NCBI GenBank assembly: GCA_963716725.1
Contig: CAVQUB010000022.1
Span: forward strand, 1-64,000
Length of the DNA stretch: 64,000 nucleotides
Source of the DNA: an uncultured delta proteobacterium
Lineage (GTDB): Bacteria > Myxococcota_A > Polyangia > Polyangiales > Polyangiaceae
Direction of reading: 5' to 3'
Shown here: one piece after another, positions 1-64,000 of the stretch
Numbering within the stretch: the stretch's first letter is position 1
Layout: each line of letters begins with the position of its first letter
The notes under the pieces: generated by a model
Database searches by the model: none
The model's input: the letters and a program-made list of their open reading frames with translations, nothing else
Told to the model about the DNA's origin: nothing
Program-made: the position numbers and the translations under genes

Positions 1-398
1 ATGGCAATTTGCCCTTAAACTTATGGGAGTCTGGATATTTAGTTTATTAATTTCTGCCCCCATTTCCGCCGCTAGTTTTTTTCCTCAAGAAGCCAGTTTA
101 CCTTTTTTACTTTCTAGTGGTTTAGGTGCGTCTCTTTTTGTAACTTTTGCCTTAATACGCTTATACTTGGGTTGGTCGACATATGGGCGATTGCCTCAAA
201 AAAACAAAAATAGTCTATGAGGAATCGAGTTGGTATGACGGGCAAGTATGGAAAAAACCTCTAGAATTTTATCGCCGAGATCAACTCATTTTTCAGTATC
301 AAGTCCAACCAATTCTAGCGAGATTACAAAAAAGTTTTATCTTATTACTTAGTTTAATATTTAGTGGTGTACTGGCACTATGGGTGACTACTCATTGA
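1..398 (+). CDS. ycf36: Ycf36/CGLD27 (DUF1230) family membrane protein, 5' end outside window, one frameshift near 177
   Basis: Frame 2 reads WQFALKLMGVWIF...RLYLGW. The conserved YEESxWYDGQVW.KP motif continues in frame 3 (ORFs 23..220 and 183..398). Confidence 0.8.
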
Positions 399-498
399 CA
401 ATCAACAATGGACAATAGACAATTAACAGTGGATAATTAAGCAATAGGCAATAAATAATTTATGTACTTATTACTTATTACTTATTACTTATTACTTA
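398..498 (+). repeat. Cyanobacterial short tandem heptamer repeats (ACAATRR-like copies, then TTACTTA about x5)
   Basis: Visible tandem 7-mers in the ycf36-asparaginase intergenic gap. Confidence 0.75.
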
Positions 499-506
499 GA
501 TAAAAA

Positions 507-1460
507 ATGACAAGATTAAAACGTCCTCCCTATCACCGTTTAGAAATACACCTCCTCAGAGAGGGCATAGTCGAATCCATCCATCAGGGAGAGGTTGTCG
601 TTGCTGATAATAGGGGTAGAATCTTAGCCGTAGCAGGAGACACTGAAACTGTTTCTTTTATGCGATCAGCAATGAAACCATTTCAAGCCTTAGCGGTTAC
701 AAGTACAGGGGTAATGGAAAGATTTGACTTAAATGATAAAGATTTAGCAATCATTTGCAGTTCCCATCAAGGTAGTATAGAACAAGCTAGACAAGTATTT
801 AATATTTTGTGGCGGGCAGATATTGAAGCAAGTTACTTAAAATGTCCCATTCCCAAAGGAAAAAACAGTGCTTTACAGTCTAACTGTTCAGGGAAACACG
901 CAGGAATGTTGGCAGTCTGTCAACAGCGAAACTGGAATTTGGATACCTATTTTCATCGCTCTAATCCCGTACAGCAATTAATCTTACAGAAGATAGCCGA
1001 ATTATTGTCCATTCCCGGGGCAGAAATTATGACTGCTAGAGACGATTGTGGTGTGCCCACTTATGCTCTAGAATTAGGACAAATGGCGACTTTATACGCA
1101 AAATTGGCCTCTGGTAATAGTATCGACTTAGAAAGAATTGTCCGCGCTATGACAAATCATCCGACAATGGTAGCCGGAGAAGGTGCTTTCGACACGGAGT
1201 TAATGAATTTAACCGACGGAATGTTGGTGAGTAAATCCGGTGCTGAAGGTATCCAGTGTATTGGTAATATCGGTCAAAATATGGGTTTAGCCATAAAAAT
1301 CCTTGACGGTAGTAAACGGGCAAAATATGCTACTGCCATTCATATTTTAAAACAAATGGGATGGATTACCCCTACCGTTGCAGAAAATTTAGGGGATAAG
1401 TTTTTGCGTATTGACGACTATAAACGCCTAGAAGTAGCAGGAGAATTATCTCTGCTTTAG
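507..1460 (+). CDS. L-asparaginase II family protein
   Basis: RSAMKPFQA, CSSHQG, NCSGKHAGML and SKSGAEG motifs; 317 aa. Confidence 0.88.
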   Translation: MTRLKRPPYHRLEIHLLREGIVESIHQGEVVVADNRGRILAVAGDTETVSFMRSAMKPFQALAVTSTGVMERFDLNDKDLAIICSSHQGSIEQARQVFNILWRADIEASYLKCPIPKGKNSALQSNCSGKHAGMLAVCQQRNWNLDTYFHRSNPVQQLILQKIAELLSIPGAEIMTARDDCGVPTYALELGQMATLYAKLASGNSIDLERIVRAMTNHPTMVAGEGAFDTELMNLTDGMLVSKSGAEGIQCIGNIGQNMGLAIKILDGSKRAKYATAIHILKQMGWITPTVAENLGDKFLRIDDYKRLEVAGELSLL

Positions 1461-1488
1461 CTTGGTTGGAACTCCGAACTCTGGTTGA

Positions 1489-2097
1489 TTATACTGCTAA
1501 AGGTTTTTCTACAATATTATGGGCAAATAATTGAGCCTCTACTTGTTCACAAATACGATGATAGGTGATTAAGTGTATTTCTTGAACGTAAGGGGTATTT
1601 TTTTCGCTGACAAAAAGAGGATAGTCAATTAAACCACTCATCATACCACCGTTGTTCCCTGCCATGCCGACGGTAATTAAACCCCTTTCTTTAGCAGCTT
1701 TTAAGGCGTGAATAATATTACGAGATCTTCCCGAAGTTGATAATACCCATAACACATCTCCTGGTTTACCAAAAGACTCTACCTGCCGGGCAAAAATTGT
1801 CTCAAATTCATGATCATTACTCCATGCTGTTAAAGTGGCTGGATTTGTCCCCAGTGCGATGGCAGGTAAACCCGGACGATCAAGTTGAAAACGCCCTACA
1901 AACTCGGCCGCAATATGTTGTGCATCAGCTGCAGAACCGCCATTGCCACAAATTAATAAAGTATGACCTGCCTGAAAACTAGAAGCTACAATATCTGTAA
2001 CTTGATCTATATTAAGACAGTATTTGTGGTTAAATGCTTCTTGTAAACATTGTAGTCTTTTTTGTACCCAGTAATTCAATTTTTTTTGCCTCCTCAC
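1489..2097 (-). CDS. gmhA: Phosphoheptose (sedoheptulose-7-P) isomerase, SIS domain
   Basis: CGNGGSAADAQHIAAEFVGRF, STSGRS and QEIH motifs. Confidence 0.92.
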   Translation of the reverse strand: MRRQKKLNYWVQKRLQCLQEAFNHKYCLNIDQVTDIVASSFQAGHTLLICGNGGSAADAQHIAAEFVGRFQLDRPGLPAIALGTNPATLTAWSNDHEFETIFARQVESFGKPGDVLWVLSTSGRSRNIIHALKAAKERGLITVGMAGNNGGMMSGLIDYPLFVSEKNTPYVQEIHLITYHRICEQVEAQLFAHNIVEKPLAV

Positions 2098-2494
2098 ACT
2101 TGATAATGACGGAAATATCTTAGCATATCACGTTTGACCAGGATACTTTTAGAAAGAAATGAGCAGGACAGGATAATCGCACACACAACGAAGGTTAGCA
2201 TAGAGAACAAACGGCTTAAGGCAGGTTGGGATAATCGCTATTTGGAAACTGTACTCAGTTGCCTCAGTGTTTTTTCTACTTCCTAAATGTTAAGAAACCT
2301 GTGCACAAAGCGATCGTTAACCCAAGCTAATCGCAAATGTAATAAATGATTAAATCCTGATTCCTAAGGACATTTCTGCCAAAGTTGAAGAAATTGTTTC
2401 TGGAGTAGGCTCTTGCTAGGATAATAAATCTGATGGAATCAGAATAATTATTTTCATGCTGTTGCTGATATTTTTGATTATTAAGGAACTATAT

Positions 2495-2607
2495 CTAGTG
2501 GCCTGTCAATTTTGAAATGAGAGATAAAACAATCCTCCAAAATCCAAAATCCAAAATCCAAAATTACCCGTTCCCAGTCCCTCAAAACTGTCTTGACAGA
2601 CCACTAG
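2495..2607. mobile_element. 113-bp MITE-like element with 15-bp terminal inverted repeats and internal (TCCAAAA)4
   Basis: CTAGTGGCCTGTCAA (2495-2509) and TTGACAGACCACTAG (2593-2607) match at 14/15 positions as inverted repeats. The element is non-coding. Confidence 0.7.
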
Positions 2608-2651
2608 TGGCTACCACGCTAATTCCGGAAGAGTCATAATTTTTGGATCAA

Positions 2652-3698
2652 TTAACTATTTATGGTGGCTTCATGAAAAATTAATTCTTGCACTTTGGCG
2701 ATCGCCGGATTTAGTTCATAAGTACGATGAAAAGGATTAGCTGAAAAAGCCTCTTGTTCTTGTTTTATCATAGCCACATCTTGGCGCACTAAACCATCTA
2801 ATAATCCTTTAGCAGTGCCAAAAAGACTATTTTTCACGAAACGACGAAAAGTAACAGGTAACTTATGTAAACGCCAAAAAGCCTCTAAAGATGTAAAGTG
2901 TATCAAATAAGCCTTGGTTGTGGTTTCATTGATGGGGCAAAAAAGACAGTAAATTTTAAAATCCTTACCTAAAGTGGAACTCCAGTGAGGGTAAACATAA
3001 CTTACTGTTAAAGGTTCGGGATGTAAACGGCGTAATGCAGGAAAAAATAACTGAGAAATTGACCAAATTTTGTCGATGTTGTAGTAACTTTGAGCTTCAT
3101 ACAAAACGTCTACTCGATGATCGTTTATTGTAATTTTCTGTAGAGAAGCCTTGGTCCATGCTTGATAATTATCGTGTAAATGCCCATGATACATATCCAT
3201 TAAATTTTCGATGAGGAAAGAAAAATGCCCCGGACAATCAATGGTCGTCATGCTACCAATATAGTTTAAATGTTTCCATTCTGGCAACCCCATCGGTTTA
3301 GTCTTTTCGCTATCACCATCTCCCGGAAATAGCCATATAAAACCATCAAATTCTTTAACCGGGTAACGCCTCAACTGACAATTAGGTAACTTTTGCTTCT
3401 GAGTTAAGTAAGGGACAAAAGAGCATTTACCATTGCCATCAAAACGCCAACCATGATAAGGGCATTCTAAATCATTACCCCTCACTTGACCATCACTTAA
3501 TTTTACCTGACGATGAGGACAGCGATCTTCTAAAGCCCGAATTTCTCCGTTGTCATTACGGAAAACTACAATAGTTCTATGCCATAAAGTAAATCCAAGA
3601 GGCTTATTTTTCAGTTCATCACTACTAGCTACCACATACCAGTGATTAAGGTTTATGCCGCAGGTGCGTATATTCGGTTTAACGTCTAACTGTCCCAT
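2652..3698 (-). CDS. Rieske [2Fe-2S] aromatic ring-hydroxylating oxygenase alpha subunit
   Basis: CPHR...CPYHGW Rieske motif; ENLMDMYHGHLH mononuclear Fe motif. Confidence 0.9.
   Translation of the reverse strand: MGQLDVKPNIRTCGINLNHWYVVASSDELKNKPLGFTLWHRTIVVFRNDNGEIRALEDRCPHRQVKLSDGQVRGNDLECPYHGWRFDGNGKCSFVPYLTQKQKLPNCQLRRYPVKEFDGFIWLFPGDGDSEKTKPMGLPEWKHLNYIGSMTTIDCPGHFSFLIENLMDMYHGHLHDNYQAWTKASLQKITINDHRVDVLYEAQSYYNIDKIWSISQLFFPALRRLHPEPLTVSYVYPHWSSTLGKDFKIYCLFCPINETTTKAYLIHFTSLEAFWRLHKLPVTFRRFVKNSLFGTAKGLLDGLVRQDVAMIKQEQEAFSANPFHRTYELNPAIAKVQELIFHEATINS
2698..2705. repeat. HIP1 octamer GCGATCGC (also at 4361-4368 and 11936-11943)
   Basis: Three exact copies of a GC-rich palindrome in AT-rich DNA. 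HIP1 is a cyanobacterial hallmark. Confidence 0.75.
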
Positions 3699-3789
3699 CA
3701 GTAATGATTTTCAATAAACTTAACATAACAATAATATAGAATAAGCCATTAGTAATTATCAACCACACAAGTGAAAAAAAGTGAGCATG

Positions 3790-3885
3790 ATTAACTATTT
3801 TCCACGCTACTGGAATACCACACCCCTGATAAAGAACGTGAAGAGACAAAACTAACTGTAAAATTTTGTCCGATATTAGTGGCAT
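3790..3885 (-). pseudogene. Short transposase fragment (IS4-like)
   Basis: LVLSLHVLYQGCGIPVAWKIV resembles the 'V.Y.G.AIP..W' segment of cyanobacterial DDE transposases. Confidence 0.45.
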
Positions 3886-3909
3886 CTATGGCTAATGGTA
3901 GCCATTTTT

Positions 3910-4521
3910 CCTCACTGTTCCATAAGTTTAAAATCCATCTTAGGTTTAAAAAACATTAATAACCAAGGCTTTAGCAAGTTAAAACAAGACAATGGTTGCA
4001 GAAATAGCCTTAATTTATTGAGGATATTTTTCCAGCCTTTTCCCTCATCCCACCACGGATGTTTTTTCATTTCTTCTTGTAAATTTTTTTCTCTTTCTAC
4101 TCTTTCTTCCTTTGATTCATTTAATTGTTCTGCTCCACTTATTTGCTCTTACTCTTTGTCCACAAGGCAACCAGACTCCATGGTTACTTCTTGTTGCCAA
4201 GTGGTTTATACACTTCTTGGAGCAAAGGTAATGTCATTCCTCGAACTAATCCATAAGCTGTTACTGTTACTATTCCATTTTCTACTTTGCCTAAATTTCC
4301 AATATATTGTCTTTTTACATAATCGGTTTTATTTCCTTATTTTCTAATCCTAATAGCTTAGCGATCGCCGGTAAACTTTTCCTTTTTAGCTCTGATATTA
4401 GTCCCAAATGAAGATACTTAAAATACTCAAATGTCCTCACTTCGGGAAATAAATCTCGATAGATTTCGCAGTATTGATCAATGAATTTGATTGTTTTGTG
4501 AGCTGGACGTGGCTTAACCAT
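3910..4521 (-). pseudogene. Internally deleted IS701-family transposase remnant
   Basis: Three separated pieces on the minus strand: N-terminal MVKPRPAH..FIDQYCEIYRDLFPEVRTFEYFKYLHLGLIS..RKSLPAIAK, middle KRQYIGNLGKVENGIV.V.AYG, and C-terminal HPWWDEGKGWKNILNKLRL. Confidence 0.8.
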
Positions 4522-4732
4522 AACTCACCTCCCGATTTCAAGCTTTTTTCTTAATTATAACTAACCCAGAGTCCTAAAAAAGCGTTATAGTTATTTCAAT
4601 TTACCCATTACCCATTAACTATTACCTCCCCTCACCAACTACTTATAGTCTTCCTTGAGAGTATAAAAAAGTTATGATATATCGTTATAACTTAGATTAA
4701 GATATATTAAGATATATAAAATTTTATAACTC

Positions 4733-7684
4733 TTGTCATCTATGCTTGATTTACAAAATATCAACTCTCCCGCCCTTTCAGAAGATAGCCTCATTGCCTC
4801 ATCAACTCTGAAAAATTCCCCTAGCGAAGATATATTTCTGCATCGTCATGTCGGTATCGGTGAAAAAGAACAATCATTGATGTTGGCTAAACTAGGTTAT
4901 GAGAATTTAGACACCTTAATTGATTCAGCCGTACCGCAATCTATCCGTCTCAAAAACCCATTACAATTACCTTCCCCTCAAACAGAAACCCAAGCCTTAG
5001 CCACTTTAAAAGCCATCGCCCAACAAAATCAGGTATATCATTCTTATATTGGCATGGGTTATTATAATTGCGTCACTCCCGCCGTCATTCAACGAAATAT
5101 TCTCGAAAATCCCAATTGGTACACTGCTTACACCCCTTATCAGCCGGAAATTGCTCAAGGAAGACTTGAAGCTTTGTTAAACTTCCAAACCATGATTATT
5201 GACTTGACGGGGTTAGAAATTGCCAACGCTTCTCTCTTGGATGAAGCCACCGCCGCCGCCGAAGCTATGACTATGAGTTATGCCGTTACTAAACATAAAT
5301 CTAACACTTTTTTTGTCGATGAAAATTGTCACCCTCAAACCATCGAAGTGATGAAAACAAGGGCGAAATATTTAGATATAGATTTAATTATCGGCAATCC
5401 TGAAACTTTTACCTTTAATACTCCCATTTTTGCCTGTTTACTCCAATATCCTGCCACTGATGGCACAATTTATGACTATCAAACAATCATTAACCAAATC
5501 CATCAACAAAAAGGTATTGTCATCCTCGCCGCTGATTTGTTAAGCCTTGCCCTCTTAAAATCTCCCGGCGAATTAAATGCCGACATCGCTGTAGGAAATA
5601 CCCAACGTTTTGGTGTACCCTTAGGTTATGGTGGTCCTCACGCTGCTTATTTTGCTACTAAAGAAGAATATAAACGACAAGTTCCGGGTAGAATCGTTGG
5701 CGTTTCCAAAGATGTACACGGGCAACCAGCCCTAAGATTAGCCTTACAGACGAGAGAGCAACATATCCGTAGAGAAAAAGCAACTAGTAATATTTGTACA
5801 GCTCAAGTTTTGTTAGCAGTTATCGCTTCCACTTATGCGGTATATCATGGGGAGGAAGGCATTAAAAATATTGCCTTAAGAGTTAATTATTTAACAAAAA
5901 TTTTGGCTAGGGGATTAGAAAAACTTGGTTATCAAATTAAATCTAAGCATTTTTTTGACACTATTACTATAGAAATTGATGATCCCAGTACTATTAAAGA
6001 GAAGGCGGAAAGTAAATTAATCAACTTTCGTTACTATGAAAATGCCATCGGAATTAGCCTCGATGAAACTACCACTGTTGAGGATATTAAGACAATTTGG
6101 TCAATTTTTGCTCAAAATCAGGACATAACCTTCAGTAGCTCCGATTTAGCTGTGGATAACTTAGGTATCCCCCCTCAATTGTACCGTGAAACCCGTTATC
6201 TTACTGAACCCATTTTCAATCAATATCATTCGGAAACGGAGTTACTGCGTTATTTACATCGTCTCGAAACGAAAGATTTATCCTTAACTACTTCCATGAT
6301 TGCCTTAGGCTCTTGTACCATGAAACTTAACGCCACTGCTGAAATGTTACCCGTGACATGGCCAGAGTTTAATCAAATTCACCCCTTCGCACCCTTATCC
6401 CAAACTAAAGGCTATCAAACTTTATTCTCACAACTAGAGGCATGGTTAACAGAAATTACAGGATTTGACGGTGTTTCTCTACAGCCCAATGCCGGTTCCC
6501 AAGGGGAATTCGCGGGGCTACAAGTTATCCGTAAATACCATGATAGTAGAGGAGAAGGCACACGTAATATTTGTTTAATCCCCGAGTCCGCACACGGCAC
6601 AAATCCAGCCAGTGCGGTTATGTGTGGTTTAAAAGTGATAGCCATCAAATGTGACAATCAAGGGGATATTGATATCGAGGACTTAAAAGCCAAAGCTGAG
6701 AAACATCAACATAACTTATCCACTTTGATGATTACCTACCCCTCCACTCACGGAGTTTTTGAGGAAGCCATTAAAGATATATGCAGTATAATTCACGCCT
6801 ACGGAGGACAAGTGTATCTCGACGGTGCCAACATGAATGCCCAAGTTGGCTTATGTCGGCCTGGTGATTTTGGTGCCGATGTCTGTCATCTCAACCTACA
6901 TAAAACCTTCTGTATTCCTCACGGTGGCGGAGGACCGGGAGTGGGTCCTATTGGTGTAATGTCCCATTTACTACCTTTTTTGCCCTCAACCTCTTTAACT
7001 GAATCTTCCCCAACTCCCTTTACTAAGGGAGGAAATAATGAGTCTATCGGTTGGATTTCTGCTGCCCCTTGGGGAAGTGCTAGTATTTTACCGATATCGT
7101 GGATGTATATTGCCATGATGGGCAGTAAGGGTTTAACGTTGGCCTCAAAAATTGCCATTCTCAACGCTAATTATATTGCCGATCGTCTCGCACCCCATTA
7201 TCCTATCCTTTTTACAGGTAAATCTGGTTTAGTTGCCCATGAGTGTATTATTGATTTACGTCCCTTACGCAAAACTGCCCATATTGAGGTAGAAGACGTA
7301 GCCAAGCGGTTAATAGATTATGGATTCCATGCCCCAACGATGTCTTGGCCTGTGGGTGGCACAATGATGATTGAACCTACGGAAAGCGAATCTCTAGGGG
7401 AATTAGATCGTTTTTGTGACGCTATGATTAGTATTCGGGAAGAAATCAGAGCTATTGAAGGAGAAGAAGGGGATAAAGACGATAATATTCTAAAAAATGC
7501 CCCTCATACTGCTATAAGTTTAATTTCTTCTGATTGGAGTCACCCCTATAGCCGAGAAGAGGCCGCCTATCCTGACCCCTTCACGAAACAACATAAGTTC
7601 TGGCCCGTGGTTGGACGTATTGAGAATGCCTATGGCGATCGAAATTTGGTCTGTTCTTGTGTAAGTATAGACAACTATAAATAA
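4733..7684 (+). CDS. gcvP: Glycine dehydrogenase (glycine cleavage system P protein)
   Basis: 983 aa; [26 protein letters not shown] and [18 protein letters not shown] (PLP lysine) motifs. Confidence 0.97.
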
Positions 7685-7724
7685 TTTTATCTTTTATAGA
7701 TGAAGAAAACGTAGTTTTGAGGTC

Positions 7725-8792
7725 TATGATACGGGAGACAGTGAATTCAAAATGAAAATAGATACTCAGATTCGGGATAATTTTATCTATCCCTTACTAT
7801 TTCAGCATGATGACCAGAAAAAAGCCGTTTTATCTAATGGTTTTGTCGTTGAAGTGTACTATGTAGAAAAATTGGACGCCTTACCGGAAATGGCTGAAAA
7901 ATACGGGAAAGTTACTTGAGTGGAAAATCTTCTACCAATCGACAGGCAAGAAGTTATCGAGATTCAACCGATTGGTAATTTTGACATGAGAATTGAAACA
8001 ATTGCCACCGAGGAAAATCGCCCCGTTGCCGTCTTTTCCCTTCCTGAAGTTGACCTAGAAAAGGAAAGGCGGGTGTTTGGTTGGAAAGCTTTAGTTAAAA
8101 TGTATGGCATTCGCTATGGTGTCGATCCAGAGGATATTCGAGAAATTAGTGAAGCCGAATTGAATCAATATGCCCAATACTTGGAAAATGAAGACGAACT
8201 TGACATGGAAAAGCGCTATGTCCAAGAAAAAGCTCAAGAAGCGGTGGAAGATTTAAGCGATGGCGACAAGAAAAATGTCCTCAAAAAAGCTAAAGCGATC
8301 CGAGATTATATTTATCAGCGACTCACCTATGATGGATCGCTATCACGATGGGACGAACAGGTTTTAAGGCAAAGGGAGGGTTCCTGTGGGGAATATCTCA
8401 ATGTCTTTTTATCCTTATTCCGATTGAACGATATTCCTGTCAGGAAGTGTGGCAATTACAAAGTTCCTGCATATAAAATGCAAGCCGGATCTCGGAACGT
8501 ATTTTTATCTCCGGATTTCAATCACGTTTGGCTACAATTTTACGTTCCTGACCTCGGTTGGGTTCCTTTAGAATCTAGTGCCGATGACGATGCTTCTAGC
8601 TTTAGGGAGTGGGCACAACGCTATTTCATGTCATTGGCTTGGTATCACGTGGAATGCCGTATGGGAAGCTATTTTGAGGATGTTTTCGAGCAAAATACTG
8701 GCAAACCTCATTTTCTCGCTCCAGGAGATTTAGCGACCAAAGATATTAAATTCAAACTTCTCCAAGCTATTGATTTTGAATATCCTGATTAA
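7725..8792 (+). pseudogene. Transglutaminase-like domain protein, probably 5'-truncated and frameshifted near 7915 (intact ORF 7920..8792)
   Basis: GSCGEY, FNHVW and GWVPLES papain-like triad motifs. An upstream frame (DNFIYPLLFQHD..LSNGFVVEVYYVE) looks like the preceding part of the same family and stops at 7917-7919. Confidence 0.6.
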
Positions 8793-8873
8793 AAATTTCG
8801 GCATTGGATCATTGCGGGATGATTTGTAATCAAATAGTAATATTTTGAGATTAAAGTAGAGTACTTCAATTCA

Positions 8874-10673
8874 TCAATTGCCAGTAGTGGCTAACATTTG
8901 TAATTTATATAAACTAGCATATAGTCCATTTTCCGTTAATAATTGATCATGGCTACCCGATTCGATTAATTCCCCGTGTTTTAAGACCAAAATTTTATCA
9001 ACATTGCGAATAGTTGACAGGCGATGGGCAATAATAATAGCAGTTTTATTGACTAAAAGTTTATCTAAGGCTTGTTGAGTATCAGCCTCCGTCGCTACAT
9101 CTAAACTTGAGGTGGCTTCGTCTAAAACTAGTATATTGGGGTTACGGATGGCGACCCTCGCAAAGGCTAAGAGTTGTTTTTGTCCTCCAGAAAGATTTGC
9201 TCCTCTTTCTCTTAATTGGGTATTATATCCTTGGGGTAATTTTTCGATAAATTTGTCAATATTTGTAATTTCGGCCGCTTGTTTAATTTTTTCCAAGGTA
9301 TATTCTTCCCCTAAAGTTATATTTCGTTTTACGTCCCCGGCAAAGATAAAACTTTCTTGTAAAATTACGCCGATATGACTTCTTAATTCTGCTTGACTAA
9401 TATCTTTAATATCAATTCCATCTACTAAAATTCTCCCTTGACTTGGTTCATACAAACGGCACAATAAACGAATTATAGAGCTTTTTCCTGCACCCGTAGG
9501 TCCTACTAAGGCAACTTTTTCCCCGGGTTTAATGATAAAATGTAGATTCTTCAGCACATATTCATCGGGTTTATAACCAAACCACACATTCTCAAATCTA
9601 ATTTCTCCGATTTGTTGGTTTTCTTTCGAAGTTTCAAAGCTAACATTATCGTCTCTATCTTTAATTTCGATAGGAATACTCATCAATTCAGTAATTCTCT
9701 CAATGGCAGTAAAACCTGACTGAAACATTGTAAATTTATCGGCAAATTGCCGCAAAGGATCGAATAATCTTTGAGAATAAAGGATAAAAGCGGATAACAC
9801 CCCAAATGTGAGTTTATCTTCTAATATAAATAATCCTCCTAACCATAACACCCCAGCGATGGCTGCTAAGGAAATCCATTCTAAAGTAGCCGACACCGCT
9901 GAATCATGAAAAATGGTTTTATCAATAGCAACTAGATAACGATGATTCACATTGCGAAAAATTTCACTATTATATTTTTCTCGGCAGAATAATTGCACAA
10001 TATTGATACCAACAACGTTTTCTTGCAACATGGAGTTAAGTAGAGATAATTCTTCCCTTGCCGCATAATTTGCCTTACGATATTGTCTTTGAAAATAAAT
10101 AATTAAGCCCGTGACGGGAATTAACATCAATACCAACAGAGAAGCTAATTGCCACTGTAGGGAAAACATGGTTACAACAATCACTAAGATTGAGACTAAA
10201 TCGCTGAGAATGCCAATAGCACCTGTAGCGAAAACGTCCCCCAAGGCTTCCACATCGTTAGTAATTCTCGTTACTAATTTTCCCACAGGGGTTTTATTAA
10301 AAAAATTAGAGGCTAAAGAAGTAATATGATTAAACAAATCTTCTCTAATAAATGCTGTTATTTCCTGCCCAACTTTTTGTACTAAAAATCCTTGCCATGT
10401 TTGAAAAGTAGTTCTAATAATAATAGTTAATAGTAAAATAAAAGCTAGTAAATTCAATCCACTAGAGACAGAATATGACCTTAAAAACGACCATGTGGGT
10501 TCATTTCTTAACAAAGAAATAGCCTGACCTACAAGAAGAGGCTGCACTGCTCCAGCTAAAGATAAGGGTATTAATAAGATCAAAGAAATTAGTAAAATAG
10601 ATGAGTTTCGTTTGGCATAAGGAGCAATCTTCAATAATAAACCCCAGTCATTTTCTTTTATTTTTATTTGCAT
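8874..10673 (-). CDS. ABC exporter, fused permease/ATPase (MsbA/MdlB-like)
   Basis: TM N-half; GPTGAGKS, LSGGQ, ILVLDEATS and IAHRLS motifs. Confidence 0.93.
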   Translation of the reverse strand: MQIKIKENDWGLLLKIAPYAKRNSSILLISLILLIPLSLAGAVQPLLVGQAISLLRNEPTWSFLRSYSVSSGLNLLAFILLLTIIIRTTFQTWQGFLVQKVGQEITAFIREDLFNHITSLASNFFNKTPVGKLVTRITNDVEALGDVFATGAIGILSDLVSILVIVVTMFSLQWQLASLLVLMLIPVTGLIIYFQRQYRKANYAAREELSLLNSMLQENVVGINIVQLFCREKYNSEIFRNVNHRYLVAIDKTIFHDSAVSATLEWISLAAIAGVLWLGGLFILEDKLTFGVLSAFILYSQRLFDPLRQFADKFTMFQSGFTAIERITELMSIPIEIKDRDDNVSFETSKENQQIGEIRFENVWFGYKPDEYVLKNLHFIIKPGEKVALVGPTGAGKSSIIRLLCRLYEPSQGRILVDGIDIKDISQAELRSHIGVILQESFIFAGDVKRNITLGEEYTLEKIKQAAEITNIDKFIEKLPQGYNTQLRERGANLSGGQKQLLAFARVAIRNPNILVLDEATSSLDVATEADTQQALDKLLVNKTAIIIAHRLSTIRNVDKILVLKHGELIESGSHDQLLTENGLYASLYKLQMLATTGN

Positions 10674-10851
10674 TTAATTACACTAAAATGTTTATATTTA
10701 ATTTATCTTTGTTAAACTTATTTCAAAGCCTGCTTGTTGAAAATGACGATCCGTTATTAAAACAATCTGTATTCCAATCCGAAGGCATTATTCCTACTGC
10801 CATTTTGGTTGATATACACTTGACTAATTTATTTTTATTTTAGTCTATTTA

Positions 10852-12948
<2,097 letters not shown>

Positions 12949-13683
12949 TTATTCTTCACCATAAATAGTGTAACCATTTCTGCCCTTCCTTTTAGTCGTA
13001 TATAATGCCTGGTCTGCTTTTTTAAGCAAAGAATCAATATCTTCATCATGGGTGGGGTAAATAGCAACACCGATGCTAGTTGAAGTTGTCAACGTAACTT
13101 GATTACAAATAAAAGGTTCATTCATAGATTTTATAATACGCTCAATTATCGTAATTAAAGTATCAGAAGAGGCAATATCCGGTAGTAAAATTACAAATTC
13201 ATCTCCTCCCCAACGTGCAAGACAATCACTGTCTCGGAGAGCCTTTTTTAATCGTTGAGAAAATTGTTTTAGTAATAAATCTCCAATATCATGACCATGA
13301 TCATCATTTGTGTCTTTAAATTTATCTATATCTAAAAACATGATTGCCACCGTGGTTTTCCTTCTTTTGGCATTGGCTAAAATTTGCGATAGATAATTCA
13401 TAAAAAAGTTACGTTTATATAAACCTGTTAAACTATCATGATAAGCATGATATTTTAGTTGATTTTCTAATTGTTTTCTCTCACTAATATCCCGAAAAAC
13501 GCAACAAAAAACTAGTTTATTTTGATAATTGATCAAACTCACACTCAATTCAACATCTACAGCTTTGTTCTGTTTAACTTTAAACTTTAATTCTTGTCGA
13601 AAACTAACTTTTGTTCCCTTAAGAATTTCTAAATTGTAGATAAATTTTTGCTTTTGAGTACCTAAAAATTTTTCTATATTCTC
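12949..13683 (-). CDS. PAS-GGDEF diguanylate cyclase, 3' part only (5' end lost at the chimeric junction)
   Basis: PAC motif RDISERK, HDSLTGL, FLDIDKFK and RWGGDEF; AT-rich codons. Confidence 0.9.
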   Translation of the reverse strand, partial: ENIEKFLGTQKQKFIYNLEILKGTKVSFRQELKFKVKQNKAVDVELSVSLINYQNKLVFCCVFRDISERKQLENQLKYHAYHDSLTGLYKRNFFMNYLSQILANAKRRKTTVAIMFLDIDKFKDTNDDHGHDIGDLLLKQFSQRLKKALRDSDCLARWGGDEFVILLPDIASSDTLITIIERIIKSMNEPFICNQVTLTTSTSIGVAIYPTHDEDIDSLLKKADQALYTTKRKGRNGYTIYGEE

Positions 13684-13690
13684 CCCGGCG
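13680..13690. other. Abrupt AT-rich to GC-rich junction (probable chimeric assembly join)
   Basis: ...tttctatatt|ctccccggcggttccgcccc... Both flanking genes are truncated at this point. Confidence 0.9.
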
Positions 13691-14421
13691 GTTCCGCCCC
13701 GGGTGATCATTCCGAAGTGGCAGCCCACCAGGGCGATGATGGCGCCGAAGAAGGGCGTCTTCAGCATGCCGCTGATGAAGTCCTTCATGGTGACGGTGCC
13801 CAGCGCGCTGTAAAAGAAGAAGCTCGCGGGGATACCGCACTGAAAGTCGGTGATCAACATCGCGCCCGTGAAGCCGAGCACGAGGGCGAGGGCGCCGAGG
13901 ACCGGCATCACGAGGATTGAGGCGATCAGCCGCGGCAACACCAGCTTCTTGTAGGGATCGGCGCCCAGGGCCCGCAGGGCGTCGATCTGCTCGGTGACGG
14001 CCATGGATCCGACCTCGGCGGCCATGCCGGCCCCGATGCGGCCGCCGACGATGACGGCGGTCAAGGTCGGCGCAAGCTCGCGCGCAAACGACAGACCGAC
14101 CACGCGCCCGGTGTACTCCATGCCGCCGAACTTGCGCAGGCCGAAGGCAAACTGCACCGCCATCACCATGCCGATGAAGACGCTGGTCACGATCACGATG
14201 CCCAGGGACTTGACGCCCAGCGACTCGAGCTGCGTGATGATCGCGCGGCCTTCGAAGGGTCGCTTGAAGAGCGCGCGAGTCGTGCGCCAGGTCATCTCCG
14301 CCACCATGCCCAGGTGGTGCAAGAAGCCGAGCAGGCGCAGCGACATATCCGGTTCTTCGACGGGACGCGGCACCAGGCTCATGCGCCCAGAAGTCGGCTC
14401 GGTGTCGGCGGGCTCGGTCAT
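13684..14421 (-). CDS. mlaE: MlaE-family ABC permease, 3' end lost at junction
   Basis: RELAPTLTAVIVGGRIGAGMAAEVGSM.VTEQIDALRALG and LVLPRLIA motifs; ends at ITRGGTAG. Confidence 0.88.
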
Positions 14422-14424
14422 CGT

Positions 14425-14910
14425 TCAGCTCAGCGTGGTGAACCCGCGCACGAATCCGTCAAAGTCTTGGACGGTCGAGCCGTCGTGGCCAATGCGCAAG
14501 AAGTCGTAGACGCAGCCGTTCTTCTTCAGCACGACGACCGTGAAGTGCTTGGGCACGCCGTCCAGTTTGGCCAGGAGTACGGTGCGCAGCGCGTCGCGAC
14601 CGTCGAGCGCCAGCTTGGACTGGCCTGCGACCTGGCGCTCGGTGAAATGCAGGAAGAGATGGTGGGTGAGCGATTCGAGGGGGACGTCGTCGCCGTCTTT
14701 GCCGCAACGCCCGTTGACCGCGATGGTCGCGCCACCGCTGCGATCGCGGAAGGCCAGCAGGGTGTGGTCGGCCTCGATCAGCTGCCAGTCTTCGGGCACC
14801 GGGCCGACTCGAAATGCGGACTCGCCGCTCCGGTAGACCGTGCCGTCGAACGCAGCGCTCGAGCAGGCGAAAGCCAACAGGCCGATCAGCAGCGAGATCA
14901 CACGCGCCAT
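14425..14910 (-). CDS. Putative lipoprotein
   Basis: Hydrophobic signal ending LAFAC; 3 nt upstream of mlaE. Confidence 0.65.
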   Translation of the reverse strand: MARVISLLIGLLAFACSSAAFDGTVYRSGESAFRVGPVPEDWQLIEADHTLLAFRDRSGGATIAVNGRCGKDGDDVPLESLTHHLFLHFTERQVAGQSKLALDGRDALRTVLLAKLDGVPKHFTVVVLKKNGCVYDFLRIGHDGSTVQDFDGFVRGFTTLS

Positions 14911-15025
14911 GGGGGCCCGACGTTAGCACCGGTGGGCGCGGCGGGGTCCTGGCCTGCCGGCCGGTGAGCGGCGGCGCTTCGGCTGGGCTCGCGCGCCCCG
15001 CTCGGTGGACTTACCTTGTCCCGCC

Positions 15026-15793
15026 ATGATCCCGATCCGCGATGAGAACCCCCGCCGGACCGCCCCGGTGGTGAACATCGCGTTGATCGCGCTGAACGTC
15101 GCCGTCTGGCTGGTCGAGTGGCTCGTGCTCTCCCGGGGGAGCGACGCGGTCATCTCGGGCTACGGCCTCGTCCCGGCGCGGCTGCTCGCCGATCCGGGCG
15201 CCGACGCCATCACGGTCGTGACCAGCATGTTCCTGCACGGCAGCTGGGGCCACCTCCTCGGGAACGTGCTGTTCCTCCACGTCTTCGGCGACAACGTCGA
15301 AGACGCCCTGGGGCACGGGCGCTACCTCGCCTTCTATCTGCTCGCCGGACTCGCGGCGGCGCTCGCGCAGATCGGCATCGACCCGGGCAGCGCAATTCCG
15401 ATGGTCGGCGCCTCGGGTGCCATCGCGGGCGTGCTCGGCGCCTACTTGGTGCTCTATCCCCGGGCGCCCATCGTCGTGCTCAACCCGGTCTTCCCGCTCT
15501 GGTTCGTGTTCGGTGTCCTGCTCAGCTTCCCGGCTTGGTTCGTGGTTGGAGAGTGGTTCGTGTGGAACCTCCTGCGCGGCGTGGCGTCGCTGTCGCTCCC
15601 GACCACCGGTGGCGTGGCGTTCTTCGCCCATCTCGGCGGCTTCGTGCTGGGACTGCTCGCCGTTCGCCCCTTCATGACCGGGCGGGAGCGACGAAGGGCG
15701 AAGCCCTGGCACGGATTCCGTGCGTCGCCGGGGGAGCGGCCGCGCGTCGAGGAGGACCGCGGTGGACCCCGTCGCGATCCCTGGGCGTGGTAG
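15026..15793 (+). CDS. Rhomboid family intramembrane serine protease
   Basis: TSMFLHG..HLLGN, GASGAIAG and AHLGGF motifs. Confidence 0.92.
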   Translation: MIPIRDENPRRTAPVVNIALIALNVAVWLVEWLVLSRGSDAVISGYGLVPARLLADPGADAITVVTSMFLHGSWGHLLGNVLFLHVFGDNVEDALGHGRYLAFYLLAGLAAALAQIGIDPGSAIPMVGASGAIAGVLGAYLVLYPRAPIVVLNPVFPLWFVFGVLLSFPAWFVVGEWFVWNLLRGVASLSLPTTGGVAFFAHLGGFVLGLLAVRPFMTGRERRRAKPWHGFRASPGERPRVEEDRGGPRRDPWAW

Positions 15794-15807
15794 GCTGCGC
15801 GCCCTCG

Positions 15808-16805
15808 ATGACCACGGTCCGAATCTACAACACGCTCAGCCGAAACGTGGAGCCGCTCCAGCCGCGGCACGACCAGAAGGTGAGCGTCTACTGCTGCGGG
15901 CCCACCGTGTACGACGTGCCGCATGCCGGACACGCGAGGGCCGCGGTGGCCTTCGACGTGTTGGTGCGGCACCTGCGCGCGCGGGGCTACGACGTCACTT
16001 ACGTGCGCAACATCACGGACATCGACGACAAGATCCTGGCCCGATCCAAGGAGAGCGGCGAGGAGCCGCTGGCGTTGTCGAAGCGCATGGCCGAGGTCTA
16101 CCGGCAGCAAATCGCCGCCGTGGGCTGCGATCGGCCGACCCACGAGCCCCAGGTCAGCGACCATCTGCCGGAGATCTTCGAGATCGTTCAGAAGCTCATC
16201 GACCAAGACGCCGCCTACGTGGTGGACATGCCCGGCGGCACCCGCGACGTCTACTTCCGCGTGCGCAGCGACGCGGACTACGGCAAGCTCTCCGGCCGCG
16301 ACGTGGACTCGATGATGGCGGGCGCGCGCGTGGCCGAGTGGCGAGAAGAAGCGGGACCCGGCGGACTTCGCTCTCTGGAAGGGCGCGAAGCCGGGCGAAC
16401 CGTCGTGGGACAGCCCGTGGGGGCCCGGTCGGCCGGGCTGGCATATCGAGTGCTCGGCAATGTCCTACCGTTACCTGGGCGCGACGCTGGACATTCACGG
16501 CGGCGGCCAGGACCTGATCTTTCCGCACCACGAGAACGAGATTGCTCAGGCGGAGGCGTTCACCGGCGTCAAGCCGCTTCGTGCGCTACTGGGTGCACAA
16601 CGGCTGGCTGACGCTCGACGAAGAGAAGATGAGCAAGTCGCTCGGCACTTCGTGACCGTGAGCGACGTGCTCGAGCGCAACGATCCGGAGGCCTTCCGCT
16701 GGTCTCGTCCTCGCGCACTACCGCGGCCCGATCCAGTTCGACATCGAGAAGCTCGACGACGGCCGCGGCGGTGTTCCCGGGCGTCGACGAAGCCGAGCGT
16801 CGCGT
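15808..16805 (+). CDS. cysS: Cysteinyl-tRNA synthetase, multiply frameshifted and 3'-truncated in this consensus
   Basis: [13 protein letters not shown] (HIGH), [26 protein letters not shown] and KMSKS motifs lie in different frames. The anticodon-binding domain is absent. Confidence 0.88.
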
Positions 16806-17535
16806 GCCGATGAACAGGCGGTGCGCGAAGTTTCGCTCGAGCTTCGCCCTGAGCACCTTCTCGGCGGCCGTCTCGATGTCGTACTCGACGCGCTTGAACT
16901 CGAAGCGCTTCTTGTCCGTGTCGTAGACCGTGTAGCTCGCGCGGTTGTCGTAGTCGCGGGGCTGGCCGACCGAGCCGACGCTCACGATGTACTTCTTGTT
17001 CGGCTCGAGGTGGAAGTGAGCACGACGGGAGGCAGCTCCTCGACGCCGTTCCGGGTAAAGCGAACACCTTGCACAGGTGCGAGTGCCCGACCATCGTGAG
17101 GTGTGCCAGCTCGTCCCAGATGGGGAGGCATTCGCGCGCCTGCTCGGGCGCGAAGATGCTCTCGAACTCCTCGAGGGCGCCACCGGCGAGCCGTGGCAGA
17201 GCAGCACGTTGAACTCGTCGATCATGTGCTCGTCGGGAAACTCCCACCGGACATGTCTCGGCGGAGAGCATCGACACGTGGACGTCGAGCGCATGCGCGC
17301 CACCTCGTGATGACCCGGTCGTCCATCCGCCGGAGACGGCCGCGTCGTGGTTGCCGAGGATGGTCAGGTATTGCACAGCTCGCGAATCGAATCGCGGCGC
17401 TCGTTCGGCAAGCTTCGCCGTCACCGACCGTGTCACCGAGGCAGTAGTAGCGATCGATGCTCTCGGCGCGTGCGCCTCGAGTACTGCGCTGAGCGCCTTT
17501 GCCGTCGTTCGCGTGCGCGTCTGAGAAGATGAGCA
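16806..17535 (-). CDS. Metallophosphoesterase (calcineurin-like), heavily frameshifted
   Basis: SDAHAN, CLGDTVG, LGNHD, CHGSP, GHSH and GSVGQPRD motifs are spread over several minus frames. Confidence 0.75.
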
Positions 17536-18105
17536 CGGCCTCGAGCGCGTCGGTGACGCGGCCCTTCACCCCGCGCGAGCCGTCCTCGGTCGTGACGTGG
17601 AGCTCGCAGAGCGCGGCGAGGTCGTCGTCGAGCGGGAGATCCTTCGCGGTGCGGCCGCCGTAGATCGCCATCGGTCGTTTGCCCGTCGCGCCAACGATCG
17701 CGCGAGAAAGATCAGCGGAGCCACGCCGACTCCCCCGGCCACCAAGATGGGGCGACGCCCTGGCGACGGCGCGCGCCAGGGAACGCCCAGGGGACCCAAG
17801 AGCGAGAAGGGTTCACCGGGCTCCGCCCGGGCCATGCGCGTCGTGCCTTCGCCGACGACCTTGATCAAGATCGAGGGAGTTGTGCCCCCGCCGAGGTAGC
17901 TCATCGGCCGCGGCAAGAGCGGAGCGTCGCCCCACTCTGCCCCTCGCACCATCAAGAAGTGACCGGGGCGCGCGCCGAGGTCTTTGCGCACGTCGAAGGT
18001 GAGCACCTGATAGGCCGCGCCCATGCTCTCGCGGCGCAGCAGGGGCGCGACGAGCTGGGTGCGCCGGGGCGTTGCAGAGGTGAGCATCTCAGGCGAGATC
18101 TTCAT
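17536..18105 (-). CDS. pyrK: Dihydroorotate dehydrogenase electron-transfer subunit, frameshifted and 3'-truncated
   Basis: LLPRPMS, GPLG, LVAGGVGVAPL and TEDGS.G.KG.VTD motifs. The 2Fe-2S C-terminus is missing. Confidence 0.7.
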
Positions 18106-18586
18106 CGTCGTGGCCGGGCAGCATCTGGCCGGTGTTGGGGTCGAAGCTGAGCTTCATCTCGATGGCGTCCTCGGAGTTGTCGGCGTAGTAGCCGCGGCGG
18201 ACCGCGAGCGTTGAAAAGCCCAGCGAACGGTAGAGCTGGATCGCCGCCAGATTGGACCGGCGCACCTCCAGTAGCACGAGACGCACCCGATCGCGCGAGG
18301 CTCGGTCCAGCGCCTGGGAAAGCAGGGCGCGCGCGGCGCCGTGCCGGCGGAATTCCGGGTGGGTCGCGACGTTGATGACGTGCAGCTCGTCCGCGACCGA
18401 CCAGGTCAGGAGCACGGCGATGGCCTCCGAGCCGGGCGTCACGCGCGCAACGGTCAGCCTGCCCCAAGTCCGCGCGGCTTCCTTGTCTAAATCCATGGAC
18501 TGCTGCGCGAGCTCGGCGATGAGCGTCACGCGCGCGCGGTCGCTGGCGGTCATGGGCTCGACGATCATGCGCGCGCGAGCAAACAT
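18089..18586 (-). CDS. rimI: GNAT N-acetyltransferase, RimI-like
   Basis: DELHVINVAT, RRHG, LEVRRSN.AA..LY...GF and R.GYY...EDA motifs. Confidence 0.82.
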   Translation of the reverse strand: MFARARMIVEPMTASDRARVTLIAELAQQSMDLDKEAARTWGRLTVARVTPGSEAIAVLLTWSVADELHVINVATHPEFRRHGAARALLSQALDRASRDRVRLVLLEVRRSNLAAIQLYRSLGFSTLAVRRGYYADNSEDAIEMKLSFDPNTGQMLPGHDDEDLA

Positions 18587-18607
18587 CTGGGCGAGTCCGC
18601 GCGCAAC

Positions 18608-20571
18608 TCAACCCAGAGTCCAAGCACGAACCGCCACGAGCGCCGCATCGAGCGCGAGCAGAGAGTGCCGTCTCCGCGCAAGATGGCGCCGCTGTACGGC
18701 CCGCTCTGGGAGAGCAGCGCGGGCAGCGGCCGCAGGTTGCACTCCTCGACCTCGCCCACCGCGTCGATGCCCACGCTCACGGCGGGGATGCCCCGAAGCG
18801 AGAGCTCGAGGGAGAGCGCAGAGGGAGCGGGCGCGCTTTCCCCCAGGCAAGCCAGCAGGGGCACCGGAGGTCGCGCGGGGTCCGCGCGCTCGATCTTGCC
18901 GGCGAAGCTCACGGGCAGCGCCAAGCGCCAGGTCCCGGCTTCCAACCACAGAACGTCGGTGGTGAAGCGCTCGCTGGGCACCTCCAGCGTCGCCCGCAGC
19001 CCGCTCGCGGGTCCACGTTCGAGCCGAATGGTGCCGCCGAGCCGGCGCACGGTATTGAGCGCGAGATCGAGCCCCACGCCGCGCCCCGCCAGCAGGTCGG
19101 CCTCACGCTTGGTGGTGAGTCCGGGAACGAAGAGCAACGCCAACAGATCGTCGTCGCCGGCGGCGCGGGCTGCCTCGGCGCTGATCGATCCGCAGTCGAC
19201 GGCGGAGCGGCGCACCGATTCGACGTCGACCCCGCGCCCGTCGTCTTCGCATACGATGCGCAGCCAGTCGCCGACCCGCTCGGCGGAGAGCGTCAGGGTT
19301 CCGATCGGATCTTTGCCCGAAGCAGCGCGCTCGTCAGGGCGCTCGATGCCGTGGGCCAGGGCATTGCGTGCGAGTTGCATCAGCGGGTCCACCAACCGCT
19401 CGGCGATTTCGCGATCCACTGGCGCGTCACCGGCCTTGATCAGCACGCGGACGCTTCGCTCCTCGCGTTCGGCCAGGCGCTCGACGGCCGCGCCGATCTT
19501 GCCCAGCATCGACGACAGCGAGGTGCGGCGTACCAGTCCGATCTCACGACGCACGTCGTTTGCGGCGCCCTTCAATCGTTCCGCGCTCTTTCGCCCCAGA
19601 GCGCTGCCCTGTTCGAGCCCGTCCGCCGCGGCGGCCAAAGCGTCGCTCACCGCGTCCAGCATCGCGAGGGCTCTGGCAGGCGGCCCCCAGGGTCGCGGAG
19701 GTCCCAAGAGTCGGAGCGCTTCCGCCAAATCGGCGCGCTGTTCGCGCAGTCGAGCCACCTCGCGGGCGGTCACGGCGGCAGCGCCGGACACTTCGTCTTG
19801 CGCCAGCCGGATCGACTCGACTCGTTCCAGCACGCGTTCCAGTGAAACGCCGTGCACCCGCAGCATCTGCTCGCCGGTGTCCTCTTCGGGTGGGCTCGAG
19901 CCGCGTCGCGCGGGGAACCCCGAGGGACGGCTGGGCCGCACGCTCCTCGGCCGCAAGGTGTCCAGGGCGCTGGTCGGATCGTCGACCAACGAAATCAGGA
20001 CGCTGACGTGCCTCGGCAGCTCCGTCCCGAGCTGCCGAGGATCGAAGTCCGGGCGCCTCAGCGCGGTCTCGAGGCCGTGGCAGTACCAGGTGGTCAGATC
20101 ATCGCCGATGGCGGCCGCGGCGCCCTTCACCGAGTGGACTGCCCGGGTCGCGCCGCTCAGTGCGGCGGCGTCCGAGGGAGCTTCGAGCAACGCCTCGAGC
20201 TCCCCGATGCGTTCGCGGACCGTGGCCTGATACTCGGCGCGATAGCTCGGATCGATGCTCGACGGGCAGAGCCCTGGCGGGGGTTCGGGCCAGCGAGTGT
20301 CGAAGGGCGCACGCCCCGCGCGCAGGCGTGTGCTGGCCTCGCGCAGTAGCTTCAGCGCGTCGCGTCGTGCGCTCGTGTCGCCTTGTCGCAGGCGAGTCGA
20401 GAGCTGAGCCACGACCAGCGACAGATCCGCGTGTCCTGCCATGGCGGACGAGCCGCGGAAGGTGTGCAGCGCCGCGCGAACTTCGCGTGGGTCGGAGTTG
20501 TCGTCTTCGAGGACCGGTAAACGACGCTGGATCTCCTCGGCCAAGAGCGCGTCGAGGTCCGACGAGGTCAC
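18608..20571 (-). CDS. cheA: CheA-like histidine kinase (two Hpt-like segments, HATPase, degenerate CheW); frameshift near 18660
   Basis: LHTFRG and VHSVKG Hpt motifs; RNALAHGIE, DDGRG and GRGVGLD. The C-terminus LLALDAAL...WTLG continues in another frame to 18608. Confidence 0.85.
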
Positions 20572-21344
20572 GGCTCTTCGCCCGGTTCGTCCCGGTATTG
20601 CTCACGCATGAGCTCGAGCAGCGGGCCGAGGGTGGGGCCGAGGGATGCCAAGAGCGAAGCGCGAGCGGGTCGCGCTGCGAGGGCCGTGAGCGCGGTGAGC
20701 AGGGCCCGGGCGTGATCGGCGGCATCGGCGACGATTCGCGCCGTCTCGGGATCGGTTCGCGTGACGTGCTTCACGCGCGAAGCGACCTCCGTGAGCGCCG
20801 TCGACACGTCGCGCTGGGCGGCTTGAACCTGCAAGATGTCCCGGGCCACGTCGGCGGTGCGGGCCTGGGCGCCTTCGACTTGTTCCTTCAGCTTGTCGCG
20901 GTCGCGGTCCATTTGGTCCAGGGCGGCAGCGTGTTGGTCGAGGGCCGACAGACCTCGGGCCGCGTTCGAGCGAGTGTCCTCGGCGACCAACACCAGGGGC
21001 TTGCCCGCCGGATCACCCAGACGCGCGCCCTCGAGCCCGGCGTTGAGCGCCACCATCCGGATCTGTTCCAGCGCCTCCCGCGCTGCGACCACGCTCGCGC
21101 GCGCCTCTCGCGAACGGGTGAACAGCAGCTTCACCGCGTCCACGGTGGCATCGAGCGCGCTGCGTTGCTGCGCGGCGCTCGCGCCCGCGGCTTGGCTCGC
21201 CGAGAGCGCAGACTCGGCCAGGCGCTCGGCGTCTTCAGACGAGCGGAACAAGAGCGCGTCCTCGACGCTCGCCGCATGCGGCTGCCGAGGATGAGCCCGC
21301 GCCGTCTCGCGCAGACCGGCCATCAACCGCCGAGCGAGGCTCAC
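20568..21344 (-). CDS. Short soluble MCP-like signalling-domain protein
   Basis: IRMVALNAGLEGARLG..GK..V.VAEDTR hairpin-tip motif; no TM segment; GTG start overlaps the cheW stop (GTGA). Confidence 0.7.
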   Translation of the reverse strand: MSLARRLMAGLRETARAHPRQPHAASVEDALLFRSSEDAERLAESALSASQAAGASAAQQRSALDATVDAVKLLFTRSREARASVVAAREALEQIRMVALNAGLEGARLGDPAGKPLVLVAEDTRSNAARGLSALDQHAAALDQMDRDRDKLKEQVEGAQARTADVARDILQVQAAQRDVSTALTEVASRVKHVTRTDPETARIVADAADHARALLTALTALAARPARASLLASLGPTLGPLLELMREQYRDEPGEEP

Positions 21345-21691
21345 GCGACAGCCTCCAGCGCCGCCTCTATTTCCGCCGAGACGTCCAGGGGCTCGACCTG
21401 GCGCCCCTGGCGTTCGACACCGCGGTCGCTGGGCGCGAAGAACCCGGTGTCGAGGACCTCGACCCCAGACAGACCCACGACCTCGCCGCGGCTCAGGCAT
21501 ACGACCAGGTGGGGGCCATCGTCCGAGAGGCGCGCCACGGGCACCACCTTGCCCGCGACCCACGCCAACCCGAGGGGGCTGCCGGGCACCGGCGACAGCC
21601 GCGGTTGGGAGTGCACGCTGTGCACGATCAGCGCCGGCAAGAAGCGTTCTTCGCCGCGAACCGACACGATCACGCCGGCGCTGCTCGCCAT
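21341..21691 (-). CDS. cheW: CheW-like protein
   Basis: SPVPGSP.GL....G.VVPV motif; position in the che operon. Confidence 0.7.
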   Translation of the reverse strand: MASSAGVIVSVRGEERFLPALIVHSVHSQPRLSPVPGSPLGLAWVAGKVVPVARLSDDGPHLVVCLSRGEVVGLSGVEVLDTGFFAPSDRGVERQGRQVEPLDVSAEIEAALEAVA

Positions 21692-23091
21692 CAGTTGGCG
21701 CTCCGGCGCCGCACCAAGCGCGAGTTCAAGAATTGGTAGATGATCTTGCAGACCTCGAAGGAGCTGCCTTCCATGAACTCGACGACCTCGCGCACCGTGC
21801 GCTCGCCGTCGACTGATTCCAGCACCGCGAGCTCGCGCTTGGTGAGCTTCGACTCGTCACCGTGTCGTTCGATGGCGCCCTCGTCCCGCGCGATGACCTC
21901 TTCGAAATCGAAGGTGCCCTCGATCAGGCGCCACTCGTCCACACGACGGAAACCCTCCATCACCAGCGCGCTGGTCGATAGACCGAGGCGCACCGTCGAA
22001 ACCTCGGGCGGAATGCCCACGGTGAAGGTGAAGCGACCGGTCTTCCAGCGCACCACTTCGTACACGAGCTCGGAGGTCTGGCGGGTGATGGCGTGGGTGA
22101 CCGCCTCCGGCTCCACCAAGCCGAGCTCCTTGAGCACGTCGCCCAGCAGGCGCCGCGAGCCGGATCGCTCGGCCAACACGGTGTCCAGGTCTTCGCGGCC
22201 GATGGATCCCGACTCGACCAGGTAGCGCCCCAAGAGGAACTCGTCGCGGACGCCGCGGGATCGGGCGAAGTCGATGTTGCCCTCGCGGACGAACAAGGTG
22301 ATCTCGCTCTTGTTGTTGGAGATCACCAGGCCGCCGGTCTGATGCTGCAGGTGCAAGAGCTGGAGGATTTCGGCGATGGAAATCACCGACACGTCGCCGG
22401 CCAATACGTCTTGGGTGTTTTCACCGAAGTCGAGGGTGCGCAGCAGGCTGGTCAGTGAGCCCATGTTTTCCGGAGTGATGGCCCGGGCCACGGCCTCGCC
22501 CAGCCTCTTCACCGAGTCCGGCGCGATGCCCGACTGCGTCGCGAGCTCCGGCGTGACCAGCCTGACCAGCGCAGCCGAAAACAGCGACGCCGTCTGCGCG
22601 CGCCGCAGCGCCGGATCGACGCTGGGCACGACCTGGCTGGGCACCATGGCTTCTTCGGCGATGGTCGACTCGTCGGGCATGGCGCCCGCCTCGGGCACCA
22701 CCGGACCACGACCCTCCTGGTGCTTCTTCAGCGCGCCCTCGACCACCGCGATCAGGCCGCGAGCGTCAAAGGGCTTGGTGATGGCGTCGATGGCCCCGGT
22801 CTGTTGCACGAACTGACCCCGGATCTTGTCGCCCTTGGCGCTCATCAGCACCACGGGCACGTTGGCGCGCTCCGGATGCGCGCGCAGCTCGCGACAGAAC
22901 TGGTAGCCGTTCATGCGCGGCATCACGAAGTCGAGCAAGATCAGATCGAACTCGACGCCCGACTTGATCTTGATCAGCGCGTCCTGGCCGTCTTCGGCGG
23001 TGACGGCGTCGTAGCTCTTCGACGTCAAGATCGACGCCACGACCTTGCGGATCGTGGGGCTGTCGTCGACGACGAGGATGCGCGCGCCCAT
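21691..23091 (-). CDS. Response regulator with DUF4388/PatA-like output domain
   Basis: ILVVDDS, LLDFVMP and KPF receiver motifs; LAGD...EILQLL....TG.L segment. Confidence 0.85.
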   Translation of the reverse strand: MGARILVVDDSPTIRKVVASILTSKSYDAVTAEDGQDALIKIKSGVEFDLILLDFVMPRMNGYQFCRELRAHPERANVPVVLMSAKGDKIRGQFVQQTGAIDAITKPFDARGLIAVVEGALKKHQEGRGPVVPEAGAMPDESTIAEEAMVPSQVVPSVDPALRRAQTASLFSAALVRLVTPELATQSGIAPDSVKRLGEAVARAITPENMGSLTSLLRTLDFGENTQDVLAGDVSVISIAEILQLLHLQHQTGGLVISNNKSEITLFVREGNIDFARSRGVRDEFLLGRYLVESGSIGREDLDTVLAERSGSRRLLGDVLKELGLVEPEAVTHAITRQTSELVYEVVRWKTGRFTFTVGIPPEVSTVRLGLSTSALVMEGFRRVDEWRLIEGTFDFEEVIARDEGAIERHGDESKLTKRELAVLESVDGERTVREVVEFMEGSSFEVCKIIYQFLNSRLVRRRSAN

Positions 23092-23272
23092 GAGCGGCGC
23101 TATTGTAGGCGGGTCATGCTGGACCGACGCAAGAAGGGGAAAGCGCGGACGGGCGGCTCGGGCATCGTCCCGGAGGAGCCCGCCGTGTGGAGCGCCCTCG
23201 AGCGCGCCGGGCTGGTGGTGGTGATGGGGGAAAAACTCCGTGCAAAGCCGGGTCCTGTCCCGCGCCCGAGGC

Positions 23273-25165
23273 TCAGGCGCCCTCGATGACCGTTCGGATG
23301 TGCAGGTCCGCGAGCTGCTCCGGGCTCACCGGATTCGGCGCGTCGCTCATCACGTCCGTGCCCTTCTGGGTCTTGGGGAAGGCGATCACGTCGCGGATGC
23401 TGTCGCTGCCGGCTGCCAACATGGCCAGGCGGTCCATGCCCAGGGCGATGCCGCCGTGGGGCGGCGCGCCGTAGCGCAACGCGCTCAGTAGGAAGCCGAA
23501 CTTCTCCTGCGCATCGTCGTCCGAGATGCCCAGCGCCGAGAATACGCGCCGCTGAACTTCTGGATCGTGGAGACGGATGCAGCCTCCCGCGATCTCGAAG
23601 CCGTTGAGCACCAGGTCGTAGCGGTAGCAGAGGACCTTGCCCGGATCCTTCTCGAGCAGCGGCACGCTGTCGTCGTGCGGGCGCGTGAAGGCGTGGTGCG
23701 CCGCGGCCCAGCGCTTCGCGTCGTCGTCCCACTCGAAGAGCGGCGGGTCGACGACCCACAAGAAGTTCCAGTGGTCGCCGTGGCCGACCTCGGGGATGAG
23801 CCCGAGCTTCTTGGCGATGTGCACGCGCAGGTTCGCGATCACCGTGTGCACCATGCTCGCCTTGCCGAACTGGAACAGGAGCAGGTCGTTCTCTTTGGCG
23901 CGACACTGCGCGTTGATGGCGTCGCGCAGGTTCGCGTCGATGCTCTTGGCCAGGGGCGACTGCGTCCAGCTGCCGTCGGCCGCGACCTTGGCGCGAGCCA
24001 GCCCCGCGGCGCCCATGCTCTTGGCGAGCTGCTCGAGCTTGTCGACGTCGCTGCGCGACAGGGCGGCGTCGCCCGGAACCACCATGCATTTCACGATTTC
24101 CGCGGGCAGATCCGGGCGGTAGACCCCGGATCTGAACTTGTCGGCGATGGGCTGCCAGAAGGGCACGCCGCCGCCGCCGTGCTCGACCACCAGCTCGGTC
24201 AGATCCAGGTGCTTCATCTCGAAGCGCAGATCTGGCTTGTCGTTGCCGTAGTCCCGCATCGACTCGTCGAACTTCAGGCGGGGGAAATGCCCGTCTGGGT
24301 AGAGCTTCTTCAGATCGACGCCGAGGCCTTCTTTCCAGATCGTGAAGATCAGGCCCTCGACCAGCGAGAAGATGTCGTCTTGATTGACGAAGCTCAGCTC
24401 GATGTCGATCTGGGTGAACTCGGGCTGACGATCGACGCGCAGATCTTCGTCGCGGAAGCAGCGCACGATCTGGAAGTAGCGCTCGTAGCCCGCCACCATG
24501 AACAGCTGCTTGAAGATCTGAGGGCTCTCGGCCAGCGCGTAGAACTTCCCCGAGTGCAGCCGCGCCGGCACCAGGAAGTTGCGCGCGCCGCCCGGCGTGT
24601 ACTTGACCAGGAAGGGCGTCTCGATCTCGAGGCAGCCCTGGCCGGCCAGGTAGTTGCGCGTGGCCTGGTTGATGTTGTGCCGCATGCGCAGCGCGTTCTG
24701 CAGCGGCCGGCGTCGCAGGTCGAGGTAGCGGTACTGCAGCCGCACCTCTTCACGCGTGTCGATCTCGTCTCGGATCTCGAAGGGCGGCGTCTCGGCCTTG
24801 TTGAAGATGGCCGCTTCGAGCACCACCACCTCGATCTCGCCGGTGGCGAGGTTCGGGTTGGCGGCGGGCACCATCTTGTTCTCCTTCTTGCTCCACTGCT
24901 CGCCGCGAGATCGCACGCTCCCGCGCACACCGATGACCCACTCGCCCCGGACCTGCTCGGCGAGGTCGTGGGCCTCCTGGGAGGCGTCGGGGTCGAAGAC
25001 GATCTGGGTCAGACCGTCCCGATCCCGCAGATCGATGAAGATCAGCGAGCCGTGGTCGCGACGGCTGTCCACCCAGCCGAAGAGCACCACCTCCTGGTCG
25101 ATGTTGGTGGCGCGCAGGGCGCCGTTCGAGTGGGTACGCTTGAGCTCGTCGATGAAGCGGGCCAC
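23273..25165 (-). CDS. aspS: Aspartyl-tRNA synthetase
   Basis: RRDHG, RYLDLRR, FRDEDLR.DRQPEFTQID and PPHGGIALG.DR motifs. Confidence 0.97.
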   Translation of the reverse strand: MARFIDELKRTHSNGALRATNIDQEVVLFGWVDSRRDHGSLIFIDLRDRDGLTQIVFDPDASQEAHDLAEQVRGEWVIGVRGSVRSRGEQWSKKENKMVPAANPNLATGEIEVVVLEAAIFNKAETPPFEIRDEIDTREEVRLQYRYLDLRRRPLQNALRMRHNINQATRNYLAGQGCLEIETPFLVKYTPGGARNFLVPARLHSGKFYALAESPQIFKQLFMVAGYERYFQIVRCFRDEDLRVDRQPEFTQIDIELSFVNQDDIFSLVEGLIFTIWKEGLGVDLKKLYPDGHFPRLKFDESMRDYGNDKPDLRFEMKHLDLTELVVEHGGGGVPFWQPIADKFRSGVYRPDLPAEIVKCMVVPGDAALSRSDVDKLEQLAKSMGAAGLARAKVAADGSWTQSPLAKSIDANLRDAINAQCRAKENDLLLFQFGKASMVHTVIANLRVHIAKKLGLIPEVGHGDHWNFLWVVDPPLFEWDDDAKRWAAAHHAFTRPHDDSVPLLEKDPGKVLCYRYDLVLNGFEIAGGCIRLHDPEVQRRVFSALGISDDDAQEKFGFLLSALRYGAPPHGGIALGMDRLAMLAAGSDSIRDVIAFPKTQKGTDVMSDAPNPVSPEQLADLHIRTVIEGA

Positions 25166-25280
25166 GGGCAGTCCTTTCGGGGGGCACCGCTTTTAGCGCG
25201 GCGCCGGCCAAAGGCCCAAGCCATCAGCGGGCATCTCCCGGAAATTGGGCCGAATTGTCGGCACATCGTAGGGATCGGGC

Positions 25281-27104
25281 GTGCGCTCCCCCGACGCCCC
25301 TCCGCTCCTCCGCCCGGAGCGGCACTGGCTGTACCCGCTCTTCGGGTGGTTCGCCGTCGCCATTCCGTTGCTGGTGACCTTGCTGCGCACCAGCGCGTTC
25401 ACCCAGTGGCGCGACGACTTGCCGGTGGTGCGCGCCCTCGGGCTGGTGCCCATCGGGGGTGAGGGCACGCTCTCGAGCGTGTTGATGCAGGCCGCGTCGT
25501 TCTTGCCCATCGGCGGGCGCGTGCTGCGAGCGGCGCTGCCCAGCGCGCTCTGTCTCGCGCTCGCGGCGCGTCTTGCGTACGCGCTCACCGCCCGCTTGCT
25601 CGAGCAGAACGCGTGGACTCCGCGCTTGACGCCCTTCCTCGCCCTGGCCGCCGCGCTGACCGCAACCCTCGCGCCGACCTGGCAACTCGAGGGCACCATC
25701 GCCGGTGGCGCGACCCTGGCCGCGGCGCTGGTGCTCGCCGGGCTCCTCCTTCGCCCCACCGCGGACACGCGTGACGCGCGGGTTTGGCTCGGCTTCGGTG
25801 CCTTCGTCGGTCTCACCACCATGGAGAGTCACGCCGCGGGTGCGGTGCTCTTGGTCGCGCTGGCGACTCAGATCTTCGCCATCGGGCAGGTCCCACCCAG
25901 GCGGGGCATGGCGCTAGCCGCCGGCGGAGCGCTGGCGGTCATCGCCCTGTGCGCGATCCCGATCGCGGTGCGCCCCTTCGCCTCTCGGGCCTGGGTGCAC
26001 CTCGGTTACACGCTGTCGTCCGCGAGCGTTTCGGGTATCGACACCGCGGCTTCGCGCAGCAGCATCTCGAGCACTTGGTTCGCCGAGGTCGGCGTGATCG
26101 CCTGCGTGCTGGCCCTGGGAGGCCTGGTTTGGGGCCTGATCCGGGCCCGCACGCGCTGGATAGCCGTGCCGCTTGCGGCCTTGGTCATCGCCGATGTGAT
26201 CTTCCCCGCGACCCGCGGCGGGCTGCTCTCCTTCGATCCTCTGGCGCCGGTGCGCTTGATCGCCCTCGTCGCCCTCGCCGCCTGCGCGGCCCTCGGCGTG
26301 CACAGCGCGGCGGTCGCCTTGCAGCGATCCGATCTGCCGTTCGCGCGGGCCGCCGCCGCGCTCCTCGTGGCCTTCGACTTCACCCTCGTGCTGGTCACCG
26401 GCGAGGACTCGGCCTTCCCCGCGGATCGCACCACGCAGAACGCGGCCGAGGTCTGGACCGACGAAGCCTTGGGCGCGCTGCCACCCCGCAGCCTGCTGCT
26501 CGTGCGATCCGAGACCGTCGCGTGGCGACTGTGGGCCGCGCGCGTCGCTCGCGGTGAGCGCCCGGACGTGGTGGTGGTCCCGCTTCCGCTCTTGGGTCGC
26601 GGCTCGGTGGCCAGCAAACTGATCCAGATGGAGCCCGCGCTCGCGCCGCTGATCCGCGACATGGCGGTGAGCGGGCAGCCCAGCGAGAGCGCGCTCTCGA
26701 GCCTGGCCGACGCGCGCCCGCTCTACGTCGAGCTCGATCCGAGCTGGGACAAACGCTTGGTCGATCACCTGATCCCGAAGCCCTTCTGGCTCCGCTTCGC
26801 GCCCCACGCCTACGGACGATCCGATCGCACCGCGAGCCTGGAAAAGGGCCGTCGTCCCTTCAAGCGAGTGCTCGACGCGGCGCAGGCCCCAGAGCACAAG
26901 GACCGAGCCACCCTCACCATGCTCAGCGCCCGCGCCCAGGAGCAGGCCATCGCGCTGGCGGCCCTGGGCGATCGCGAGAGCGTCAGCGAGCTTGTGGGCG
27001 ACCTTCGATCGATCGATCCGGATCATCCCTTCGCCATCGAGATGGACGCGCGCATGAAGAAGCAGGCCAAAGGTCGGATCGACGTCAGCGGCCTGCTTCA
27101 GTGA
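25281..27104 (+). CDS. Multi-pass membrane protein, possibly DUF2723/GT-C-like glycosyltransferase
   Basis: About 10 hydrophobic helices followed by a soluble domain with 'LPP..LLL' and 'RPDV.VV' segments. Confidence 0.5.
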   Translation: MRSPDAPPLLRPERHWLYPLFGWFAVAIPLLVTLLRTSAFTQWRDDLPVVRALGLVPIGGEGTLSSVLMQAASFLPIGGRVLRAALPSALCLALAARLAYALTARLLEQNAWTPRLTPFLALAAALTATLAPTWQLEGTIAGGATLAAALVLAGLLLRPTADTRDARVWLGFGAFVGLTTMESHAAGAVLLVALATQIFAIGQVPPRRGMALAAGGALAVIALCAIPIAVRPFASRAWVHLGYTLSSASVSGIDTAASRSSISSTWFAEVGVIACVLALGGLVWGLIRARTRWIAVPLAALVIADVIFPATRGGLLSFDPLAPVRLIALVALAACAALGVHSAAVALQRSDLPFARAAAALLVAFDFTLVLVTGEDSAFPADRTTQNAAEVWTDEALGALPPRSLLLVRSETVAWRLWAARVARGERPDVVVVPLPLLGRGSVASKLIQMEPALAPLIRDMAVSGQPSESALSSLADARPLYVELDPSWDKRLVDHLIPKPFWLRFAPHAYGRSDRTASLEKGRRPFKRVLDAAQAPEHKDRATLTMLSARAQEQAIALAALGDRESVSELVGDLRSIDPDHPFAIEMDARMKKQAKGRIDVSGLLQ

Positions 27105-28282
27105 GGCCCGCCCAGTCGAATGCGCCGGACCGTCACGCCGGGGAAGCGCGTGACGATCACCGCGTGCCCGCTCCACAAGAAGGCCGCCACGTGCTCGTCG
27201 AAGAACCGATAGGTCTCTGCGTCCGGCGACGCCCACATCCTGTCGTCGAGTCGGGCCAGGGGTCTCAGCGGCTCCCCGGGTCGATCGGCGAAGAATGAGT
27301 TTCTGAGCAGCAGGCGCCCCGCGCTGTCGCCCGACACCGAGAATGCGTACGCTCCTTCCTCGGGGAGTTTCGGTAGTTCGCGGGCGCTGCCGCGCTCCGG
27401 ACTTGCCACGAACATGCGGTCCTCCTCCACGACCACGACGTCGTTCCCAGCGACGCCCACGGAGCCGCGGCTTCGATTGTCCAAGTAGGACAGCCGTCCG
27501 TATCGCGGGTCGATCGGCAGCCTCACCCTGCCGAATTTGGCCAGGCGCGAGTCGAAGCCATGCAGCACCTTGGTGGGAGAGGTGGAGAACGCGTACACGC
27601 GGCCCTTCGCGATCGCGAGGCGGGGCGGTTCGTTGACGTCGCTGCAGAGATTGAGGGCGTGGGTCCGAGAGACCTCCAGGCGACCAGTGGCCGCGTCGAA
27701 GCGACGAAACTTCGTGATGGGTGGGTCACTCTCGGTGTAGGCGGCGACGAAGAAGCCATCGCCCGCGGCCAGGTGGTTGCACGCACCGGGACCGAAGTCG
27801 TGGGACGCGACACGCCGGAGCTCTTTGTCGAAGAGCACCAACTCCCCGGAGCTCCCTGCGCGCACGACGGCCGCCGCGCTGGGCGTGGCCGCGACTCTTG
27901 CCAGCTGCAGATCGCCCACGTCTACCTTCCGGACGATCGCGAAGCTCTCGAGATCGATCTCGACCAAGCCGGCGTGCGCGACGATCAGGATCGTCCCGAG
28001 GGGATGCTTGGACGAGGGCAGCTTGAAAGGCGCCGCGTCGCTGGCGAAGGCCGGCTCCTTGAACACGCTCCGGCGCACGACGGCGGGCAGATCCGGGAGC
28101 AGGTCGGGAAACTCCGTCGGCCCGGGCTTGCCGGCGCTCGACGCCGGCTTCTCGCTGGCAGCACTGCTCGCCGCAGGGGCGCGGGTCGGCGTGGCGATGG
28201 TCTGCGGGGTGCTGGGCTGGAACAACGCCAGCGTGATCATCACCAGCGCGACGGGGGCAAATCGCCAGGCGACGCTGCTCAC
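27098..28282 (-). CDS. Secreted beta-propeller-like protein (possible immunity partner)
   Basis: GTG start overlaps the upstream TGA; signal peptide, Pro/Ala/Ser linker and beta-strand-rich body. Confidence 0.55.
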   Translation of the reverse strand: MSSVAWRFAPVALVMITLALFQPSTPQTIATPTRAPAASSAASEKPASSAGKPGPTEFPDLLPDLPAVVRRSVFKEPAFASDAAPFKLPSSKHPLGTILIVAHAGLVEIDLESFAIVRKVDVGDLQLARVAATPSAAAVVRAGSSGELVLFDKELRRVASHDFGPGACNHLAAGDGFFVAAYTESDPPITKFRRFDAATGRLEVSRTHALNLCSDVNEPPRLAIAKGRVYAFSTSPTKVLHGFDSRLAKFGRVRLPIDPRYGRLSYLDNRSRGSVGVAGNDVVVVEEDRMFVASPERGSARELPKLPEEGAYAFSVSGDSAGRLLLRNSFFADRPGEPLRPLARLDDRMWASPDAETYRFFDEHVAAFLWSGHAVIVTRFPGVTVRRIRLGGPH

Positions 28283-29247
28283 GGCTCCCTCCGAGGACGG
28301 TAGACTGCGTCGAGGTCGTGCGCGTAGGGCCCCGGGCTGGTGTGGATCTGGCCCTTGGCGTCCCAGTGCGCCCACTGGCCGCTCTTCTCGTTGTGCACCC
28401 AGACGCGACGCTCGACCCCGCCGTAGTCCCCGCGCTCGCCGCCGCCCCACGACGAGTCGACCTCGAACACGCGAACGCTCGGCGTCGATCCCGCCGGCCA
28501 CCCTTCTCTCGCGAACGAGCTCGGGAGCGTCTTGCCGCGCACGACGGGGCGGTCACCATCGACTCGATGCACCGTGTTCGAGCGCACGATGACGTTGTGG
28601 TCGCGGCCCCCAGCGTCGGGCTTCAAGTGGAGCCAGTCTCCGGCCCGCGCGGTGGCGATGGGCACGGTCCGGAAGGCGTTGTTCGGCATGGTGAGCCTCG
28701 TCATGTCGAGGCCCACTTGCCCGGCCCGGACCGATCCGTCGCCCGTTCCGCGCGAGTACAACATCGCGCCCCCCACGTAGCCGCGGCAGTCGAAGCCGAT
28801 GCGGTAGTCCCACATCATGCGACGAATCGCCTGCTCCGGCGGCACCTCGCTGTAGGCGCGAAGCGCCCCGGCGTCGATCAACGCCTGCACCGTCTCGCGC
28901 ACCTGAGCCGGACTGCCACGGCTGCCGGTGGCGTGGCGGACGGACATCCCGATCTTCGTGAAGCGTGCGTCCCCCAACGCGCGACGGATCTTTCCGACCG
29001 CGGCCTCCGTCACCTGCGGCGACTCGCCGTGCAGCGTGCGGAAGTGGGGCGTGACGTGAACCTTCGCGCCGTTCACCACGTAGGGCCCCTGCATCTTCGC
29101 CATGTAGTGGTCGAGACGCCTGCCGGTTTGGTCTGCCGACTTGTGGCGCGCGAGCTCAGTAACGGCGGGCGACTGCTGGGCGGGCCTCGCGGCGCGGGGC
29201 TGGGCGGCGCGCACGTGGGCCTGGCCGGCAGCCATGGCTCGCCCCAT
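28279..29247 (-). CDS. NlpC/P60-like (papain-fold) protein
   Basis: IGFDCRGYV ... ARAGDWL ... DHNVIV matches the DCSG / (P)GDL / H order. Confidence 0.55.
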   Translation of the reverse strand: MGRAMAAGQAHVRAAQPRAARPAQQSPAVTELARHKSADQTGRRLDHYMAKMQGPYVVNGAKVHVTPHFRTLHGESPQVTEAAVGKIRRALGDARFTKIGMSVRHATGSRGSPAQVRETVQALIDAGALRAYSEVPPEQAIRRMMWDYRIGFDCRGYVGGAMLYSRGTGDGSVRAGQVGLDMTRLTMPNNAFRTVPIATARAGDWLHLKPDAGGRDHNVIVRSNTVHRVDGDRPVVRGKTLPSSFAREGWPAGSTPSVRVFEVDSSWGGGERGDYGGVERRVWVHNEKSGQWAHWDAKGQIHTSPGPYAHDLDAVYRPRREP

Positions 29248-29365
29248 CGTTTCCGGGTCGTGGGTCTCTCGCCGACGGCCCGATACTCGAATCCATGCGC
29301 GGTCATCGGTGCCGACGCGCGGCGGGTTGCTAGGTAATCGAGAGCGAGTAGAGTCCCGCCCTCCC

Positions 29366-29450
29366 GGAGGAGTGGCCGAGTGGTCTAAGGCAGCGGTTTT
29401 GAAAACCGCCGTGGGGCAACCCACCAGGGGTTCGAATCCCTTCTCCTCCG
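29366..29450 (+). tRNA. tRNA-Ser (anticodon UGA); CCA not fully encoded
   Basis: GGAGGAG/CTCCTCC acceptor stem, GCGGT-TTTGAAA-ACCGC anticodon arm, long variable arm, GGTTCGAATCC T arm, G discriminator. Confidence 0.95.
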
Positions 29451-29544
29451 CCGATTAGTTCCGTGATCTTCAATGCAAAGCGAGCCCCGTTGCGCTCGCG
29501 CTCAAGTGGTCACGAGTGGACCGAGAAGGCCCCTCGTAGACCCC

Positions 29545-29568
29545 AATCTTGGCAAGAATCTTGGCAAG
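29545..29568 (+). promoter_or_regulatory. Putative integrase arm-type sites, left (AATCTTGGCAAG x2)
   Basis: Tandem 12-mer about 90 bp inside the left att. The same ATCTTGGC core recurs at 33003-33026. Confidence 0.6.
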
Positions 29569-29662
29569 CGTGGGCCCGTCCAGTGATGAACGCCGGTGCG
29601 AGCCGATGGGGTACGGTCCCAACGTGGCGTCCGGCAGCTCACCTTGGTGATACATTGAAGCC

Positions 29663-29878
29663 GTGACCAAACGCCGCCAACAGACTGGGACGCCACGAGT
29701 CGGCGCGAAGGTGACGCTCACCTTCGGCGGCCGCGAGGTCGTCGCGACGGTCATCGAAGATCGGGGCCCGCTCGGAGTCGGTGGGCGCAAGCTCCTCCGT
29801 GTGCGTCTCGACATCGAAGAGGGCGTCGAGCCCGTCGAGTTCGAGTTGCCGGCGGCGGACGTTCGAGTGGCGGCGTAG
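29663..29878 (+). CDS. Small hypothetical protein (71 aa, beta-rich)
   Basis: GC3-rich ORF inside the island. Confidence 0.55.
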   Translation: MTKRRQQTGTPRVGAKVTLTFGGREVVATVIEDRGPLGVGGRKLLRVRLDIEEGVEPVEFELPAADVRVAA

Positions 29879-29884
29879 TCCCGG

Positions 29885-30090
29885 TCTTTGCATGGCCAGG
29901 TGGAACGCCTCGCCAATGCGCAGGCCGCTCCCGGCTACCAAGCCAACCAGCGCGGCGTGTCCAGCCGCGAGAATCTGACCGGACGCCTGGACCACGCCCC
30001 GCACCTGCTCAGGGCTCAGGGTCAGGGCGTGAGGCCGGCTCTCCGGCTCCCGCAGCTTGAGCTCCCGGAAGTCCTCGGACCGAAACGGGT
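29885..30090 (-). pseudogene. Tyrosine recombinase fragment
   Basis: LSPEQVRGVV...LVAGSGLRIGEAFHL (box I Arg); no HxxR or Tyr motif follows. Confidence 0.65.
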
Positions 30091-30232
30091 TCCCGCCTGG
30101 CTCCAGGACCACGACTGCCTGCGCCTCGTCCCGGCCGCCGACGGCTCCTTTCGCGCCAACGTCTTGCGGTTCCAGAAGGGCAGCGACGCGCGAGTCATCC
30201 TGGGCGCGGGTCAACTCACTCCCCCAGGTCTC

Positions 30233-31009
30233 ATGGCGTCCCTGGACGCGATGGTCGTGTGGGCGGGCCCCGAGCTGGACCCGTTTGCCGTTTCAATCGA
30301 CGTGCTGCTCGGGCGAGCGAAGGAGAAGGCCCATGTTCCATCTGGCGAGGAGCTCGCGGACTACGCGCGCGCCTACTACGCCGGCGCGGAGCTCTGGGAC
30401 CAGCTGTTCGAGCTCGGCGCCCCGTTCATCCGCACGACGGCGCGCGACGCCGACATGCCAGAGCTCGAGCTCGTAGCCGACAAGAAATCGGTTGCCCGAG
30501 CAATGAAGGCCGCCCGCAAGCAACTGCTCGACGTCACCACCGTGCGCCGCCGGCAGCGAATCGGTTTTCACGGCGGCAGCGACACCTTCACGATCCACTG
30601 GTGCCCCGCGCTCAAGATGTGGGTCTTGTTCCAGGATCTCGACAACCGGTTCTGGAACTGCTTCGGCATCACGCGACCGGACCCGAACAAGTCGGCCCAA
30701 ATCACCGTTCAGGTCAACCCGCCGTTCGAAGGGCTGGACCGCAAAGTGGGCGGGGCCTTTGCCCGCGACCCGCACACGGGCGACGTCTACTTCATTCACC
30801 GCGGCCGCATCGGCGGCGGCCAAAAGGGAATCGGCCCGCAGCTCTTCTGGAGCCGCTTCCGGGGTGGCGCGAACATGCGCGAGCCAGACGAGAGCGAGCC
30901 GAGTCGCGTGGTCGTGGTCGGCAAGGTCGGCAAGGTCGGTTCGCCGGAGTTCGCCCGCGATGTGGCCGGGTTCGTGCACGAGGTGGCACGGATCAAGGCG
31001 GCCGGTTGA
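30233..31009 (+). CDS. Hypothetical protein with a domain resembling N-terminal domains of putative restriction/HNH nucleases
   Basis: NRFWNCFG..P...I.VQVNPP..G..R.VGG.F..D..G..Y..HRGRIGGG..GIG motif string. The ORF-track start at 29888 overlaps the integrase remnant, so the real start is probably later. Confidence 0.55.
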   Translation: MASLDAMVVWAGPELDPFAVSIDVLLGRAKEKAHVPSGEELADYARAYYAGAELWDQLFELGAPFIRTTARDADMPELELVADKKSVARAMKAARKQLLDVTTVRRRQRIGFHGGSDTFTIHWCPALKMWVLFQDLDNRFWNCFGITRPDPNKSAQITVQVNPPFEGLDRKVGGAFARDPHTGDVYFIHRGRIGGGQKGIGPQLFWSRFRGGANMREPDESEPSRVVVVGKVGKVGSPEFARDVAGFVHEVARIKAAG

Positions 31010-31090
31010 GGGGCCGACTAGCCGAGCTCGCCACCAGCGGCGAGCTGCGGACGAGCGACGCGCACTGGCACACAGTGCGCTGCCGATCTG

Positions 31091-31513
31091 TCACGTGGGC
31101 ATTCGCTTGACTCGCATCCGTCGCGCCAGCGCCTCTCGGGCCTTCGCTTTGATGTCGGCGCTTGGCTTGTGTTTCGCGTTGTAGGCACTGCCCGATCTGC
31201 GAATGCGAATCTCGCAGTGAGCGTCATTGCCCTCGATGGGGTCATCCGCTGCGAAGAACTCGTACGGGACCGCATCGTTTCGCGGAATGGGCGGCGGCAA
31301 ATCGCCAGGCGTCACCTCCAGGATTCCATTCTCCTTCGGGCGGGAGGCCGAGAGCACATCGTCTGGCGCGGAGTACCTGCTTCTGTTGAGCGAACACGCC
31401 GGCATCTCGATGCTGTGCGCCAGCACACCAAGGTTCGGGTCGATGTCTTCCTTGGCTACGCTCCGGTACAGCGGCTCGTCCTCGGGAATCGGCTCGTCAG
31501 GGCTGCGAGCCAT
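31091..31513 (-). CDS. Putative ADP-ribosyltransferase-fold toxin (140 aa)
   Basis: E.LYR (R17), CSLNR (S41) and DP..GN.AHCEI (H99/E101) spacing; last gene of an overlapping triad. Confidence 0.55.
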   Translation of the reverse strand: MARSPDEPIPEDEPLYRSVAKEDIDPNLGVLAHSIEMPACSLNRSRYSAPDDVLSASRPKENGILEVTPGDLPPPIPRNDAVPYEFFAADDPIEGNDAHCEIRIRRSGSAYNAKHKPSADIKAKAREALARRMRVKRMPT

Positions 31514-31946
31514 GCTGCGGGCCGACAAAGGTGCGAATCTTTCGGACCGCCTCGGTGAGCTCCCCGGAGGCGACCACCCATGTTTCGGCTTCAGAGTCCG
31601 TTGAGCGGTCGCTGAGGAGCACGACCAACACGCCGTCTTCGTCGGACTCGAGCATCGCGTAGCGAGTCTTCGCAAGGAAAATGAATGCGATCCCTCCTCC
31701 GCGTGACCGAACGATGCGGTCGGGACGTTCTCCCACCTGCGCGAGCACGCGCTCGATCGTGGACGCCGCTCTAAGGGTCTCCGGGGTCACCTCGCACCGA
31801 AAGCGGTCCAGCCGGCTCGACGAGTCTTCTTCCTGGGCCGGGGTAGGCGCTCCGCGTGCGTTCATCAAGTAGCTTCCCGCGACTGTTGTCGTGACAACCG
31901 GCGCGACCCGGTCCCGCGTCGAAGTGAAAGAATTAACTAGCTGCAT
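31497..31946 (-). CDS. Hypothetical protein (149 aa), candidate antitoxin
   Basis: ATG at 31946 overlaps the upstream stop by 14 nt, and its stop overlaps the next ATG by 17 nt. Low-complexity N-terminus plus compact alpha/beta C-domain. Confidence 0.6.
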   Translation of the reverse strand: MQLVNSFTSTRDRVAPVVTTTVAGSYLMNARGAPTPAQEEDSSSRLDRFRCEVTPETLRAASTIERVLAQVGERPDRIVRSRGGGIAFIFLAKTRYAMLESDEDGVLVVLLSDRSTDSEAETWVVASGELTEAVRKIRTFVGPQHGSQP

Positions 31947-32799
31947 GACGCCTTCCCCATGTTTTGTGCGCCTCAGGCGTTGTGAACGAGGCGAATCCTC
32001 GAACAATGTGATCCCGTCCGACATCGAGAAATGCCAGGACACCATCGACTGCTTGCCCCAGGGGTCGGCCTCGAGCGGTCAAGGTGAGTTGCAGCGCGCG
32101 TTCTCTGGTGTCGCGGTAGGCGACCATGGCGCTTGCGATGTGGAGGCGTCCGATCGGCTTGCCCCCGTCTCTCATGACGAAGTGGCACGCGATGTCCGTC
32201 GACTCCGGTGCGTCGAGGAATGAGTCGCTGTACGTGCCGACCCAGGGGCGAAGCACGCTCGCGATCTGCGCGTGGCCGTCAGGGAGAGGAACCAGGTTGA
32301 CGTAGGTTACCTCACACTGATTCGGAACGACGTTTCCGAGGGACTGGGCGGCGACGAAGTCGATCAGATTGGTCAGGTCGGTCGCGAACGGTTCACGGAT
32401 GCTCCCGTACCTCGGGTACGTGGGAGACGAGTCAGCCTTCGTCCAGTTCCGAACGAACCGATCGCCCTGATACTGTTTCAGCTGCGTGTGCGACGAGTTC
32501 CGGAAGATCGCGCGCCGGAGGGGCGGGCTACCGAAAATGGTGCCAGCGTCGCTCAGCTGTTCGCCAAAGAGCTCGAACGCCGGCGCGATCGGAACGTGAT
32601 CCTGCCACTCCGGAAAGTCCTGGCGGCAGCTGTCCCAGAGCAGGGCAATGTGTCTGGTTTCGTACGACAGCGGTTCGAACTGCACGGACAGGGCGACCTC
32701 GACAACGGGCGGGTGCTCGAAGTCGGGCAGGTCGGGTGGTCGCGCAGGCACGTGTGGCAGCATAGGAGATGGGAACTCGTGTCGTGGCAAATTCTTCAA
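31933..32799 (-). CDS. TIGR04255 family protein (start may be the ATG at 32763)
   Basis: FEHPPVVEVALSVQF N-terminus; Q.DRF..NW, YPRY and EVTYVN motifs; F...TT..A...W C-terminus. Confidence 0.78.
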   Translation of the reverse strand: MKNLPRHEFPSPMLPHVPARPPDLPDFEHPPVVEVALSVQFEPLSYETRHIALLWDSCRQDFPEWQDHVPIAPAFELFGEQLSDAGTIFGSPPLRRAIFRNSSHTQLKQYQGDRFVRNWTKADSSPTYPRYGSIREPFATDLTNLIDFVAAQSLGNVVPNQCEVTYVNLVPLPDGHAQIASVLRPWVGTYSDSFLDAPESTDIACHFVMRDGGKPIGRLHIASAMVAYRDTRERALQLTLTARGRPLGQAVDGVLAFLDVGRDHIVRGFASFTTPEAHKTWGRRHAAS

Positions 32800-33002
32800 T
32801 CAATCCCGGGATGCAAGAGATGGACCATGGTGCGCGGCCTGGCTGCGTGTCCCGTGCAACAGTCAACGCAACCGCTTGCTTCCGCCCGTCTGGGCGTCCG
32901 GTCTCGACGTGGGTCGTCGACCCTTAGCAGCGCGTCATGTGCCGCTCGCCTTCGAGTCCCGGGCGGCGCGTCGGGCTGAAGCCCCTGGACGCGTCGTGAC
33001 GA

Positions 33003-33026
33003 CATCTTGGCGCCCATCTTGGCAAA
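33003..33026 (+). promoter_or_regulatory. Putative integrase arm-type sites, right (CATCTTGGCGCC CATCTTGGCAAA)
   Basis: Tandem 12-mers about 80 bp inside the right att. Confidence 0.6.
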
Positions 33027-33164
33027 TCACCCCCGCAGCGGTTTTGCACGCGGCCAACCCCGCGCAATCACGGGCGCCGCACCCCGCCTGCCAAGACTCC
33101 GCGGAGTCTTTGAAAACCGCCGTAGGGCAACCTACCAGGGGTTCGAATCCCTTCTCCTCCGCCG

Positions 33165-33815
33165 CTGCTCGCCTTGTCGCCGGCGCGCACCGCGAGCCCG
33201 CCGCCGGTGCCTCCTGGCACGAAGGTCAGCGCTACGTCTGCGGCCAGCGCTAGCAGGTTGGTGCCGAGGTTTCTTCGTTGCCGAAGACGTTGTCCGCGCC
33301 GATGCGGTACAAGTCGTAGGCTACGAAGCCGATGTCGACGATGGTGTCGAAGATGCGACCGGAAGGGTCCACCTGAGTGATGGGGTCGCCGCCGCCGTAG
33401 CTGTAGGGCAGCAGTCTGCGCGGATCGCCGATGCCCTCCTCCGGCTCGAACACGGCGACCGGATCTGGGCTGACAAAGATCCCGAGCTCCGGTCGATAGG
33501 CGCGCGCGCCAAAGTCGCTGAGGCCTGAGCCTGCATCACGTTCCTTGCCCACGAAGGACCGCGGCTCCGCGCGTCCACTGTGAAAACGCTCGGCGCCATA
33601 GGCGTGGTAGGAGACCTGGCGGACCACGTCTCCCTTCGCGCTTGTCACCGCGAGAGGACTGCCGTGGAGATCGGCGTGGAAGAAGACCGCGGACGCCGGC
33701 ACCTGCGTGATCGGCTTGCCCTTGTCTGGGTCGTCACCGCCTCCGCACGACAGAACGAGTGCGGCCGCCGCGAGGCTGCTCAGATGTTGGTTGCGCGCAC
33801 GGCCGAACGCCGCAG
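33165..33815 (-). pseudogene. Fragment of a second RHS protein (lipobox-like insert, RHS core, pre-toxin segment; toxin tip missing)
   Basis: HADLHGSP..Y.AYG..FVGKERD..SGL.DFGARAY.PELG.F.SPDP..YSY...DPITQVDPSG. After a frameshift near 33270 it reads NLGTNLLALAADVALTFVPGGTGGG up to the att repeat. Confidence 0.8.
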
Positions 33816-34203
33816 CGTCCTTGGCGTGCTTCGTCCAGTGGCCCAACGCGTTCTGAACGGGTGTCTTTGCTGACGTGGACGTCCGGAGGGGCCGTTTCGC
33901 CCCCGCCCGCGTCACGACCCCCTTCACAACCGCGCGCACGCCATCCGCACCCGCCCGCAGCAGCTTCGGAGCCGCGCGTACTGCGGCGGGCAGCGCGCGC
34001 ACCAGCGCGATGCCGTCCAGCAGGGTGGCCGCGAACAGCAGTCCCTCCGCCGCGCCCTCAGCCCCTTTGCGGTTGAGCTGCTGCACTTCGCGCAACTCGG
34101 CGCTCGAGCAACCGCGCTGGGCTGTGCAGCGCTCGAGCTCTTGGTGGGCAACGAGACCGTCCGGCTCCCGCCCATCGCGGTCCACCAAGGTGCTCGGGTT
34201 GTT
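33816..34203 (-). pseudogene. Orphan RHS cassette 2 (shared pre-toxin segment plus truncated toxin tip)
   Basis: 304-bp repeat followed by AKRPLRTSTSAKTPVQNALGHWTKH, then an in-frame jump into a different RHS. Confidence 0.7.
33900..34203 (-). repeat. 304-bp repeat, copy 3
   Basis: Near-identical to 35074-35377 and 36522-36825, with a few SNPs. Confidence 0.95.
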
Positions 34204-34337
34204 TTGTTGCCCCCCCGTGCTTGCCGGCGCTTCACGGCGGGGCGTGCTCGCTTCGTTCCGCGCGCCCCGTGCCCCCAGGCGTCGTGCTCGGCCGCCGACG
34301 CTTCAGCGCGAACTACGACGCGCGGCCTGCGCGCGCC
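34204..34337. repeat. About 133-bp multi-hairpin element preceding orphan cassette 2
   Basis: Near-identical to 35378-35510; absent from the main RHS gene. Confidence 0.9.
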
Positions 34338-34388
34338 GCAGCGTGGTCAGCGGCGCGGGAGAGCTTCACCCAAAACTCGCGCAACGAT

Positions 34389-34745
34389 CTACTCGACGTA
34401 GTCCTCGAATTCCCAATGCCCCAGCCGAGACAGCTTGACCGCAATGGCTTTCCAGTCGGGCCCATCACAGGAGTCACAGAACTCACTGATATACGTGTGT
34501 ATCGATGAATAGTCGTATTGCTTCATGACAAGATGATGCCGCGGAAAGAAGACAGGCACGCTGGACAGTTGCTCCTCTACCCAACGCGGGCTGCACACCA
34601 CGATGTCAAAAGACTCTTCGCCAGCTCCTCCCAATGGGCCAATCATCGCTTGGACGAGCACGGCAAAACGGGCCGGGTCCTCCGGCACCAACTCGGCCAG
34701 ATCGTCTGCATCAGGGCTGTGAAGCCGCTTCAGTTCTGCCTTCAC
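34389..34745 (-). CDS. Imm8 family immunity protein
   Basis: KAELK.LHSPD, MIGP...GEESFDIVVCSP.W, RHHL and LSRLGHWEFEDY motifs; GTG start overlaps the toxin TGA. Confidence 0.85.
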   Translation of the reverse strand: MKAELKRLHSPDADDLAELVPEDPARFAVLVQAMIGPLGGAGEESFDIVVCSPRWVEEQLSSVPVFFPRHHLVMKQYDYSSIHTYISEFCDSCDGPDWKAIAVKLSRLGHWEFEDYVE

Positions 34746-35377
34746 GGTGCTACCGGCGCAGACACGATATCGAGGTGTCCATTGGACGTCCATCGACCAG
34801 AAGGCACGGCGCGCTGTTCGAAGTTCGATTGAACGCGACCCAGCTTGGGTTTCCAGGACGGAGGCCGAAACTGGCGAAGTCCGTTTGTGCTGATCAACGT
34901 CTTGCCATCGCTGGCCACCCTGGCCCCTTTTCCGACCCAAGCATGCCCGAGGCGTTCCGCCGTCGCCGCGTCCGCCGCCCCCAATCCGAAGTTTCCACTT
35001 CCCTTGGCCGCGTCGCGCAGAATCCCCATCTCTCGGGCGGCAGCTTCGCTCATCTTTCGCCGGCCTCCGCTGCCCCCCGCCCGCGTCACGACCCCCTTCA
35101 CAACCGCGCGCACGCCATCCGCACCCGCCCGCAGCAGCTTCGGAGCCGCGCGTACTGCGGCGGGCAGCGCGCGCACCAGCGCGATGCCGTCCAGCAGGGT
35201 GGCCGCGAACAGCAGTCCCTCCGCCGCGCCCTCAGCCCCTTTGCGGTTGAGCTGCTGCACTTCGCGCAACTCGGCGCTCGAGCAACCGCGCTGGGCTGTG
35301 CAGCGCTCGAGCTCTTGGTGAGCACCGAGACCGTCCGGCTCCCGCCCATCGCGGTCCACCAGCGTGCTCGGGTTGTT
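34742..35377 (-). CDS. Orphan RHS cassette 1: toxin C-terminal domain, BECR-like RNase candidate
   Basis: Shared pre-toxin segment followed by GNFGLG..WVG..DG..L.S..GLRQFRPP..Q.NFE..SNGHL. Confidence 0.7.
   Translation of the reverse strand, partial: NNPSTLVDRDGREPDGLGAHQELERCTAQRGCSSAELREVQQLNRKGAEGAAEGLLFAATLLDGIALVRALPAAVRAAPKLLRAGADGVRAVVKGVVTRAGGSGGRRKMSEAAAREMGILRDAAKGSGNFGLGAADAATAERLGHAWVGKGARVASDGKTLISTNGLRQFRPPSWKPKLGRVQSNFEQRAVPSGRWTSNGHLDIVSAPVAP
35074..35377 (-). repeat. 304-bp repeat, copy 2
   Basis: Direct sequence identity with copies 1 and 3. Confidence 0.95.
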
Positions 35378-35510
35378 TTGTTGCCCCCCGTGCTTACCGG
35401 CGCTTCACGGCGGGGCGTGCTCGCTTCGCTCCGCGCGCCCCGTGCCCCCAAGCGTCGTGCTCGGCCGCCGACGCTTCAGCGCGAACTACGACGCGCGGCC
35501 TGCGCGCGCC
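35378..35510. repeat. 133-bp multi-hairpin element preceding orphan cassette 1
   Basis: Stems CGGGGCGTGC/GCGCGCCCCG and AAGCGTCG/CGACGCTT; duplicated at 34204-34337. Confidence 0.9.
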
Positions 35511-35764
35511 CCGGAGGCACCGGCGGAGGGGGCGGCGCAGATGCAATCGACGAGAAATTGCGCGCCGTCCAGCGCCGTGGCCTTGCCTGCGACAAAGTCC
35601 TCACCCAACCCGTGGCCCCTGCCTCGGGTCGCTTCGCCCAGCGCTTTCCGTTCCTCACCGAGCGGTCCGGCGAAGGGCTCTGCCACGGATGTGCCGAGAA
35701 TCAAACTTGAAGTTCCCCTCGCGCGCGCCACGCTCGCCGCGGTCGTTCTTGCACTGCGCAGCCC

Positions 35765-36190
35765 TCATTGAAGCGATCTCATGAGAGCCACGCCCCGCTC
35801 TTTGGTGGCGTGCTCAAGACGGGCTCTCGTGAAACGTTCTTGATCGCCTGATAGCTTCTCGCGCAACTCGGCGATGACGGTACCCAACCGCTCCAGCACC
35901 TGCTCCAATGGTTCAGGCTCGGTCTTCGCAAGCACATCTTCAATCGCGCGCCAACCCATCGCGATCTCAACGTCGTCAAACTGGTAAAACTTCTCCGGAC
36001 AGCATATCGACGCAACGTCAAGAAACTCCTGACCTCGGTCTCTGACTATCTTCAGGAGGATCCCGTTGACGCACAGCACCACTTCGCCGTCGCCAAACTG
36101 GGATCTCTCCTCGTAGCTGACAACTTCAACAGGCTCGATACTGGCTGCTGCCGCAAGCCTCCGGGCCCGTGCTTCCAAGGACTCGACCAC
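35765..36190 (-). CDS. Putative cognate immunity protein of the main RHS toxin (141 aa)
   Basis: AGGAGG RBS right after the toxin's corrected stop; lower GC; FGD...L.IVRDRGQ.F motif. Confidence 0.72.
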   Translation of the reverse strand: MVESLEARARRLAAAASIEPVEVVSYEERSQFGDGEVVLCVNGILLKIVRDRGQEFLDVASICCPEKFYQFDDVEIAMGWRAIEDVLAKTEPEPLEQVLERLGTVIAELREKLSGDQERFTRARLEHATKERGVALMRSLQ

Positions 36191-36200
36191 GACACTCCTC

Positions 36201-39200
36201 CTAAGGCTTTGACATACGCAGGCCGTCCTCCGCGACCTGAAACCCCTGTGATTTCAGGTACTGCAACTCTCTGGCAAAGAAGCTACCAGCGCGCGCCTGA
36301 CTCAGCCGGGGTTGCCAGGACGATGTCGTCTCCTCTGGCGATCATTCGATCAAGAAACTTCCGGTTCGCTGCCCATTGTTGCGCGGGCGTCATCCTATCC
36401 CAAACCTTCGTTGGGACGTTAAAACGACGTGCACCCAGCTCAGTGGCCTTCTCGACGTACGCAGGGAAGTGGCCAAGTACCGTCTTGCCTGGCGCCGTTC
36501 CAGCCCCGGGCCCGCCCCTCGCCCCCGCCCGCGTCACGACCCCCTTCACAACCGCGCGCACGCCATCCGCCCCCGCCCGCAGCAGCTTCGGAGCAGCGCG
36601 TACTGCGGCGGGCAGCGCGCGCACCAGCGCGATGCCGTCCAGCAGGGTGGCCGCGAACAGCAGTCCCTCCGCCGCGCCCTCAGCCCCTTTGCGGTTGAGC
36701 TGCTGCACTTCGCGCAACTCGGCGCTCGAGCAACCGCGCTGGGCTGTGCAGCGCTCGAGCTCTTGGTGAGCACCGAGACCGTCCGGCTCCCGCCCATCGC
36801 GGTCCACCAGCGTGCTCGGGTTGTTGGCCGCGTATGAATACGCCGTGTGCGAGGGCGAGAGAGCCGCCACTCGCTCGGGGCTATCGAGCCACAACGGATC
36901 CGGGCTGATGAAGCCGCCAATGTCGGGCGAGTAGTACCGCGCCTCCATCAGGTCCAAGCCGACGCTGCGGTCGCGCGGTGTGCCGGCGAAGACACGGTTT
37001 TCGTCGGGTGCTTCGTCCCAGCGGGTCTCACCGAATGAGTAGGTCGCGCTTGAACCCTGGGAGACGCCGGCGCCGTTCGTGATTTCCGTGAGGGAGCCGA
37101 CGCGGTCGGATAGCAGCAACGTGTCGGCTGCGGTCAGAGTGACCACCGTACCTTCCGCATCAGGCTTCTTGTCTGCGTCTGCGCCGGAGCACGCGACCGC
37201 CAATCCGATCGCCATGGTCGCGCCGACCGCGCGCTGTAGTCGAGACCAGGAAGCGGCCGAAATTCTGTGGAAGACGCGCTTGGCGAGCAGCACCCCAAAC
37301 AAGATCCCGAGCGCCATCCAAAGCCCGTTCAAGAAGACGCGCAGCCTCTCGACCTTCTGCGCATGCGGCTTGGATGGCGGCGGCGTCGGGACGGCTGCGC
37401 CCGCAGCCGCCACGCCATTCGTTTCCGAGAGGCGTGCGACGCGCTTTCCGTCCACCACGAGGTAGCGTACGAGTTTGCCGTCCACGACCTCCGACCAATC
37501 GTCGAGGAAGTGCGTGGTGCGTGGCGTGCCGGACGCAGCGCGCTCAACTCGGGTGACTCGTGAGCCATCGGCGGCAAAGGTATTCTCGACAGTGGCGCCG
37601 CTCTTTGTCGTGACACGGACCACGTGGTTCGCTCCGTCCCACTCCAGCGTGCGCTCGCCGTCACTCACGAGGCGGCCCCGGGCGTCGTATGCCAACGAAC
37701 GACCCTGCTGCTTCGCAACGGCGTGTGGCCGCGAGGGCTCGTAGGCAAGGCTGCCAGCATTGAGTGCCGCAACGCTGCTGGTGCGCGACAGCAGGCGACC
37801 CGCCGCAGAGTACTCCGAGTTCGAGTGGCCCCAGGCGCCTTCGCTGCGCACCAAGCGGTACAGATTGTCGTAGCTGTACCGTACGCTCCGTGAGCGTTCT
37901 TCCGGGATCCCGCTGCGAAGATCGCTCTGCTCGGCCACGTTGCCCACGGCGTCGAGTGTCCAGGCGATGTGCTGCACAACTGCGCCATCCGGCAATACGA
38001 CTTTGTGAGCATTCAGACGACGGTCCTGGTCATATCCGAACAGTTCGCGCACGCCCGTGGAGTACTCGCGCACGGTCTCCGTCTCGTCCGCATCGTGGTG
38101 GAGGGTCACGGCGTCGCGACCGAGACCTGCCAAGAGTCCACGCCCGTCGTAGCGCAGCCGCACGCTGGATCCGTCCGGGTATACGTGAAGACTCTCACGG
38201 TCTTGGGCGTCATATTGCCGGCTCGTGTCGTATCGCTTCGTGCCGATCCGAACGCTGCGCTGCGCCACTCGCCCGCGTTCGTCATAGCTGAGCACCGTCG
38301 TCCCGCTCGGATCTTCGACCCGTGCCAAGCGCCCGAGCGCATTCGTACCTTCATCGAAGAATCGGGTCACCTCGGACTGTCCATCGCCGTCCCAGTCCTC
38401 GCGCACCGTGCGCCCCGCGAGGTCGTGTTCGAAGTGACTTGCCTTCTTGTCGGGATACCGGTGTTCAACCAGGTTGTCGGACGCGTCGTAGATGTAGCTA
38501 TGCGTGCCTGCATTGGGATCCTTGGCTTCAATTCGCCTGCCTCGTCCGTCGTAAGCGTAGCTGGTCGCGTGCCCTTCCGCGTCGATACGTTTCGCGAGCT
38601 CGCCGGCGACAGTCCAAGTGTACTTCTGGGCGACCGCACTACCGCCGAGGGTGAATTCTCGGCGGACCACACGGTCCTGCCCGTCCCGAGTTTCGACGAC
38701 GGGAGTGTGTTCGTATGGCGAAGCGGGATCGGCCTGAGAGGCGTCCCAGCTCCGGGTGACCAACGGGCCGTAAGACTGCTTGGTGACGCGCCCAGCATGC
38801 GAGCGTGTGCTGACAACTCGGGTCGCAGCGTCTCGCCAAGAGTCGTCGCCAGGTGATGGGTCGGCAAGTGCCTTCGAATCCACGAAATCCACATCGACCA
38901 AGCGCGGACGCAACTTCCGCCGGGTTTCCCCGCGAGCGTCGTGCACCGCGACTTCGCTCAAGACCCACCGGCCTTCGTCGGCCTCGAACAGCGTGGCACG
39001 TGGGCGATTCGCGCCGTCATGCACTGTGATGAACCGAGTAGCTTCCTCGCCGCCACTGACGATGCGGTTGGTCGTGATCACGCGGGAAATCGGCGCGGCG
39101 AGCTCGTAGGCGTAGCCGACGGTAGGGCGCTTGGCCGAGTCTCCTGGCCGGGCGATCCCCGTGATTCGCCCGAGAGAGTCATATTGATAGGCAGTTGCGA

Positions 39201-41420
39201 CGCCGTTGAAGTCTTCGAATCGAATGATCGCACCGAACCGTGCGTCGTATTGCACGCGCTGAGTCAGTCGACGCTGGCCCGTCTCCACATGCTCTGCGAC
39301 CAGCGCAACCCCCGCGTCGTCCCAATCGAAAGCGCGCACTCCACTCTTCGCGTCCCGCGTCTCCACCGGATTCCCGTGCGCGTCGTATTTCGATGCGACC
39401 ACCTCATCAAATTCGTCCAACCCCGGCCCGACCCACGCTTCTTGTCGCGTCAAGTCACCGCGGGTCAGTTTGCCCAAGGGCATGCCGACGAAGGGATCGC
39501 CATCGTAGTAGCTGCGGGTCATGCGCACGCGGGCGCCGCTGGCGTCGGTGAGCTCTTCGGTGGCTGGGCGGCCTAGGATCCACTCCGTGGCGTCGTTGGC
39601 GAAGGTGCGGACGGTGAGCGCTTCGTCGGTGCCGACTAGTTTGTCGCCGGCAACGACTTCACCCCAGCGGTATTCGGCGATCTGGTTGCCGTAGCTGTCT
39701 TCCTCCCACTCGGTGAGCGTGGTGCGGGCTGCGGAAGGGTCCGTGCCTTCGATGTATTCGACGCGCTCGCTGGATTTGTAGCCATAGCTGATGGGCGTGC
39801 CGTCCCCGGCGCTGGCCACGGTCTGCGAGGTGTATTCGTTCGCGGTGCGATCGAAAATCTGGCCCTGGTCGTTGCGACGTTCGTGGGTCAGCACGGCGCC
39901 GCGCAGGGAGCGCAGGGTGAGCCCCAGGTCGAAGCTGGTGTCGGTCAGAAGCGTGGGCGTGTATTCGTCGCCCAGGGCACGCTCGACGCCACCCGCGAAG
40001 CCGGCGAAGGTGCGCTCGACCGCGTCCCACGCTCCGTCACGGTACAGGTACTCGGTCGCCATCAGTGGATCGCCGAGGGACATGTCCGTCTCGACGCGGG
40101 ACACGACGGGCATGGCGATGTTCATGCGGGTGCTCCAGCCTTTGCCGGCGTCGCGGGCGCGGGCGGCGTGCTGGGCGGCGGGCTCGTAGCTGATGCGGGT
40201 GATCTTGCCCAAGCCGTTGTCGATGACCGTCATCAGACCGGCGCGTCCCTTGGGGAACAGCTCCAAATAGCGCCACGCGCTTTCAGGCGATCCGCTGGTG
40301 TCGACCCACACGATGTCCGTCGTGCCCGAGCCGTTCATGTCGGCGAAGCCCGCAAACGTGCCCGGCGCCTTGTTCGGTGTGCCGCTGATCTGGACGACGT
40401 CTGCGAACTGCCCGGCGGCGGTGGCCCGCGCCACGGAAACCTGGGTGACGCCGAGGTGCACCAGATCGACGAGGCCGTCGCCGTTCAGATCCACGAGTTG
40501 GTACGGATCGTCTTCGCTGAAGGCCGGCACGCCGCTCGCGGAGGCTGAGGCCTCGAACACGCCGCGGCCGCGGCCTAGCCAGTAGCTCAGGGCACCCGAG
40601 CGCAGGAATGCCAAATCGAGCAGCCCGTCTCCGTTGACGTCGGTGAGATGCGTCTTGCCGTTCGAGAAGCGAAGTTCTTGCTTCGGATCGATGACGCCGA
40701 TGGTCTTGGGCGACGCGAAGTCCTTGCCGCCGAGGTTTGTTCCGACCACGAGGCCGGCTGCGCTGGTCGCGACGAAGTCGATGCGTCGGTCACCGTCCAG
40801 ATCGGCGAGGCGAACGTCCGGATCCTCGAAGGACAAGTTCGGCACCGTCGGGATGGCCACGCTCGGCGACCAATGCGTGGCGTCGAGGCCGGGGAAGTAG
40901 CGGAACTGGCTGATCCCACTCTTGGCAACCAGATCGATGGCGCCGTCACCATCGAAGTCCGCGAGGCTCACACCCTGCTGTTCGAGGCTGACCGACGGCG
41001 AATCTGCCGCCTGCCAATCGACCGCGGGCTGCCAGCTCTTGCCGTCGTGGTTGACATAGCTGCGGAAGCTGCCGGCTTTGCCGACCAGCAGGTCGGGCAG
41101 ACCGTCGCCGTTGAGATCAGAGAGCGCGACGCTGGGCTCCACCGGCGAGCGACCAGGCGGCGAGGTCATGCTCACCAGCTCACCGCTCTTTGTCAGCTCG
41201 CCGCCGGTGTAGCTGTAGCGCAGCGTGGGCAACGCCGTTTCGCCGTCGGCGCCCACCAGCTGGATGCTCTCGAGTAGCGAGCGTGCGCCGGTGGCGTAGC
41301 CAAGTGCGTAGCGTCGAACCAGTTCGACGCCCACGCGTACCTCGATGTGTGCGAGGCGCTTTTCAAGACGCTGCTCGATACCGCTCGAGAACAGGACGTG
41401 CGAGTCGGGCCTCCGTTCAA
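36201..41420 (-). CDS. TcB/TcC-like FG-GAP + YD-repeat + RHS-core polymorphic toxin; 5'-truncated; frameshift near 36300
   Basis: Repeated D.NGDG..D FG-GAP motifs, YD repeats, ARYYSP..G.FISPDP and YSYAANNP..LVDRDG. The frame stays open upstream through ERRPD with no start codon. The tip continues in another frame as GSFFARELQYLKSQGF...KP* at 36201. Confidence 0.88.
36522..36825 (-). repeat. 304-bp repeat, copy 1 (within the main RHS gene)
   Basis: Encodes NNPSTLVDRDGR...VVTRAG. Confidence 0.95.
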
Positions 41421-41572
41421 TGAGAGGCCCTATCGGGCTCAGCGTCAGGCGATTGCGTGATTTCTCGCTACGTGATCGCGAGTCGCGACGCGCTCCATCG
41501 AGCTCGGAATAGTCCGCAACCCGCCTGATGACCGACCCGAGGGGGAGGGGAAATCACTCTGGAGGTCCGTCA

Positions 41573-43171
41573 ATGCGTCCGCTCTTCGTCTGCAAGTTCA
41601 TCCGCGTGCTGCCTTTCGTGGTCTGGGGTCTGACCGTCGCCTGTGGTTCAGATGACCCATCCGCGGCGTCGACCCACTGCACTGGGGCCTCGTGCTCCCC
41701 CGGCGAAGGCAAAGACGCCGGCATCGAAACGGACGACGGTGGGAGCTGGGCGAAACCCGATGCAGCGAGCTGCACCCCGTCGGGCGCTGACGTACCCGAC
41801 GACGACTTCGCAGATCAGAACTGCGACGGGATCGACGGCGATCTCGAGAAGGCCATCTTCGTCGCGCCTTCGGGCAGCGACGCGGCGCAAGGCACCCGCG
41901 AGAGCCCGGTGAAGACCCTGAACAAGGCGACCGCGCTGGCGGCGGCGAGCGGCAAAGACGTCTACGCTTGCAACGGCAGCTACGCGGAGGCCCTGGTCGT
42001 CAGCTCGGCCGTGCGCCTGTACGGCGGCTACGACTGCAAGAACGGCTGGGCTCGCAACAAAGAACTCGCGGTGATCGCGCCCGCTTCGGGCAAAGCGCTG
42101 ACCATCGAGAAGGTCACGGGGGTCGTCGTCGATCGCTTCGAGTTGCGCGCCCCCGACGGAGACGCTGCCGGCCAATCGTCCATCGCCGCGGTGGTGCGCG
42201 CTTCGCAGGGCGTGCGCTTCAACCGGGTCGTCTTCGACGCGGGCGAAGGCGCCAGCGGGCTGGCAGGCGAGAACGCCGTGGCGGTCACCGCGCCGGCCCC
42301 CGCGGGGACGGAGGGCACGGCGATCAGCGTGACCAAGTGCTCGACCACCGCGACCGGTGAGTGTCTTGGGGCCCCCAAGGGTGGCAAGAACTACGCGGAA
42401 CATTCCTGCGGCGCCGCCACGACGCGTGGAGGCTTCGGTGGACACGGCGGCAACGTGAAGGGCAATACCTCAACGGGTGACGGCCAAGCGGGGTTGAACA
42501 GCGCACTTGGCGGGAAGTTCCCCTTCGCTGGCAGCCCGGGCGCGCCCGGCGCGGTCGGCGCCCACGGAAAAGCAGGTGACGCCATCGGCACGGTCGTCAG
42601 CGGCGAGTACGTCGCGTCCAACAGCGGGTCGTCGGGAGTGCTCGGCACGCTCGGCCTGGCGGGCGGCGGAGGAGCCGGCGGAAAGAGTTCTTGGGGCTGC
42701 GGTTCGTTCTGTCACGACGTCGGATCCGGCGGCGGACAGGGTGGATATGGAGGCTGCGGTGGCGGCGCCGGCGGCGGAGGAGCTGGCGGCGGCGCATCCA
42801 TCGCGCTGTTGGTGATCGACAGCGACGTCACCCTCGCGTGGAGCACCCTGCGAACGGCCGGCGGTGGCAGTGGTGGCGCGCCCGGCGCGGGAGCTGCGGG
42901 CCAGCCTGGTGGCGCCGCGGGCAAGGCCGGCACCCACGTGAACACCATCTTCCAGGGTCAGCCCGGTGGCGCGGGCGGGCCGGGTGGTGAAGGTGGCGCG
43001 GGCGGACCCGGCGGTGGTGGCCCGTCGATTGGTGTGCTGGTTGCGGGCAGCGCGCCCAAGACCGAAGCGGTCACCTTCGACCTGGGGCCCGGCGGCGCGG
43101 GTGGAAAAGCAATGGCCGGCGCCAGCGGCGCGACCGGCAAGAGCGGCGACGTCGTGCAGGTGGGCCCGTGA
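41573..43171 (+). CDS. Gly-rich (PGRS-like) lipoprotein with DxNCDG metal-binding motif and DUF1565-like/beta-helix domain
   Basis: GGAGG RBS, LTVAC lipobox, DQNCDGIDG and IFVAPSGSD...GT...P..T motifs. Confidence 0.75.
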   Translation: MRPLFVCKFIRVLPFVVWGLTVACGSDDPSAASTHCTGASCSPGEGKDAGIETDDGGSWAKPDAASCTPSGADVPDDDFADQNCDGIDGDLEKAIFVAPSGSDAAQGTRESPVKTLNKATALAAASGKDVYACNGSYAEALVVSSAVRLYGGYDCKNGWARNKELAVIAPASGKALTIEKVTGVVVDRFELRAPDGDAAGQSSIAAVVRASQGVRFNRVVFDAGEGASGLAGENAVAVTAPAPAGTEGTAISVTKCSTTATGECLGAPKGGKNYAEHSCGAATTRGGFGGHGGNVKGNTSTGDGQAGLNSALGGKFPFAGSPGAPGAVGAHGKAGDAIGTVVSGEYVASNSGSSGVLGTLGLAGGGGAGGKSSWGCGSFCHDVGSGGGQGGYGGCGGGAGGGGAGGGASIALLVIDSDVTLAWSTLRTAGGGSGGAPGAGAAGQPGGAAGKAGTHVNTIFQGQPGGAGGPGGEGGAGGPGGGGPSIGVLVAGSAPKTEAVTFDLGPGGAGGKAMAGASGATGKSGDVVQVGP

Positions 43172-43197
43172 CTGCGCGCTGTGGAGGAGCAAAGAAG

Positions 43198-46100
43198 ATG
43201 AACACACACATTCGCTCGCTGATGGTCACGGCGATCAGCTCCGTGCTGATCAACTGCGGCAGCGATGCCGCCTCGCCCACCAAGTCGGGGCCGCCCGTCC
43301 CCATCGCCGACAGCCCCGCCTGCGTCATCAGCGCGGACTGTCCCGCCGGTTCGCACTGCAATCTCGGGGAGTGCGTGCAGGAGTGCAACGCCGAGGTGTC
43401 GTGCTCCGGAAAGCTGAGTTGCTCTCCGCGGGCGCGCTGCCTTCCAGCGTCCGCGCCCGACGCCGATCCCGAGCCCACGACGAGCTACGCAGGAAGCGTG
43501 AGTGCGGCTTCGTCGCTGAGCCTGCTGACCGAAGCCGACAACAAGCTCTCGATTGAGCTCTCGACCACGTCGACCGAAACGGTCCGGTACCGAGTCGCGC
43601 TGGTGGCACCCCACTTGTCGATCGCCGAGCCGCGCGGCGAGTTCGTGGGCAAGACCACGGTGTCGCTCGAGGTGCACCCGGAGCTCGCCGCGTCGCTCGA
43701 CCAACCCGGCACAGTGCGCATCCTCACCACCCTGGGCGAGGTCGTGGTCGATGCGCCCGTCCACGTGGGCATTACAGGCCGCTACCAGGGCTCACTGAGC
43801 TACGATGGCGACGCGCTCGCGCTCGGCGCCGCCCGCCTGTCGCTGGATCTGTTGGAGAAGAACGGCAACGTCTCGGCTCGCGTCGACGGCAAGACGTCGC
43901 TCTTGTTCCCCGCCACGGCCGCGGGCGATGCCACGGGCCACGGAAGCTTCGATGGCAAGACCATCTCGCTGACCCTCGCGCAGCGCATCGAGAAGGACTT
44001 CGGCAACGATCGGAATCGCTTCGCGCGCGAGATCGGTCGTCGGATCACCTTCGCGCTCGAGCCCGCTGGCGGCGGGAGGGTCGGTGGGACCTTCAAAGAG
44101 GTCATCTACGGCCTCTTCAGCGATCCCGTGGAGCTCACTGGCCGCGTGAGCTTCGAGCTGATCCGCGGCGGCGGCGCGCCCGAGTTCACGCTGGCCGCTG
44201 CTCCGGAGATGCCCGCGGGCCTGTCGGTGCCGCCCGTCGATACGTCGGCCTTCGGCTTCGTTGACACTTGTTTCTCCGTAAATGGCTCGGTGACCTGCCC
44301 GACCAAACTGTCGGATCCAGCGGCTTGCGCCCCGGCCGTGGAGGCGAAGTTCTACGACCCGCTGAGCGCCAAGCTCGAGAAGAAGGGATCCGGCGCGCTC
44401 CCCATGGCGGACGTCGCGGTTGCTTGCGAGGCGGCGCTCGGGGTCACCACGCTGTCCGGCTTCAGTGGCGACGCGGCGGGCTGCGCCCTGCCCCCGGCCC
44501 TGGCCTGCGCGACGGCGGCGTCGATCAAGGGTTCGGCTGCCAGCAGCGCGACCGCACGCGCCTTCCATCGTCAGCTCGCCCGCACGCTGGCGCCCGGCTT
44601 GCTGGTCGCGCAAGAGAAGATGGTTCAGGGCCTGTACAAGTCGTTCTCCGAGGGCGCTGCCAAAGAGAGGGACCTCTACCTCCAAGCGCAGGCGGTGCTG
44701 GCTCCGAGTGCCGCGTTCGCGTTGCAGCCGGGGCTGCTCGAGTTCATGCGCAAGACCAGCGCGGGCGACGCTTCGGGAGAGCCGGGCTCCACCGATCCCA
44801 CTGCCAGCGACTTCCCGGCGGCACGCAGCTTCGCGCGGCTCCTGCTCTTGAGCTCGAAGCTGGACGGCGAGCTGGCGCGTCTCGACGGTTCCAACGGTCA
44901 GACCGACCACGCGACGTCGCTGCGACTCGCGCAGGAGCGCGCCGTGATCACCTTCCTCGAATCGGCAGCGCTGGCGAAGGTCTTGGAAACCTGGGGGGCG
45001 TCACCACCGGCGTCGGTGGGCGTGGTGCTCAGCGGAGTGCTGGGTCCGGTGGACACGGGCTTTGCTGCGCTGGTGCAGGGGCCGTCGCGCTTCGGCATCC
45101 CGGAGGGTTTTGTGCCCTTCGTCTATCGCGCGGAAGATGCCGGCAAGGCCCCGACCAACTTCGAGCAGATGCTGGTCATGGCCCAGACCCCCGTGGCCCA
45201 GGCGGTGGATGATCAAGCCGCGTTCGAGAACAACAAGCGGACCTACGAACAGAACGAGCAGTCGCTGAAGAGCGAGCTCTCCCAGGTTCGCAGCAGCTTC
45301 GATCTCTCGCTCAAGCAGATCTGCGGCGCGGGCTTCGACCCGGACGCGATCTCGGCGCCCGGAGATTGGAAGAGCTGTGGCGCGGGCAAGACGGGCGAGC
45401 TGGGCAGCCTGTTCTTGGACATCGAGCAGTCGCTGGCCCGCCTTCAGTCTGCGGAGAACCGCATCCACGGCGCGAAGCAGAAGATGGCCATTTCGCGCGA
45501 CCAGTTGGCGGGCACCCAGGCCGTGCACGCCAGCACGCTGCGCTTCATCGACGCGCAGGGCCAAATGCTCGAGGCCATCACCTGGAGCGAAGGCATCATC
45601 AACGCCGCCCAGACCGCGATCAACACCTCGTCCGAGGCGAGCGTCTTGAACTTTGGCGCTCCGGCTGCGATGGCCGGCCTGAACGCCATGCTCGAAATGC
45701 AGAAGACCGCCCTCGCCGTCGCGCGCCAGCGGCTCCAGACCGCGCAGACGATGAAGTTCACGGCGGACGCCGCGCGCATCGAGCTGATCAACGGCATGGC
45801 CGACATTCAGAAGCAGGCCATCGACCTGGCACAGCTCGAGGTCGACATCCATCAAGACGTGATCGGCGTGCTGCAATCCAAGCTGCGGCTGTCCAACACC
45901 TTCGAGCAGGCGAAGGAGCTTCACGAAGAGCGCTCGCGCTCCCTCGCGCTGGTGTCTCAGAGCCCCGCCAAGGATCCGAGCTATCGGCTGCTGCGCGACT
46001 CCTTCGCGTTGGCCGCGCTGTCGTCTCGGGCCGACGCGCAGCGCTCGCTTTACCTGAGCGGGCGCGCGCTCGAGTACGAGATCAACCAGCCGCTCACGGC

Positions 46101-46834
46101 ACTGCCCGGCGCGGTGCTGGGCGCGCGCGACGCTGGTCGGCTCAAGAAGCTGTCCAACTGCCTGACGCAGATCCACGACGCTCACCGGGTGGCCTACGGA
46201 TCGCCCCAGCAGTACCAGACCGAGGTCAGCCTGCGGCGCACGCTCGGGATCACCGGGCCGCGCACCGACGAGGTGACTGGGCAGACGCTCACCGAGGGCG
46301 AGCTCTTTCGCATGGAGCTCTTGAAGAATCAGAACCTCGACGGCGCTGGTGGCGTCGGCCTCACCTTCGGGACGAACCTCCAGCCCGGCAACGGGCTCTT
46401 CCCCACCGACGTCTGTAGCGACAAGGTGGCGAGCGTCCGGGTGCAGCTCGTGGGCGACTTCTTGGGCGACGCCGCTGCGCAGGTGAACCTCTCGCTCTCG
46501 GGCGGCAGCGTGATGCGCCAATGCTCGGGCGACGCGCTCACGAACTGGTCGCTGGGCGCGGGCAACGGCGCCGGGTCGAGCGGCTTCGCGGTCATCCAGG
46601 CCGGGGTCAACGGCTGGAGCACCGCGCCCCCGAACACCTCGCTCTTCGGTCAGTCCGTGGCTCGCGCTTCTTGGCGAGTCGTGCTTCCCGGTCCAGCCGA
46701 CGCTCCCAGCAACGCGGATCTCGGATTTGACTCACCTCGAGGACATCGTGTTCGAGCTGACGCACAAGGCGCTGCCTCGCAGCAGCGCGCCCCTCGCGGT
46801 CGATGTCACCTGCCTCGCCGCCATCGGCGGGTGA
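43198..46834 (+). CDS. Large lipoprotein (about 1210 aa) with Cys-rich N-terminus, long coiled coil and TcA-like C-terminal domain; +1 frameshift near 46723
   Basis: GGAGG RBS, VLINC lipobox, CVISADCPAGSHC. Removing one G near 46723 gives ..SWRVVLP..DLDLTHLEDIVFELTHKA..* at 46834 and separates it from the next gene. Confidence 0.65.
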
Positions 46835-46902
46835 TTGGGAGCCTCCGCATGTCCCAGCCACAAAACCCTCAACTCGATGCGAGAGCTGCCCGATGCGTGC
46901 GC

Positions 46903-48390
46903 ATGAAGACTCGGATCCTGTTCACTGGTCTGTTCGCCCTACTCAGTGCCGCCGGCTGCGGCGACGATCCCGGGGCCTCCGCCGGCGTGTCGGGTGCAAA
47001 GCCCGGCGCGGATGCCGGTCCGAACCTCCCGGACGGCGGGAGCCAGGCCGACGGCTCTGGTTCGTGCACGCCGCAAGCCACCGACGACCCCGACAGTGAG
47101 GGGCTGGACGAGAACTGCGACGGCGCCGACGGGGTCATCGGCGTCGACGTCTACGTCGATCCGAGCGCGGGGTCGGACACCAACTTGGGCACGCCCTCCG
47201 CGCCCCTCCGCTCGTTGAAGTCGGCCATCTCGCTGGCCACCTCACGCGGCGGGAGTGTGCTGCTCGGCAAGGGGCAGCTCACCCTCGACACGCTGGACGC
47301 GAGCGGCAGCTACGTGATCTACGGCGGGTACTCCTCGACCTTCCTCGGCGCGCGCAAGCGCGAGAGCTCGATCCTTGCACCGACGAAAGCGCAGGGGCTC
47401 TCCATCACATCTGCCAGCTCCGTGACTCTGGTCAGCCTGAGCGTCATTGGGACCAACGCTGATGATCAGGTCGTGACCGCGCATGCATTGCGAACCAGCG
47501 TCGACCAACTGAACTTGGTGGACGTGGAGGTGCGTGCCGGCAACGGAACGCCCGGAGCTGCCCTGGGTGCAGCCGGCGCAGCGGGGGAGCCCGGGATCCA
47601 CGCAACCGGTGCCTTCGGTGGCGTCCTGAAGTGCAAAGGCGCCGCGCAGCCCTCGGTTGGGAACGGAGCTGCGGTCGGCAAAATGAACGCGCAGGGCGGC
47701 AGTCCCGGCAACTGCGCGACCAAGACGCCCGCTCAAAGCGGCGCGGCTGGTCAGGCGGGGACGCATGGCGCGCACGCCAGCAAGTTGCCGTCGATCAAGG
47801 ACGGCATGGTGCAGTGGCCGTCCGGGAGCGCGGCTCCGGACAACGCTGGGCCCGGCTACGGCGGCGCAGGTGGCGCGACCTGCACGGCGCTCGGCTCCGG
47901 CGGTGGCGCCGGGAGCGGCGGTTGCTCGGGCGGACCGGGCGCGGGTGCCGGGAGCGGCGGCGGCTCCGCCGCGGTGGTGGTGCTCGCCGGAAAATTGGTC
48001 CTCACCAGGTCGTCACTTCGCACTGGGTTCGGCGGCAACGGTGGCAGTGGTGCTGCCGGTGGCGAAGGCGGTCCGGGTGGCCTGGGGGCCAAGCCCACGT
48101 GCGACATCGGGATGGACTGCAAGAAGGTCGAAGCCGAGTGCCAGCCCGCTTCGGATCCCTACAAGCTCAACTGTGCGGGCTGGGGCGGAACAGGTGGCCC
48201 GGGAGGAAAGGGCGGGTACGGCGGTGCGGGTGCCGGTGGTTGGAGTATTGGCGTGGTGACCACCGGTCCGGCCAGCGTCGATCTCGACGCTGAGACGACC
48301 TTCGAGCTCGGAGCACCAGGCAACGGAGGAGACGGCGCCACCACGCGCGCGCCCGACGGCGAGAAACACAAGACCTGGGCGGTGCCCTGA
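46903..48390 (+). CDS. Gly-rich lipoprotein, paralog of 41573..43171
   Basis: MKTRILF...AAGC lipobox, DENCDGADG and VYVDPSAGSD.N.GT..AP motifs; similar C-terminus. Confidence 0.75.
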   Translation: MKTRILFTGLFALLSAAGCGDDPGASAGVSGAKPGADAGPNLPDGGSQADGSGSCTPQATDDPDSEGLDENCDGADGVIGVDVYVDPSAGSDTNLGTPSAPLRSLKSAISLATSRGGSVLLGKGQLTLDTLDASGSYVIYGGYSSTFLGARKRESSILAPTKAQGLSITSASSVTLVSLSVIGTNADDQVVTAHALRTSVDQLNLVDVEVRAGNGTPGAALGAAGAAGEPGIHATGAFGGVLKCKGAAQPSVGNGAAVGKMNAQGGSPGNCATKTPAQSGAAGQAGTHGAHASKLPSIKDGMVQWPSGSAAPDNAGPGYGGAGGATCTALGSGGGAGSGGCSGGPGAGAGSGGGSAAVVVLAGKLVLTRSSLRTGFGGNGGSGAAGGEGGPGGLGAKPTCDIGMDCKKVEAECQPASDPYKLNCAGWGGTGGPGGKGGYGGAGAGGWSIGVVTTGPASVDLDAETTFELGAPGNGGDGATTRAPDGEKHKTWAVP

Positions 48391-48431
48391 GTGCGTGTGC
48401 GTGGACGGGCGGATCCGCCGCCCTGAAGCCA

Positions 48432-48464
48432 CGGATCGCGGTGCGCTTTCGAGACCGCGATCCG
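48432..48464. terminator. 11-bp-stem hairpin between convergent genes
   Basis: CGGATCGCGGT / ACCGCGATCCG. Confidence 0.55.
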
Positions 48465-48529
48465 GTTCTGTTGTGCGGTCTCACTGACACCCGCTGACCC
48501 AGGGACTGCGGACGGCGCGCGGCCCCGAC

Positions 48530-48970
48530 TCACTTCTCCTTCGTAGGCGGCGGAGGCGGCACCTTTTTGCCGTACTCGTTGGTGGGCGAGACGCCGACTT
48601 CTTTGGTGGGCGAGACGCCGACTTCTTTGGTGGGTGAGACGCCGACTTCTTTGGTGGGCGAGACGCCCTTGGTCGTGCCGGTGACGAAGCCCTTGGTGGT
48701 GCCCGCCGAGGTGGGCGTGCCCGCTGCCGTCGGCGTCCCGCGTTCGCCGGCGCCGGCCTGGTCTCGGGCCGAGTTGCCCTCAGGGTCGTCGGTCGGGTTC
48801 GCGCCCGGCGGTGCTGGCGCGACCGCTGGCGCTCCTTGGACTTGGCCCTGCGGATTCTCCGGACCAGCCTGGGTCGCGAGATCATCGCCCTTCGAGCCCA
48901 GCTTGCAGCCGCCCGCCGAGGTCGCGAGCGCCATGGCCGCGACCAAGAACTGTTCACGATTCAGCTTCAT
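48530..48970 (-). CDS. Small low-complexity lipoprotein with (VGVSPTKE)n repeats
   Basis: MKLNREQFL...AGGC signal; octapeptide repeats. Confidence 0.75.
   Translation of the reverse strand: MKLNREQFLVAAMALATSAGGCKLGSKGDDLATQAGPENPQGQVQGAPAVAPAPPGANPTDDPEGNSARDQAGAGERGTPTAAGTPTSAGTTKGFVTGTTKGVSPTKEVGVSPTKEVGVSPTKEVGVSPTNEYGKKVPPPPPTKEK
48579..48667. repeat. 24-bp coding tandem repeat, about 3.7 copies
   Basis: TTGGTGGGCGAGACGCCGACTTCT units. Confidence 0.92.
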
Positions 48971-49059
48971 GTCATCCCTCCGCGAGAAGAAGACGGTACC
49001 GGGGCTTGCGGGGCTTGGAAAGTGGCGACGGGGCTGCAGTCAGAGTACAAAGCCCAGCC

Positions 49060-49299
49060 ATGCGCATCGACCGCGACAAGTTCTACGCCGCAGCCCTGAC
49101 TCTCTCCCTCGCCTCGTCAATTGGCGGCATTGCTGCCTGCGGCGGCGCTCCCGCTCCGGCGGCCGAGGCGCCCGCTGCCGTTCCGACCGAAGCCCCAGTC
49201 GACACCCTCGAGCCCGCGCCCACCGACACGCCCGCCCCCGCTGCCGAGGGCACCCCGGCCCCGGCGAGCGAGGGCGCTCCGGCTCCGACCGGCGAGTGA
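49060..49299 (+). CDS. Small Pro/Ala-rich lipoprotein (79 aa)
   Basis: MRIDRDKFYAAAL...IAAC signal; PxxE repeats. Confidence 0.7.
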   Translation: MRIDRDKFYAAALTLSLASSIGGIAACGGAPAPAAEAPAAVPTEAPVDTLEPAPTDTPAPAAEGTPAPASEGAPAPTGE

Positions 49300-49310
49300 C
49301 CGGCTGCGCG

Positions 49311-49916
49311 TCAGCGACGCCGGAAGACCACCGAGAAGTTGTTGGCGGGCATCGCCACCACATCTTCGAGTGAGAAGCCGCCGCCGTCGGCGACGCGTAC
49401 GACCTCTTCGAGGTCGCGCACTCCCCAACTTGGATCGCGCGCACGGAGCGAAGCGTCGAAAGCGTCGTTGCTGGGGGCGGTGTGCGCGCCGAAGCGTCGA
49501 TACGGGCCGTACAAGAACAAGACGCCGCCGCCTTCGAGCACGTTTGCCGCGCCGCGCACCAGCCCGAGCGTCGCCTGCCACGGCGAGATGTGGATCATGT
49601 TGATGCAGACCACGACGTCGGCCCGCTCGATGGGCCAGGCGCTGGTCGTGACGACGTCGAGCGGCAGCGCAGGGTTCACGCGACCGACCTTGGAGTGCCC
49701 GCGCCACGCGTCGATGCTGGCGCGGCTCTCGGGATCTGGATCCGTGGGTTGCCAGTCAGCGACGCGCAGTCGGTCGGCGAAGAAGCAGGCGTGCTCGCCG
49801 CTGCCTGCGGCGATCTCCAGCACCCGCGCGCGCTCCGGAACGACGCCCGCGAGCACGGCGAGGATCGCCTCCCGGTTGCGCTCGGTGGCGGGGGCGAAGC
49901 GGCGGGTGTCGATCAC
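49311..49916 (-). CDS. DUF938 family SAM-dependent methyltransferase
   Basis: APATERNR, VLEIAAGSGEH, INMIHISPW, LYGPY and MPANN motifs. Confidence 0.88.
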   Translation of the reverse strand: MIDTRRFAPATERNREAILAVLAGVVPERARVLEIAAGSGEHACFFADRLRVADWQPTDPDPESRASIDAWRGHSKVGRVNPALPLDVVTTSAWPIERADVVVCINMIHISPWQATLGLVRGAANVLEGGGVLFLYGPYRRFGAHTAPSNDAFDASLRARDPSWGVRDLEEVVRVADGGGFSLEDVVAMPANNFSVVFRRR

Positions 49917-49940
49917 TCTCGGAGCCTAGCGCGTCCGCCA

Positions 49941-50849
49941 TCACTTGCGCTCCGGAGTGAATACCATCTCGCCTGCACCGCTCGGGATGAACGCCGAGTC
50001 GTCGCCGCTGGCCCAGGCCATGGCGCGGGACATGCGCGCGTTCATGTCCTTCGGGAAGGTGTGGCCGACCTTGCCCATGCTCATGAAGGCCACCGGAAAG
50101 CCCGCCCTCGCGAGCTTCTTCGCCTCGCCGACCATGTGCCACTTCATCATGTCGTGGTCCCCCGCCGCGAGCACGATGCGTTCGACTCCTGCGCGCCGCA
50201 GGGCTTCGGCTCGCGGGTATACCTTTGCCGCGATGGCGATCACGCTGCGCCACTTGCCGCCGCCGCTGTTGGCGAGCTCCACCGCGCGAATCGCCCCCAG
50301 CGAGAACCCGATCAGGGTTCGTCCGCCACCGGCGTCCACGTGAGCGGGGTACTCGGCGGCAACCCGGGCGATGCTGGCTTCGATCGACGCGGCGAAGCGC
50401 GGATCCGCGGACCAAATCGATCCGCCGCCCTCGCAACGCAGGTTCGCCCGCGGGCAGACCAAGAAGCCGCGATCGGTGGTGGCGCTGGCAAAGTGTGGGC
50501 ACTCCCACTCGGGTTCGTCGCACATGCCGTGCAGCATCACCGCGGGTGGACGGGGCGCGGCGCTCGCCTTGCGTGCGGGGTACGCCAGCACATTCGGCGT
50601 GCCGCGGGCGTCGTTCAAATAGATCGGTCCGTTCGGCAACGGCGGCGGCTCCGGCTTCGGGGGCGGTTCCCGACGGATCGTCGTTGGCGGGGGAGCGCTG
50701 CGCGCCTCGGCTTCTTGCACCCGACCCGAAGCCACGCTCAGCGCCAGCGCCGCGCTCAACGAACACACCACCGCACTCACGCGCCACGCATGGCGCGCAC
50801 TCAAATGCTCCACGAGAACCTCCCGAGCTCGCGCGCGGCGGGCGCGCAC
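49941..50849 (-). CDS. Secreted alpha/beta-hydrolase-like protein (start uncertain)
   Basis: VMLHG, GFSLG nucleophile elbow, AAGDHD and GH.F motifs. Confidence 0.65.
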   Translation of the reverse strand: MRARRARAREVLVEHLSARHAWRVSAVVCSLSAALALSVASGRVQEAEARSAPPPTTIRREPPPKPEPPPLPNGPIYLNDARGTPNVLAYPARKASAAPRPPAVMLHGMCDEPEWECPHFASATTDRGFLVCPRANLRCEGGGSIWSADPRFAASIEASIARVAAEYPAHVDAGGGRTLIGFSLGAIRAVELANSGGGKWRSVIAIAAKVYPRAEALRRAGVERIVLAAGDHDMMKWHMVGEAKKLARAGFPVAFMSMGKVGHTFPKDMNARMSRAMAWASGDDSAFIPSGAGEMVFTPERK

Positions 50850-51087
50850 ACCGGTCGACGTGGGGCGCGCTCAGGGGGAGCGGGCCGATGAACTCGTCAA
50901 CAGCCGGTCATCGCTCGATGGGTCGAGAGCGTGACCGACCCTGACCGCAGCGGCGCGCGTGCCGGGCGACCGCGCGTCCTTTAGCCGGCAATTCGTCGAG
51001 GATTTCCCGGGATCATCCGGGAATGTTGCGCGGGACGGGGCCGCTGGCTATGGTCCGCGCCCCCTTTCGATTAGGAGCGAGATCAAG

Positions 51088-51333
51088 ATGGCACGCGTCA
51101 CCGTCGAAGACTGCCTGGAGCAGGAAGAGAACCGCTTCGCCCTGGTGGTGCTCGCTGCCACCCGCACCCGTCAGCTCATGAAGGGCGCGCCGCAGCTCGT
51201 CAACGCCAAGAACAAACCCTCGGTGGTGAGCCTGCGCGAGATCGCGACGGGTCGCGTGCGCTTCCATCGCACGGCCGATGACGTGGTCCGCGAGTACATC
51301 GCGGAGTGCATCGCTTCCGACCGCACCCTCTGA
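51088..51333 (+). CDS. rpoZ: RNA polymerase omega subunit
   Basis: [28 protein letters not shown] motifs. Confidence 0.93.
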
Positions 51334-51340
51334 GCTGGTG

Positions 51341-52180
51341 ATGGCCAAGCGCGGCCCGGTGATCGACGACGTCGACGCCGTGCGCGACGCCGGCGCGCTC
51401 GCGCACTACGACGATCCGGCCTACTACGACCTGGCGTACGACGCGCGCAAGCGCGACGTTGCGTTCTACGTGGGCCAAGCCAAACGCTACGGTGGCCCGG
51501 TCCTCGAGTATGGCGTGGGCAACGGGCGGGTGGCGCTGGCCGTCGCCCGCGCGGGCTTCGAAGTGGTGGGCGTGGATCTCTCCGCCAGCATGCTCGGCAA
51601 CCTCGAACAGAAGTTGGCGCGCAAGCGGACGCGGGTCCAGACCGTGCTCGGCGACATGAGGACGGTGCGCCTGCGCCGACGTTTTCCGCTGGTCATCGCG
51701 CCCTTCAACACGGTGCTTCACCTGTACGAGCGCCCGGACATCGAGGCCTTCTTGGCCCGGGTGCGCGAGCACCTGGCGCCAGGCGGTCGTTTCGTCTTCG
51801 ATTTCTCCGTGCCCGTCCCCGCGGATCTGGCCCTGGATCCCAATCGCTCCTTCAGCGCCCCGAGCTTTCGCCACCCAACGAGCGGGCAGAAGGTGCGCTA
51901 CCGCGAGCGCTTCGAGTACCACTCGCTGCGCCAACTCTTGGTGATCTGGATGGACATGACCCCGGTACGGGGCGGCGAAGGCGCCAGCGTGCCGCTCTCA
52001 CATCGGCAGTTCTTCCCTCGGGAAATGGAGGCCCTGCTGCACTACAACGGCTTCTCCGAGATCCGCTTCAGCGCCGACTTCTCGGAGCGCGAGCCGGGCC
52101 CTGAGACGGACTCGTTGGTCGTCAGCGCCACGGTCGCCCGGGCTTCGAGGCCCGTTGCGAGGCCGCGATCGCGGGCGTAG
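51341..52180 (+). CDS. Class I SAM-dependent methyltransferase
   Basis: VLEYGVGNGR, GVDLS..ML and HLAPGG motifs. Confidence 0.85.
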   Translation: MAKRGPVIDDVDAVRDAGALAHYDDPAYYDLAYDARKRDVAFYVGQAKRYGGPVLEYGVGNGRVALAVARAGFEVVGVDLSASMLGNLEQKLARKRTRVQTVLGDMRTVRLRRRFPLVIAPFNTVLHLYERPDIEAFLARVREHLAPGGRFVFDFSVPVPADLALDPNRSFSAPSFRHPTSGQKVRYRERFEYHSLRQLLVIWMDMTPVRGGEGASVPLSHRQFFPREMEALLHYNGFSEIRFSADFSEREPGPETDSLVVSATVARASRPVARPRSRA

Positions 52181-52195
52181 GTTCCTCCAAGCGCT

Positions 52196-53131
52196 ATGGC
52201 CACGGACTTCTATTCCGAGCTCGGTGTCGAAAAGACCGCCAGCCCCGAGGAAATCAAAAAGGCTTTTCGAAAGCTGGCGGTGAAGCTGCACCCCGATCGC
52301 CACCCCGACGACAAGAAGATCGAGGCGCGTTTCAAGGTCGTGAACCGCGCCTACGGCGTGCTCAGCGACGCGAAGCAACGCAAGCTCTACGACGAGTTCG
52401 GCGAAGAGGGGCTGCGCGAAGGCTTCAACGCCAACGCCGCGCGGGCCTACCGGCGCGCGGCGCGGGGCGGCGGGCGCGGCCGGGCGAGTCAGGGCTTCTC
52501 CCTCGAGGACATCCTGAGCGGCGGCGGAAATGGTGGCGGGATCGGCGAGATGTTCGGCGATCTCTTCGGTCAAGGGCGTGGTCGGGCGCGCGCGGCCCGG
52601 GGCTCAGACGTCGCTGCCGAAGTGACGGTGGATTTCGTGAGCGCGATCCGCGGGTCGATGCTCAGCCTGCGAGTGCAAGAAGGCGGCGGCGAGGTCAGCG
52701 TTCGCGTGCCGTCCGGCGCCGGCGATGGCGACAAGGTTCGAGTGGCCGGCCATGGCTCGCCGGGCATGGGCGGTGGCAAGCCGGGCGATCTGGTGCTGAC
52801 CATCCGCGTGACGCCGCATCCCGTATTCGAGCGCCGTGGCCTCGATCTCCACCTCGACCTTCCGATCACCGTGGGCGAGGCGCACCGCGGCGCGAAGGTC
52901 CGCGTTCCCACGCCGGACGGCGAGGTCAGCCTCACCGTGCCGAAGCGCGCCCAGAGTGGAAAGGTCGTTCGACTTGGCAAGAAGGGCGTGAAGCGCGGCG
53001 CCCAGCACGGTGACCTCTACGTTCGCTTTCTGGTGATGCTGCCCGCCGGCGAATCGGCGGATATCGAACGCGCGGTGGAGTTGCTGGAGTCCGCCACGCA
53101 GGCGGATCTGCGCGCCGGCATCCACTTCTGA
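52196..53131 (+). CDS. DnaJ-class chaperone (CbpA-like, no zinc finger)
   Basis: J domain with HPD; C-terminal DnaJ domain with GDL motifs. Confidence 0.9.
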
Positions 53132-53165
53132 TGCGCTCCTGATGGGCCCGACTTGGCCACGGACT

Positions 53166-54326
<1,161 letters not shown>

Positions 54327-54364
54327 GTCGGACTCTACCACATCGGATGGAAAGGGACTCGGCG

Positions 54365-55744
54365 CTAGTCGGTGCTGCCCGAGCCGCTGTCGCCCGAGCC
54401 GCTGTCGCCCGAGCCGCTGTCGCCCGAGCCGCTGTCGCCCGAGCCGCTGTCGCCCGAGCCGCTGTCGCCCGAGCCGCTGTCGCTGGGACCGTCGTCGTCG
54501 GTGTCGTCGTCGGTGCCGTCGTCGTCGTCGGTGCCGTCGTCGTCGTCGGTGTCGTCGTCGTCGTCGGTGTCGTCGTCGTCGTCGGTGTCGTCGGTGTCGT
54601 CGTCCTTCTCGCGCTTCGGCGATCCGGCGCGCGCCGCCTCTGCGCCAGCGTCCTCCTCGTCGTCGCGCCGTCCCAGAAACGCCACGGCGCCCATCGCCGC
54701 CGCGATGATCGCGGCGAACACGCCTCCGGGGATCCCCTTGCCTTCGTCGCCGCGTCCAGCCTGATCGAAGGCCTCGCGGAACACCGCTTCGTCCTGAAGC
54801 CCGATCAGCTGGCGGTGGCCGACCCAGGTCGTTGGCAGTCCCTGAAAGCCCGCTTCGCGGAGGGTCTTGCCCTCACGTTCGATGCGCTCGGAGGTGGTGC
54901 TGGCCTGCATGCAAGCATCGAAGGCCTTCGGGTCGACGCCCACGTCCACGGCGAGACGCCGGATGTTGGGCATCGAGAGGTTGTCGTCGTCAAACAGCCG
55001 ATCGGCCATCTCGTCGCCTTTGGCCTGCGCTTCGGCGCACACCGCGGCCTTGGCCGCGTCGAGCGCCCGCGTGTGCCTCGGCAGCGGCATGTTCAGGCGT
55101 ACGAAGTTCACGCGTCCCTCGTACTCCTTCACCAGCTTCTTCAGCCGTGGGTGCAACGCTCGGCAGAACGGGCACTCGAAGTCGGCGAACTCGACGACGT
55201 TGATCTTACCCTTTTGGTAGTAGCTGGCGATGCCGGGTGGGATCGGCAGGTTGGGCCGAAAGCTCGGCCAGATCAGCGGCGCCCCGACGGCGGCGGCGGC
55301 GAAGCACACCCACGCCCAGCCCATGAATGGGTCTCGCGCAGTGGGGCCCCGCGAGTGCACCCAGGCTGCAAATGCCGCGACGAGTGCGGACACATCGACG
55401 ACCACGCAGAGCACGCAGAACTCGCGGATCACGAAGGCTTGGACCGCGATGAAGATGGCGGCCAAAACGCCGCCGAGCGCGGCCATGGGGAAGACCCACT
55501 TGGCGAGCTCGCGGGAGAGCGAGACCACCAAGAGCCCCGCGAAGCCGGCGATACCGATGGCCGGCACCGGGACCTGGCCGCCGAACAAATAGCCCCAGCC
55601 GCTCGCTCGCACCGCGGAGCAACCCGAGCCCGGACTGCAGAACGAAGGGTTGTAGCTCACGTAGTCGATGAGCAGCGCGCCGCTGACGCCAAGCGCGACC
55701 AGCGCAGCGAGGCGCATGACTACGAGCCAGAGGGCGAATCGCAC
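54365..55744 (-). CDS. VKOR-DsbA fusion with acidic low-complexity C-terminal tail
   Basis: C...SGC..V and FCVLC (VKOR); DFECPFC and G.PT (DsbA); TM segment then D/T- and DSGSG-rich tail. Confidence 0.85.
   Translation of the reverse strand: MRFALWLVVMRLAALVALGVSGALLIDYVSYNPSFCSPGSGCSAVRASGWGYLFGGQVPVPAIGIAGFAGLLVVSLSRELAKWVFPMAALGGVLAAIFIAVQAFVIREFCVLCVVVDVSALVAAFAAWVHSRGPTARDPFMGWAWVCFAAAAVGAPLIWPSFRPNLPIPPGIASYYQKGKINVVEFADFECPFCRALHPRLKKLVKEYEGRVNFVRLNMPLPRHTRALDAAKAAVCAEAQAKGDEMADRLFDDDNLSMPNIRRLAVDVGVDPKAFDACMQASTTSERIEREGKTLREAGFQGLPTTWVGHRQLIGLQDEAVFREAFDQAGRGDEGKGIPGGVFAAIIAAAMGAVAFLGRRDDEEDAGAEAARAGSPKREKDDDTDDTDDDDDTDDDDDTDDDDGTDDDDGTDDDTDDDGPSDSGSGDSGSGDSGSGDSGSGDSGSGDSGSGDSGSGSTD
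54378..54482. repeat. 15-bp coding tandem repeat x7 (DSGSG)
   Basis: CCCGAGCCGCTGTCG units. Confidence 0.92.
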
Positions 55745-55827
55745 GGTCGGGCCATACTACTCGGAATCTGTGGCGAGTTGTCCGTTTTGCCGGCGACGGC
55801 GGGGGCGCCCCGGGCTATGCCCGGCGC

Positions 55828-58293
55828 ATGGCAAAACCCCTGCCTTCGCGCGGAGAGATTGCGAACGCATTGCACCAGGCGGCGGGACCTCTGCACGCAC
55901 GCGAGATCGCGACCCGACTCGGAGTGGATGAGGCCGCTTACTCTCGCCTGCTGACGCTGCTCGATCAGCTGAGCCTCGACGGAACCATCAAGCCCATCGC
56001 CGGGCAGCGATTCAAGGCCCAGCGGCGGCCCGACGGCGGGGGCGTCACCTGGGAGGGCATGCTCAGCGTGAACCCGCGGGGGTTCGGCTTCGTTTCCGCG
56101 GTCGGACACGACGACGTGTACATCGCCCCCGACGGCATCGGTGGCGCGATGCACGGCGATCGCGTGCAGGTCACTCAGATCGGCCGCACCCCCCGCGGCG
56201 CAGAGGGCCGCATCGATTCCATCGTCAAGCGCCGCAGTCCTCGTCTCGCCGGAGTGCTCCGGCGCAAGGGCAAGAGCGCGTGGCTCGAGCCCGACGACGC
56301 GCGGGTGCGTGGACCGATCGTGGTGTCGAACTTGGGCCGCGAGGCCAAAGACGGCGATGCTGCCGTGGTCAGCATCACGCGCTTTCCCGAGCTTCCGAAG
56401 GAAAACGCGGAGGCGGAACTGGTTGCGGTGCTGGGTGCTCCCGGGGATCCAGTGGTGGAGGTCGAAAAGATCTTGCTGCGCGAGCAGATCGAAGAAGAGC
56501 ACCCCGAGGGCGCGCTGCGCGAAGCCGAGGCCATGGCCGCGAAGCTCTCGCGCTTGCAGGCGGATGGGCGCGTCGATCTCCGGCACGTGCCGCTGCCGAC
56601 CATCGATCCCGAAGACGCTCGGGATCACGACGACGCCGTCTGGGTCGAGCGCGCGGGTGAGGGCTACCGCGCCTACGTCGCCATCGCGGACGTGAGCGAA
56701 TACGTGCAGCCGGGCACGGAGCTCGACGCTGAAGCACGCGCTCGCGGCTGCACGATTTACCTGCCAGATCGCGCGATTCCCATGCTGCCTGGGGCCCTGG
56801 CTTCGGATCTCTGCTCGCTCATGCCCGAGGCCGAGCGCCTGTGCCTGTGTGTGATCGTGGATCTCGACCGCGGCGGGGTCGTCAAAAAGTACGAGATCGT
56901 CGAGGGCCTGATGCGGTCCCACGCCATGCTCACGTATCCCGGCGTCGCCCGCGCCCTCGGGTTCACCGAGACGCCGCCGAGGAGCGCTCAGGCCGAGCAC
57001 ATGAAGAAGGACCTGCGCGTCTTGGACGAGCTCGCGCGCAAGCTTCGCAAGCGGCGCCTGGCGCGCGGCGCTCTAGATCTGGATTTGCCCGAGGCCAAGG
57101 TCGTGCTCGATGAGCAGACCGGGGAACCGGTCAACGTGACGCGCCGGGCGCAAGATCCCGGGATCAAGCGCGCCTATCAAATGATCGAAGAGCTGATGCT
57201 GCTGGCCAACGAGGTCGTGGCCGAGTGGCTCGGTTCGCGCCGTTGCCCGGCCATCTATCGCGTGCACGACAAGCCCGACGAGACCAAGCTCGCGCGCCTG
57301 GGGGCCTGCGCGGAGACCATCGGCGTCGACCTCGCCACTGACGACCTGCTCGAGCCCCGAGGCGTCACGGAGTTCTTGGCTCGCATCCAGGAGCACGAGA
57401 AGAAACAGGTGCTCGAGATGTTGCTGCTGCGCTCACTCAAGCAAGCGCAGTACGACATCGCCAACATCGGGCATTTCGGTCTGGCATCGACGGCGTATCT
57501 GCACTTCACCTCGCCCATCCGTCGCTACCCCGATCTGGTCGTGCACCGCGCCGTCAAGCACGTGCTGCGCGGCGGCAAGATCGACATTTCTCCCAGTGGT
57601 ATCGAAGATTTACGCATGGCGGCGACGTCGGCCAGCACCCGGGAAAGGGCAGCGATGCTGGTCGAACGCGAGGTCGTGGACCTGTACCGCGCGCTCTTCA
57701 TGCGCACGCGCATCGGGGACGTATTCGAGGGCACTGTCACCGCCATCGTCGGCAGCGGGCTCTTCGTGGCGCTGGACGAGCCCTTCGTCGACGTGATGGT
57801 GCGCTTCGAGGTGCTCGGCCCGGATCACTACGAAGCAAGCGAGGACGAGCTCTCGGTCGTGGGAGTGCGTTCCGGCGATCGAGTCATGCTGGGTGATCGC
57901 ATGGTTGTCGAGATCGAAGACGTGGCCGTGCTTCGGCGCATGACCATGGCGAAGCGCGTGATCCCGGAGCGGACGTTGCGGGAGATGGGTCGCGCTGGAG
58001 ACGGAGGCCGGGGACGCCGGGGATCTGGTCGCGACGCGCCGGCGCGGGGCCGGGCCGATCGGGGTCCATCCGGGCGCGGTGGTCCGGGCAAGGCCGATGC
58101 GCCCGCGGCCGGCTCGAGCAGGGGTGGCAAGGGTCGGAAGGCCAGCGGATCGTCCGGCGCTCCGCCGAAACGCGGCGGCGGCGGCGGACCGTCGAAAGGC
58201 GGCGGCGGCGGTGGAGGCGGACCGTCGAAACGCAGTGGCGGCGGTGGTGGAGGCGGCGGTCGCGGGAAGAAGCCGGGCGGACGCCGGCGCTGA
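55828..58293 (+). CDS. rnr: Ribonuclease R
   Basis: GFGFV CSD, TIDP..ARDHDDA, HFTSPIRRYPDL, S1 domain, basic Gly-rich tail. Confidence 0.93.
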   Translation: MAKPLPSRGEIANALHQAAGPLHAREIATRLGVDEAAYSRLLTLLDQLSLDGTIKPIAGQRFKAQRRPDGGGVTWEGMLSVNPRGFGFVSAVGHDDVYIAPDGIGGAMHGDRVQVTQIGRTPRGAEGRIDSIVKRRSPRLAGVLRRKGKSAWLEPDDARVRGPIVVSNLGREAKDGDAAVVSITRFPELPKENAEAELVAVLGAPGDPVVEVEKILLREQIEEEHPEGALREAEAMAAKLSRLQADGRVDLRHVPLPTIDPEDARDHDDAVWVERAGEGYRAYVAIADVSEYVQPGTELDAEARARGCTIYLPDRAIPMLPGALASDLCSLMPEAERLCLCVIVDLDRGGVVKKYEIVEGLMRSHAMLTYPGVARALGFTETPPRSAQAEHMKKDLRVLDELARKLRKRRLARGALDLDLPEAKVVLDEQTGEPVNVTRRAQDPGIKRAYQMIEELMLLANEVVAEWLGSRRCPAIYRVHDKPDETKLARLGACAETIGVDLATDDLLEPRGVTEFLARIQEHEKKQVLEMLLLRSLKQAQYDIANIGHFGLASTAYLHFTSPIRRYPDLVVHRAVKHVLRGGKIDISPSGIEDLRMAATSASTRERAAMLVEREVVDLYRALFMRTRIGDVFEGTVTAIVGSGLFVALDEPFVDVMVRFEVLGPDHYEASEDELSVVGVRSGDRVMLGDRMVVEIEDVAVLRRMTMAKRVIPERTLREMGRAGDGGRGRRGSGRDAPARGRADRGPSGRGGPGKADAPAAGSSRGGKGRKASGSSGAPPKRGGGGGPSKGGGGGGGGPSKRSGGGGGGGGRGKKPGGRRR

Positions 58294-58473
58294 AGGTCTG
58301 TCGAAGAATGGCGGAGCGCAAGCCGGCGGAGCCGGCCCACCCCGTCGGGTATCGCGAAGCGCGTCGCGTGGGGTGGGGCCCCAACGAATTCACTTCGGTG
58401 GGGCGGGGAGGCGCGTGCCTCCCCGATGACAAAGTGAAAGAGCTGTTGAATTTTCGACAGCTCTCGAGTCGCT

Positions 58474-59778
58474 TCAGCGGGGCGTCAGGCGGTCGGTGCC
58501 CATGAAGGGCCGCAGCGCTTCGGGGATCACGACGCTGCCGTCTTTTTGCTGAAACTGCTCGAGAATCGCGACGAGCGTGCGCCCGACGGCGAGACCCGAG
58601 CCGTTCAAGGTGTGCACGAAGCGCGGCTTGCCCTTGGCGTCGGCGCGATAGCGGATGCGGGCGCGACGTGCTTGGTAGTCCGCGAACCAGGAGCAGCTCG
58701 AGATCTCGCGGTAGGCGTTCTGCGATGGCAGCCAGACCTCGAGATCGTAGGTCTTCACCGAGCTGAAACCGAGGTCCGCGGCGCACAGCGACACCACGCG
58801 GTAGTGCAGGCCGAGGCGCTTCAGGACGTTTTCGGCGTGTCCGGTGAGCAGCTCGAGTTCTTGCTCACCGCGATCGGGCGGCACGAAGCGTACGACCTCC
58901 ACCTTGTCGAACTGGTGCTGGCGGATCAACCCGCGCACGTCTTTGCCGTACGATCCAGCCTCGCTGCGAAAGCAAGGCGTGTAGGCCGCGTAGGCCAGTG
59001 GCAGCTTGTCGCCCTCGAGGATCTCTTCGGCGTGCAGGTTGGTGACGGGCACTTCCGCGGTCGGGATCAGGTAGAGCGCATCGGGATCCTCGGGATCGTT
59101 CCGGAAGGTCTTGAACAGATCCGCTTCGAACTTCGGCAACTGGCCAGTGCCGCGGAGGGCGCTGCCCTTGACCAAGAATGGCGGATAAACCTCGGTGTAA
59201 CCGTGCTCGCGGGTGTGCAGATCGAGCATGAGCGTGACCAGCGCGCGCTCCAGTCGAGCGCCCATGCCCCACAGCACGCTGAAGCGTGCGCCGGAAAGCT
59301 TCGCTGCGCGTTCGAAGTCCAGGATGCCGAGCGCCGCGCCGATTTCCCAGTGCGGCCTGGGCTCGAAATCGTAGCTGGGCATCTCGCCCCAGGTTCGCCG
59401 CACCGGATTGTCGTCGGCACTCTTGCCGTCCGGCGTCGAGGCGTGGGGGATGTTGGGGATGGAGAGCAGGTGCTCTTCGACCTCGAGCTCGGTCCGAGCG
59501 AGCTCTTCCTCGAGCGCTTTGATCTGACCTGACAGCTCCTTGAGCTCGTCGCGGCGGGCGGCGAAGGCGGTCTTGTCGCCGCCCTTCGCCAGCTTGGCCA
59601 TCTCCTCGTTGGCGGCGTTGCGCCGAGCTTGCAGCGCCTCCGTCTTGCCGATCGACTCGCGCCTGCGCTCGAAGGCCGGTCCCACCGGTTCGAGTAACGC
59701 GGCGGTGGCCGGCGAACGGCGTGAGAGCCCCGCGCGAGCTTCATCCAAGTGATCTGCGACCCAGCGACCGTCCAGCAT
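58474..59778 (-). CDS. serS: Seryl-tRNA synthetase
   Basis: [28 protein letters not shown] and [12 protein letters not shown] motifs. Confidence 0.97.
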
Positions 59779-59804
59779 GGCGCCGGTCTTCTAGCCAATT
59801 TGAG

Positions 59805-60335
59805 TCAGGGCGTCATCATCACGCCGACACCGATGGACACTCCTCCGCGCGAGCGTCGCACGTAGTCGCGCACCCAAAGCACGTGCGAAACCAGGGTGCA
59901 GGTGCGCTTTTGGGGACCTTCGCAGCCGTACCAGACGCCGGCGTCGTGACGATCGCCTTCTTCGTCGAAGCGCACGACCTGCCCGTTTGGCATGAGCGCG
60001 AGCCAGGCCGCGGCCGAGCCTGGGGGAGCTGCGTTGGTATGTCCGATGCGCCCGAGCAATACGTTGTCCGGGCCACCGACGTGCCCGTCGGGGAGCAAGA
60101 TGGCGACCGGCTCGTAGTCTTTGTCGACCACGCGCCCGGCGCGATCGAGCACGAAGAGCAATGAGCCGTCTTCGGTGACCTTGCCGTCAGCGTGGATCTG
60201 GATCGAGTCGTCGTCGGGGCGATCCCAGCGCGCCGGAGCGATGACCAGCGGCGTGCCTCCCTCTTGCCAGCGCGGCGGAGGGTTCGCCGAGCATCCGAGC
60301 ATGCTCACCGCGAGAAGTGCGTAGACGCTGCGCAT
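59805..60335 (-). CDS. Putative lipoprotein
   Basis: Signal ending MLGC; GC3-rich ORF. Confidence 0.65.
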   Translation of the reverse strand: MRSVYALLAVSMLGCSANPPPRWQEGGTPLVIAPARWDRPDDDSIQIHADGKVTEDGSLLFVLDRAGRVVDKDYEPVAILLPDGHVGGPDNVLLGRIGHTNAAPPGSAAAWLALMPNGQVVRFDEEGDRHDAGVWYGCEGPQKRTCTLVSHVLWVRDYVRRSRGGVSIGVGVMMTP

Positions 60336-60415
60336 GCGGCCGAGGATAGCGTGCCTCTGGGCTGGACGCTCGCGCGCCCCCGGATTGTTGGCCGACGCGG
60401 CGCGCGAGGCCTGAA

Positions 60416-61123
60416 ATGCGCGGCGAGGTCAACGTGAATCCCTTCAACGCCGCGTGCTCGGAGTTCCCCAACGACAACCCCGCCCTTCATGAGGGAACGG
60501 CGTGGGTGGTGCTGAGCACGGTGGGGCGACCCCGGGCCGTCAAACGCCCGCCCCCTTCAGAGCCTAGCGCGCAGCCTGCCCGCGCCGCTGAGTCGTTCGC
60601 GACTGAAGCCGTCCCGCCGACGCAGAGGGCAGCGGAACCGCGGGCGGAACGCGCCCGAGCCGGCGCGGCGCTCGCGTCCGATTCCGGCTCTCCAGCGCAG
60701 CTGACAGCGGAGCCCGACGGGCCGGACGCCTTCTCGCAGTTCGTGGCGTTGCTGAGCAAGGTCGCCCTCGCGTCGGGCGCGACCCGGGCTGCCGCGGTCC
60801 TGCCGGACTTCGTCTCGGGGCGGGTGATCGAGCGGTCGGCGTTGGGCGAAAGCCTCTGCGTGGGTCTCATTGAAAGCGGGCACGCGATTCACAACGGCGC
60901 CGGCATCGAGATGAGCGACCAGGTCGGATCGACGGCGCGGGCCTGGCGCGGGGTGCTGTCGGGGCAGTCCGAAGATCTGTCGGTCTGCGAGGAGACGCTC
61001 GATTGCTGGAGCGCCGACCTGGTGGCGGCGCTTGCCGGTTCGCCCGTGCGAGCGGCCGAGTTCCGCAAGGAGCTGCGTCGCTTCGGTGTCGCCGCCTTTG
61101 GCTTGCTCGCCGACGCGGCGTGA
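60416..61123 (+). CDS. Hypothetical protein
   Basis: Fills the gap between flanking genes; plausible helical C-domain; start uncertain. Confidence 0.55.
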   Translation: MRGEVNVNPFNAACSEFPNDNPALHEGTAWVVLSTVGRPRAVKRPPPSEPSAQPARAAESFATEAVPPTQRAAEPRAERARAGAALASDSGSPAQLTAEPDGPDAFSQFVALLSKVALASGATRAAAVLPDFVSGRVIERSALGESLCVGLIESGHAIHNGAGIEMSDQVGSTARAWRGVLSGQSEDLSVCEETLDCWSADLVAALAGSPVRAAEFRKELRRFGVAAFGLLADAA

Positions 61124-61176
61124 GCATTCCGCATGGACCACTGAGCATTCGTGCGCTTCGTGCCCGCAGGAAAGGC

Positions 61177-62766
61177 TCAATTGCAGGGCGTTGGCTTCAT
61201 CACCTTGAGGTCACCCTCGATGACCTCTTTGTAACAGATCTGCGCGGCCGGCTTGCCGGCGCTCGGCGCGACGAGCTTGATGTTCACGGCTTGGTCGCCC
61301 TTGGCCTGGACCTTTGCGCTGCCCCGGAGCGCGCCCTTCTTGGCCTCGAGGGACAAGCGTGCGTCCTTCTGCACGTCGATGTCGCAAGGGGTCTCGTCGC
61401 AGATCTGAAAGCCGTCTTTCGTCACTACGGCGCCTGGCGGCTCGGTGACGATGCTGAGGCGCACGGTCGCGGCGGGTGCCACCACCGCGCTGGGGGTGAC
61501 CGAAGGCGCCGGCGGGGCGGTCTCCACCGGGGGCACCGTCGCGCTCGTGACGATGGTGGCTGGCACTTCGTGGGTCAAAGCGGGTGCTGCGGCTGGCATG
61601 AGCTTGACGGCCGCGGCGGCGCCGCCGCCGATCACGGCCAGCACCCCGAAGGCGATCCAGATGCCCTTGGACGTTTGGCGCATCGGGATTGCCGCCCGCG
61701 TCATTCCCACCGGCATCGTGTCGGCGCGGGCGACCTGTTCCCGCTCGACCTGCGGGGGGGTGGACGTACGCTCGGGCTCGGAGCCGATGGTTGTCTCCGA
61801 CGTCATCGCCGCGCGGTGGAAGTCCGCCATCGACACCCCCGGGAGCGCGCTCTTGCGGGCCAGCGGGTCGAGGGCTGAGGCTTCCGGCGTGGTCATCAGC
61901 GCCGACGCCAGCTCGCGCATGGACTGAAAGCGCTCGTCCGGGTTCTTGGCCAGCGCTTTTGAGATGATCGCCTCGAGCTCCGGCGACACCACGACGTCGG
62001 GGTTGAGCGTCCGCATGGGCGGGAGCGGAGCGGTCATGTGCGCGTTGAGCACCGCAAAGAAGGTGTCCCCGGTGAAGGGCACCGCGCCCGTCAGCATCTC
62101 GAAGAGGATGATGCCGGTCGCGTAGATGTCGACGCGGAGATCGGCCTGTTTGCCCGCGGCTTGCTCCGGAGACATGTACTCGGGCGTCCCGAAGATCATG
62201 CCGGTGCGGGTCAGGCGACGACGCGACGTCTCGGTGGCGGCGGCCTCTTCGGTGGAGCGAAGCTGGGCGATCCCGAAGTCGACGATCTTGACGGTCTCTT
62301 CGCCGTCGGCGGTCACTTGCAGAAAGACGTTCTCGGGTTTGAGGTCGCGATGCACGACCCCCTTGGCGTGCGCCACCGCCAGCGCCTTGCAGACCTGCAA
62401 GATCACGCGCAGCGCCCGCTCCGCGCTGATCGCACGGGAGCGTTCGAGCTCGTCCGCGAGATCGGCGCCCTCGAGGAACTCCATCGCCAGGAAGAAGCAG
62501 CCGTTCTCGATCTCCCCGAAATCGAAGACGTCGAGCACGTTGGGGTGCTTGATACGGGACGCGCTGATCGCCTCCCGCTGGAAGCGCGTCACGAGGTCGG
62601 CCTTGGCGGAGTACTCCGGCCGGAGGACCTTGATGGCCACCTTCTTCTCGATGGCCTCGTGTTCGGCCAGGTAGACGGTGCCCATGCCGCCTTGGCCCAG
62701 GCGCTGCAATACGCGGTATCGCCCCGCGACGAGCTGTCCGATCAGCTCGTCGGGCTGGCTCGCCAT
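61177..62766 (-). CDS. Membrane Ser/Thr protein kinase with C-terminal PEGA-like domain
   Basis: GQGGMG.VY, VAIK, HRDLKPEN, DFG and GTPEYMSPE motifs; TM segment; TEPPGA.V. Confidence 0.93.
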   Translation of the reverse strand: MASQPDELIGQLVAGRYRVLQRLGQGGMGTVYLAEHEAIEKKVAIKVLRPEYSAKADLVTRFQREAISASRIKHPNVLDVFDFGEIENGCFFLAMEFLEGADLADELERSRAISAERALRVILQVCKALAVAHAKGVVHRDLKPENVFLQVTADGEETVKIVDFGIAQLRSTEEAAATETSRRRLTRTGMIFGTPEYMSPEQAAGKQADLRVDIYATGIILFEMLTGAVPFTGDTFFAVLNAHMTAPLPPMRTLNPDVVVSPELEAIISKALAKNPDERFQSMRELASALMTTPEASALDPLARKSALPGVSMADFHRAAMTSETTIGSEPERTSTPPQVEREQVARADTMPVGMTRAAIPMRQTSKGIWIAFGVLAVIGGGAAAAVKLMPAAAPALTHEVPATIVTSATVPPVETAPPAPSVTPSAVVAPAATVRLSIVTEPPGAVVTKDGFQICDETPCDIDVQKDARLSLEAKKGALRGSAKVQAKGDQAVNIKLVAPSAGKPAAQICYKEVIEGDLKVMKPTPCN

Positions 62767-62890
62767 GGGCGTCCGCCCTTGATCCATGCTGTCCACGTGA
62801 GGCTTCCGTAACCATACCGTCGGGGGTCGCGGGACGCCAAGAAGAGATGAACCGCCTTGCATGGCGGCGTTTTGCTACGCTGGCGAGTCC

Positions 62891-63766
62891 ATGGTCATCG
62901 TCATGGAGCCCAACGCGCCGGAGCCCGCCGTCGAGGCGGTGATCTCGTTCTTGGTCGCCGCTGGCTTCGACGTGCATCGCTCGAGCGGGCAAACGCGCAC
63001 GCTGCTCGGTGTCGTCGGAGACGTGACGGAGCAACACGTCGCCGTGGCAAAGGATCTGGAATGGGTCACTGACGTGGTGCGAGTCAGCGAACCCTTTCGG
63101 CTGGCATCACGGCGGTTTCGCGAAGCTTCTACCGTCGTCGAGGGCGCCTGGGGCAGCATCGGCGGCGAGCGTCCGTGGATCGCCATCGAGCCCATCGGGC
63201 TCGGCGGCGAGAACGGCGACGAGCACGCGCCGACTTCGAGCGAACATGGCTACGCCGTGGCGGCGGGACGCCCCTTCGACGCCGCCGTGAGTCGTGCGCG
63301 CGTGGCGCCGGAGAACGTCGGATCGCTGGCCTGTTTGCCGCTCAGCGTGAGCGCGGCAGCGCCGACCCAGGTGAAGTTCGTGGAACGGGTGCCGAGCTGG
63401 GGCGCCAACAAGTGGATAGGCGCAGCCGAACGCGAGCTCGAGCGTCGCGAAGCCGGAGTCGTGCTGCTGGAGGCCGGCGGTGAATACCCGAACGGGGCCC
63501 GCACGCTCGAGGTGGCGGCCATCGCTCGGGCCAAGATCCGCACGCATTTGCCGATCGTGGTGGACGTTGCGAGCATCGCGCAGCGCAGTCGTTACTCCAC
63601 GGCGGTGGCCTGCGCTGCCATCGGCGCCGGCGCCGATGGGGTGATCTTGCGCGTTTGGGTCGGAAAAGCCGGCGTCCTGAGCTCCGTGCCCGCGACCCTG
63701 GGCTGGGCCGAGGCAGTGGACCTCGCTGATCGTCTGCGCGCGGTGGGCGCAGCCGTGCGGCGATGA
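62891..63766 (+). CDS. DAHP synthase (type I-beta)-like protein with degenerate active site
   Basis: Ferredoxin-like N-terminus (MVIVM...HRSSG..RTLLGVVGD..VRVSEPF.LASR); R.TL, THLPIVVD and GADG motifs; catalytic motifs missing. Confidence 0.7.
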   Translation: MVIVMEPNAPEPAVEAVISFLVAAGFDVHRSSGQTRTLLGVVGDVTEQHVAVAKDLEWVTDVVRVSEPFRLASRRFREASTVVEGAWGSIGGERPWIAIEPIGLGGENGDEHAPTSSEHGYAVAAGRPFDAAVSRARVAPENVGSLACLPLSVSAAAPTQVKFVERVPSWGANKWIGAAERELERREAGVVLLEAGGEYPNGARTLEVAAIARAKIRTHLPIVVDVASIAQRSRYSTAVACAAIGAGADGVILRVWVGKAGVLSSVPATLGWAEAVDLADRLRAVGAAVRR

Positions 63767-64000
63767 GGCTATGCGTCGTCGGCTTCGGGCTGATCGGCGG
63801 ATCGGTGGCGGCCGCGCACAAGGCGCAGGATCCGAAAGCTCGCGTGGCCGCCGTTGACCTTCGCGGCTCGCTCGAGAGTGAAGCGGCGCGTGCCCTGGCC
63901 GATGTTCGCGTGGCCATCGACGATGATGAGCGCTTCGATCACGAGTTGGCCTCGGCAGACTTGGTGGTGCTCGCTGCGCCCGTGCGATCCGTCGCGACGA
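63763..64000 (+). CDS. tyrA: Prephenate dehydrogenase, N-terminal part (runs off window)
   Basis: ATGA overlap; MRLCVVGFGLIGGSVA Rossmann motif; ADLVVLAAPV. Confidence 0.78.
   Translation, partial: MRLCVVGFGLIGGSVAAAHKAQDPKARVAAVDLRGSLESEAARALADVRVAIDDDERFDHELASADLVVLAAPVRSVAT

What the first reader, a model, noticed from the sequence alone, without database searches (positions are those of the whole stretch)
31091..32799. Candidate anti-phage toxin-antitoxin-sensor triad: TIGR04255 + small protein + ADP-ribosyltransferase-like gene on a tRNA island
Seen: three minus-strand genes overlap by 14 and 17 nt, so they are probably translationally coupled, and they are the main intact cargo of a tRNA-Ser island. 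The last gene (140 aa) has LYR(17)...CS(41)LNR...N.AH(99)CE(101)I, the spacing expected of an R-S-type ART fold. The middle gene has a low-complexity N-terminal ~45 aa plus a small folded domain. The first gene has TIGR04255-type motifs. Known: CmdTAC is an anti-phage toxin-antitoxin-chaperone system (mRNA-modifying ART, antitoxin, SecB-like sensor), and tRNA islands are defence hotspots. Inference: this is an analogous system in a myxobacterium, with TIGR04255 as the stabilising or phage-sensing component and the disordered tail as its addiction/degron segment. I cannot confirm from here whether this variant is already described.
Basis: partly seen in the sequence, partly recalled or inferred. 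Interest (0 to 1): 0.85.

Follow-up and report, generated by a model that had tools for sequence, protein, structure and literature searches.

The report
Conserved three-gene toxin-antitoxin-like cassette
Three tightly overlapping genes of unknown function travel together as a mobile cassette in several bacteria and look like a new three-part toxin-antitoxin or defence module, but the proposed ADP-ribosyltransferase identity of the third gene could not be confirmed.

Summary
Three minus-strand genes (g1 31933-32799, g2 31497-31946, g3 31091-31513) overlap by 14 and 17 nt. They lie in a 3.7-kb tRNA-Ser island bounded by a 56-nt direct repeat. g1 is a TIGR04255 protein (42.3 bits, cut-off 30). 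g2 and g3 match nothing in Pfam, NCBIfam, PADLOC or PHROGs.

The triad is a conserved unit. It keeps the same order in 3 of 3 Myxococcota genome loci and on a Mycobacterium plasmid. Its neighbours differ in every locus, and the 14-nt g1/g2 overlap is kept in 5 of 5 loci.

g3 belongs to a large unnamed family of at least 835 clusters. E13, S41, R44, H99 and E101 are near-invariant and R17 and R103 are strongly conserved (118 of 134 each).

A confident g3 model (pLDDT 95.6) matches no solved or viral structure at E <= 0.001. The only ART-related hits are weak Tpt1 matches. None of the CmdTAC defining features is met.

Best reading: a new three-part toxin-antitoxin-like conflict module. Toxicity, binding and defence are all untested.

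The parts
31933..32799 (-). g1, a TIGR04255 family protein. It is 288 aa from the TTG at 32799, or more likely 276 aa from the ATG at 32763.
   Evidence: NCBIfam TIGR04255 scores 42.3 bits against a cut-off of 30 over model positions 2-252 of 252. There are 859 homologues and 31 invariant columns in 50 sequences. The Atlas returns only TIGR04255-named or unnamed clusters, by features and by structure. There is no Pfam, PADLOC, PHROGs or PDB relative.
31497..31946 (-). g2, a 149-aa two-part protein and candidate neutraliser or adaptor. It has a conserved but unstructured N-terminal segment (1-27), a variable linker, and a folded alpha-beta5-alpha C-terminal domain (about 45-145).
   Evidence: 26 homologues. 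Alignment A2 shows invariant F7, V14, T20, V22 and L27 and a strongly conserved C-domain. The AF2 model has pLDDT 76, with 1-41 below 50 and about 50-140 above 89. No family, PDB or Foldseek match. It overlaps g1 by 14 nt, with a GGGGAAGG stretch 5 nt upstream of its ATG.
31091..31513 (-). g3, a 140-aa enzyme-like protein and candidate toxin or effector. Conserved E13-x-L-[YF]-R17 lies at strand 1, S41-x-[ND]-R44 on strand 2, and P92...N96-x-A-H99-x-E101-x-R103 on a hairpin.
   Evidence: 31 close homologues. 835 clusters at E <= 0.001 in the representative library. The AF2 model has pLDDT 95.6 and pTM 0.88. No significant fold, family or PDB match. It overlaps g2 by 17 nt.
29366..29452 (+). 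tRNA-Ser (anticodon tga), the left end of the island.
   Evidence: ARAGORN. Rfam tRNA at 59.4 bits.
29398..29453 (+). Left copy of the 56-nt direct repeat (the 3' half of the tRNA).
   Evidence: the repeat finder family D4.
33109..33164 (+). Right copy of the 56-nt direct repeat (96% identical), the right end of the roughly 3.7-kb island.
   Evidence: the repeat finder family D4. The island interior is 3655 nt at GC 0.652.

Best explanation
The three genes form a self-contained, horizontally mobile operon that most likely works as a three-part toxin-antitoxin-like conflict module.

Proposed mechanism (all inferred):
- g3 is the effector. It is a small enzyme whose conserved Glu, Arg, Ser, Arg, His, Glu and Arg residues lie at or on three beta-strands. 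It would act on a nucleotide-containing substrate, either NAD+ or a phosphodiester in RNA.
- g2 is its cognate neutraliser. Its folded C-terminal domain would hold g3. Its conserved but unstructured N-terminal segment would be the handle by which g1 controls it.
- g1 (TIGR04255) is the upstream controlling component: a sensor, stabiliser or modifier of g2.

Shown: gene structure, translational-coupling geometry, co-conservation of the three genes, varied genomic contexts, and an enzyme-like conservation pattern.

Inferred: toxicity of g3, neutralisation by g2, the role of g1, and any link to phage.
For: 1. Conserved unit. g1-g2-g3 appear in the same order in all 4 other loci examined: L001-L003 from Myxococcota MAGs and L004 on a Mycobacterium paragordonae plasmid next to a MobF relaxase. 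The g1/g2 overlap is 14 nt in 5 of 5 loci. The g2/g3 junction is a 17, 17, 17 or 4 nt overlap, or abutting.
2. Parallel divergence. Identity to the window is 60/56/60% in L002, 57/53/64% in L001 and 34/38/45% in L003 for g1/g2/g3.
3. Unrelated neighbours in each locus: SCP2 and TolB/TonB/ExbD; a PLD-like nuclease and a GNAT; tRNA-Arg; a relaxase. ORF373 and ORF71 of the window island are absent from the other loci.
4. Signs of mobility:
- a tRNA-Ser island with a 56-nt repeat;
- triad GC of 0.62-0.64 against 0.66-0.70 in the flanks;
- in L003, the triad sits in a 0.60-0.63 GC stretch that begins just upstream of tRNA-Arg, against 0.70-0.78 before it.
5. g3 conservation in 134 representatives: E13 132, S41 133, R44 133, H99 133, E101 127, R17 118, R103 118. 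These residues lie at or on strands 15-19, 39-44 and 99-106 of a pLDDT-95.6 model.
6. The small-then-small gene order (g2 before g3) with overlapping stop and start codons is the usual antitoxin-toxin layout. This point is established knowledge and was recalled.
7. Indirect: identical longest-contig lengths recur between the homologue lists. g3 and g2 share 8, g3 and g1 share 7, and g2 and g1 share 7. This suggests further co-occurrence.
Against: - No toxin, antitoxin or defence family is hit by any of the three proteins in Pfam, NCBIfam, PADLOC 2.0.0 or PHROGs.
- g2 has no recognisable DNA-binding domain.
- There is no basic-toxin / acidic-antitoxin charge pattern. The pI values are 5.9 for g3, 5.5 for g2 and 6.3 for g1.
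- Only weak defence context was found. A DrmC/DpdK-like PLD gene lies next to the triad in L002 (E 1.4e-6), and there is one marginal mad2 hit in L003. L001 sits among housekeeping genes.
- g1 has 31 invariant columns in 50 sequences. That fits an enzyme or ligand binder better than a passive chaperone, so the assignment of roles may be wrong.
- The plasmid copy of g3 lacks E101 and R103. Those two residues are therefore not universal.
- Only 5 loci could be examined.
Confidence: 0.42

Rival explanations
1. g3 is an R-S-E-type ADP-ribosyltransferase toxin. The triad is a CmdTAC-like toxin-antitoxin-chaperone defence system, with TIGR04255 in the chaperone/sensor role and the unstructured tail of g2 as the degron.
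For: - R17, S41 and H99-x-E101 are conserved and lie on successive strands, in the order R, S, E.
- The highest-probability Foldseek hit among the 50 PDB rows printed (and second-highest in BFVD) is a Tpt1/KptA-type RNA 2'-phosphotransferase, which belongs to the ART superfamily. The PDB hit is 8tfi (probability 0.20, TMq 0.36). The BFVD hit is S5WKF0 (probability 0.13, TMq 0.30).
- The published evidence for CmdT was itself a loose Foldseek fit, with an r.m.s.d. of 6.93 A (passage of PMC11618068).
Against: - There are 0 Foldseek matches at E <= 0.001 in PDB and in BFVD, and all TM scores are below 0.4.
- Of 134 family members, 0 hit a Pfam ART family above noise. One singleton hit to ADPRTs_Tse2 at E 0.09 sits among 12 singleton families.
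- hhalign against KptA gave probability 0.1%.
- R44 (133 of 134) is better conserved than R17 (118 of 134). The strand-2 motif is S-x-[ND]-R and not S-T-S.
- The plasmid homologue lacks E101.
- g1 is not SecB-like. The unstructured part of g2 is N-terminal and not C-terminal. CmdT uses H-Y-[EDQ].
Confidence: 0.15
2. The roles are the other way round. The TIGR04255 protein g1 is the effector or enzyme of the module, and g2 and g3 are its regulators. For example, g3 could be an enzymatic antitoxin or modifier, as in systems where the antitoxin is an enzyme.
For: - g1 is the most strongly constrained of the three. It has 31 invariant and 42 nearly invariant columns in 50 sequences down to 42% identity, many of them polar: Q40, D113, R114, N118, R130, Q161, C162, R218, R243, H278, R283.
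- g1 is the component with the recognisable widespread family.
- The g1/g2 overlap of 14 nt is the most conserved junction, kept in 5 of 5 loci.
Against: - g1 has no similarity to any known toxin or enzyme family or solved structure.
- g3 shows an equally enzyme-like conservation pattern.
- First position in the operon is more usual for a regulator in known three-gene systems (recalled).
Confidence: 0.15
3. The triad is not a conflict system. It is a small accessory operon for an ordinary cellular task, such as modification or salvage of a small molecule, that happens to be mobile.
For: - There is no hit to any defence or toxin-antitoxin model.
- L001 lies among housekeeping genes.
- All three proteins are mildly acidic and cytoplasmic in appearance.
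Against: - The neighbourhoods vary between loci, and no metabolic partner gene is conserved.
- The triad occurs in a tRNA island and on a plasmid.
- One component has a long unstructured conserved segment. That is unusual for a metabolic operon.
Confidence: 0.18

Closest known systems
CmdTAC, and toxin-antitoxin-chaperone (TAC) systems in general
   Same: Both are three co-directional, tightly packed genes. In both, one protein has a long unstructured conserved segment. Both are mobile and sporadic in distribution. The proposed logic is the same: a third protein controls the stability or availability of a neutraliser.
   Different: - CmdT is a diphtheria-toxin-type ART with an H-Y-[EDQ] triad. 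CmdA has N-terminal helices and a C-terminal unstructured tail. CmdC is SecB-like (passages of PMC11618068).
- Here the large protein is TIGR04255 with no SecB match.
- The unstructured segment of g2 is N-terminal.
- g3 has a different conserved-residue set and no ART match.
- The gene order is large-small-small. The toxin-antitoxin-chaperone order of TAC systems is recalled.
Three-gene toxin-antitoxin operons with the third component encoded first (omega-epsilon-zeta; paaR2-paaA2-parE2). Recalled from memory and not tested here.
   Same: The order is controller, then neutraliser, then toxin, with overlapping or abutting reading frames.
   Different: In those systems the first gene encodes a small DNA-binding repressor. 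g1 is a 276-288 aa protein with no detectable DNA-binding domain. It has an enzyme-like level of invariance. Neither g2 nor g3 matches epsilon/zeta or PaaA2/ParE families.
R-S-E ADP-ribosyltransferases and Tpt1/KptA
   Same: A conserved Arg lies on strand 1, a Ser on strand 2 and a Glu at the start of a later strand. Tpt1-type proteins are the best-probability Foldseek hit among the PDB rows printed and a close second in BFVD.
   Different: The fold match is not significant: E 1.5 and 0.71, TM 0.36 and 0.30. There is no S-T-S motif. H-x-E stands in place of [QE]-x-E. There is no sequence-profile similarity to KptA or to any Pfam ART family.
TIGR04255 family (NCBIfam)
   Same: g1 and its counterparts in all four other loci pass the curated cut-off. 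The scores are 42.3, 34.3, 40.7 and 69.7 bits, and the plasmid copy is annotated as TIGR04255 in its RefSeq record.
   Different: The family has no assigned function. A search of the held literature for 'TIGR04255' and for 'IPR026349' found 0 papers. The link to two specific downstream genes is therefore not in print under those names.

Membership tests
TIGR04255 family (g1) | Score at or above the curated NCBIfam cut-off of 30 bits over the full model | tested here: met
   42.3 bits, E 7.4e-11, model positions 2-252 of 252. The Atlas nearest clusters by features are all named TIGR04255; by structure two of the three rows shown are, and one is an unnamed hypothetical-protein cluster.
CmdTAC / TAC systems | SecB-like chaperone component | tested here: not met
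   None of the three proteins gives a Pfam or NCBIfam SecB hit at E <= 1. The large protein is TIGR04255.
CmdTAC / TAC systems | Toxin with the H-Y-[EDQ] triad of diphtheria-toxin-type ARTs (CmdT; passage of PMC11618068) | tested here: not met
   The near-invariant set in g3 is E13, S41, R44, H99 and E101, with R17 and R103 strongly conserved. The only invariant His is two residues before the Glu, and no invariant Tyr lies between them.
CmdTAC / TAC systems | Antitoxin with a C-terminal unstructured chaperone-addiction segment | tested here: not met
   The low-confidence segment of g2 is N-terminal (residues 1-41). The C-terminus is a confident folded domain.
CmdTAC / TAC systems | Match to a defence-system model | tested here: not met
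   PADLOC-DB 2.0.0 gives 0 families at E <= 1 for all three proteins and 0 at E <= 0.01 for five of the six triad homologues scanned (g1 of L001 and L004, g2 and g3 of L003, g3 of L004; L002's triad genes and g2/g3 of L001 were not scanned). The g2-position protein of L004 has two marginal PDC-M32A hits at E 0.0037 and 0.0063. DefenseFinder models were not available.
R-S-E ADP-ribosyltransferases | ART fold | tested here: inconclusive
R-S-E ADP-ribosyltransferases | Arg on strand 1, S-T-S on strand 2, [QE]-x-E at the start of the catalytic strand (motifs recalled) | tested here: inconclusive
   R17 is kept in 118 of 134 and lies on strand 15-19. S41 is kept in 133 of 134 but within S-x-[ND]-R. 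H99-x-E101 (133 and 127 of 134) opens strand 99-106. E101 is absent in the plasmid homologue.
R-S-E ADP-ribosyltransferases | Sequence-profile similarity to a known ART family | tested here: not met
   Of 134 members, 0 hit above noise in Pfam. PDB profile searches with A1 and A5 found nothing relevant. hhalign against E. coli KptA gave probability 0.1%.
R-S-E ADP-ribosyltransferases | NAD+ binding and ADP-ribose transfer | not testable with these tools
   This needs biochemistry.
Type II toxin-antitoxin modules (generic) | Adjacent co-directional small genes with overlapping or abutting frames, inherited together | tested here: met
   g2 and g3 overlap by 17 nt in the window, L001 and L002, abut in L003, and overlap by 4 nt in L004. 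They are conserved together in 4 of 4 other loci.
Type II toxin-antitoxin modules (generic) | Toxicity of one product, neutralised by direct binding of the other | not testable with these tools
   No experiment was possible. The one complex-prediction job returned no verdict (see Tried and rejected).
Type II toxin-antitoxin modules (generic) | Antitoxin with a DNA-binding domain for autoregulation (usual, not universal; recalled) | tested here: not met
   g2 has no Pfam or NCBIfam domain at E <= 1.

The most novel reading that the evidence does not exclude
The triad founds a previously undescribed class of three-part abortive-infection or addiction system that is widespread across phyla. g3 would be the first member of a new toxin enzyme family with no structural relative among solved structures (at least 835 clusters at 50% identity). 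TIGR04255 would be a new kind of sensor or controller acting through the unstructured N-terminal handle of g2.
Probability: 0.3. Interest if true: 0.8.

Novelty: new variant of a known kind. Interest (0 to 1): 0.55.

Why it matters
- It would give a first functional context to TIGR04255. That family is named and widespread but has no assigned function, and a search of the held literature found no paper mentioning it.
- It would also give context to two unnamed partner families. One of them has more than 800 sequence clusters and a confidently predicted fold without a match in PDB or BFVD.
- If g3 is a toxin, its chemistry may be new.
- If the operon defends against phage, it would add a three-part architecture that differs from the SecB-based TAC systems.
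- The cassette is only 1.7 kb, has clear candidate catalytic residues and is easy to test in laboratory strains.

Tried and rejected
1. Complex prediction. I sent three chains (g1, g3, g2) with g2 as the partner. The tool's verdict was 'no answer'.
- The complex scored 0.84 in all three runs.
- The two controls with the partner replaced scored 0.00 and 0.00.
- The control with g1 replaced by an unrelated protein scored 0.86, so the mark was not reached.

2. Foldseek. The g3 model against PDB and BFVD, and the g2 model against PDB, gave 0 matches at E <= 0.001 in each search.

3. Family scans of g2 and g3 against Pfam, NCBIfam, PADLOC and PHROGs found nothing.

4. PDB sequence and profile searches found only chance-level hits. 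I used g3, g1, ORF373 and the profiles A1, A5, A2 and A6.

5. hhalign of the g3 family against E. coli KptA gave probability 0.1%. A single-sequence template makes this a weak test.

6. tblastn searches:
- g1 and g3 against phages gave no match.
- g3 against plasmids gave no match.
- g1 against plasmids gave one record.
- The plasmid's own g1-like and g3-like proteins against plasmids found only themselves.

7. Charge complementarity between g3 and g2 was absent.

8. hhalign of the two halves of g1 detected no internal duplication.

9. I first took ORF 29639..30214 (minus strand) for an integrase remnant and rejected that. GC1 exceeds GC3, it overlaps better-coding ORFs, and it has no Pfam hit.

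10. A direct repeat of tRNA-Arg in L003 was not found within the fetched stretch.

12. Literature searches found 0 papers for 'TIGR04255' and 0 for 'IPR026349'. A search for 'tripartite toxin-antitoxin' or 'phage defence' listed no system of this make-up among the 15 titles and abstracts shown, of 1,101 papers holding a term.

Not checked: AlphaFold DB, DefenseFinder, and the metagenome and viral contig collections, which were closed. Supplements of the defence-discovery papers were also not checked.
Full report
**What is there**

On the minus strand of the window lie three ORFs:
- g1, 31933..32799, 288 aa from a TTG start
- g2, 31497..31946, 149 aa
- g3, 31091..31513, 140 aa

They overlap by 14 and 17 nt. 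Each shows the codon-position GC pattern of a real gene in a GC-rich genome: GC3 0.74-0.76 > GC1 0.63-0.65 > GC2 0.47-0.52. The many plus-strand ORFs over the same DNA are the usual by-product of high GC.

The g1 start is probably the ATG at 32763, giving 276 aa. A 100%-identical public protein has that length, and the family consensus begins about ten residues before the DLPDF motif.

**The island**

A tRNA-Ser(tga) lies at 29366..29452. Its 3' half (29398..29453) is repeated at 33109..33164 with 96% identity over 56 nt. This bounds an island of about 3.7 kb.

The island also holds two other coding-like ORFs on the plus strand, 29663..29878 and 29888..31009. Neither has a family match. No integrase was recognisable.

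**The three proteins**

g1:
- It passes the curated TIGR04255 model at 42.3 bits against a cut-off of 30.
- It has 859 homologues at E <= 0.001 among 1569 candidates.
- In an alignment of the window protein with 49 of the 120 listed homologues, 31 columns are invariant and 42 nearly so, many of them polar.
- It has no Pfam, PADLOC, PHROGs or PDB relative.
- No internal duplication was detectable.
- The Atlas finds only TIGR04255-named or unnamed clusters, by features and by structure.

g2:
- It has 26 homologues. I aligned 25 of them with the window protein, leaving out one near-identical sequence.
- The AlphaFold2 model (mean pLDDT 76) has residues 1-41 below 50 and a confident alpha-beta5-alpha domain from about 45 to 145.
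- Residues 1-27 still carry invariant positions F7, V14, T20, V22 and L27. This is a conserved linear segment followed by a variable linker, and not plain low complexity.
- In L003 this N-terminal part is longer and different. Only the C-domain aligns there.
- There is no family, PDB or Foldseek match.

g3:
- It has 31 close homologues. I aligned 28 of them, leaving out one near-identical sequence and two sequences from very short contigs, one of them visibly truncated at 121 aa.
- A profile search of 1.84 billion representatives found 835 clusters at E <= 0.001, 349 at 1e-10 and 22 at 1e-30. Almost all are stand-alone proteins of 130-180 aa.
- I aligned 133 of the 150 best, dropping 17 fragments or partial matches, together with the window protein.
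- The conservation counts out of 134 are: E13 132, L15 128, R17 118, S41 133, R44 133, P73 128, P92 132, H99 133, E101 127, R103 118.
- The model is confident (pLDDT 95.6, pTM 0.88). It places E13 just before, and L15 and R17 on, strand 15-19, and the other conserved residues on strands 39-44 and 99-106.

**Is g3 an ADP-ribosyltransferase?**

No test confirmed the fold.
- Foldseek gave 0 matches at E <= 0.001 in PDB and 0 in BFVD, and all TM scores are below 0.4.
- The hit with the highest probability among the 50 PDB rows printed, and the second-highest in BFVD, is a Tpt1/KptA-type RNA 2'-phosphotransferase, a member of the ART superfamily. The PDB hit is 8tfi (probability 0.20, TMq 0.36). 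The BFVD hit is S5WKF0 (probability 0.13, TMq 0.30). This is a lead only.
- hhalign of the family against E. coli KptA gave probability 0.1%.
- None of 134 members hits a Pfam ART family above noise. One ADPRTs_Tse2 hit at E 0.09 sits among 12 singleton families.
- PDB profile searches found nothing relevant.
- R44 is better conserved than R17. The strand-2 motif is S-x-[ND]-R and not S-T-S.
- The Mycobacterium homologue lacks E101 and R103.

A Glu/His/Arg set on one sheet face suits a metal-independent RNase as well as it suits an NAD+-using enzyme. That comparison is an inference from recalled knowledge of microbial RNases. I put the ART reading at about 0.15-0.2.

**Is the triad a unit?**

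Yes. All three are from Myxococcota MAGs.
- In all three, a TIGR04255 gene (34.3, 40.7 and 69.7 bits) and a g2 homologue precede the g3 homologue, in the same order.
- tblastn with g1 against 72,556 plasmids found one record, a Mycobacterium paragordonae plasmid. There a TIGR04255 gene next to a MobF relaxase is followed by two hypothetical genes of 180 and 142 aa.
- The 142-aa protein is a probable remote homologue of g3. hhalign against the broad profile gave probability 71%, E 3.7e-5, over 122 columns. The 180-aa protein shows no similarity to g2.
- The g1/g2 overlap is 14 nt in 5 of 5 loci. The g2/g3 junction is a 17, 17, 17 or 4 nt overlap, or abutting.
- The three proteins diverge in parallel: 60/56/60%, 57/53/64% and 34/38/45% identity.
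- The neighbours differ in each locus: SCP2 and TolB/TonB/ExbD in L001; a PLD-like nuclease and a GNAT in L002; tRNA-Arg directly upstream and a drop in GC in L003; a relaxase in L004.
- ORF373 and ORF71 of the window island occur in none of the other loci.
- Identical longest-contig lengths recur between the three homologue lists: 8, 7 and 7 coincidences. This hints at more co-occurrence but is indirect.

**How it most likely works**

The layout fits a selfish or conflict module of the toxin-antitoxin type. It is mobile and sporadic. It is tightly coupled. It has a small enzyme-like last gene preceded by a small protein with a folded domain plus a conserved unstructured handle, and a larger, highly constrained first gene.

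I propose that g3 is the effector enzyme, that g2 neutralises it with its C-domain, and that g1 acts on g2 through the N-terminal handle. Every functional step here is inferred.

Several results count against this reading:
- No defence or toxin-antitoxin model is hit.
- g2 has no DNA-binding domain.
- There is no charge complementarity between g3 and g2.
- The defence context is weak at best. It consists of a DrmC/DpdK-like PLD gene in L002 at E 1.4e-6 and a marginal mad2 hit in L003.
- The strong invariance of g1 fits an enzyme or ligand binder better than a chaperone. The roles could be reversed, or the operon could serve an ordinary function.

**Comparison with known systems**

CmdTAC, as described in passages of PMC11618068, has a diphtheria-toxin-type ART with an H-Y-[EDQ] triad, an antitoxin with a C-terminal unstructured tail and a SecB-like chaperone. 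None of these defining features is met here. The triad may work like a TAC system, but it is not a member.

The gene order recalls omega-epsilon-zeta and paaR2-paaA2-parE2 (recalled and not tested). g1 is not a small repressor, however.

Searches of the held literature for 'TIGR04255' and 'IPR026349' found 0 papers.

**What stayed unchecked**

The one complex-prediction job gave no verdict and is reported only under Tried and rejected.

**Verdict**

This is a real, conserved, mobile three-gene cassette built from one named family of unknown function and two unnamed families. It is most likely a new variant of a three-part toxin-antitoxin-like system. Interest is moderate to good at 0.55. It is a clean, testable candidate with no functional evidence yet.

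Noticed in passing
window 1..~13700 versus ~13750..64000: The window is composite. The first 13.7 kb has GC 0.34-0.41 and carries housekeeping genes: asparaginase II, GcvP, an ABC transporter and the NAD-dependent DNA ligase LigA. The rest has GC 0.64-0.70. GC jumps from about 0.30 to about 0.65 within roughly 100-200 nt near 13650-13750. ORF 12949..14421 (minus strand) spans the jump as an unlikely MlaE + GGDEF fusion. This looks like two unrelated sequences joined, either by contig concatenation or as an assembly chimera. It does not look like an island.
   Followed up: partly
window 33250..41334 (minus strand): An Rhs/YD-repeat polymorphic toxin locus lies immediately to the right of the island. 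It has a 1683-aa protein (36283..41334) with RHS_repeat, TcdB_toxin_midN and FG-GAP domains. It also has orphan C-terminal tips (33250..34188 and 34742..35359) marked by three copies of a 300-nt repeat at 98-99% identity (33900-34199, 35074-35373, 36522-36821). An Imm8 immunity gene lies at 34389..34940.
   Followed up: partly
window 29888..31009 (+) and 29663..29878 (+): Two further island ORFs have a good coding signal (GC3 0.84 and 0.81). Neither matches Pfam or NCBIfam above chance (only an E 0.18 DUF4772 hit for 29663..29878), and neither matches PADLOC. The 373-aa ORF also has no PHROGs or PDB match. It has only partial matches (21-31% of its length, about 31% identity) to hypothetical proteins on two Bosea plasmids. 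Neither ORF accompanies the triad in the other loci.
   Followed up: partly
window 29454..33108: The island bounded by the tRNA-Ser repeat has no recognisable integrase. It is either a decayed element or one mobilised in trans.
   Followed up: partly
L002 6490..7062 (+): A 190-aa PLD-like protein starts 49 nt after the stop of the g3 homologue. It matches Pfam PLDc_2 at E 2.8e-8 and the PADLOC DrmC and DpdK models at E 1.4e-6 and 8.1e-6. It could be an unrelated defence-type neighbour or a locus-specific fourth gene.
   Followed up: no
L003 ~3600..12435; tRNA-Arg at 4310..4384: GC drops from 0.70-0.78 to 0.60-0.65 just upstream of a tRNA-Arg, and the triad begins 254 nt after that tRNA. This is a second tRNA-associated island carrying the cassette. 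No flanking repeat was found in the fetched stretch.
   Followed up: partly
L004 4983..6722 (Mycobacterium paragordonae plasmid NZ_CP025547.1): An actinobacterial version of the triad sits next to a MobF relaxase. Its third protein keeps E13, L15, Y16, R17, S41, R44, A98 and H99 of the g3 family. It has Leu and Val in place of E101 and R103. Its middle protein is unrelated in sequence to g2.
   Followed up: partly

Follow-up and report, generated by a model that had tools for sequence, protein, structure and literature searches.

Does a locus in which the gene for an RHS protein with a toxin tip lies next to three lipoprotein genes encode a Tc-type device for delivering toxins to other bacteria? 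In the window, by which we mean the whole 64,000-nucleotide stretch of DNA that was analyzed, three plus-strand lipoprotein genes face a minus-strand FG-GAP/TcdB_midN/RHS gene head-to-head, and the features described in an earlier note, made from the sequence alone, were all found where it had placed them (table 1). Each of the three genes starts with a signal-like hydrophobic segment that ends in Cys, reading ...GLTVAC/GSDD in lipoprotein 1 (ORF open from 41528; PF07602 match with E 2.2e-5 in the Pfam search), ...VLINC/GSD in the central lipoprotein, whose ATG is preceded by the Shine-Dalgarno sequence GGAGGAG, and ...SAAGC/GDD in lipoprotein 3, which has no family match in Pfam and NCBIfam profile searches. 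Lipoboxes were scored by a PROSITE-like pattern rule. The N at position -1 of the central lipobox is non-canonical and outside this rule. Of 91 members of the central-lipoprotein family, 69-71 match the rule, and the signal of the G002 ortholog ends in ...ALWGC/GDD.

Table 1. Features of the locus, with their positions in the window.
Feature	Position	Strand	Basis or remark
Orphan cassette 2	33250..34188	-	pre-toxin segment (…DRDGREPDGL…), second RHS-core-like piece, different C-terminus
Imm8 immunity gene of orphan cassette 1	34389..34940	-	PF15586
Orphan toxin cassette 1	34742..35359	-	conserved pre-toxin segment, distinct ~100-aa tip
Candidate immunity ORF, 141 aa	35765..36190	-	by position only; 92 nt downstream of RHS stop
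RHS gene	36283..41334	-	5'-truncated, fused cocoon of TcB/TcC type; Pfam and NCBIfam matches
RHS C-terminal region	36286..36783	-	~75 aa conserved pre-toxin segment, then ~90 aa variable tip
Rhs-associated core	36793..37041	-	TIGR03696, E 3.6e-14, residues 1432-1514
Hydrophobic insert just before Rhs core	37189..37338	-	sequence
FG-GAP beta-propeller and TcdB_toxin_midN	39994..41163	-	positions of PF01839, PF13517, PF12256
Deletion junction	41409..41411	.	~709 nt missing: RHS start, signal peptide, SpvB domain
Lipoprotein 1	41572..43171	+	Gly-rich, DUF1565 (beta-helix N-terminus)
Central lipoprotein, putative TcA-like subunit	43198..46834	+	frame break at ~46722
Long helices including hairpin	45154..45951 (about)	+	model; aligned to TcdA1 from ~2000
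C-terminal beta domain, predicted TcB-binding-like	46204..46834	+	domain model; split by frame break
Lipoprotein 3	46903..48390	+	Gly-rich

The RHS ORF codes for 1683 aa and has Pfam matches to FG-GAP, FG-GAP_3, TcdB_toxin_midN and RHS_repeat, in addition to YD repeats and the Rhs-associated core. The FG-GAP propeller, TcdB_toxin_midN, RHS repeats and Rhs core of the TcB/TcC set are present in the window gene, SpvB is missing, and intact relatives have SpvB as well; this domain content supports the earlier proposal that the RHS protein is a fusion of TcB/TcC type. In Tc toxins, the region of TcB formed by the FG-GAP propeller and TcdB_toxin_midN is the part that meets TcA. The insert before the Rhs core consists of a hydrophobic helix, a basic loop and a second hydrophobic helix that ends in a lipobox-like ...LAVAC/SG, and an internal hydrophobic pair with a lipobox was detected in 91 of the 102 full-length members of the RHS family.

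The earlier note recognized the domains of this gene but missed the loss of its 5' end. Homology to full-length relatives extends to ~41411, without a start codon or signal peptide, and from its residue 261 on, P0282 (1980 aa) shares 98% identity with the window protein; P0282 also has a signal peptide and a SpvB domain, both missing here. SpvB is also present in the RHS neighbors of G002, G017 and G029 and was found nowhere in the source genome (84% complete). In X1 record 6 and X6 record 25, ~709 extra bases are located between 41411 and 41409, with the same neighbors; X5 record 19 spans 40584-41750 and shows no difference from the window. These contigs argue against a misassembly at 41420 that joins unrelated loci. 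A second RHS remnant adjoins a transposase gene on contig C5.

The frameshift reported in the central gene was also recovered. Frame 1 of the window is continuous as a single 1740-aa ORF (43168-48390), in which the central frame is fused to that of lipoprotein 3. Beyond ...SWRVVLPGPADAPSN this frame codes for Arg-rich junk, and the +1 frame after the break reads ...DLTHLEDIVFELTHKA... up to a stop at 46834. The comparison with G002 revealed a single additional base in the window at ~46722, 40 codons before the end of the gene. This base is absent from the X1 and X11 run contigs, and the public 1211-aa protein P0284 is identical to the window on both flanks of the break.

As assembled, the window copy is probably non-functional. 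We consider it somewhat likely that this copy is a decaying remnant that no longer has a function: the promoter-proximal 5' end of the RHS gene is gone, and with it start, signal peptide and SpvB (a domain found nowhere in the 84%-complete genome), the 41410 junction is reproduced without difference in the X5 contig, the A gene carries an extra base and is fused in frame to lipoprotein 3, and another RHS remnant lies beside the transposase gene on C5. On the other hand, X5 may be the source sample of the genome and thus not independent, and since 46722 is covered in neither X5 nor X6, an error of assembly may account for the frame break. In addition, intact alleles with 98-100% identity exist in other samples. 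Decay concerns the window copy and not the nature of the system.

To what is the central lipoprotein (~1,210 aa) related? No Pfam family was detected at E ≤ 10 in the window protein or in intact P0284, except for a chance-level match to DUF7107. We modeled the structure of the G002 ortholog, which is intact and 83% identical to the window protein (pLDDT 87.2, pTM 0.77). The long coiled coil with an apolar stretch, previously read from the sequence, appeared in this model as helices 633-688, 712-788 and 808-898, of which the last two form a hairpin, and the apolar tip corresponds to residues 814-832 (45637-45693). D, E, K and R are absent from the tip in 45 of 92 aligned rows, mostly those of closer relatives, and an apolar loop of the N.GAP type is retained in relatives as distant as ~35% identity. 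When the full model was compared with the PDB by Foldseek, TcA chains occupied ranks 1-22 (E 2.9e-12 to 2.5e-5), with low global TM-scores of 0.18-0.20. VIA aligned residues 607-1171 of the model (the last ~565) collinearly with TcdA1 2000/2008-2516, reaching the last residue of the TcdA1 chain, with Z 10.6-11.8, where a Z of ~11 for a largely helical model is within the range that VIA warns can be generic.

The C-terminal 251 aa were also modeled alone (pLDDT 89.9). Foldseek ranks 1-23 of this domain were all TcA (E 4e-6 to 1e-3), with a TMq of 0.38-0.49 that represents a moderate match, below 0.5. When 48,161 chains were scanned with VIA, independently of Foldseek, TcA took entries 1-4 (Z 9.9, 9.6, 9.5 and 7.9), followed by the first unrelated chain at Z 7.1; the match with Z 9.9 aligns 143 residues of the domain with TcdA1 2327-2516 (rmsd 4.4). 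The C-terminal pattern that had been likened to that of TcA is present as a family consensus, W.L.IP....P.N.DLDL....DIVL...H.A.

At the sequence level, PF18276, the TcB-binding family named in the earlier note for an HMM check, gave no match to the window protein, intact P0284 or the genome locus, and among 48 family C-termini the best-reaching one (1/48) had an E of 0.023, below the cut-off. The other TcA Pfam families match neither the window protein nor P0284, and a profile search of PDB sequences retrieved XptA2 at E 0.8 only. Neither Pfam nor the model revealed the large alpha-helical shell, the neuraminidase-like domain or the VRP1/SpvA N-terminal region of TcA; the helical domain of the modeled ortholog has ~275 residues only, and the N-terminal part consists of a Cys-rich module and two PapD/ASH-like beta-sandwich domains. 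The modeled structures support a central lipoprotein that is TcA-like at the fold level, with no membership of TcA families detected in its sequence, and a C-terminal beta domain that resembles the TcB-binding fold of TcA and is predicted to dock.

The gene neighborhoods of relatives were analyzed in other genomes. The central-lipoprotein family has 458 representative clusters at E ≤ 1e-3, with full-length members of about 1,200-1,300 aa. It is encoded at 57 genome_contigs loci, nearly all titled Myxococcota, and 38 of these also have an RHS N-terminus of the SpvB/FG-GAP/TcdB_midN type, as do 20 of the 24 loci flanked by 3 kb or more on each side. The RHS N-terminus was not found at the other 19 loci, eight of which have at least 3 kb downstream. 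At 34 loci the RHS fusion lies downstream in the same orientation, with no more than 600 nt between it and the match end at 23 of them, and in G017 and G029 the A and RHS genes overlap or abut, in the order TcA then TcB/C. A gene like lipoprotein 1 or lipoprotein 3 is located upstream on the same strand at 31 of 36 evaluable loci, and a lipoprotein 3-like gene downstream at 10 of 43. Starting from the RHS side, 21 of 41 relatives have TcdB_midN, with a strong A match in only ~7, and no A-like ORF was observed near the ~2,550-aa RHS fusions of G002 and G003. The linkage of an A gene and a TcB/TcC-type RHS gene, predicted earlier from this one locus, is supported by these neighborhoods. The absence of VgrG and PAAR genes, first noticed in the window, extends to the source genome (84% complete), in which no such family was found.

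Both the toxin tip and the small ORF downstream of it were confirmed, neither with a family match in the Pfam search, and the array proved longer than described, extending left of 36201 to ~33250. Orphan cassette 1 has an Imm8 gene (E 4.3e-34, 117.5 bits, residues 68-181), which probably starts further downstream than the listed TTG; in orphan cassette 2, the RHS match (PF03527, E 9.4e-5) is below the cut-off. A 300-nt repeat occurs in three copies that are 98-99% identical (33900-34199, 35074-35373 and 36522-36821), and an X6 contig joins 35091 to 36541, placing the tip of orphan cassette 1 on the main RHS gene. The toxin tips of the window protein and P0282 differ despite 98% core identity, and tips of the RHS relatives match nuclease, RNase, TNT and deaminase families in Pfam. 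A variable tip on a conserved body, an Imm8 gene and orphan cassettes are all found here, as in polymorphic toxins, and the immunity gene and cassettes fit the suggestion that the target is bacteria.

The fold, the RHS linkage and the immunity genes together point to a Tc-type injector against other bacteria, and we consider it fairly likely that the locus encodes a delivery system in two parts, resembling Tc toxins, in a polyangial myxobacterium. In the earlier proposal of a Tc-like injector, the identity of the parts, their linkage and the immunity held up; the suggested PF18276 check was negative, and the window copy lacks the RHS 5' end. The central lipoprotein would be a short, lipid-anchored TcA counterpart, in which a Cys-rich module, two beta-sandwich domains, a small helical shell, the long hairpin and the beta domain follow one another. 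The beta-sandwich domains, as modeled, probably bind something, the hairpin with its apolar tip would be the channel, and the C-terminal beta domain would dock the propeller of the cocoon. The RHS protein may be a Sec-exported TcB-TcC fusion enclosing the variable C-terminal toxin, which after docking would thread via the A channel across the membrane of another bacterium. Kin would be protected by the immunity genes, and orphan cassettes might allow tips to be swapped between strains by recombination. The data show the resemblance in fold, the linkage of the genes, the array of immunity genes and orphan cassettes and the candidate lipobox signals; pentamer formation, docking, the membrane crossed and contact-dependence are what we infer for this injector. 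The surface exposure of the injector and the adhesin role of the Gly-rich lipoproteins suggested in the earlier note are hypothetical.

It is also conceivable, although unlikely, that a single Tc-derived envelope machine is formed by the two halves, each of them held in a membrane. The conserved internal element just before the Rhs core of the BC fusion would then comprise a helix that stops transfer, a basic loop and a genuine lipoprotein signal, and Lgt and LspA would cleave the cocoon protein in two and lipidate the piece with core and toxin. Firing might proceed from the periplasm through the outer membrane of the producer; alternatively, outer-membrane lipoproteins might pass to a neighbor, with firing through the inner membrane of the recipient. 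If true, this would be a secretion/injection principle not described before.

The class name 'TcdB/TcaC export pathway', given in the text of Zhang et al. 2012 (PMC3482391) to SpvB-plus-propeller toxins, would fit export instead, with the lipoprotein on the inner face of the producer outer membrane, its TcA-like channel exporting the toxin or displaying the cocoon, and entry into the target by other means. Sec-type signals on both partners would let them meet in the periplasm, and the hydrophobic pair and lipobox of the RHS family (91/102) suggest that the cocoon itself is membrane-held. We regard such an export device as quite unlikely, however: the TcA channels known so far work on the membrane of the target, with injection into target cells described in published abstracts, and the N-terminal beta-sandwich domains resemble binding modules, which fits target recognition better.

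Outer-membrane exchange between myxobacteria is a possible toxin route. In the least likely reading, the lipoprotein serves only to hold the RHS cocoon at the envelope via its C-terminal domain, the hairpin is a stalk, and the toxin is released and enters by another route such as this exchange. This reading would suit the gene linkage and docking-domain resemblance equally well, and also the restriction of the charge-free tip to closer relatives, the length of 1,210 aa and the lack of the neuraminidase-like domain and the large shell, which drive injection by TcA. Against it, the hairpin and C-terminal domain are collinear with the entire channel module of TcA and not with the docking domain alone, and the N.GAP-type loop is kept to ~35% identity.

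The proposed injector can be compared with known systems. TcA subunits (TcdA1, XptA1/A2, TcdA4, YenA2 and TcaA-TcaB) have a long hairpin followed, at the very end of the chain, by a C-terminal beta domain, as here, and occupy all the top ranks in the structural searches with the central lipoprotein, whose gene likewise adjoins a TcB/TcC-type gene, mostly directly upstream of it. The protein is about half as long as the ~2,500-aa TcAs and comes close in size to the C-terminal half of a TcA that is split (YenA2, for example, has 1364 aa). Unlike TcA, it has a lipoprotein signal, no TcA Pfam match, and the Cys-rich module and PapD/ASH-like beta-sandwiches at its N-terminus. Its family occurs in Myxococcota, with immunity genes, whereas the text of Song et al. 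2021 (PMC7861908) assigns 96.4% of Tc loci to Proteobacteria (82.8% gamma, 13.3% beta) and reports no immunity genes at them.

Intact alleles of the RHS gene share SpvB, the FG-GAP propeller, TcdB_toxin_midN, RHS repeats, the Rhs core and a variable tip, in this order, with TcB-TcC cocoons and natural B-C fusions, but they are single ~2,000-aa polypeptides with a Sec signal and the conserved hydrophobic pair and lipobox before the core. Their tips are of the kinds usual for toxins used between bacteria and are accompanied by immunity genes and orphan cassettes. The RHS protein belongs to the export-pathway class of polymorphic toxins in Zhang et al. 2012 (PMC3482391), described in that text as combining a signal peptide and SpvB with an integrin-like propeller, an RHS part and polymorphic tips, with delta-proteobacteria listed and a Sorangium example named. 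The word 'TcdA' was absent from the 300,000 characters of this text that were searched, and its passages on TcdB, TcaC, SpvB and lipoproteins describe no TcA-like partner or internal lipobox. T6SS Rhs effectors, mounted on PAAR/VgrG, share the RHS cocoon, polymorphic tip, immunity gene and orphan cassettes, but the RHS N-terminus here is of TcB type, not PAAR, in a genome without detected PAAR/VgrG families. The text of PMC13018210 describes bacterial teneurin-like proteins as YD-shell toxins that come with immunity genes, occur commonly in Myxococcota and are predicted lipoproteins, and whose delivery machinery its authors call unknown; compared with these, as described there, the RHS propeller at our locus is of the FG-GAP/TcdB type.

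All four genes that the earlier note described as an RHS gene facing an operon of three lipoproteins were found where it had placed them, and the head-to-head orientation is real (see table). G+C content in this region of the window is 64–72%. By inspection, lipoprotein 1, the central lipoprotein (hereafter A) and lipoprotein 3 each have an N-terminal hydrophobic stretch ending in Cys. The lipobox of A (...LINC/GSD) is non-canonical, and its orthologue in the related genome G002 reads ...LWGC/GDD. No significant similarity between lipoproteins 1 and 3 was detected by BLASTP; both weakly match one and the same NCBIfam model. In the Atlas, lipoprotein 1 matched only unnamed Myxococcota clusters, in one of which DUF1565 occurs in 30%.

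Features of the locus (nucleotide positions in the window) and domains of the A model (residues of the G002 orthologue)
Feature	Position	Strand	Remarks
Orphan cassette 2	33250-34188
Imm8 gene	between the two orphan cassettes		E 4.3e-34
Orphan cassette 1	34742-35359		conserved pre-toxin segment repeated, with a different tip
141-aa ORF	first downstream of RHS stop		no family
RHS ORF, 1683 codons	36283-41334	-	FG-GAP, FG-GAP_3, TcdB_toxin_midN, RHS repeats; YD repeats, Rhs-associated core
Lipoprotein 1, Gly-rich	41572-43171 (open from 41528)	+	DUF1565, E 2.2e-5
Central lipoprotein (A) gene	from 43198; +1-frame stop at 46834	+
Lipoprotein 3	46903-48390	+
A model: two beta-sandwich domains	76-301
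A model: helical domain	337-611
A model: helical hairpin	712-788 and 808-898		tip is the apolar stretch pointed out in the earlier note
A model: beta domain	983-1172

The A protein had no match in Pfam, NCBIfam or PDB sequences. Its family comprises 458 representative clusters at E ≤ 1e-3 (146 at E ≤ 1e-30), and full-length members have approximately 1,200–1,300 aa. To obtain a structure model, we used the G002 orthologue, a natural and intact protein with 83% identity, over residues 21–1210 with an alignment of 92 rows (pLDDT 87.2, pTM 0.77). When the whole model was compared with the PDB using Foldseek, ranks 1–22 were all TcA chains (TcdA1, XptA1, XptA2, TcdA4, YenA2 and TcaA-TcaB; E 2.9e-12 to 2.5e-5). 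Global TM-scores against TcA were only 0.18–0.20, as expected because a half-size monomer is compared with a 2,500-residue protomer. VIA-align placed model residues 607–1171 onto TcdA1 2000/2008–2516, reaching the last residue of the chain, with Z of 10.6–11.8, a range which may be generic for helical models. Therefore, the C-terminal 251 residues were folded separately (pLDDT 89.9). For this domain, TcA chains once more filled Foldseek ranks 1–23 (E 4e-6 to 1e-3, TMq 0.38–0.49). A Foldseek-independent scan of 48,161 chains also put four TcA entries on top, the best of which (Z 9.9) was TcdA1 2327–2516 in an entry restricted to these residues; among unrelated chains, the furin P domain came first (Z 7.1).

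At the sequence level, PF18276, with which the earlier note had proposed to check the TcB-binding domain, matched neither the window protein, the public intact 1211-aa A protein (P0284) nor the genome locus. A search of 48 family C-termini with the same model gave nothing significant, one of them reaching E 0.023. The family profile likewise found nothing significant among PDB sequences (XptA2 2094–2274 at E 0.8, YenA2 at E 3.9). The TcA-like identity suggested for A is thus upheld by fold and synteny and not by sequence. The models indicate a lipoprotein with a predicted TcA-like channel-plus-docking module, and we file A as a protein that probably works like a TcA, though it lies outside the Pfam TcA families. 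Larger relatives of 1,818–2,244 aa were observed in three other genomes (L016 in G026:C323, L017 in G015:C11, L018 in G038:C10), with three in tandem in G026. What they have in common with the A family is the last ~700 profile positions, which comprise the helical domain, the hairpin and the C-terminal domain; their N-terminal parts are longer, and no Pfam family was found in any of them.

We then analyzed the genomic context of the A family. A match was detected in 12 of 41 related genomes and was strong in about seven. Immediately after the A gene in G017 and G029, and overlapping or abutting it, comes a ~2,045-aa SpvB/FG-GAP/TcdB_midN/RHS fusion, and the order in G002 is RHS, lipoprotein 1, A and lipoprotein 3 on one strand. 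A scan of species-representative genomes with the closer-family alignment (A3) gave 57 A-family loci, whose titles are nearly all Polyangiaceae, Polyangiales or Myxococcota. Using tblastn, the RHS N-terminal region was found in 38 of these loci, in agreement with the gene linkage expected in the earlier note. It lies downstream on the same strand in 34 loci (in 23 of them, no more than 600 nt from the match end), upstream on the same strand in two, and divergently upstream, like in the window, in another two, which are the closest relatives of the window (58–59% identity). It is present in 30 of the 38 loci whose downstream sequence reaches 3 kb or more and in 20 of the 24 whose flanks both do; tblastn did not detect it in eight loci despite ample downstream sequence. 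Just upstream of A, 31 of 36 evaluable loci have a gene similar to lipoprotein 1 or 3; for the position just downstream of A, the figure is 10 of 43.

The converse linkage is weaker, TcdB_midN being present in 21 of the 41 related genomes. Another class of TcdB_midN RHS fusions, whose open frames measure ~2,530–2,560 aa, was observed at L081–L083 (G002:C1, G002:C2 and G003:C5), and family HMMs revealed no A-like ORF near them (20 kb each). The A-like partner belongs to one subclass of TcdB_midN RHS toxins. The window's own genome has a second RHS remnant (L080, G000:C5:14000-33900) of 1572 aa whose propeller is cut short. It lacks SpvB, family HMMs found no A-like neighbour, and genes for a Y2-type transposase and an MqsA-like antitoxin lie beside it.

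The window toxin tip and the first candidate immunity ORF belong to no Pfam family and matched only unnamed clusters in the Atlas (best score 0.90). Tips in relatives include HNH-type nuclease, barnase-type RNase, TNT and deaminase families, and that of a public full-length RHS protein of 1980 aa (P0282) differs again from the tips in the window. The array containing both orphan cassettes and the Imm8 gene (33250–36821) extends to the left of the start assigned to the locus in the earlier note. The array is framed by a 300-nt repeat that corresponds to the shared pre-toxin segment and is present in three copies, 98–99% identical, at 33900–34199, 35074–35373 and 36522–36821, with spacings of 1174 and 1448 nt. 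In the contig set of one sequencing run (X6), 35091 is joined to 36541, skipping 1449 nt, and therefore the orphan tip sits on the main RHS gene in that strain. Contig joints in other runs (35091/36541 and 35396/34224) span 1449 and 1173 nt, equal to the repeat spacing; thus, strains differ by recombination between the repeats, that is, by tip switching. The variable tips and the orphan/immunity array are the hallmark of interbacterial polymorphic toxins, as described in passages of Zhang et al. 2012 (PMC3482391). PAAR and VgrG families were not found in the window's genome (84% complete). In G017, the TNT-tipped RHS fusion is directly followed by an RHS fragment of 910 aa (L014, 3256–5988) that contains another TNT domain and may be an orphan or duplicated C-terminal module.

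The RHS protein is a Sec-exported BC cocoon, tightly linked to A and accompanied by immunity genes. TcA is pentameric; PMC3789776 gives a 5:1:1 assembly of A, B and C. In the most likely mode of action, A would form an oligomer whose C-terminal domain docks the propeller of the RHS cocoon, and the toxin would be conducted via the hairpin channel into or across the membrane of a neighbouring bacterium, with the beta-sandwich domains and the Gly-rich lipoproteins serving recognition. Complex prediction for the RHS propeller (alignment A5) and the A C-terminal domain (A4), run without controls, gave a score of 0.00, which speaks neither for nor against this docking.

The usual view of Tc toxins is that they are soluble and serve as weapons against eukaryotic cells. 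In passages of the survey by Song et al. (PMC7861908), which covers 1,608 Tc loci, no immunity genes were found and the loci are almost only proteobacterial (82.8% gamma, 13.3% beta), whereas the loci described here are in Myxococcota and have immunity genes. Based on comparative genomics, Zhang et al. 2012 (PMC3482391) assigned the RHS class, delta-proteobacteria included, to a 'TcdB/TcaC export pathway'; in passages of the main text, delivery is given just as 'export pathway', and neither 'TcdA' nor a TcA-like partner is mentioned. The relevant part of a 2026 paper on teneurin-like proteins (PMC13018210) calls the delivery machinery unknown, and our full-text search of the literature found no description of a TcA-like lipoprotein partner in Myxococcota. 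For the many RHS cocoon toxins without T6SS parts, whose way to their targets is still to be explained, the A family is a concrete and testable candidate translocator. With these models, a large unannotated lipoprotein family that adjoins RHS toxins now has a predicted TcA channel and docking fold. This suggests a smaller and simpler Tc-type channel for structural work, as well as a possible view of the origin of Tc toxins.

The RHS protein contains an insert (37189–37338, - strand) that separates the RHS shell from the Rhs core and consists of two hydrophobic helices on either side of a basic loop; the second helix has a lipobox-like end (...LAVAC/SG, with Cys1382 in the numbering of the window ORF). 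Of 102 full-length RHS relatives, 91 carry an equivalent insert in which a hydrophobic 12-mer precedes a lipobox-like [GAS]-C. In the window, a weak NCBIfam match to the 'lipo-invert C-terminal anchoring domain' (E 0.035) falls on the insert. Judged from its sequence, the insert looks like an internal lipoprotein signal, through which the RHS cocoon may also be membrane-held.

The window copy of the locus is damaged. The RHS frame is open upstream of its first possible start (GTG, 41334), no start codon precedes it in this frame, and homology to full-length relatives ends at ~41411. RHS neighbours in G002, G017 and G029 (2044–2107 aa) have a signal peptide and an SpvB domain. P0282, which is in the 90% cluster of the window RHS protein (98% identity over 1643 residues), has 260 extra N-terminal residues including both. 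SpvB was not found anywhere in the window's genome (84% complete). Contigs bridging the junction in X1 (record 6) and X6 (record 25) have ~709 bases more than the window between 41411 and 41409, in arithmetic agreement with 234 codons plus 7 bases; a contig in X5 (record 19) covers 40584–41750 exactly like the window. Therefore, position 41420 is not a misassembly joining unrelated loci, a possibility raised in the earlier note, and the junction at ~41410 lies inside one locus and marks a deletion or, with lower probability, a collapse. Inversion of the missing N-terminus at 34634–35710 was rejected, as no Pfam family matches this segment and it does not resemble the G002 RHS protein; the 5' end is simply absent.

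The A gene itself needs one frameshift correction, as the earlier note had proposed. After ...SWRVVLPGPADAPSN, the frame turns into Arg-rich junk running on into lipoprotein 3, and the +1 frame past the break reads ...DLTHLEDIVFELTHKALPR... up to its stop. Full-length relatives terminate ~38 residues beyond this point, with the consensus P.N.DLDL....DIVL...H.A. Alignment with the G002 orthologue revealed one extra base at ~46722, which is absent from X1 and X11 contigs of two other studies, the sets on which this comparison rests (X5 and X6 offer no coverage at this site). On either side of the break, P0284 matches the window protein with 100% identity. The extra base is either a mutation or an assembly error. 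Because the frame breaks here, 43168–48390 reads in one frame as a single ORF of 1740 codons, which spans the intergenic stretch into lipoprotein 3 and could be reported by a gene caller as one fusion protein.
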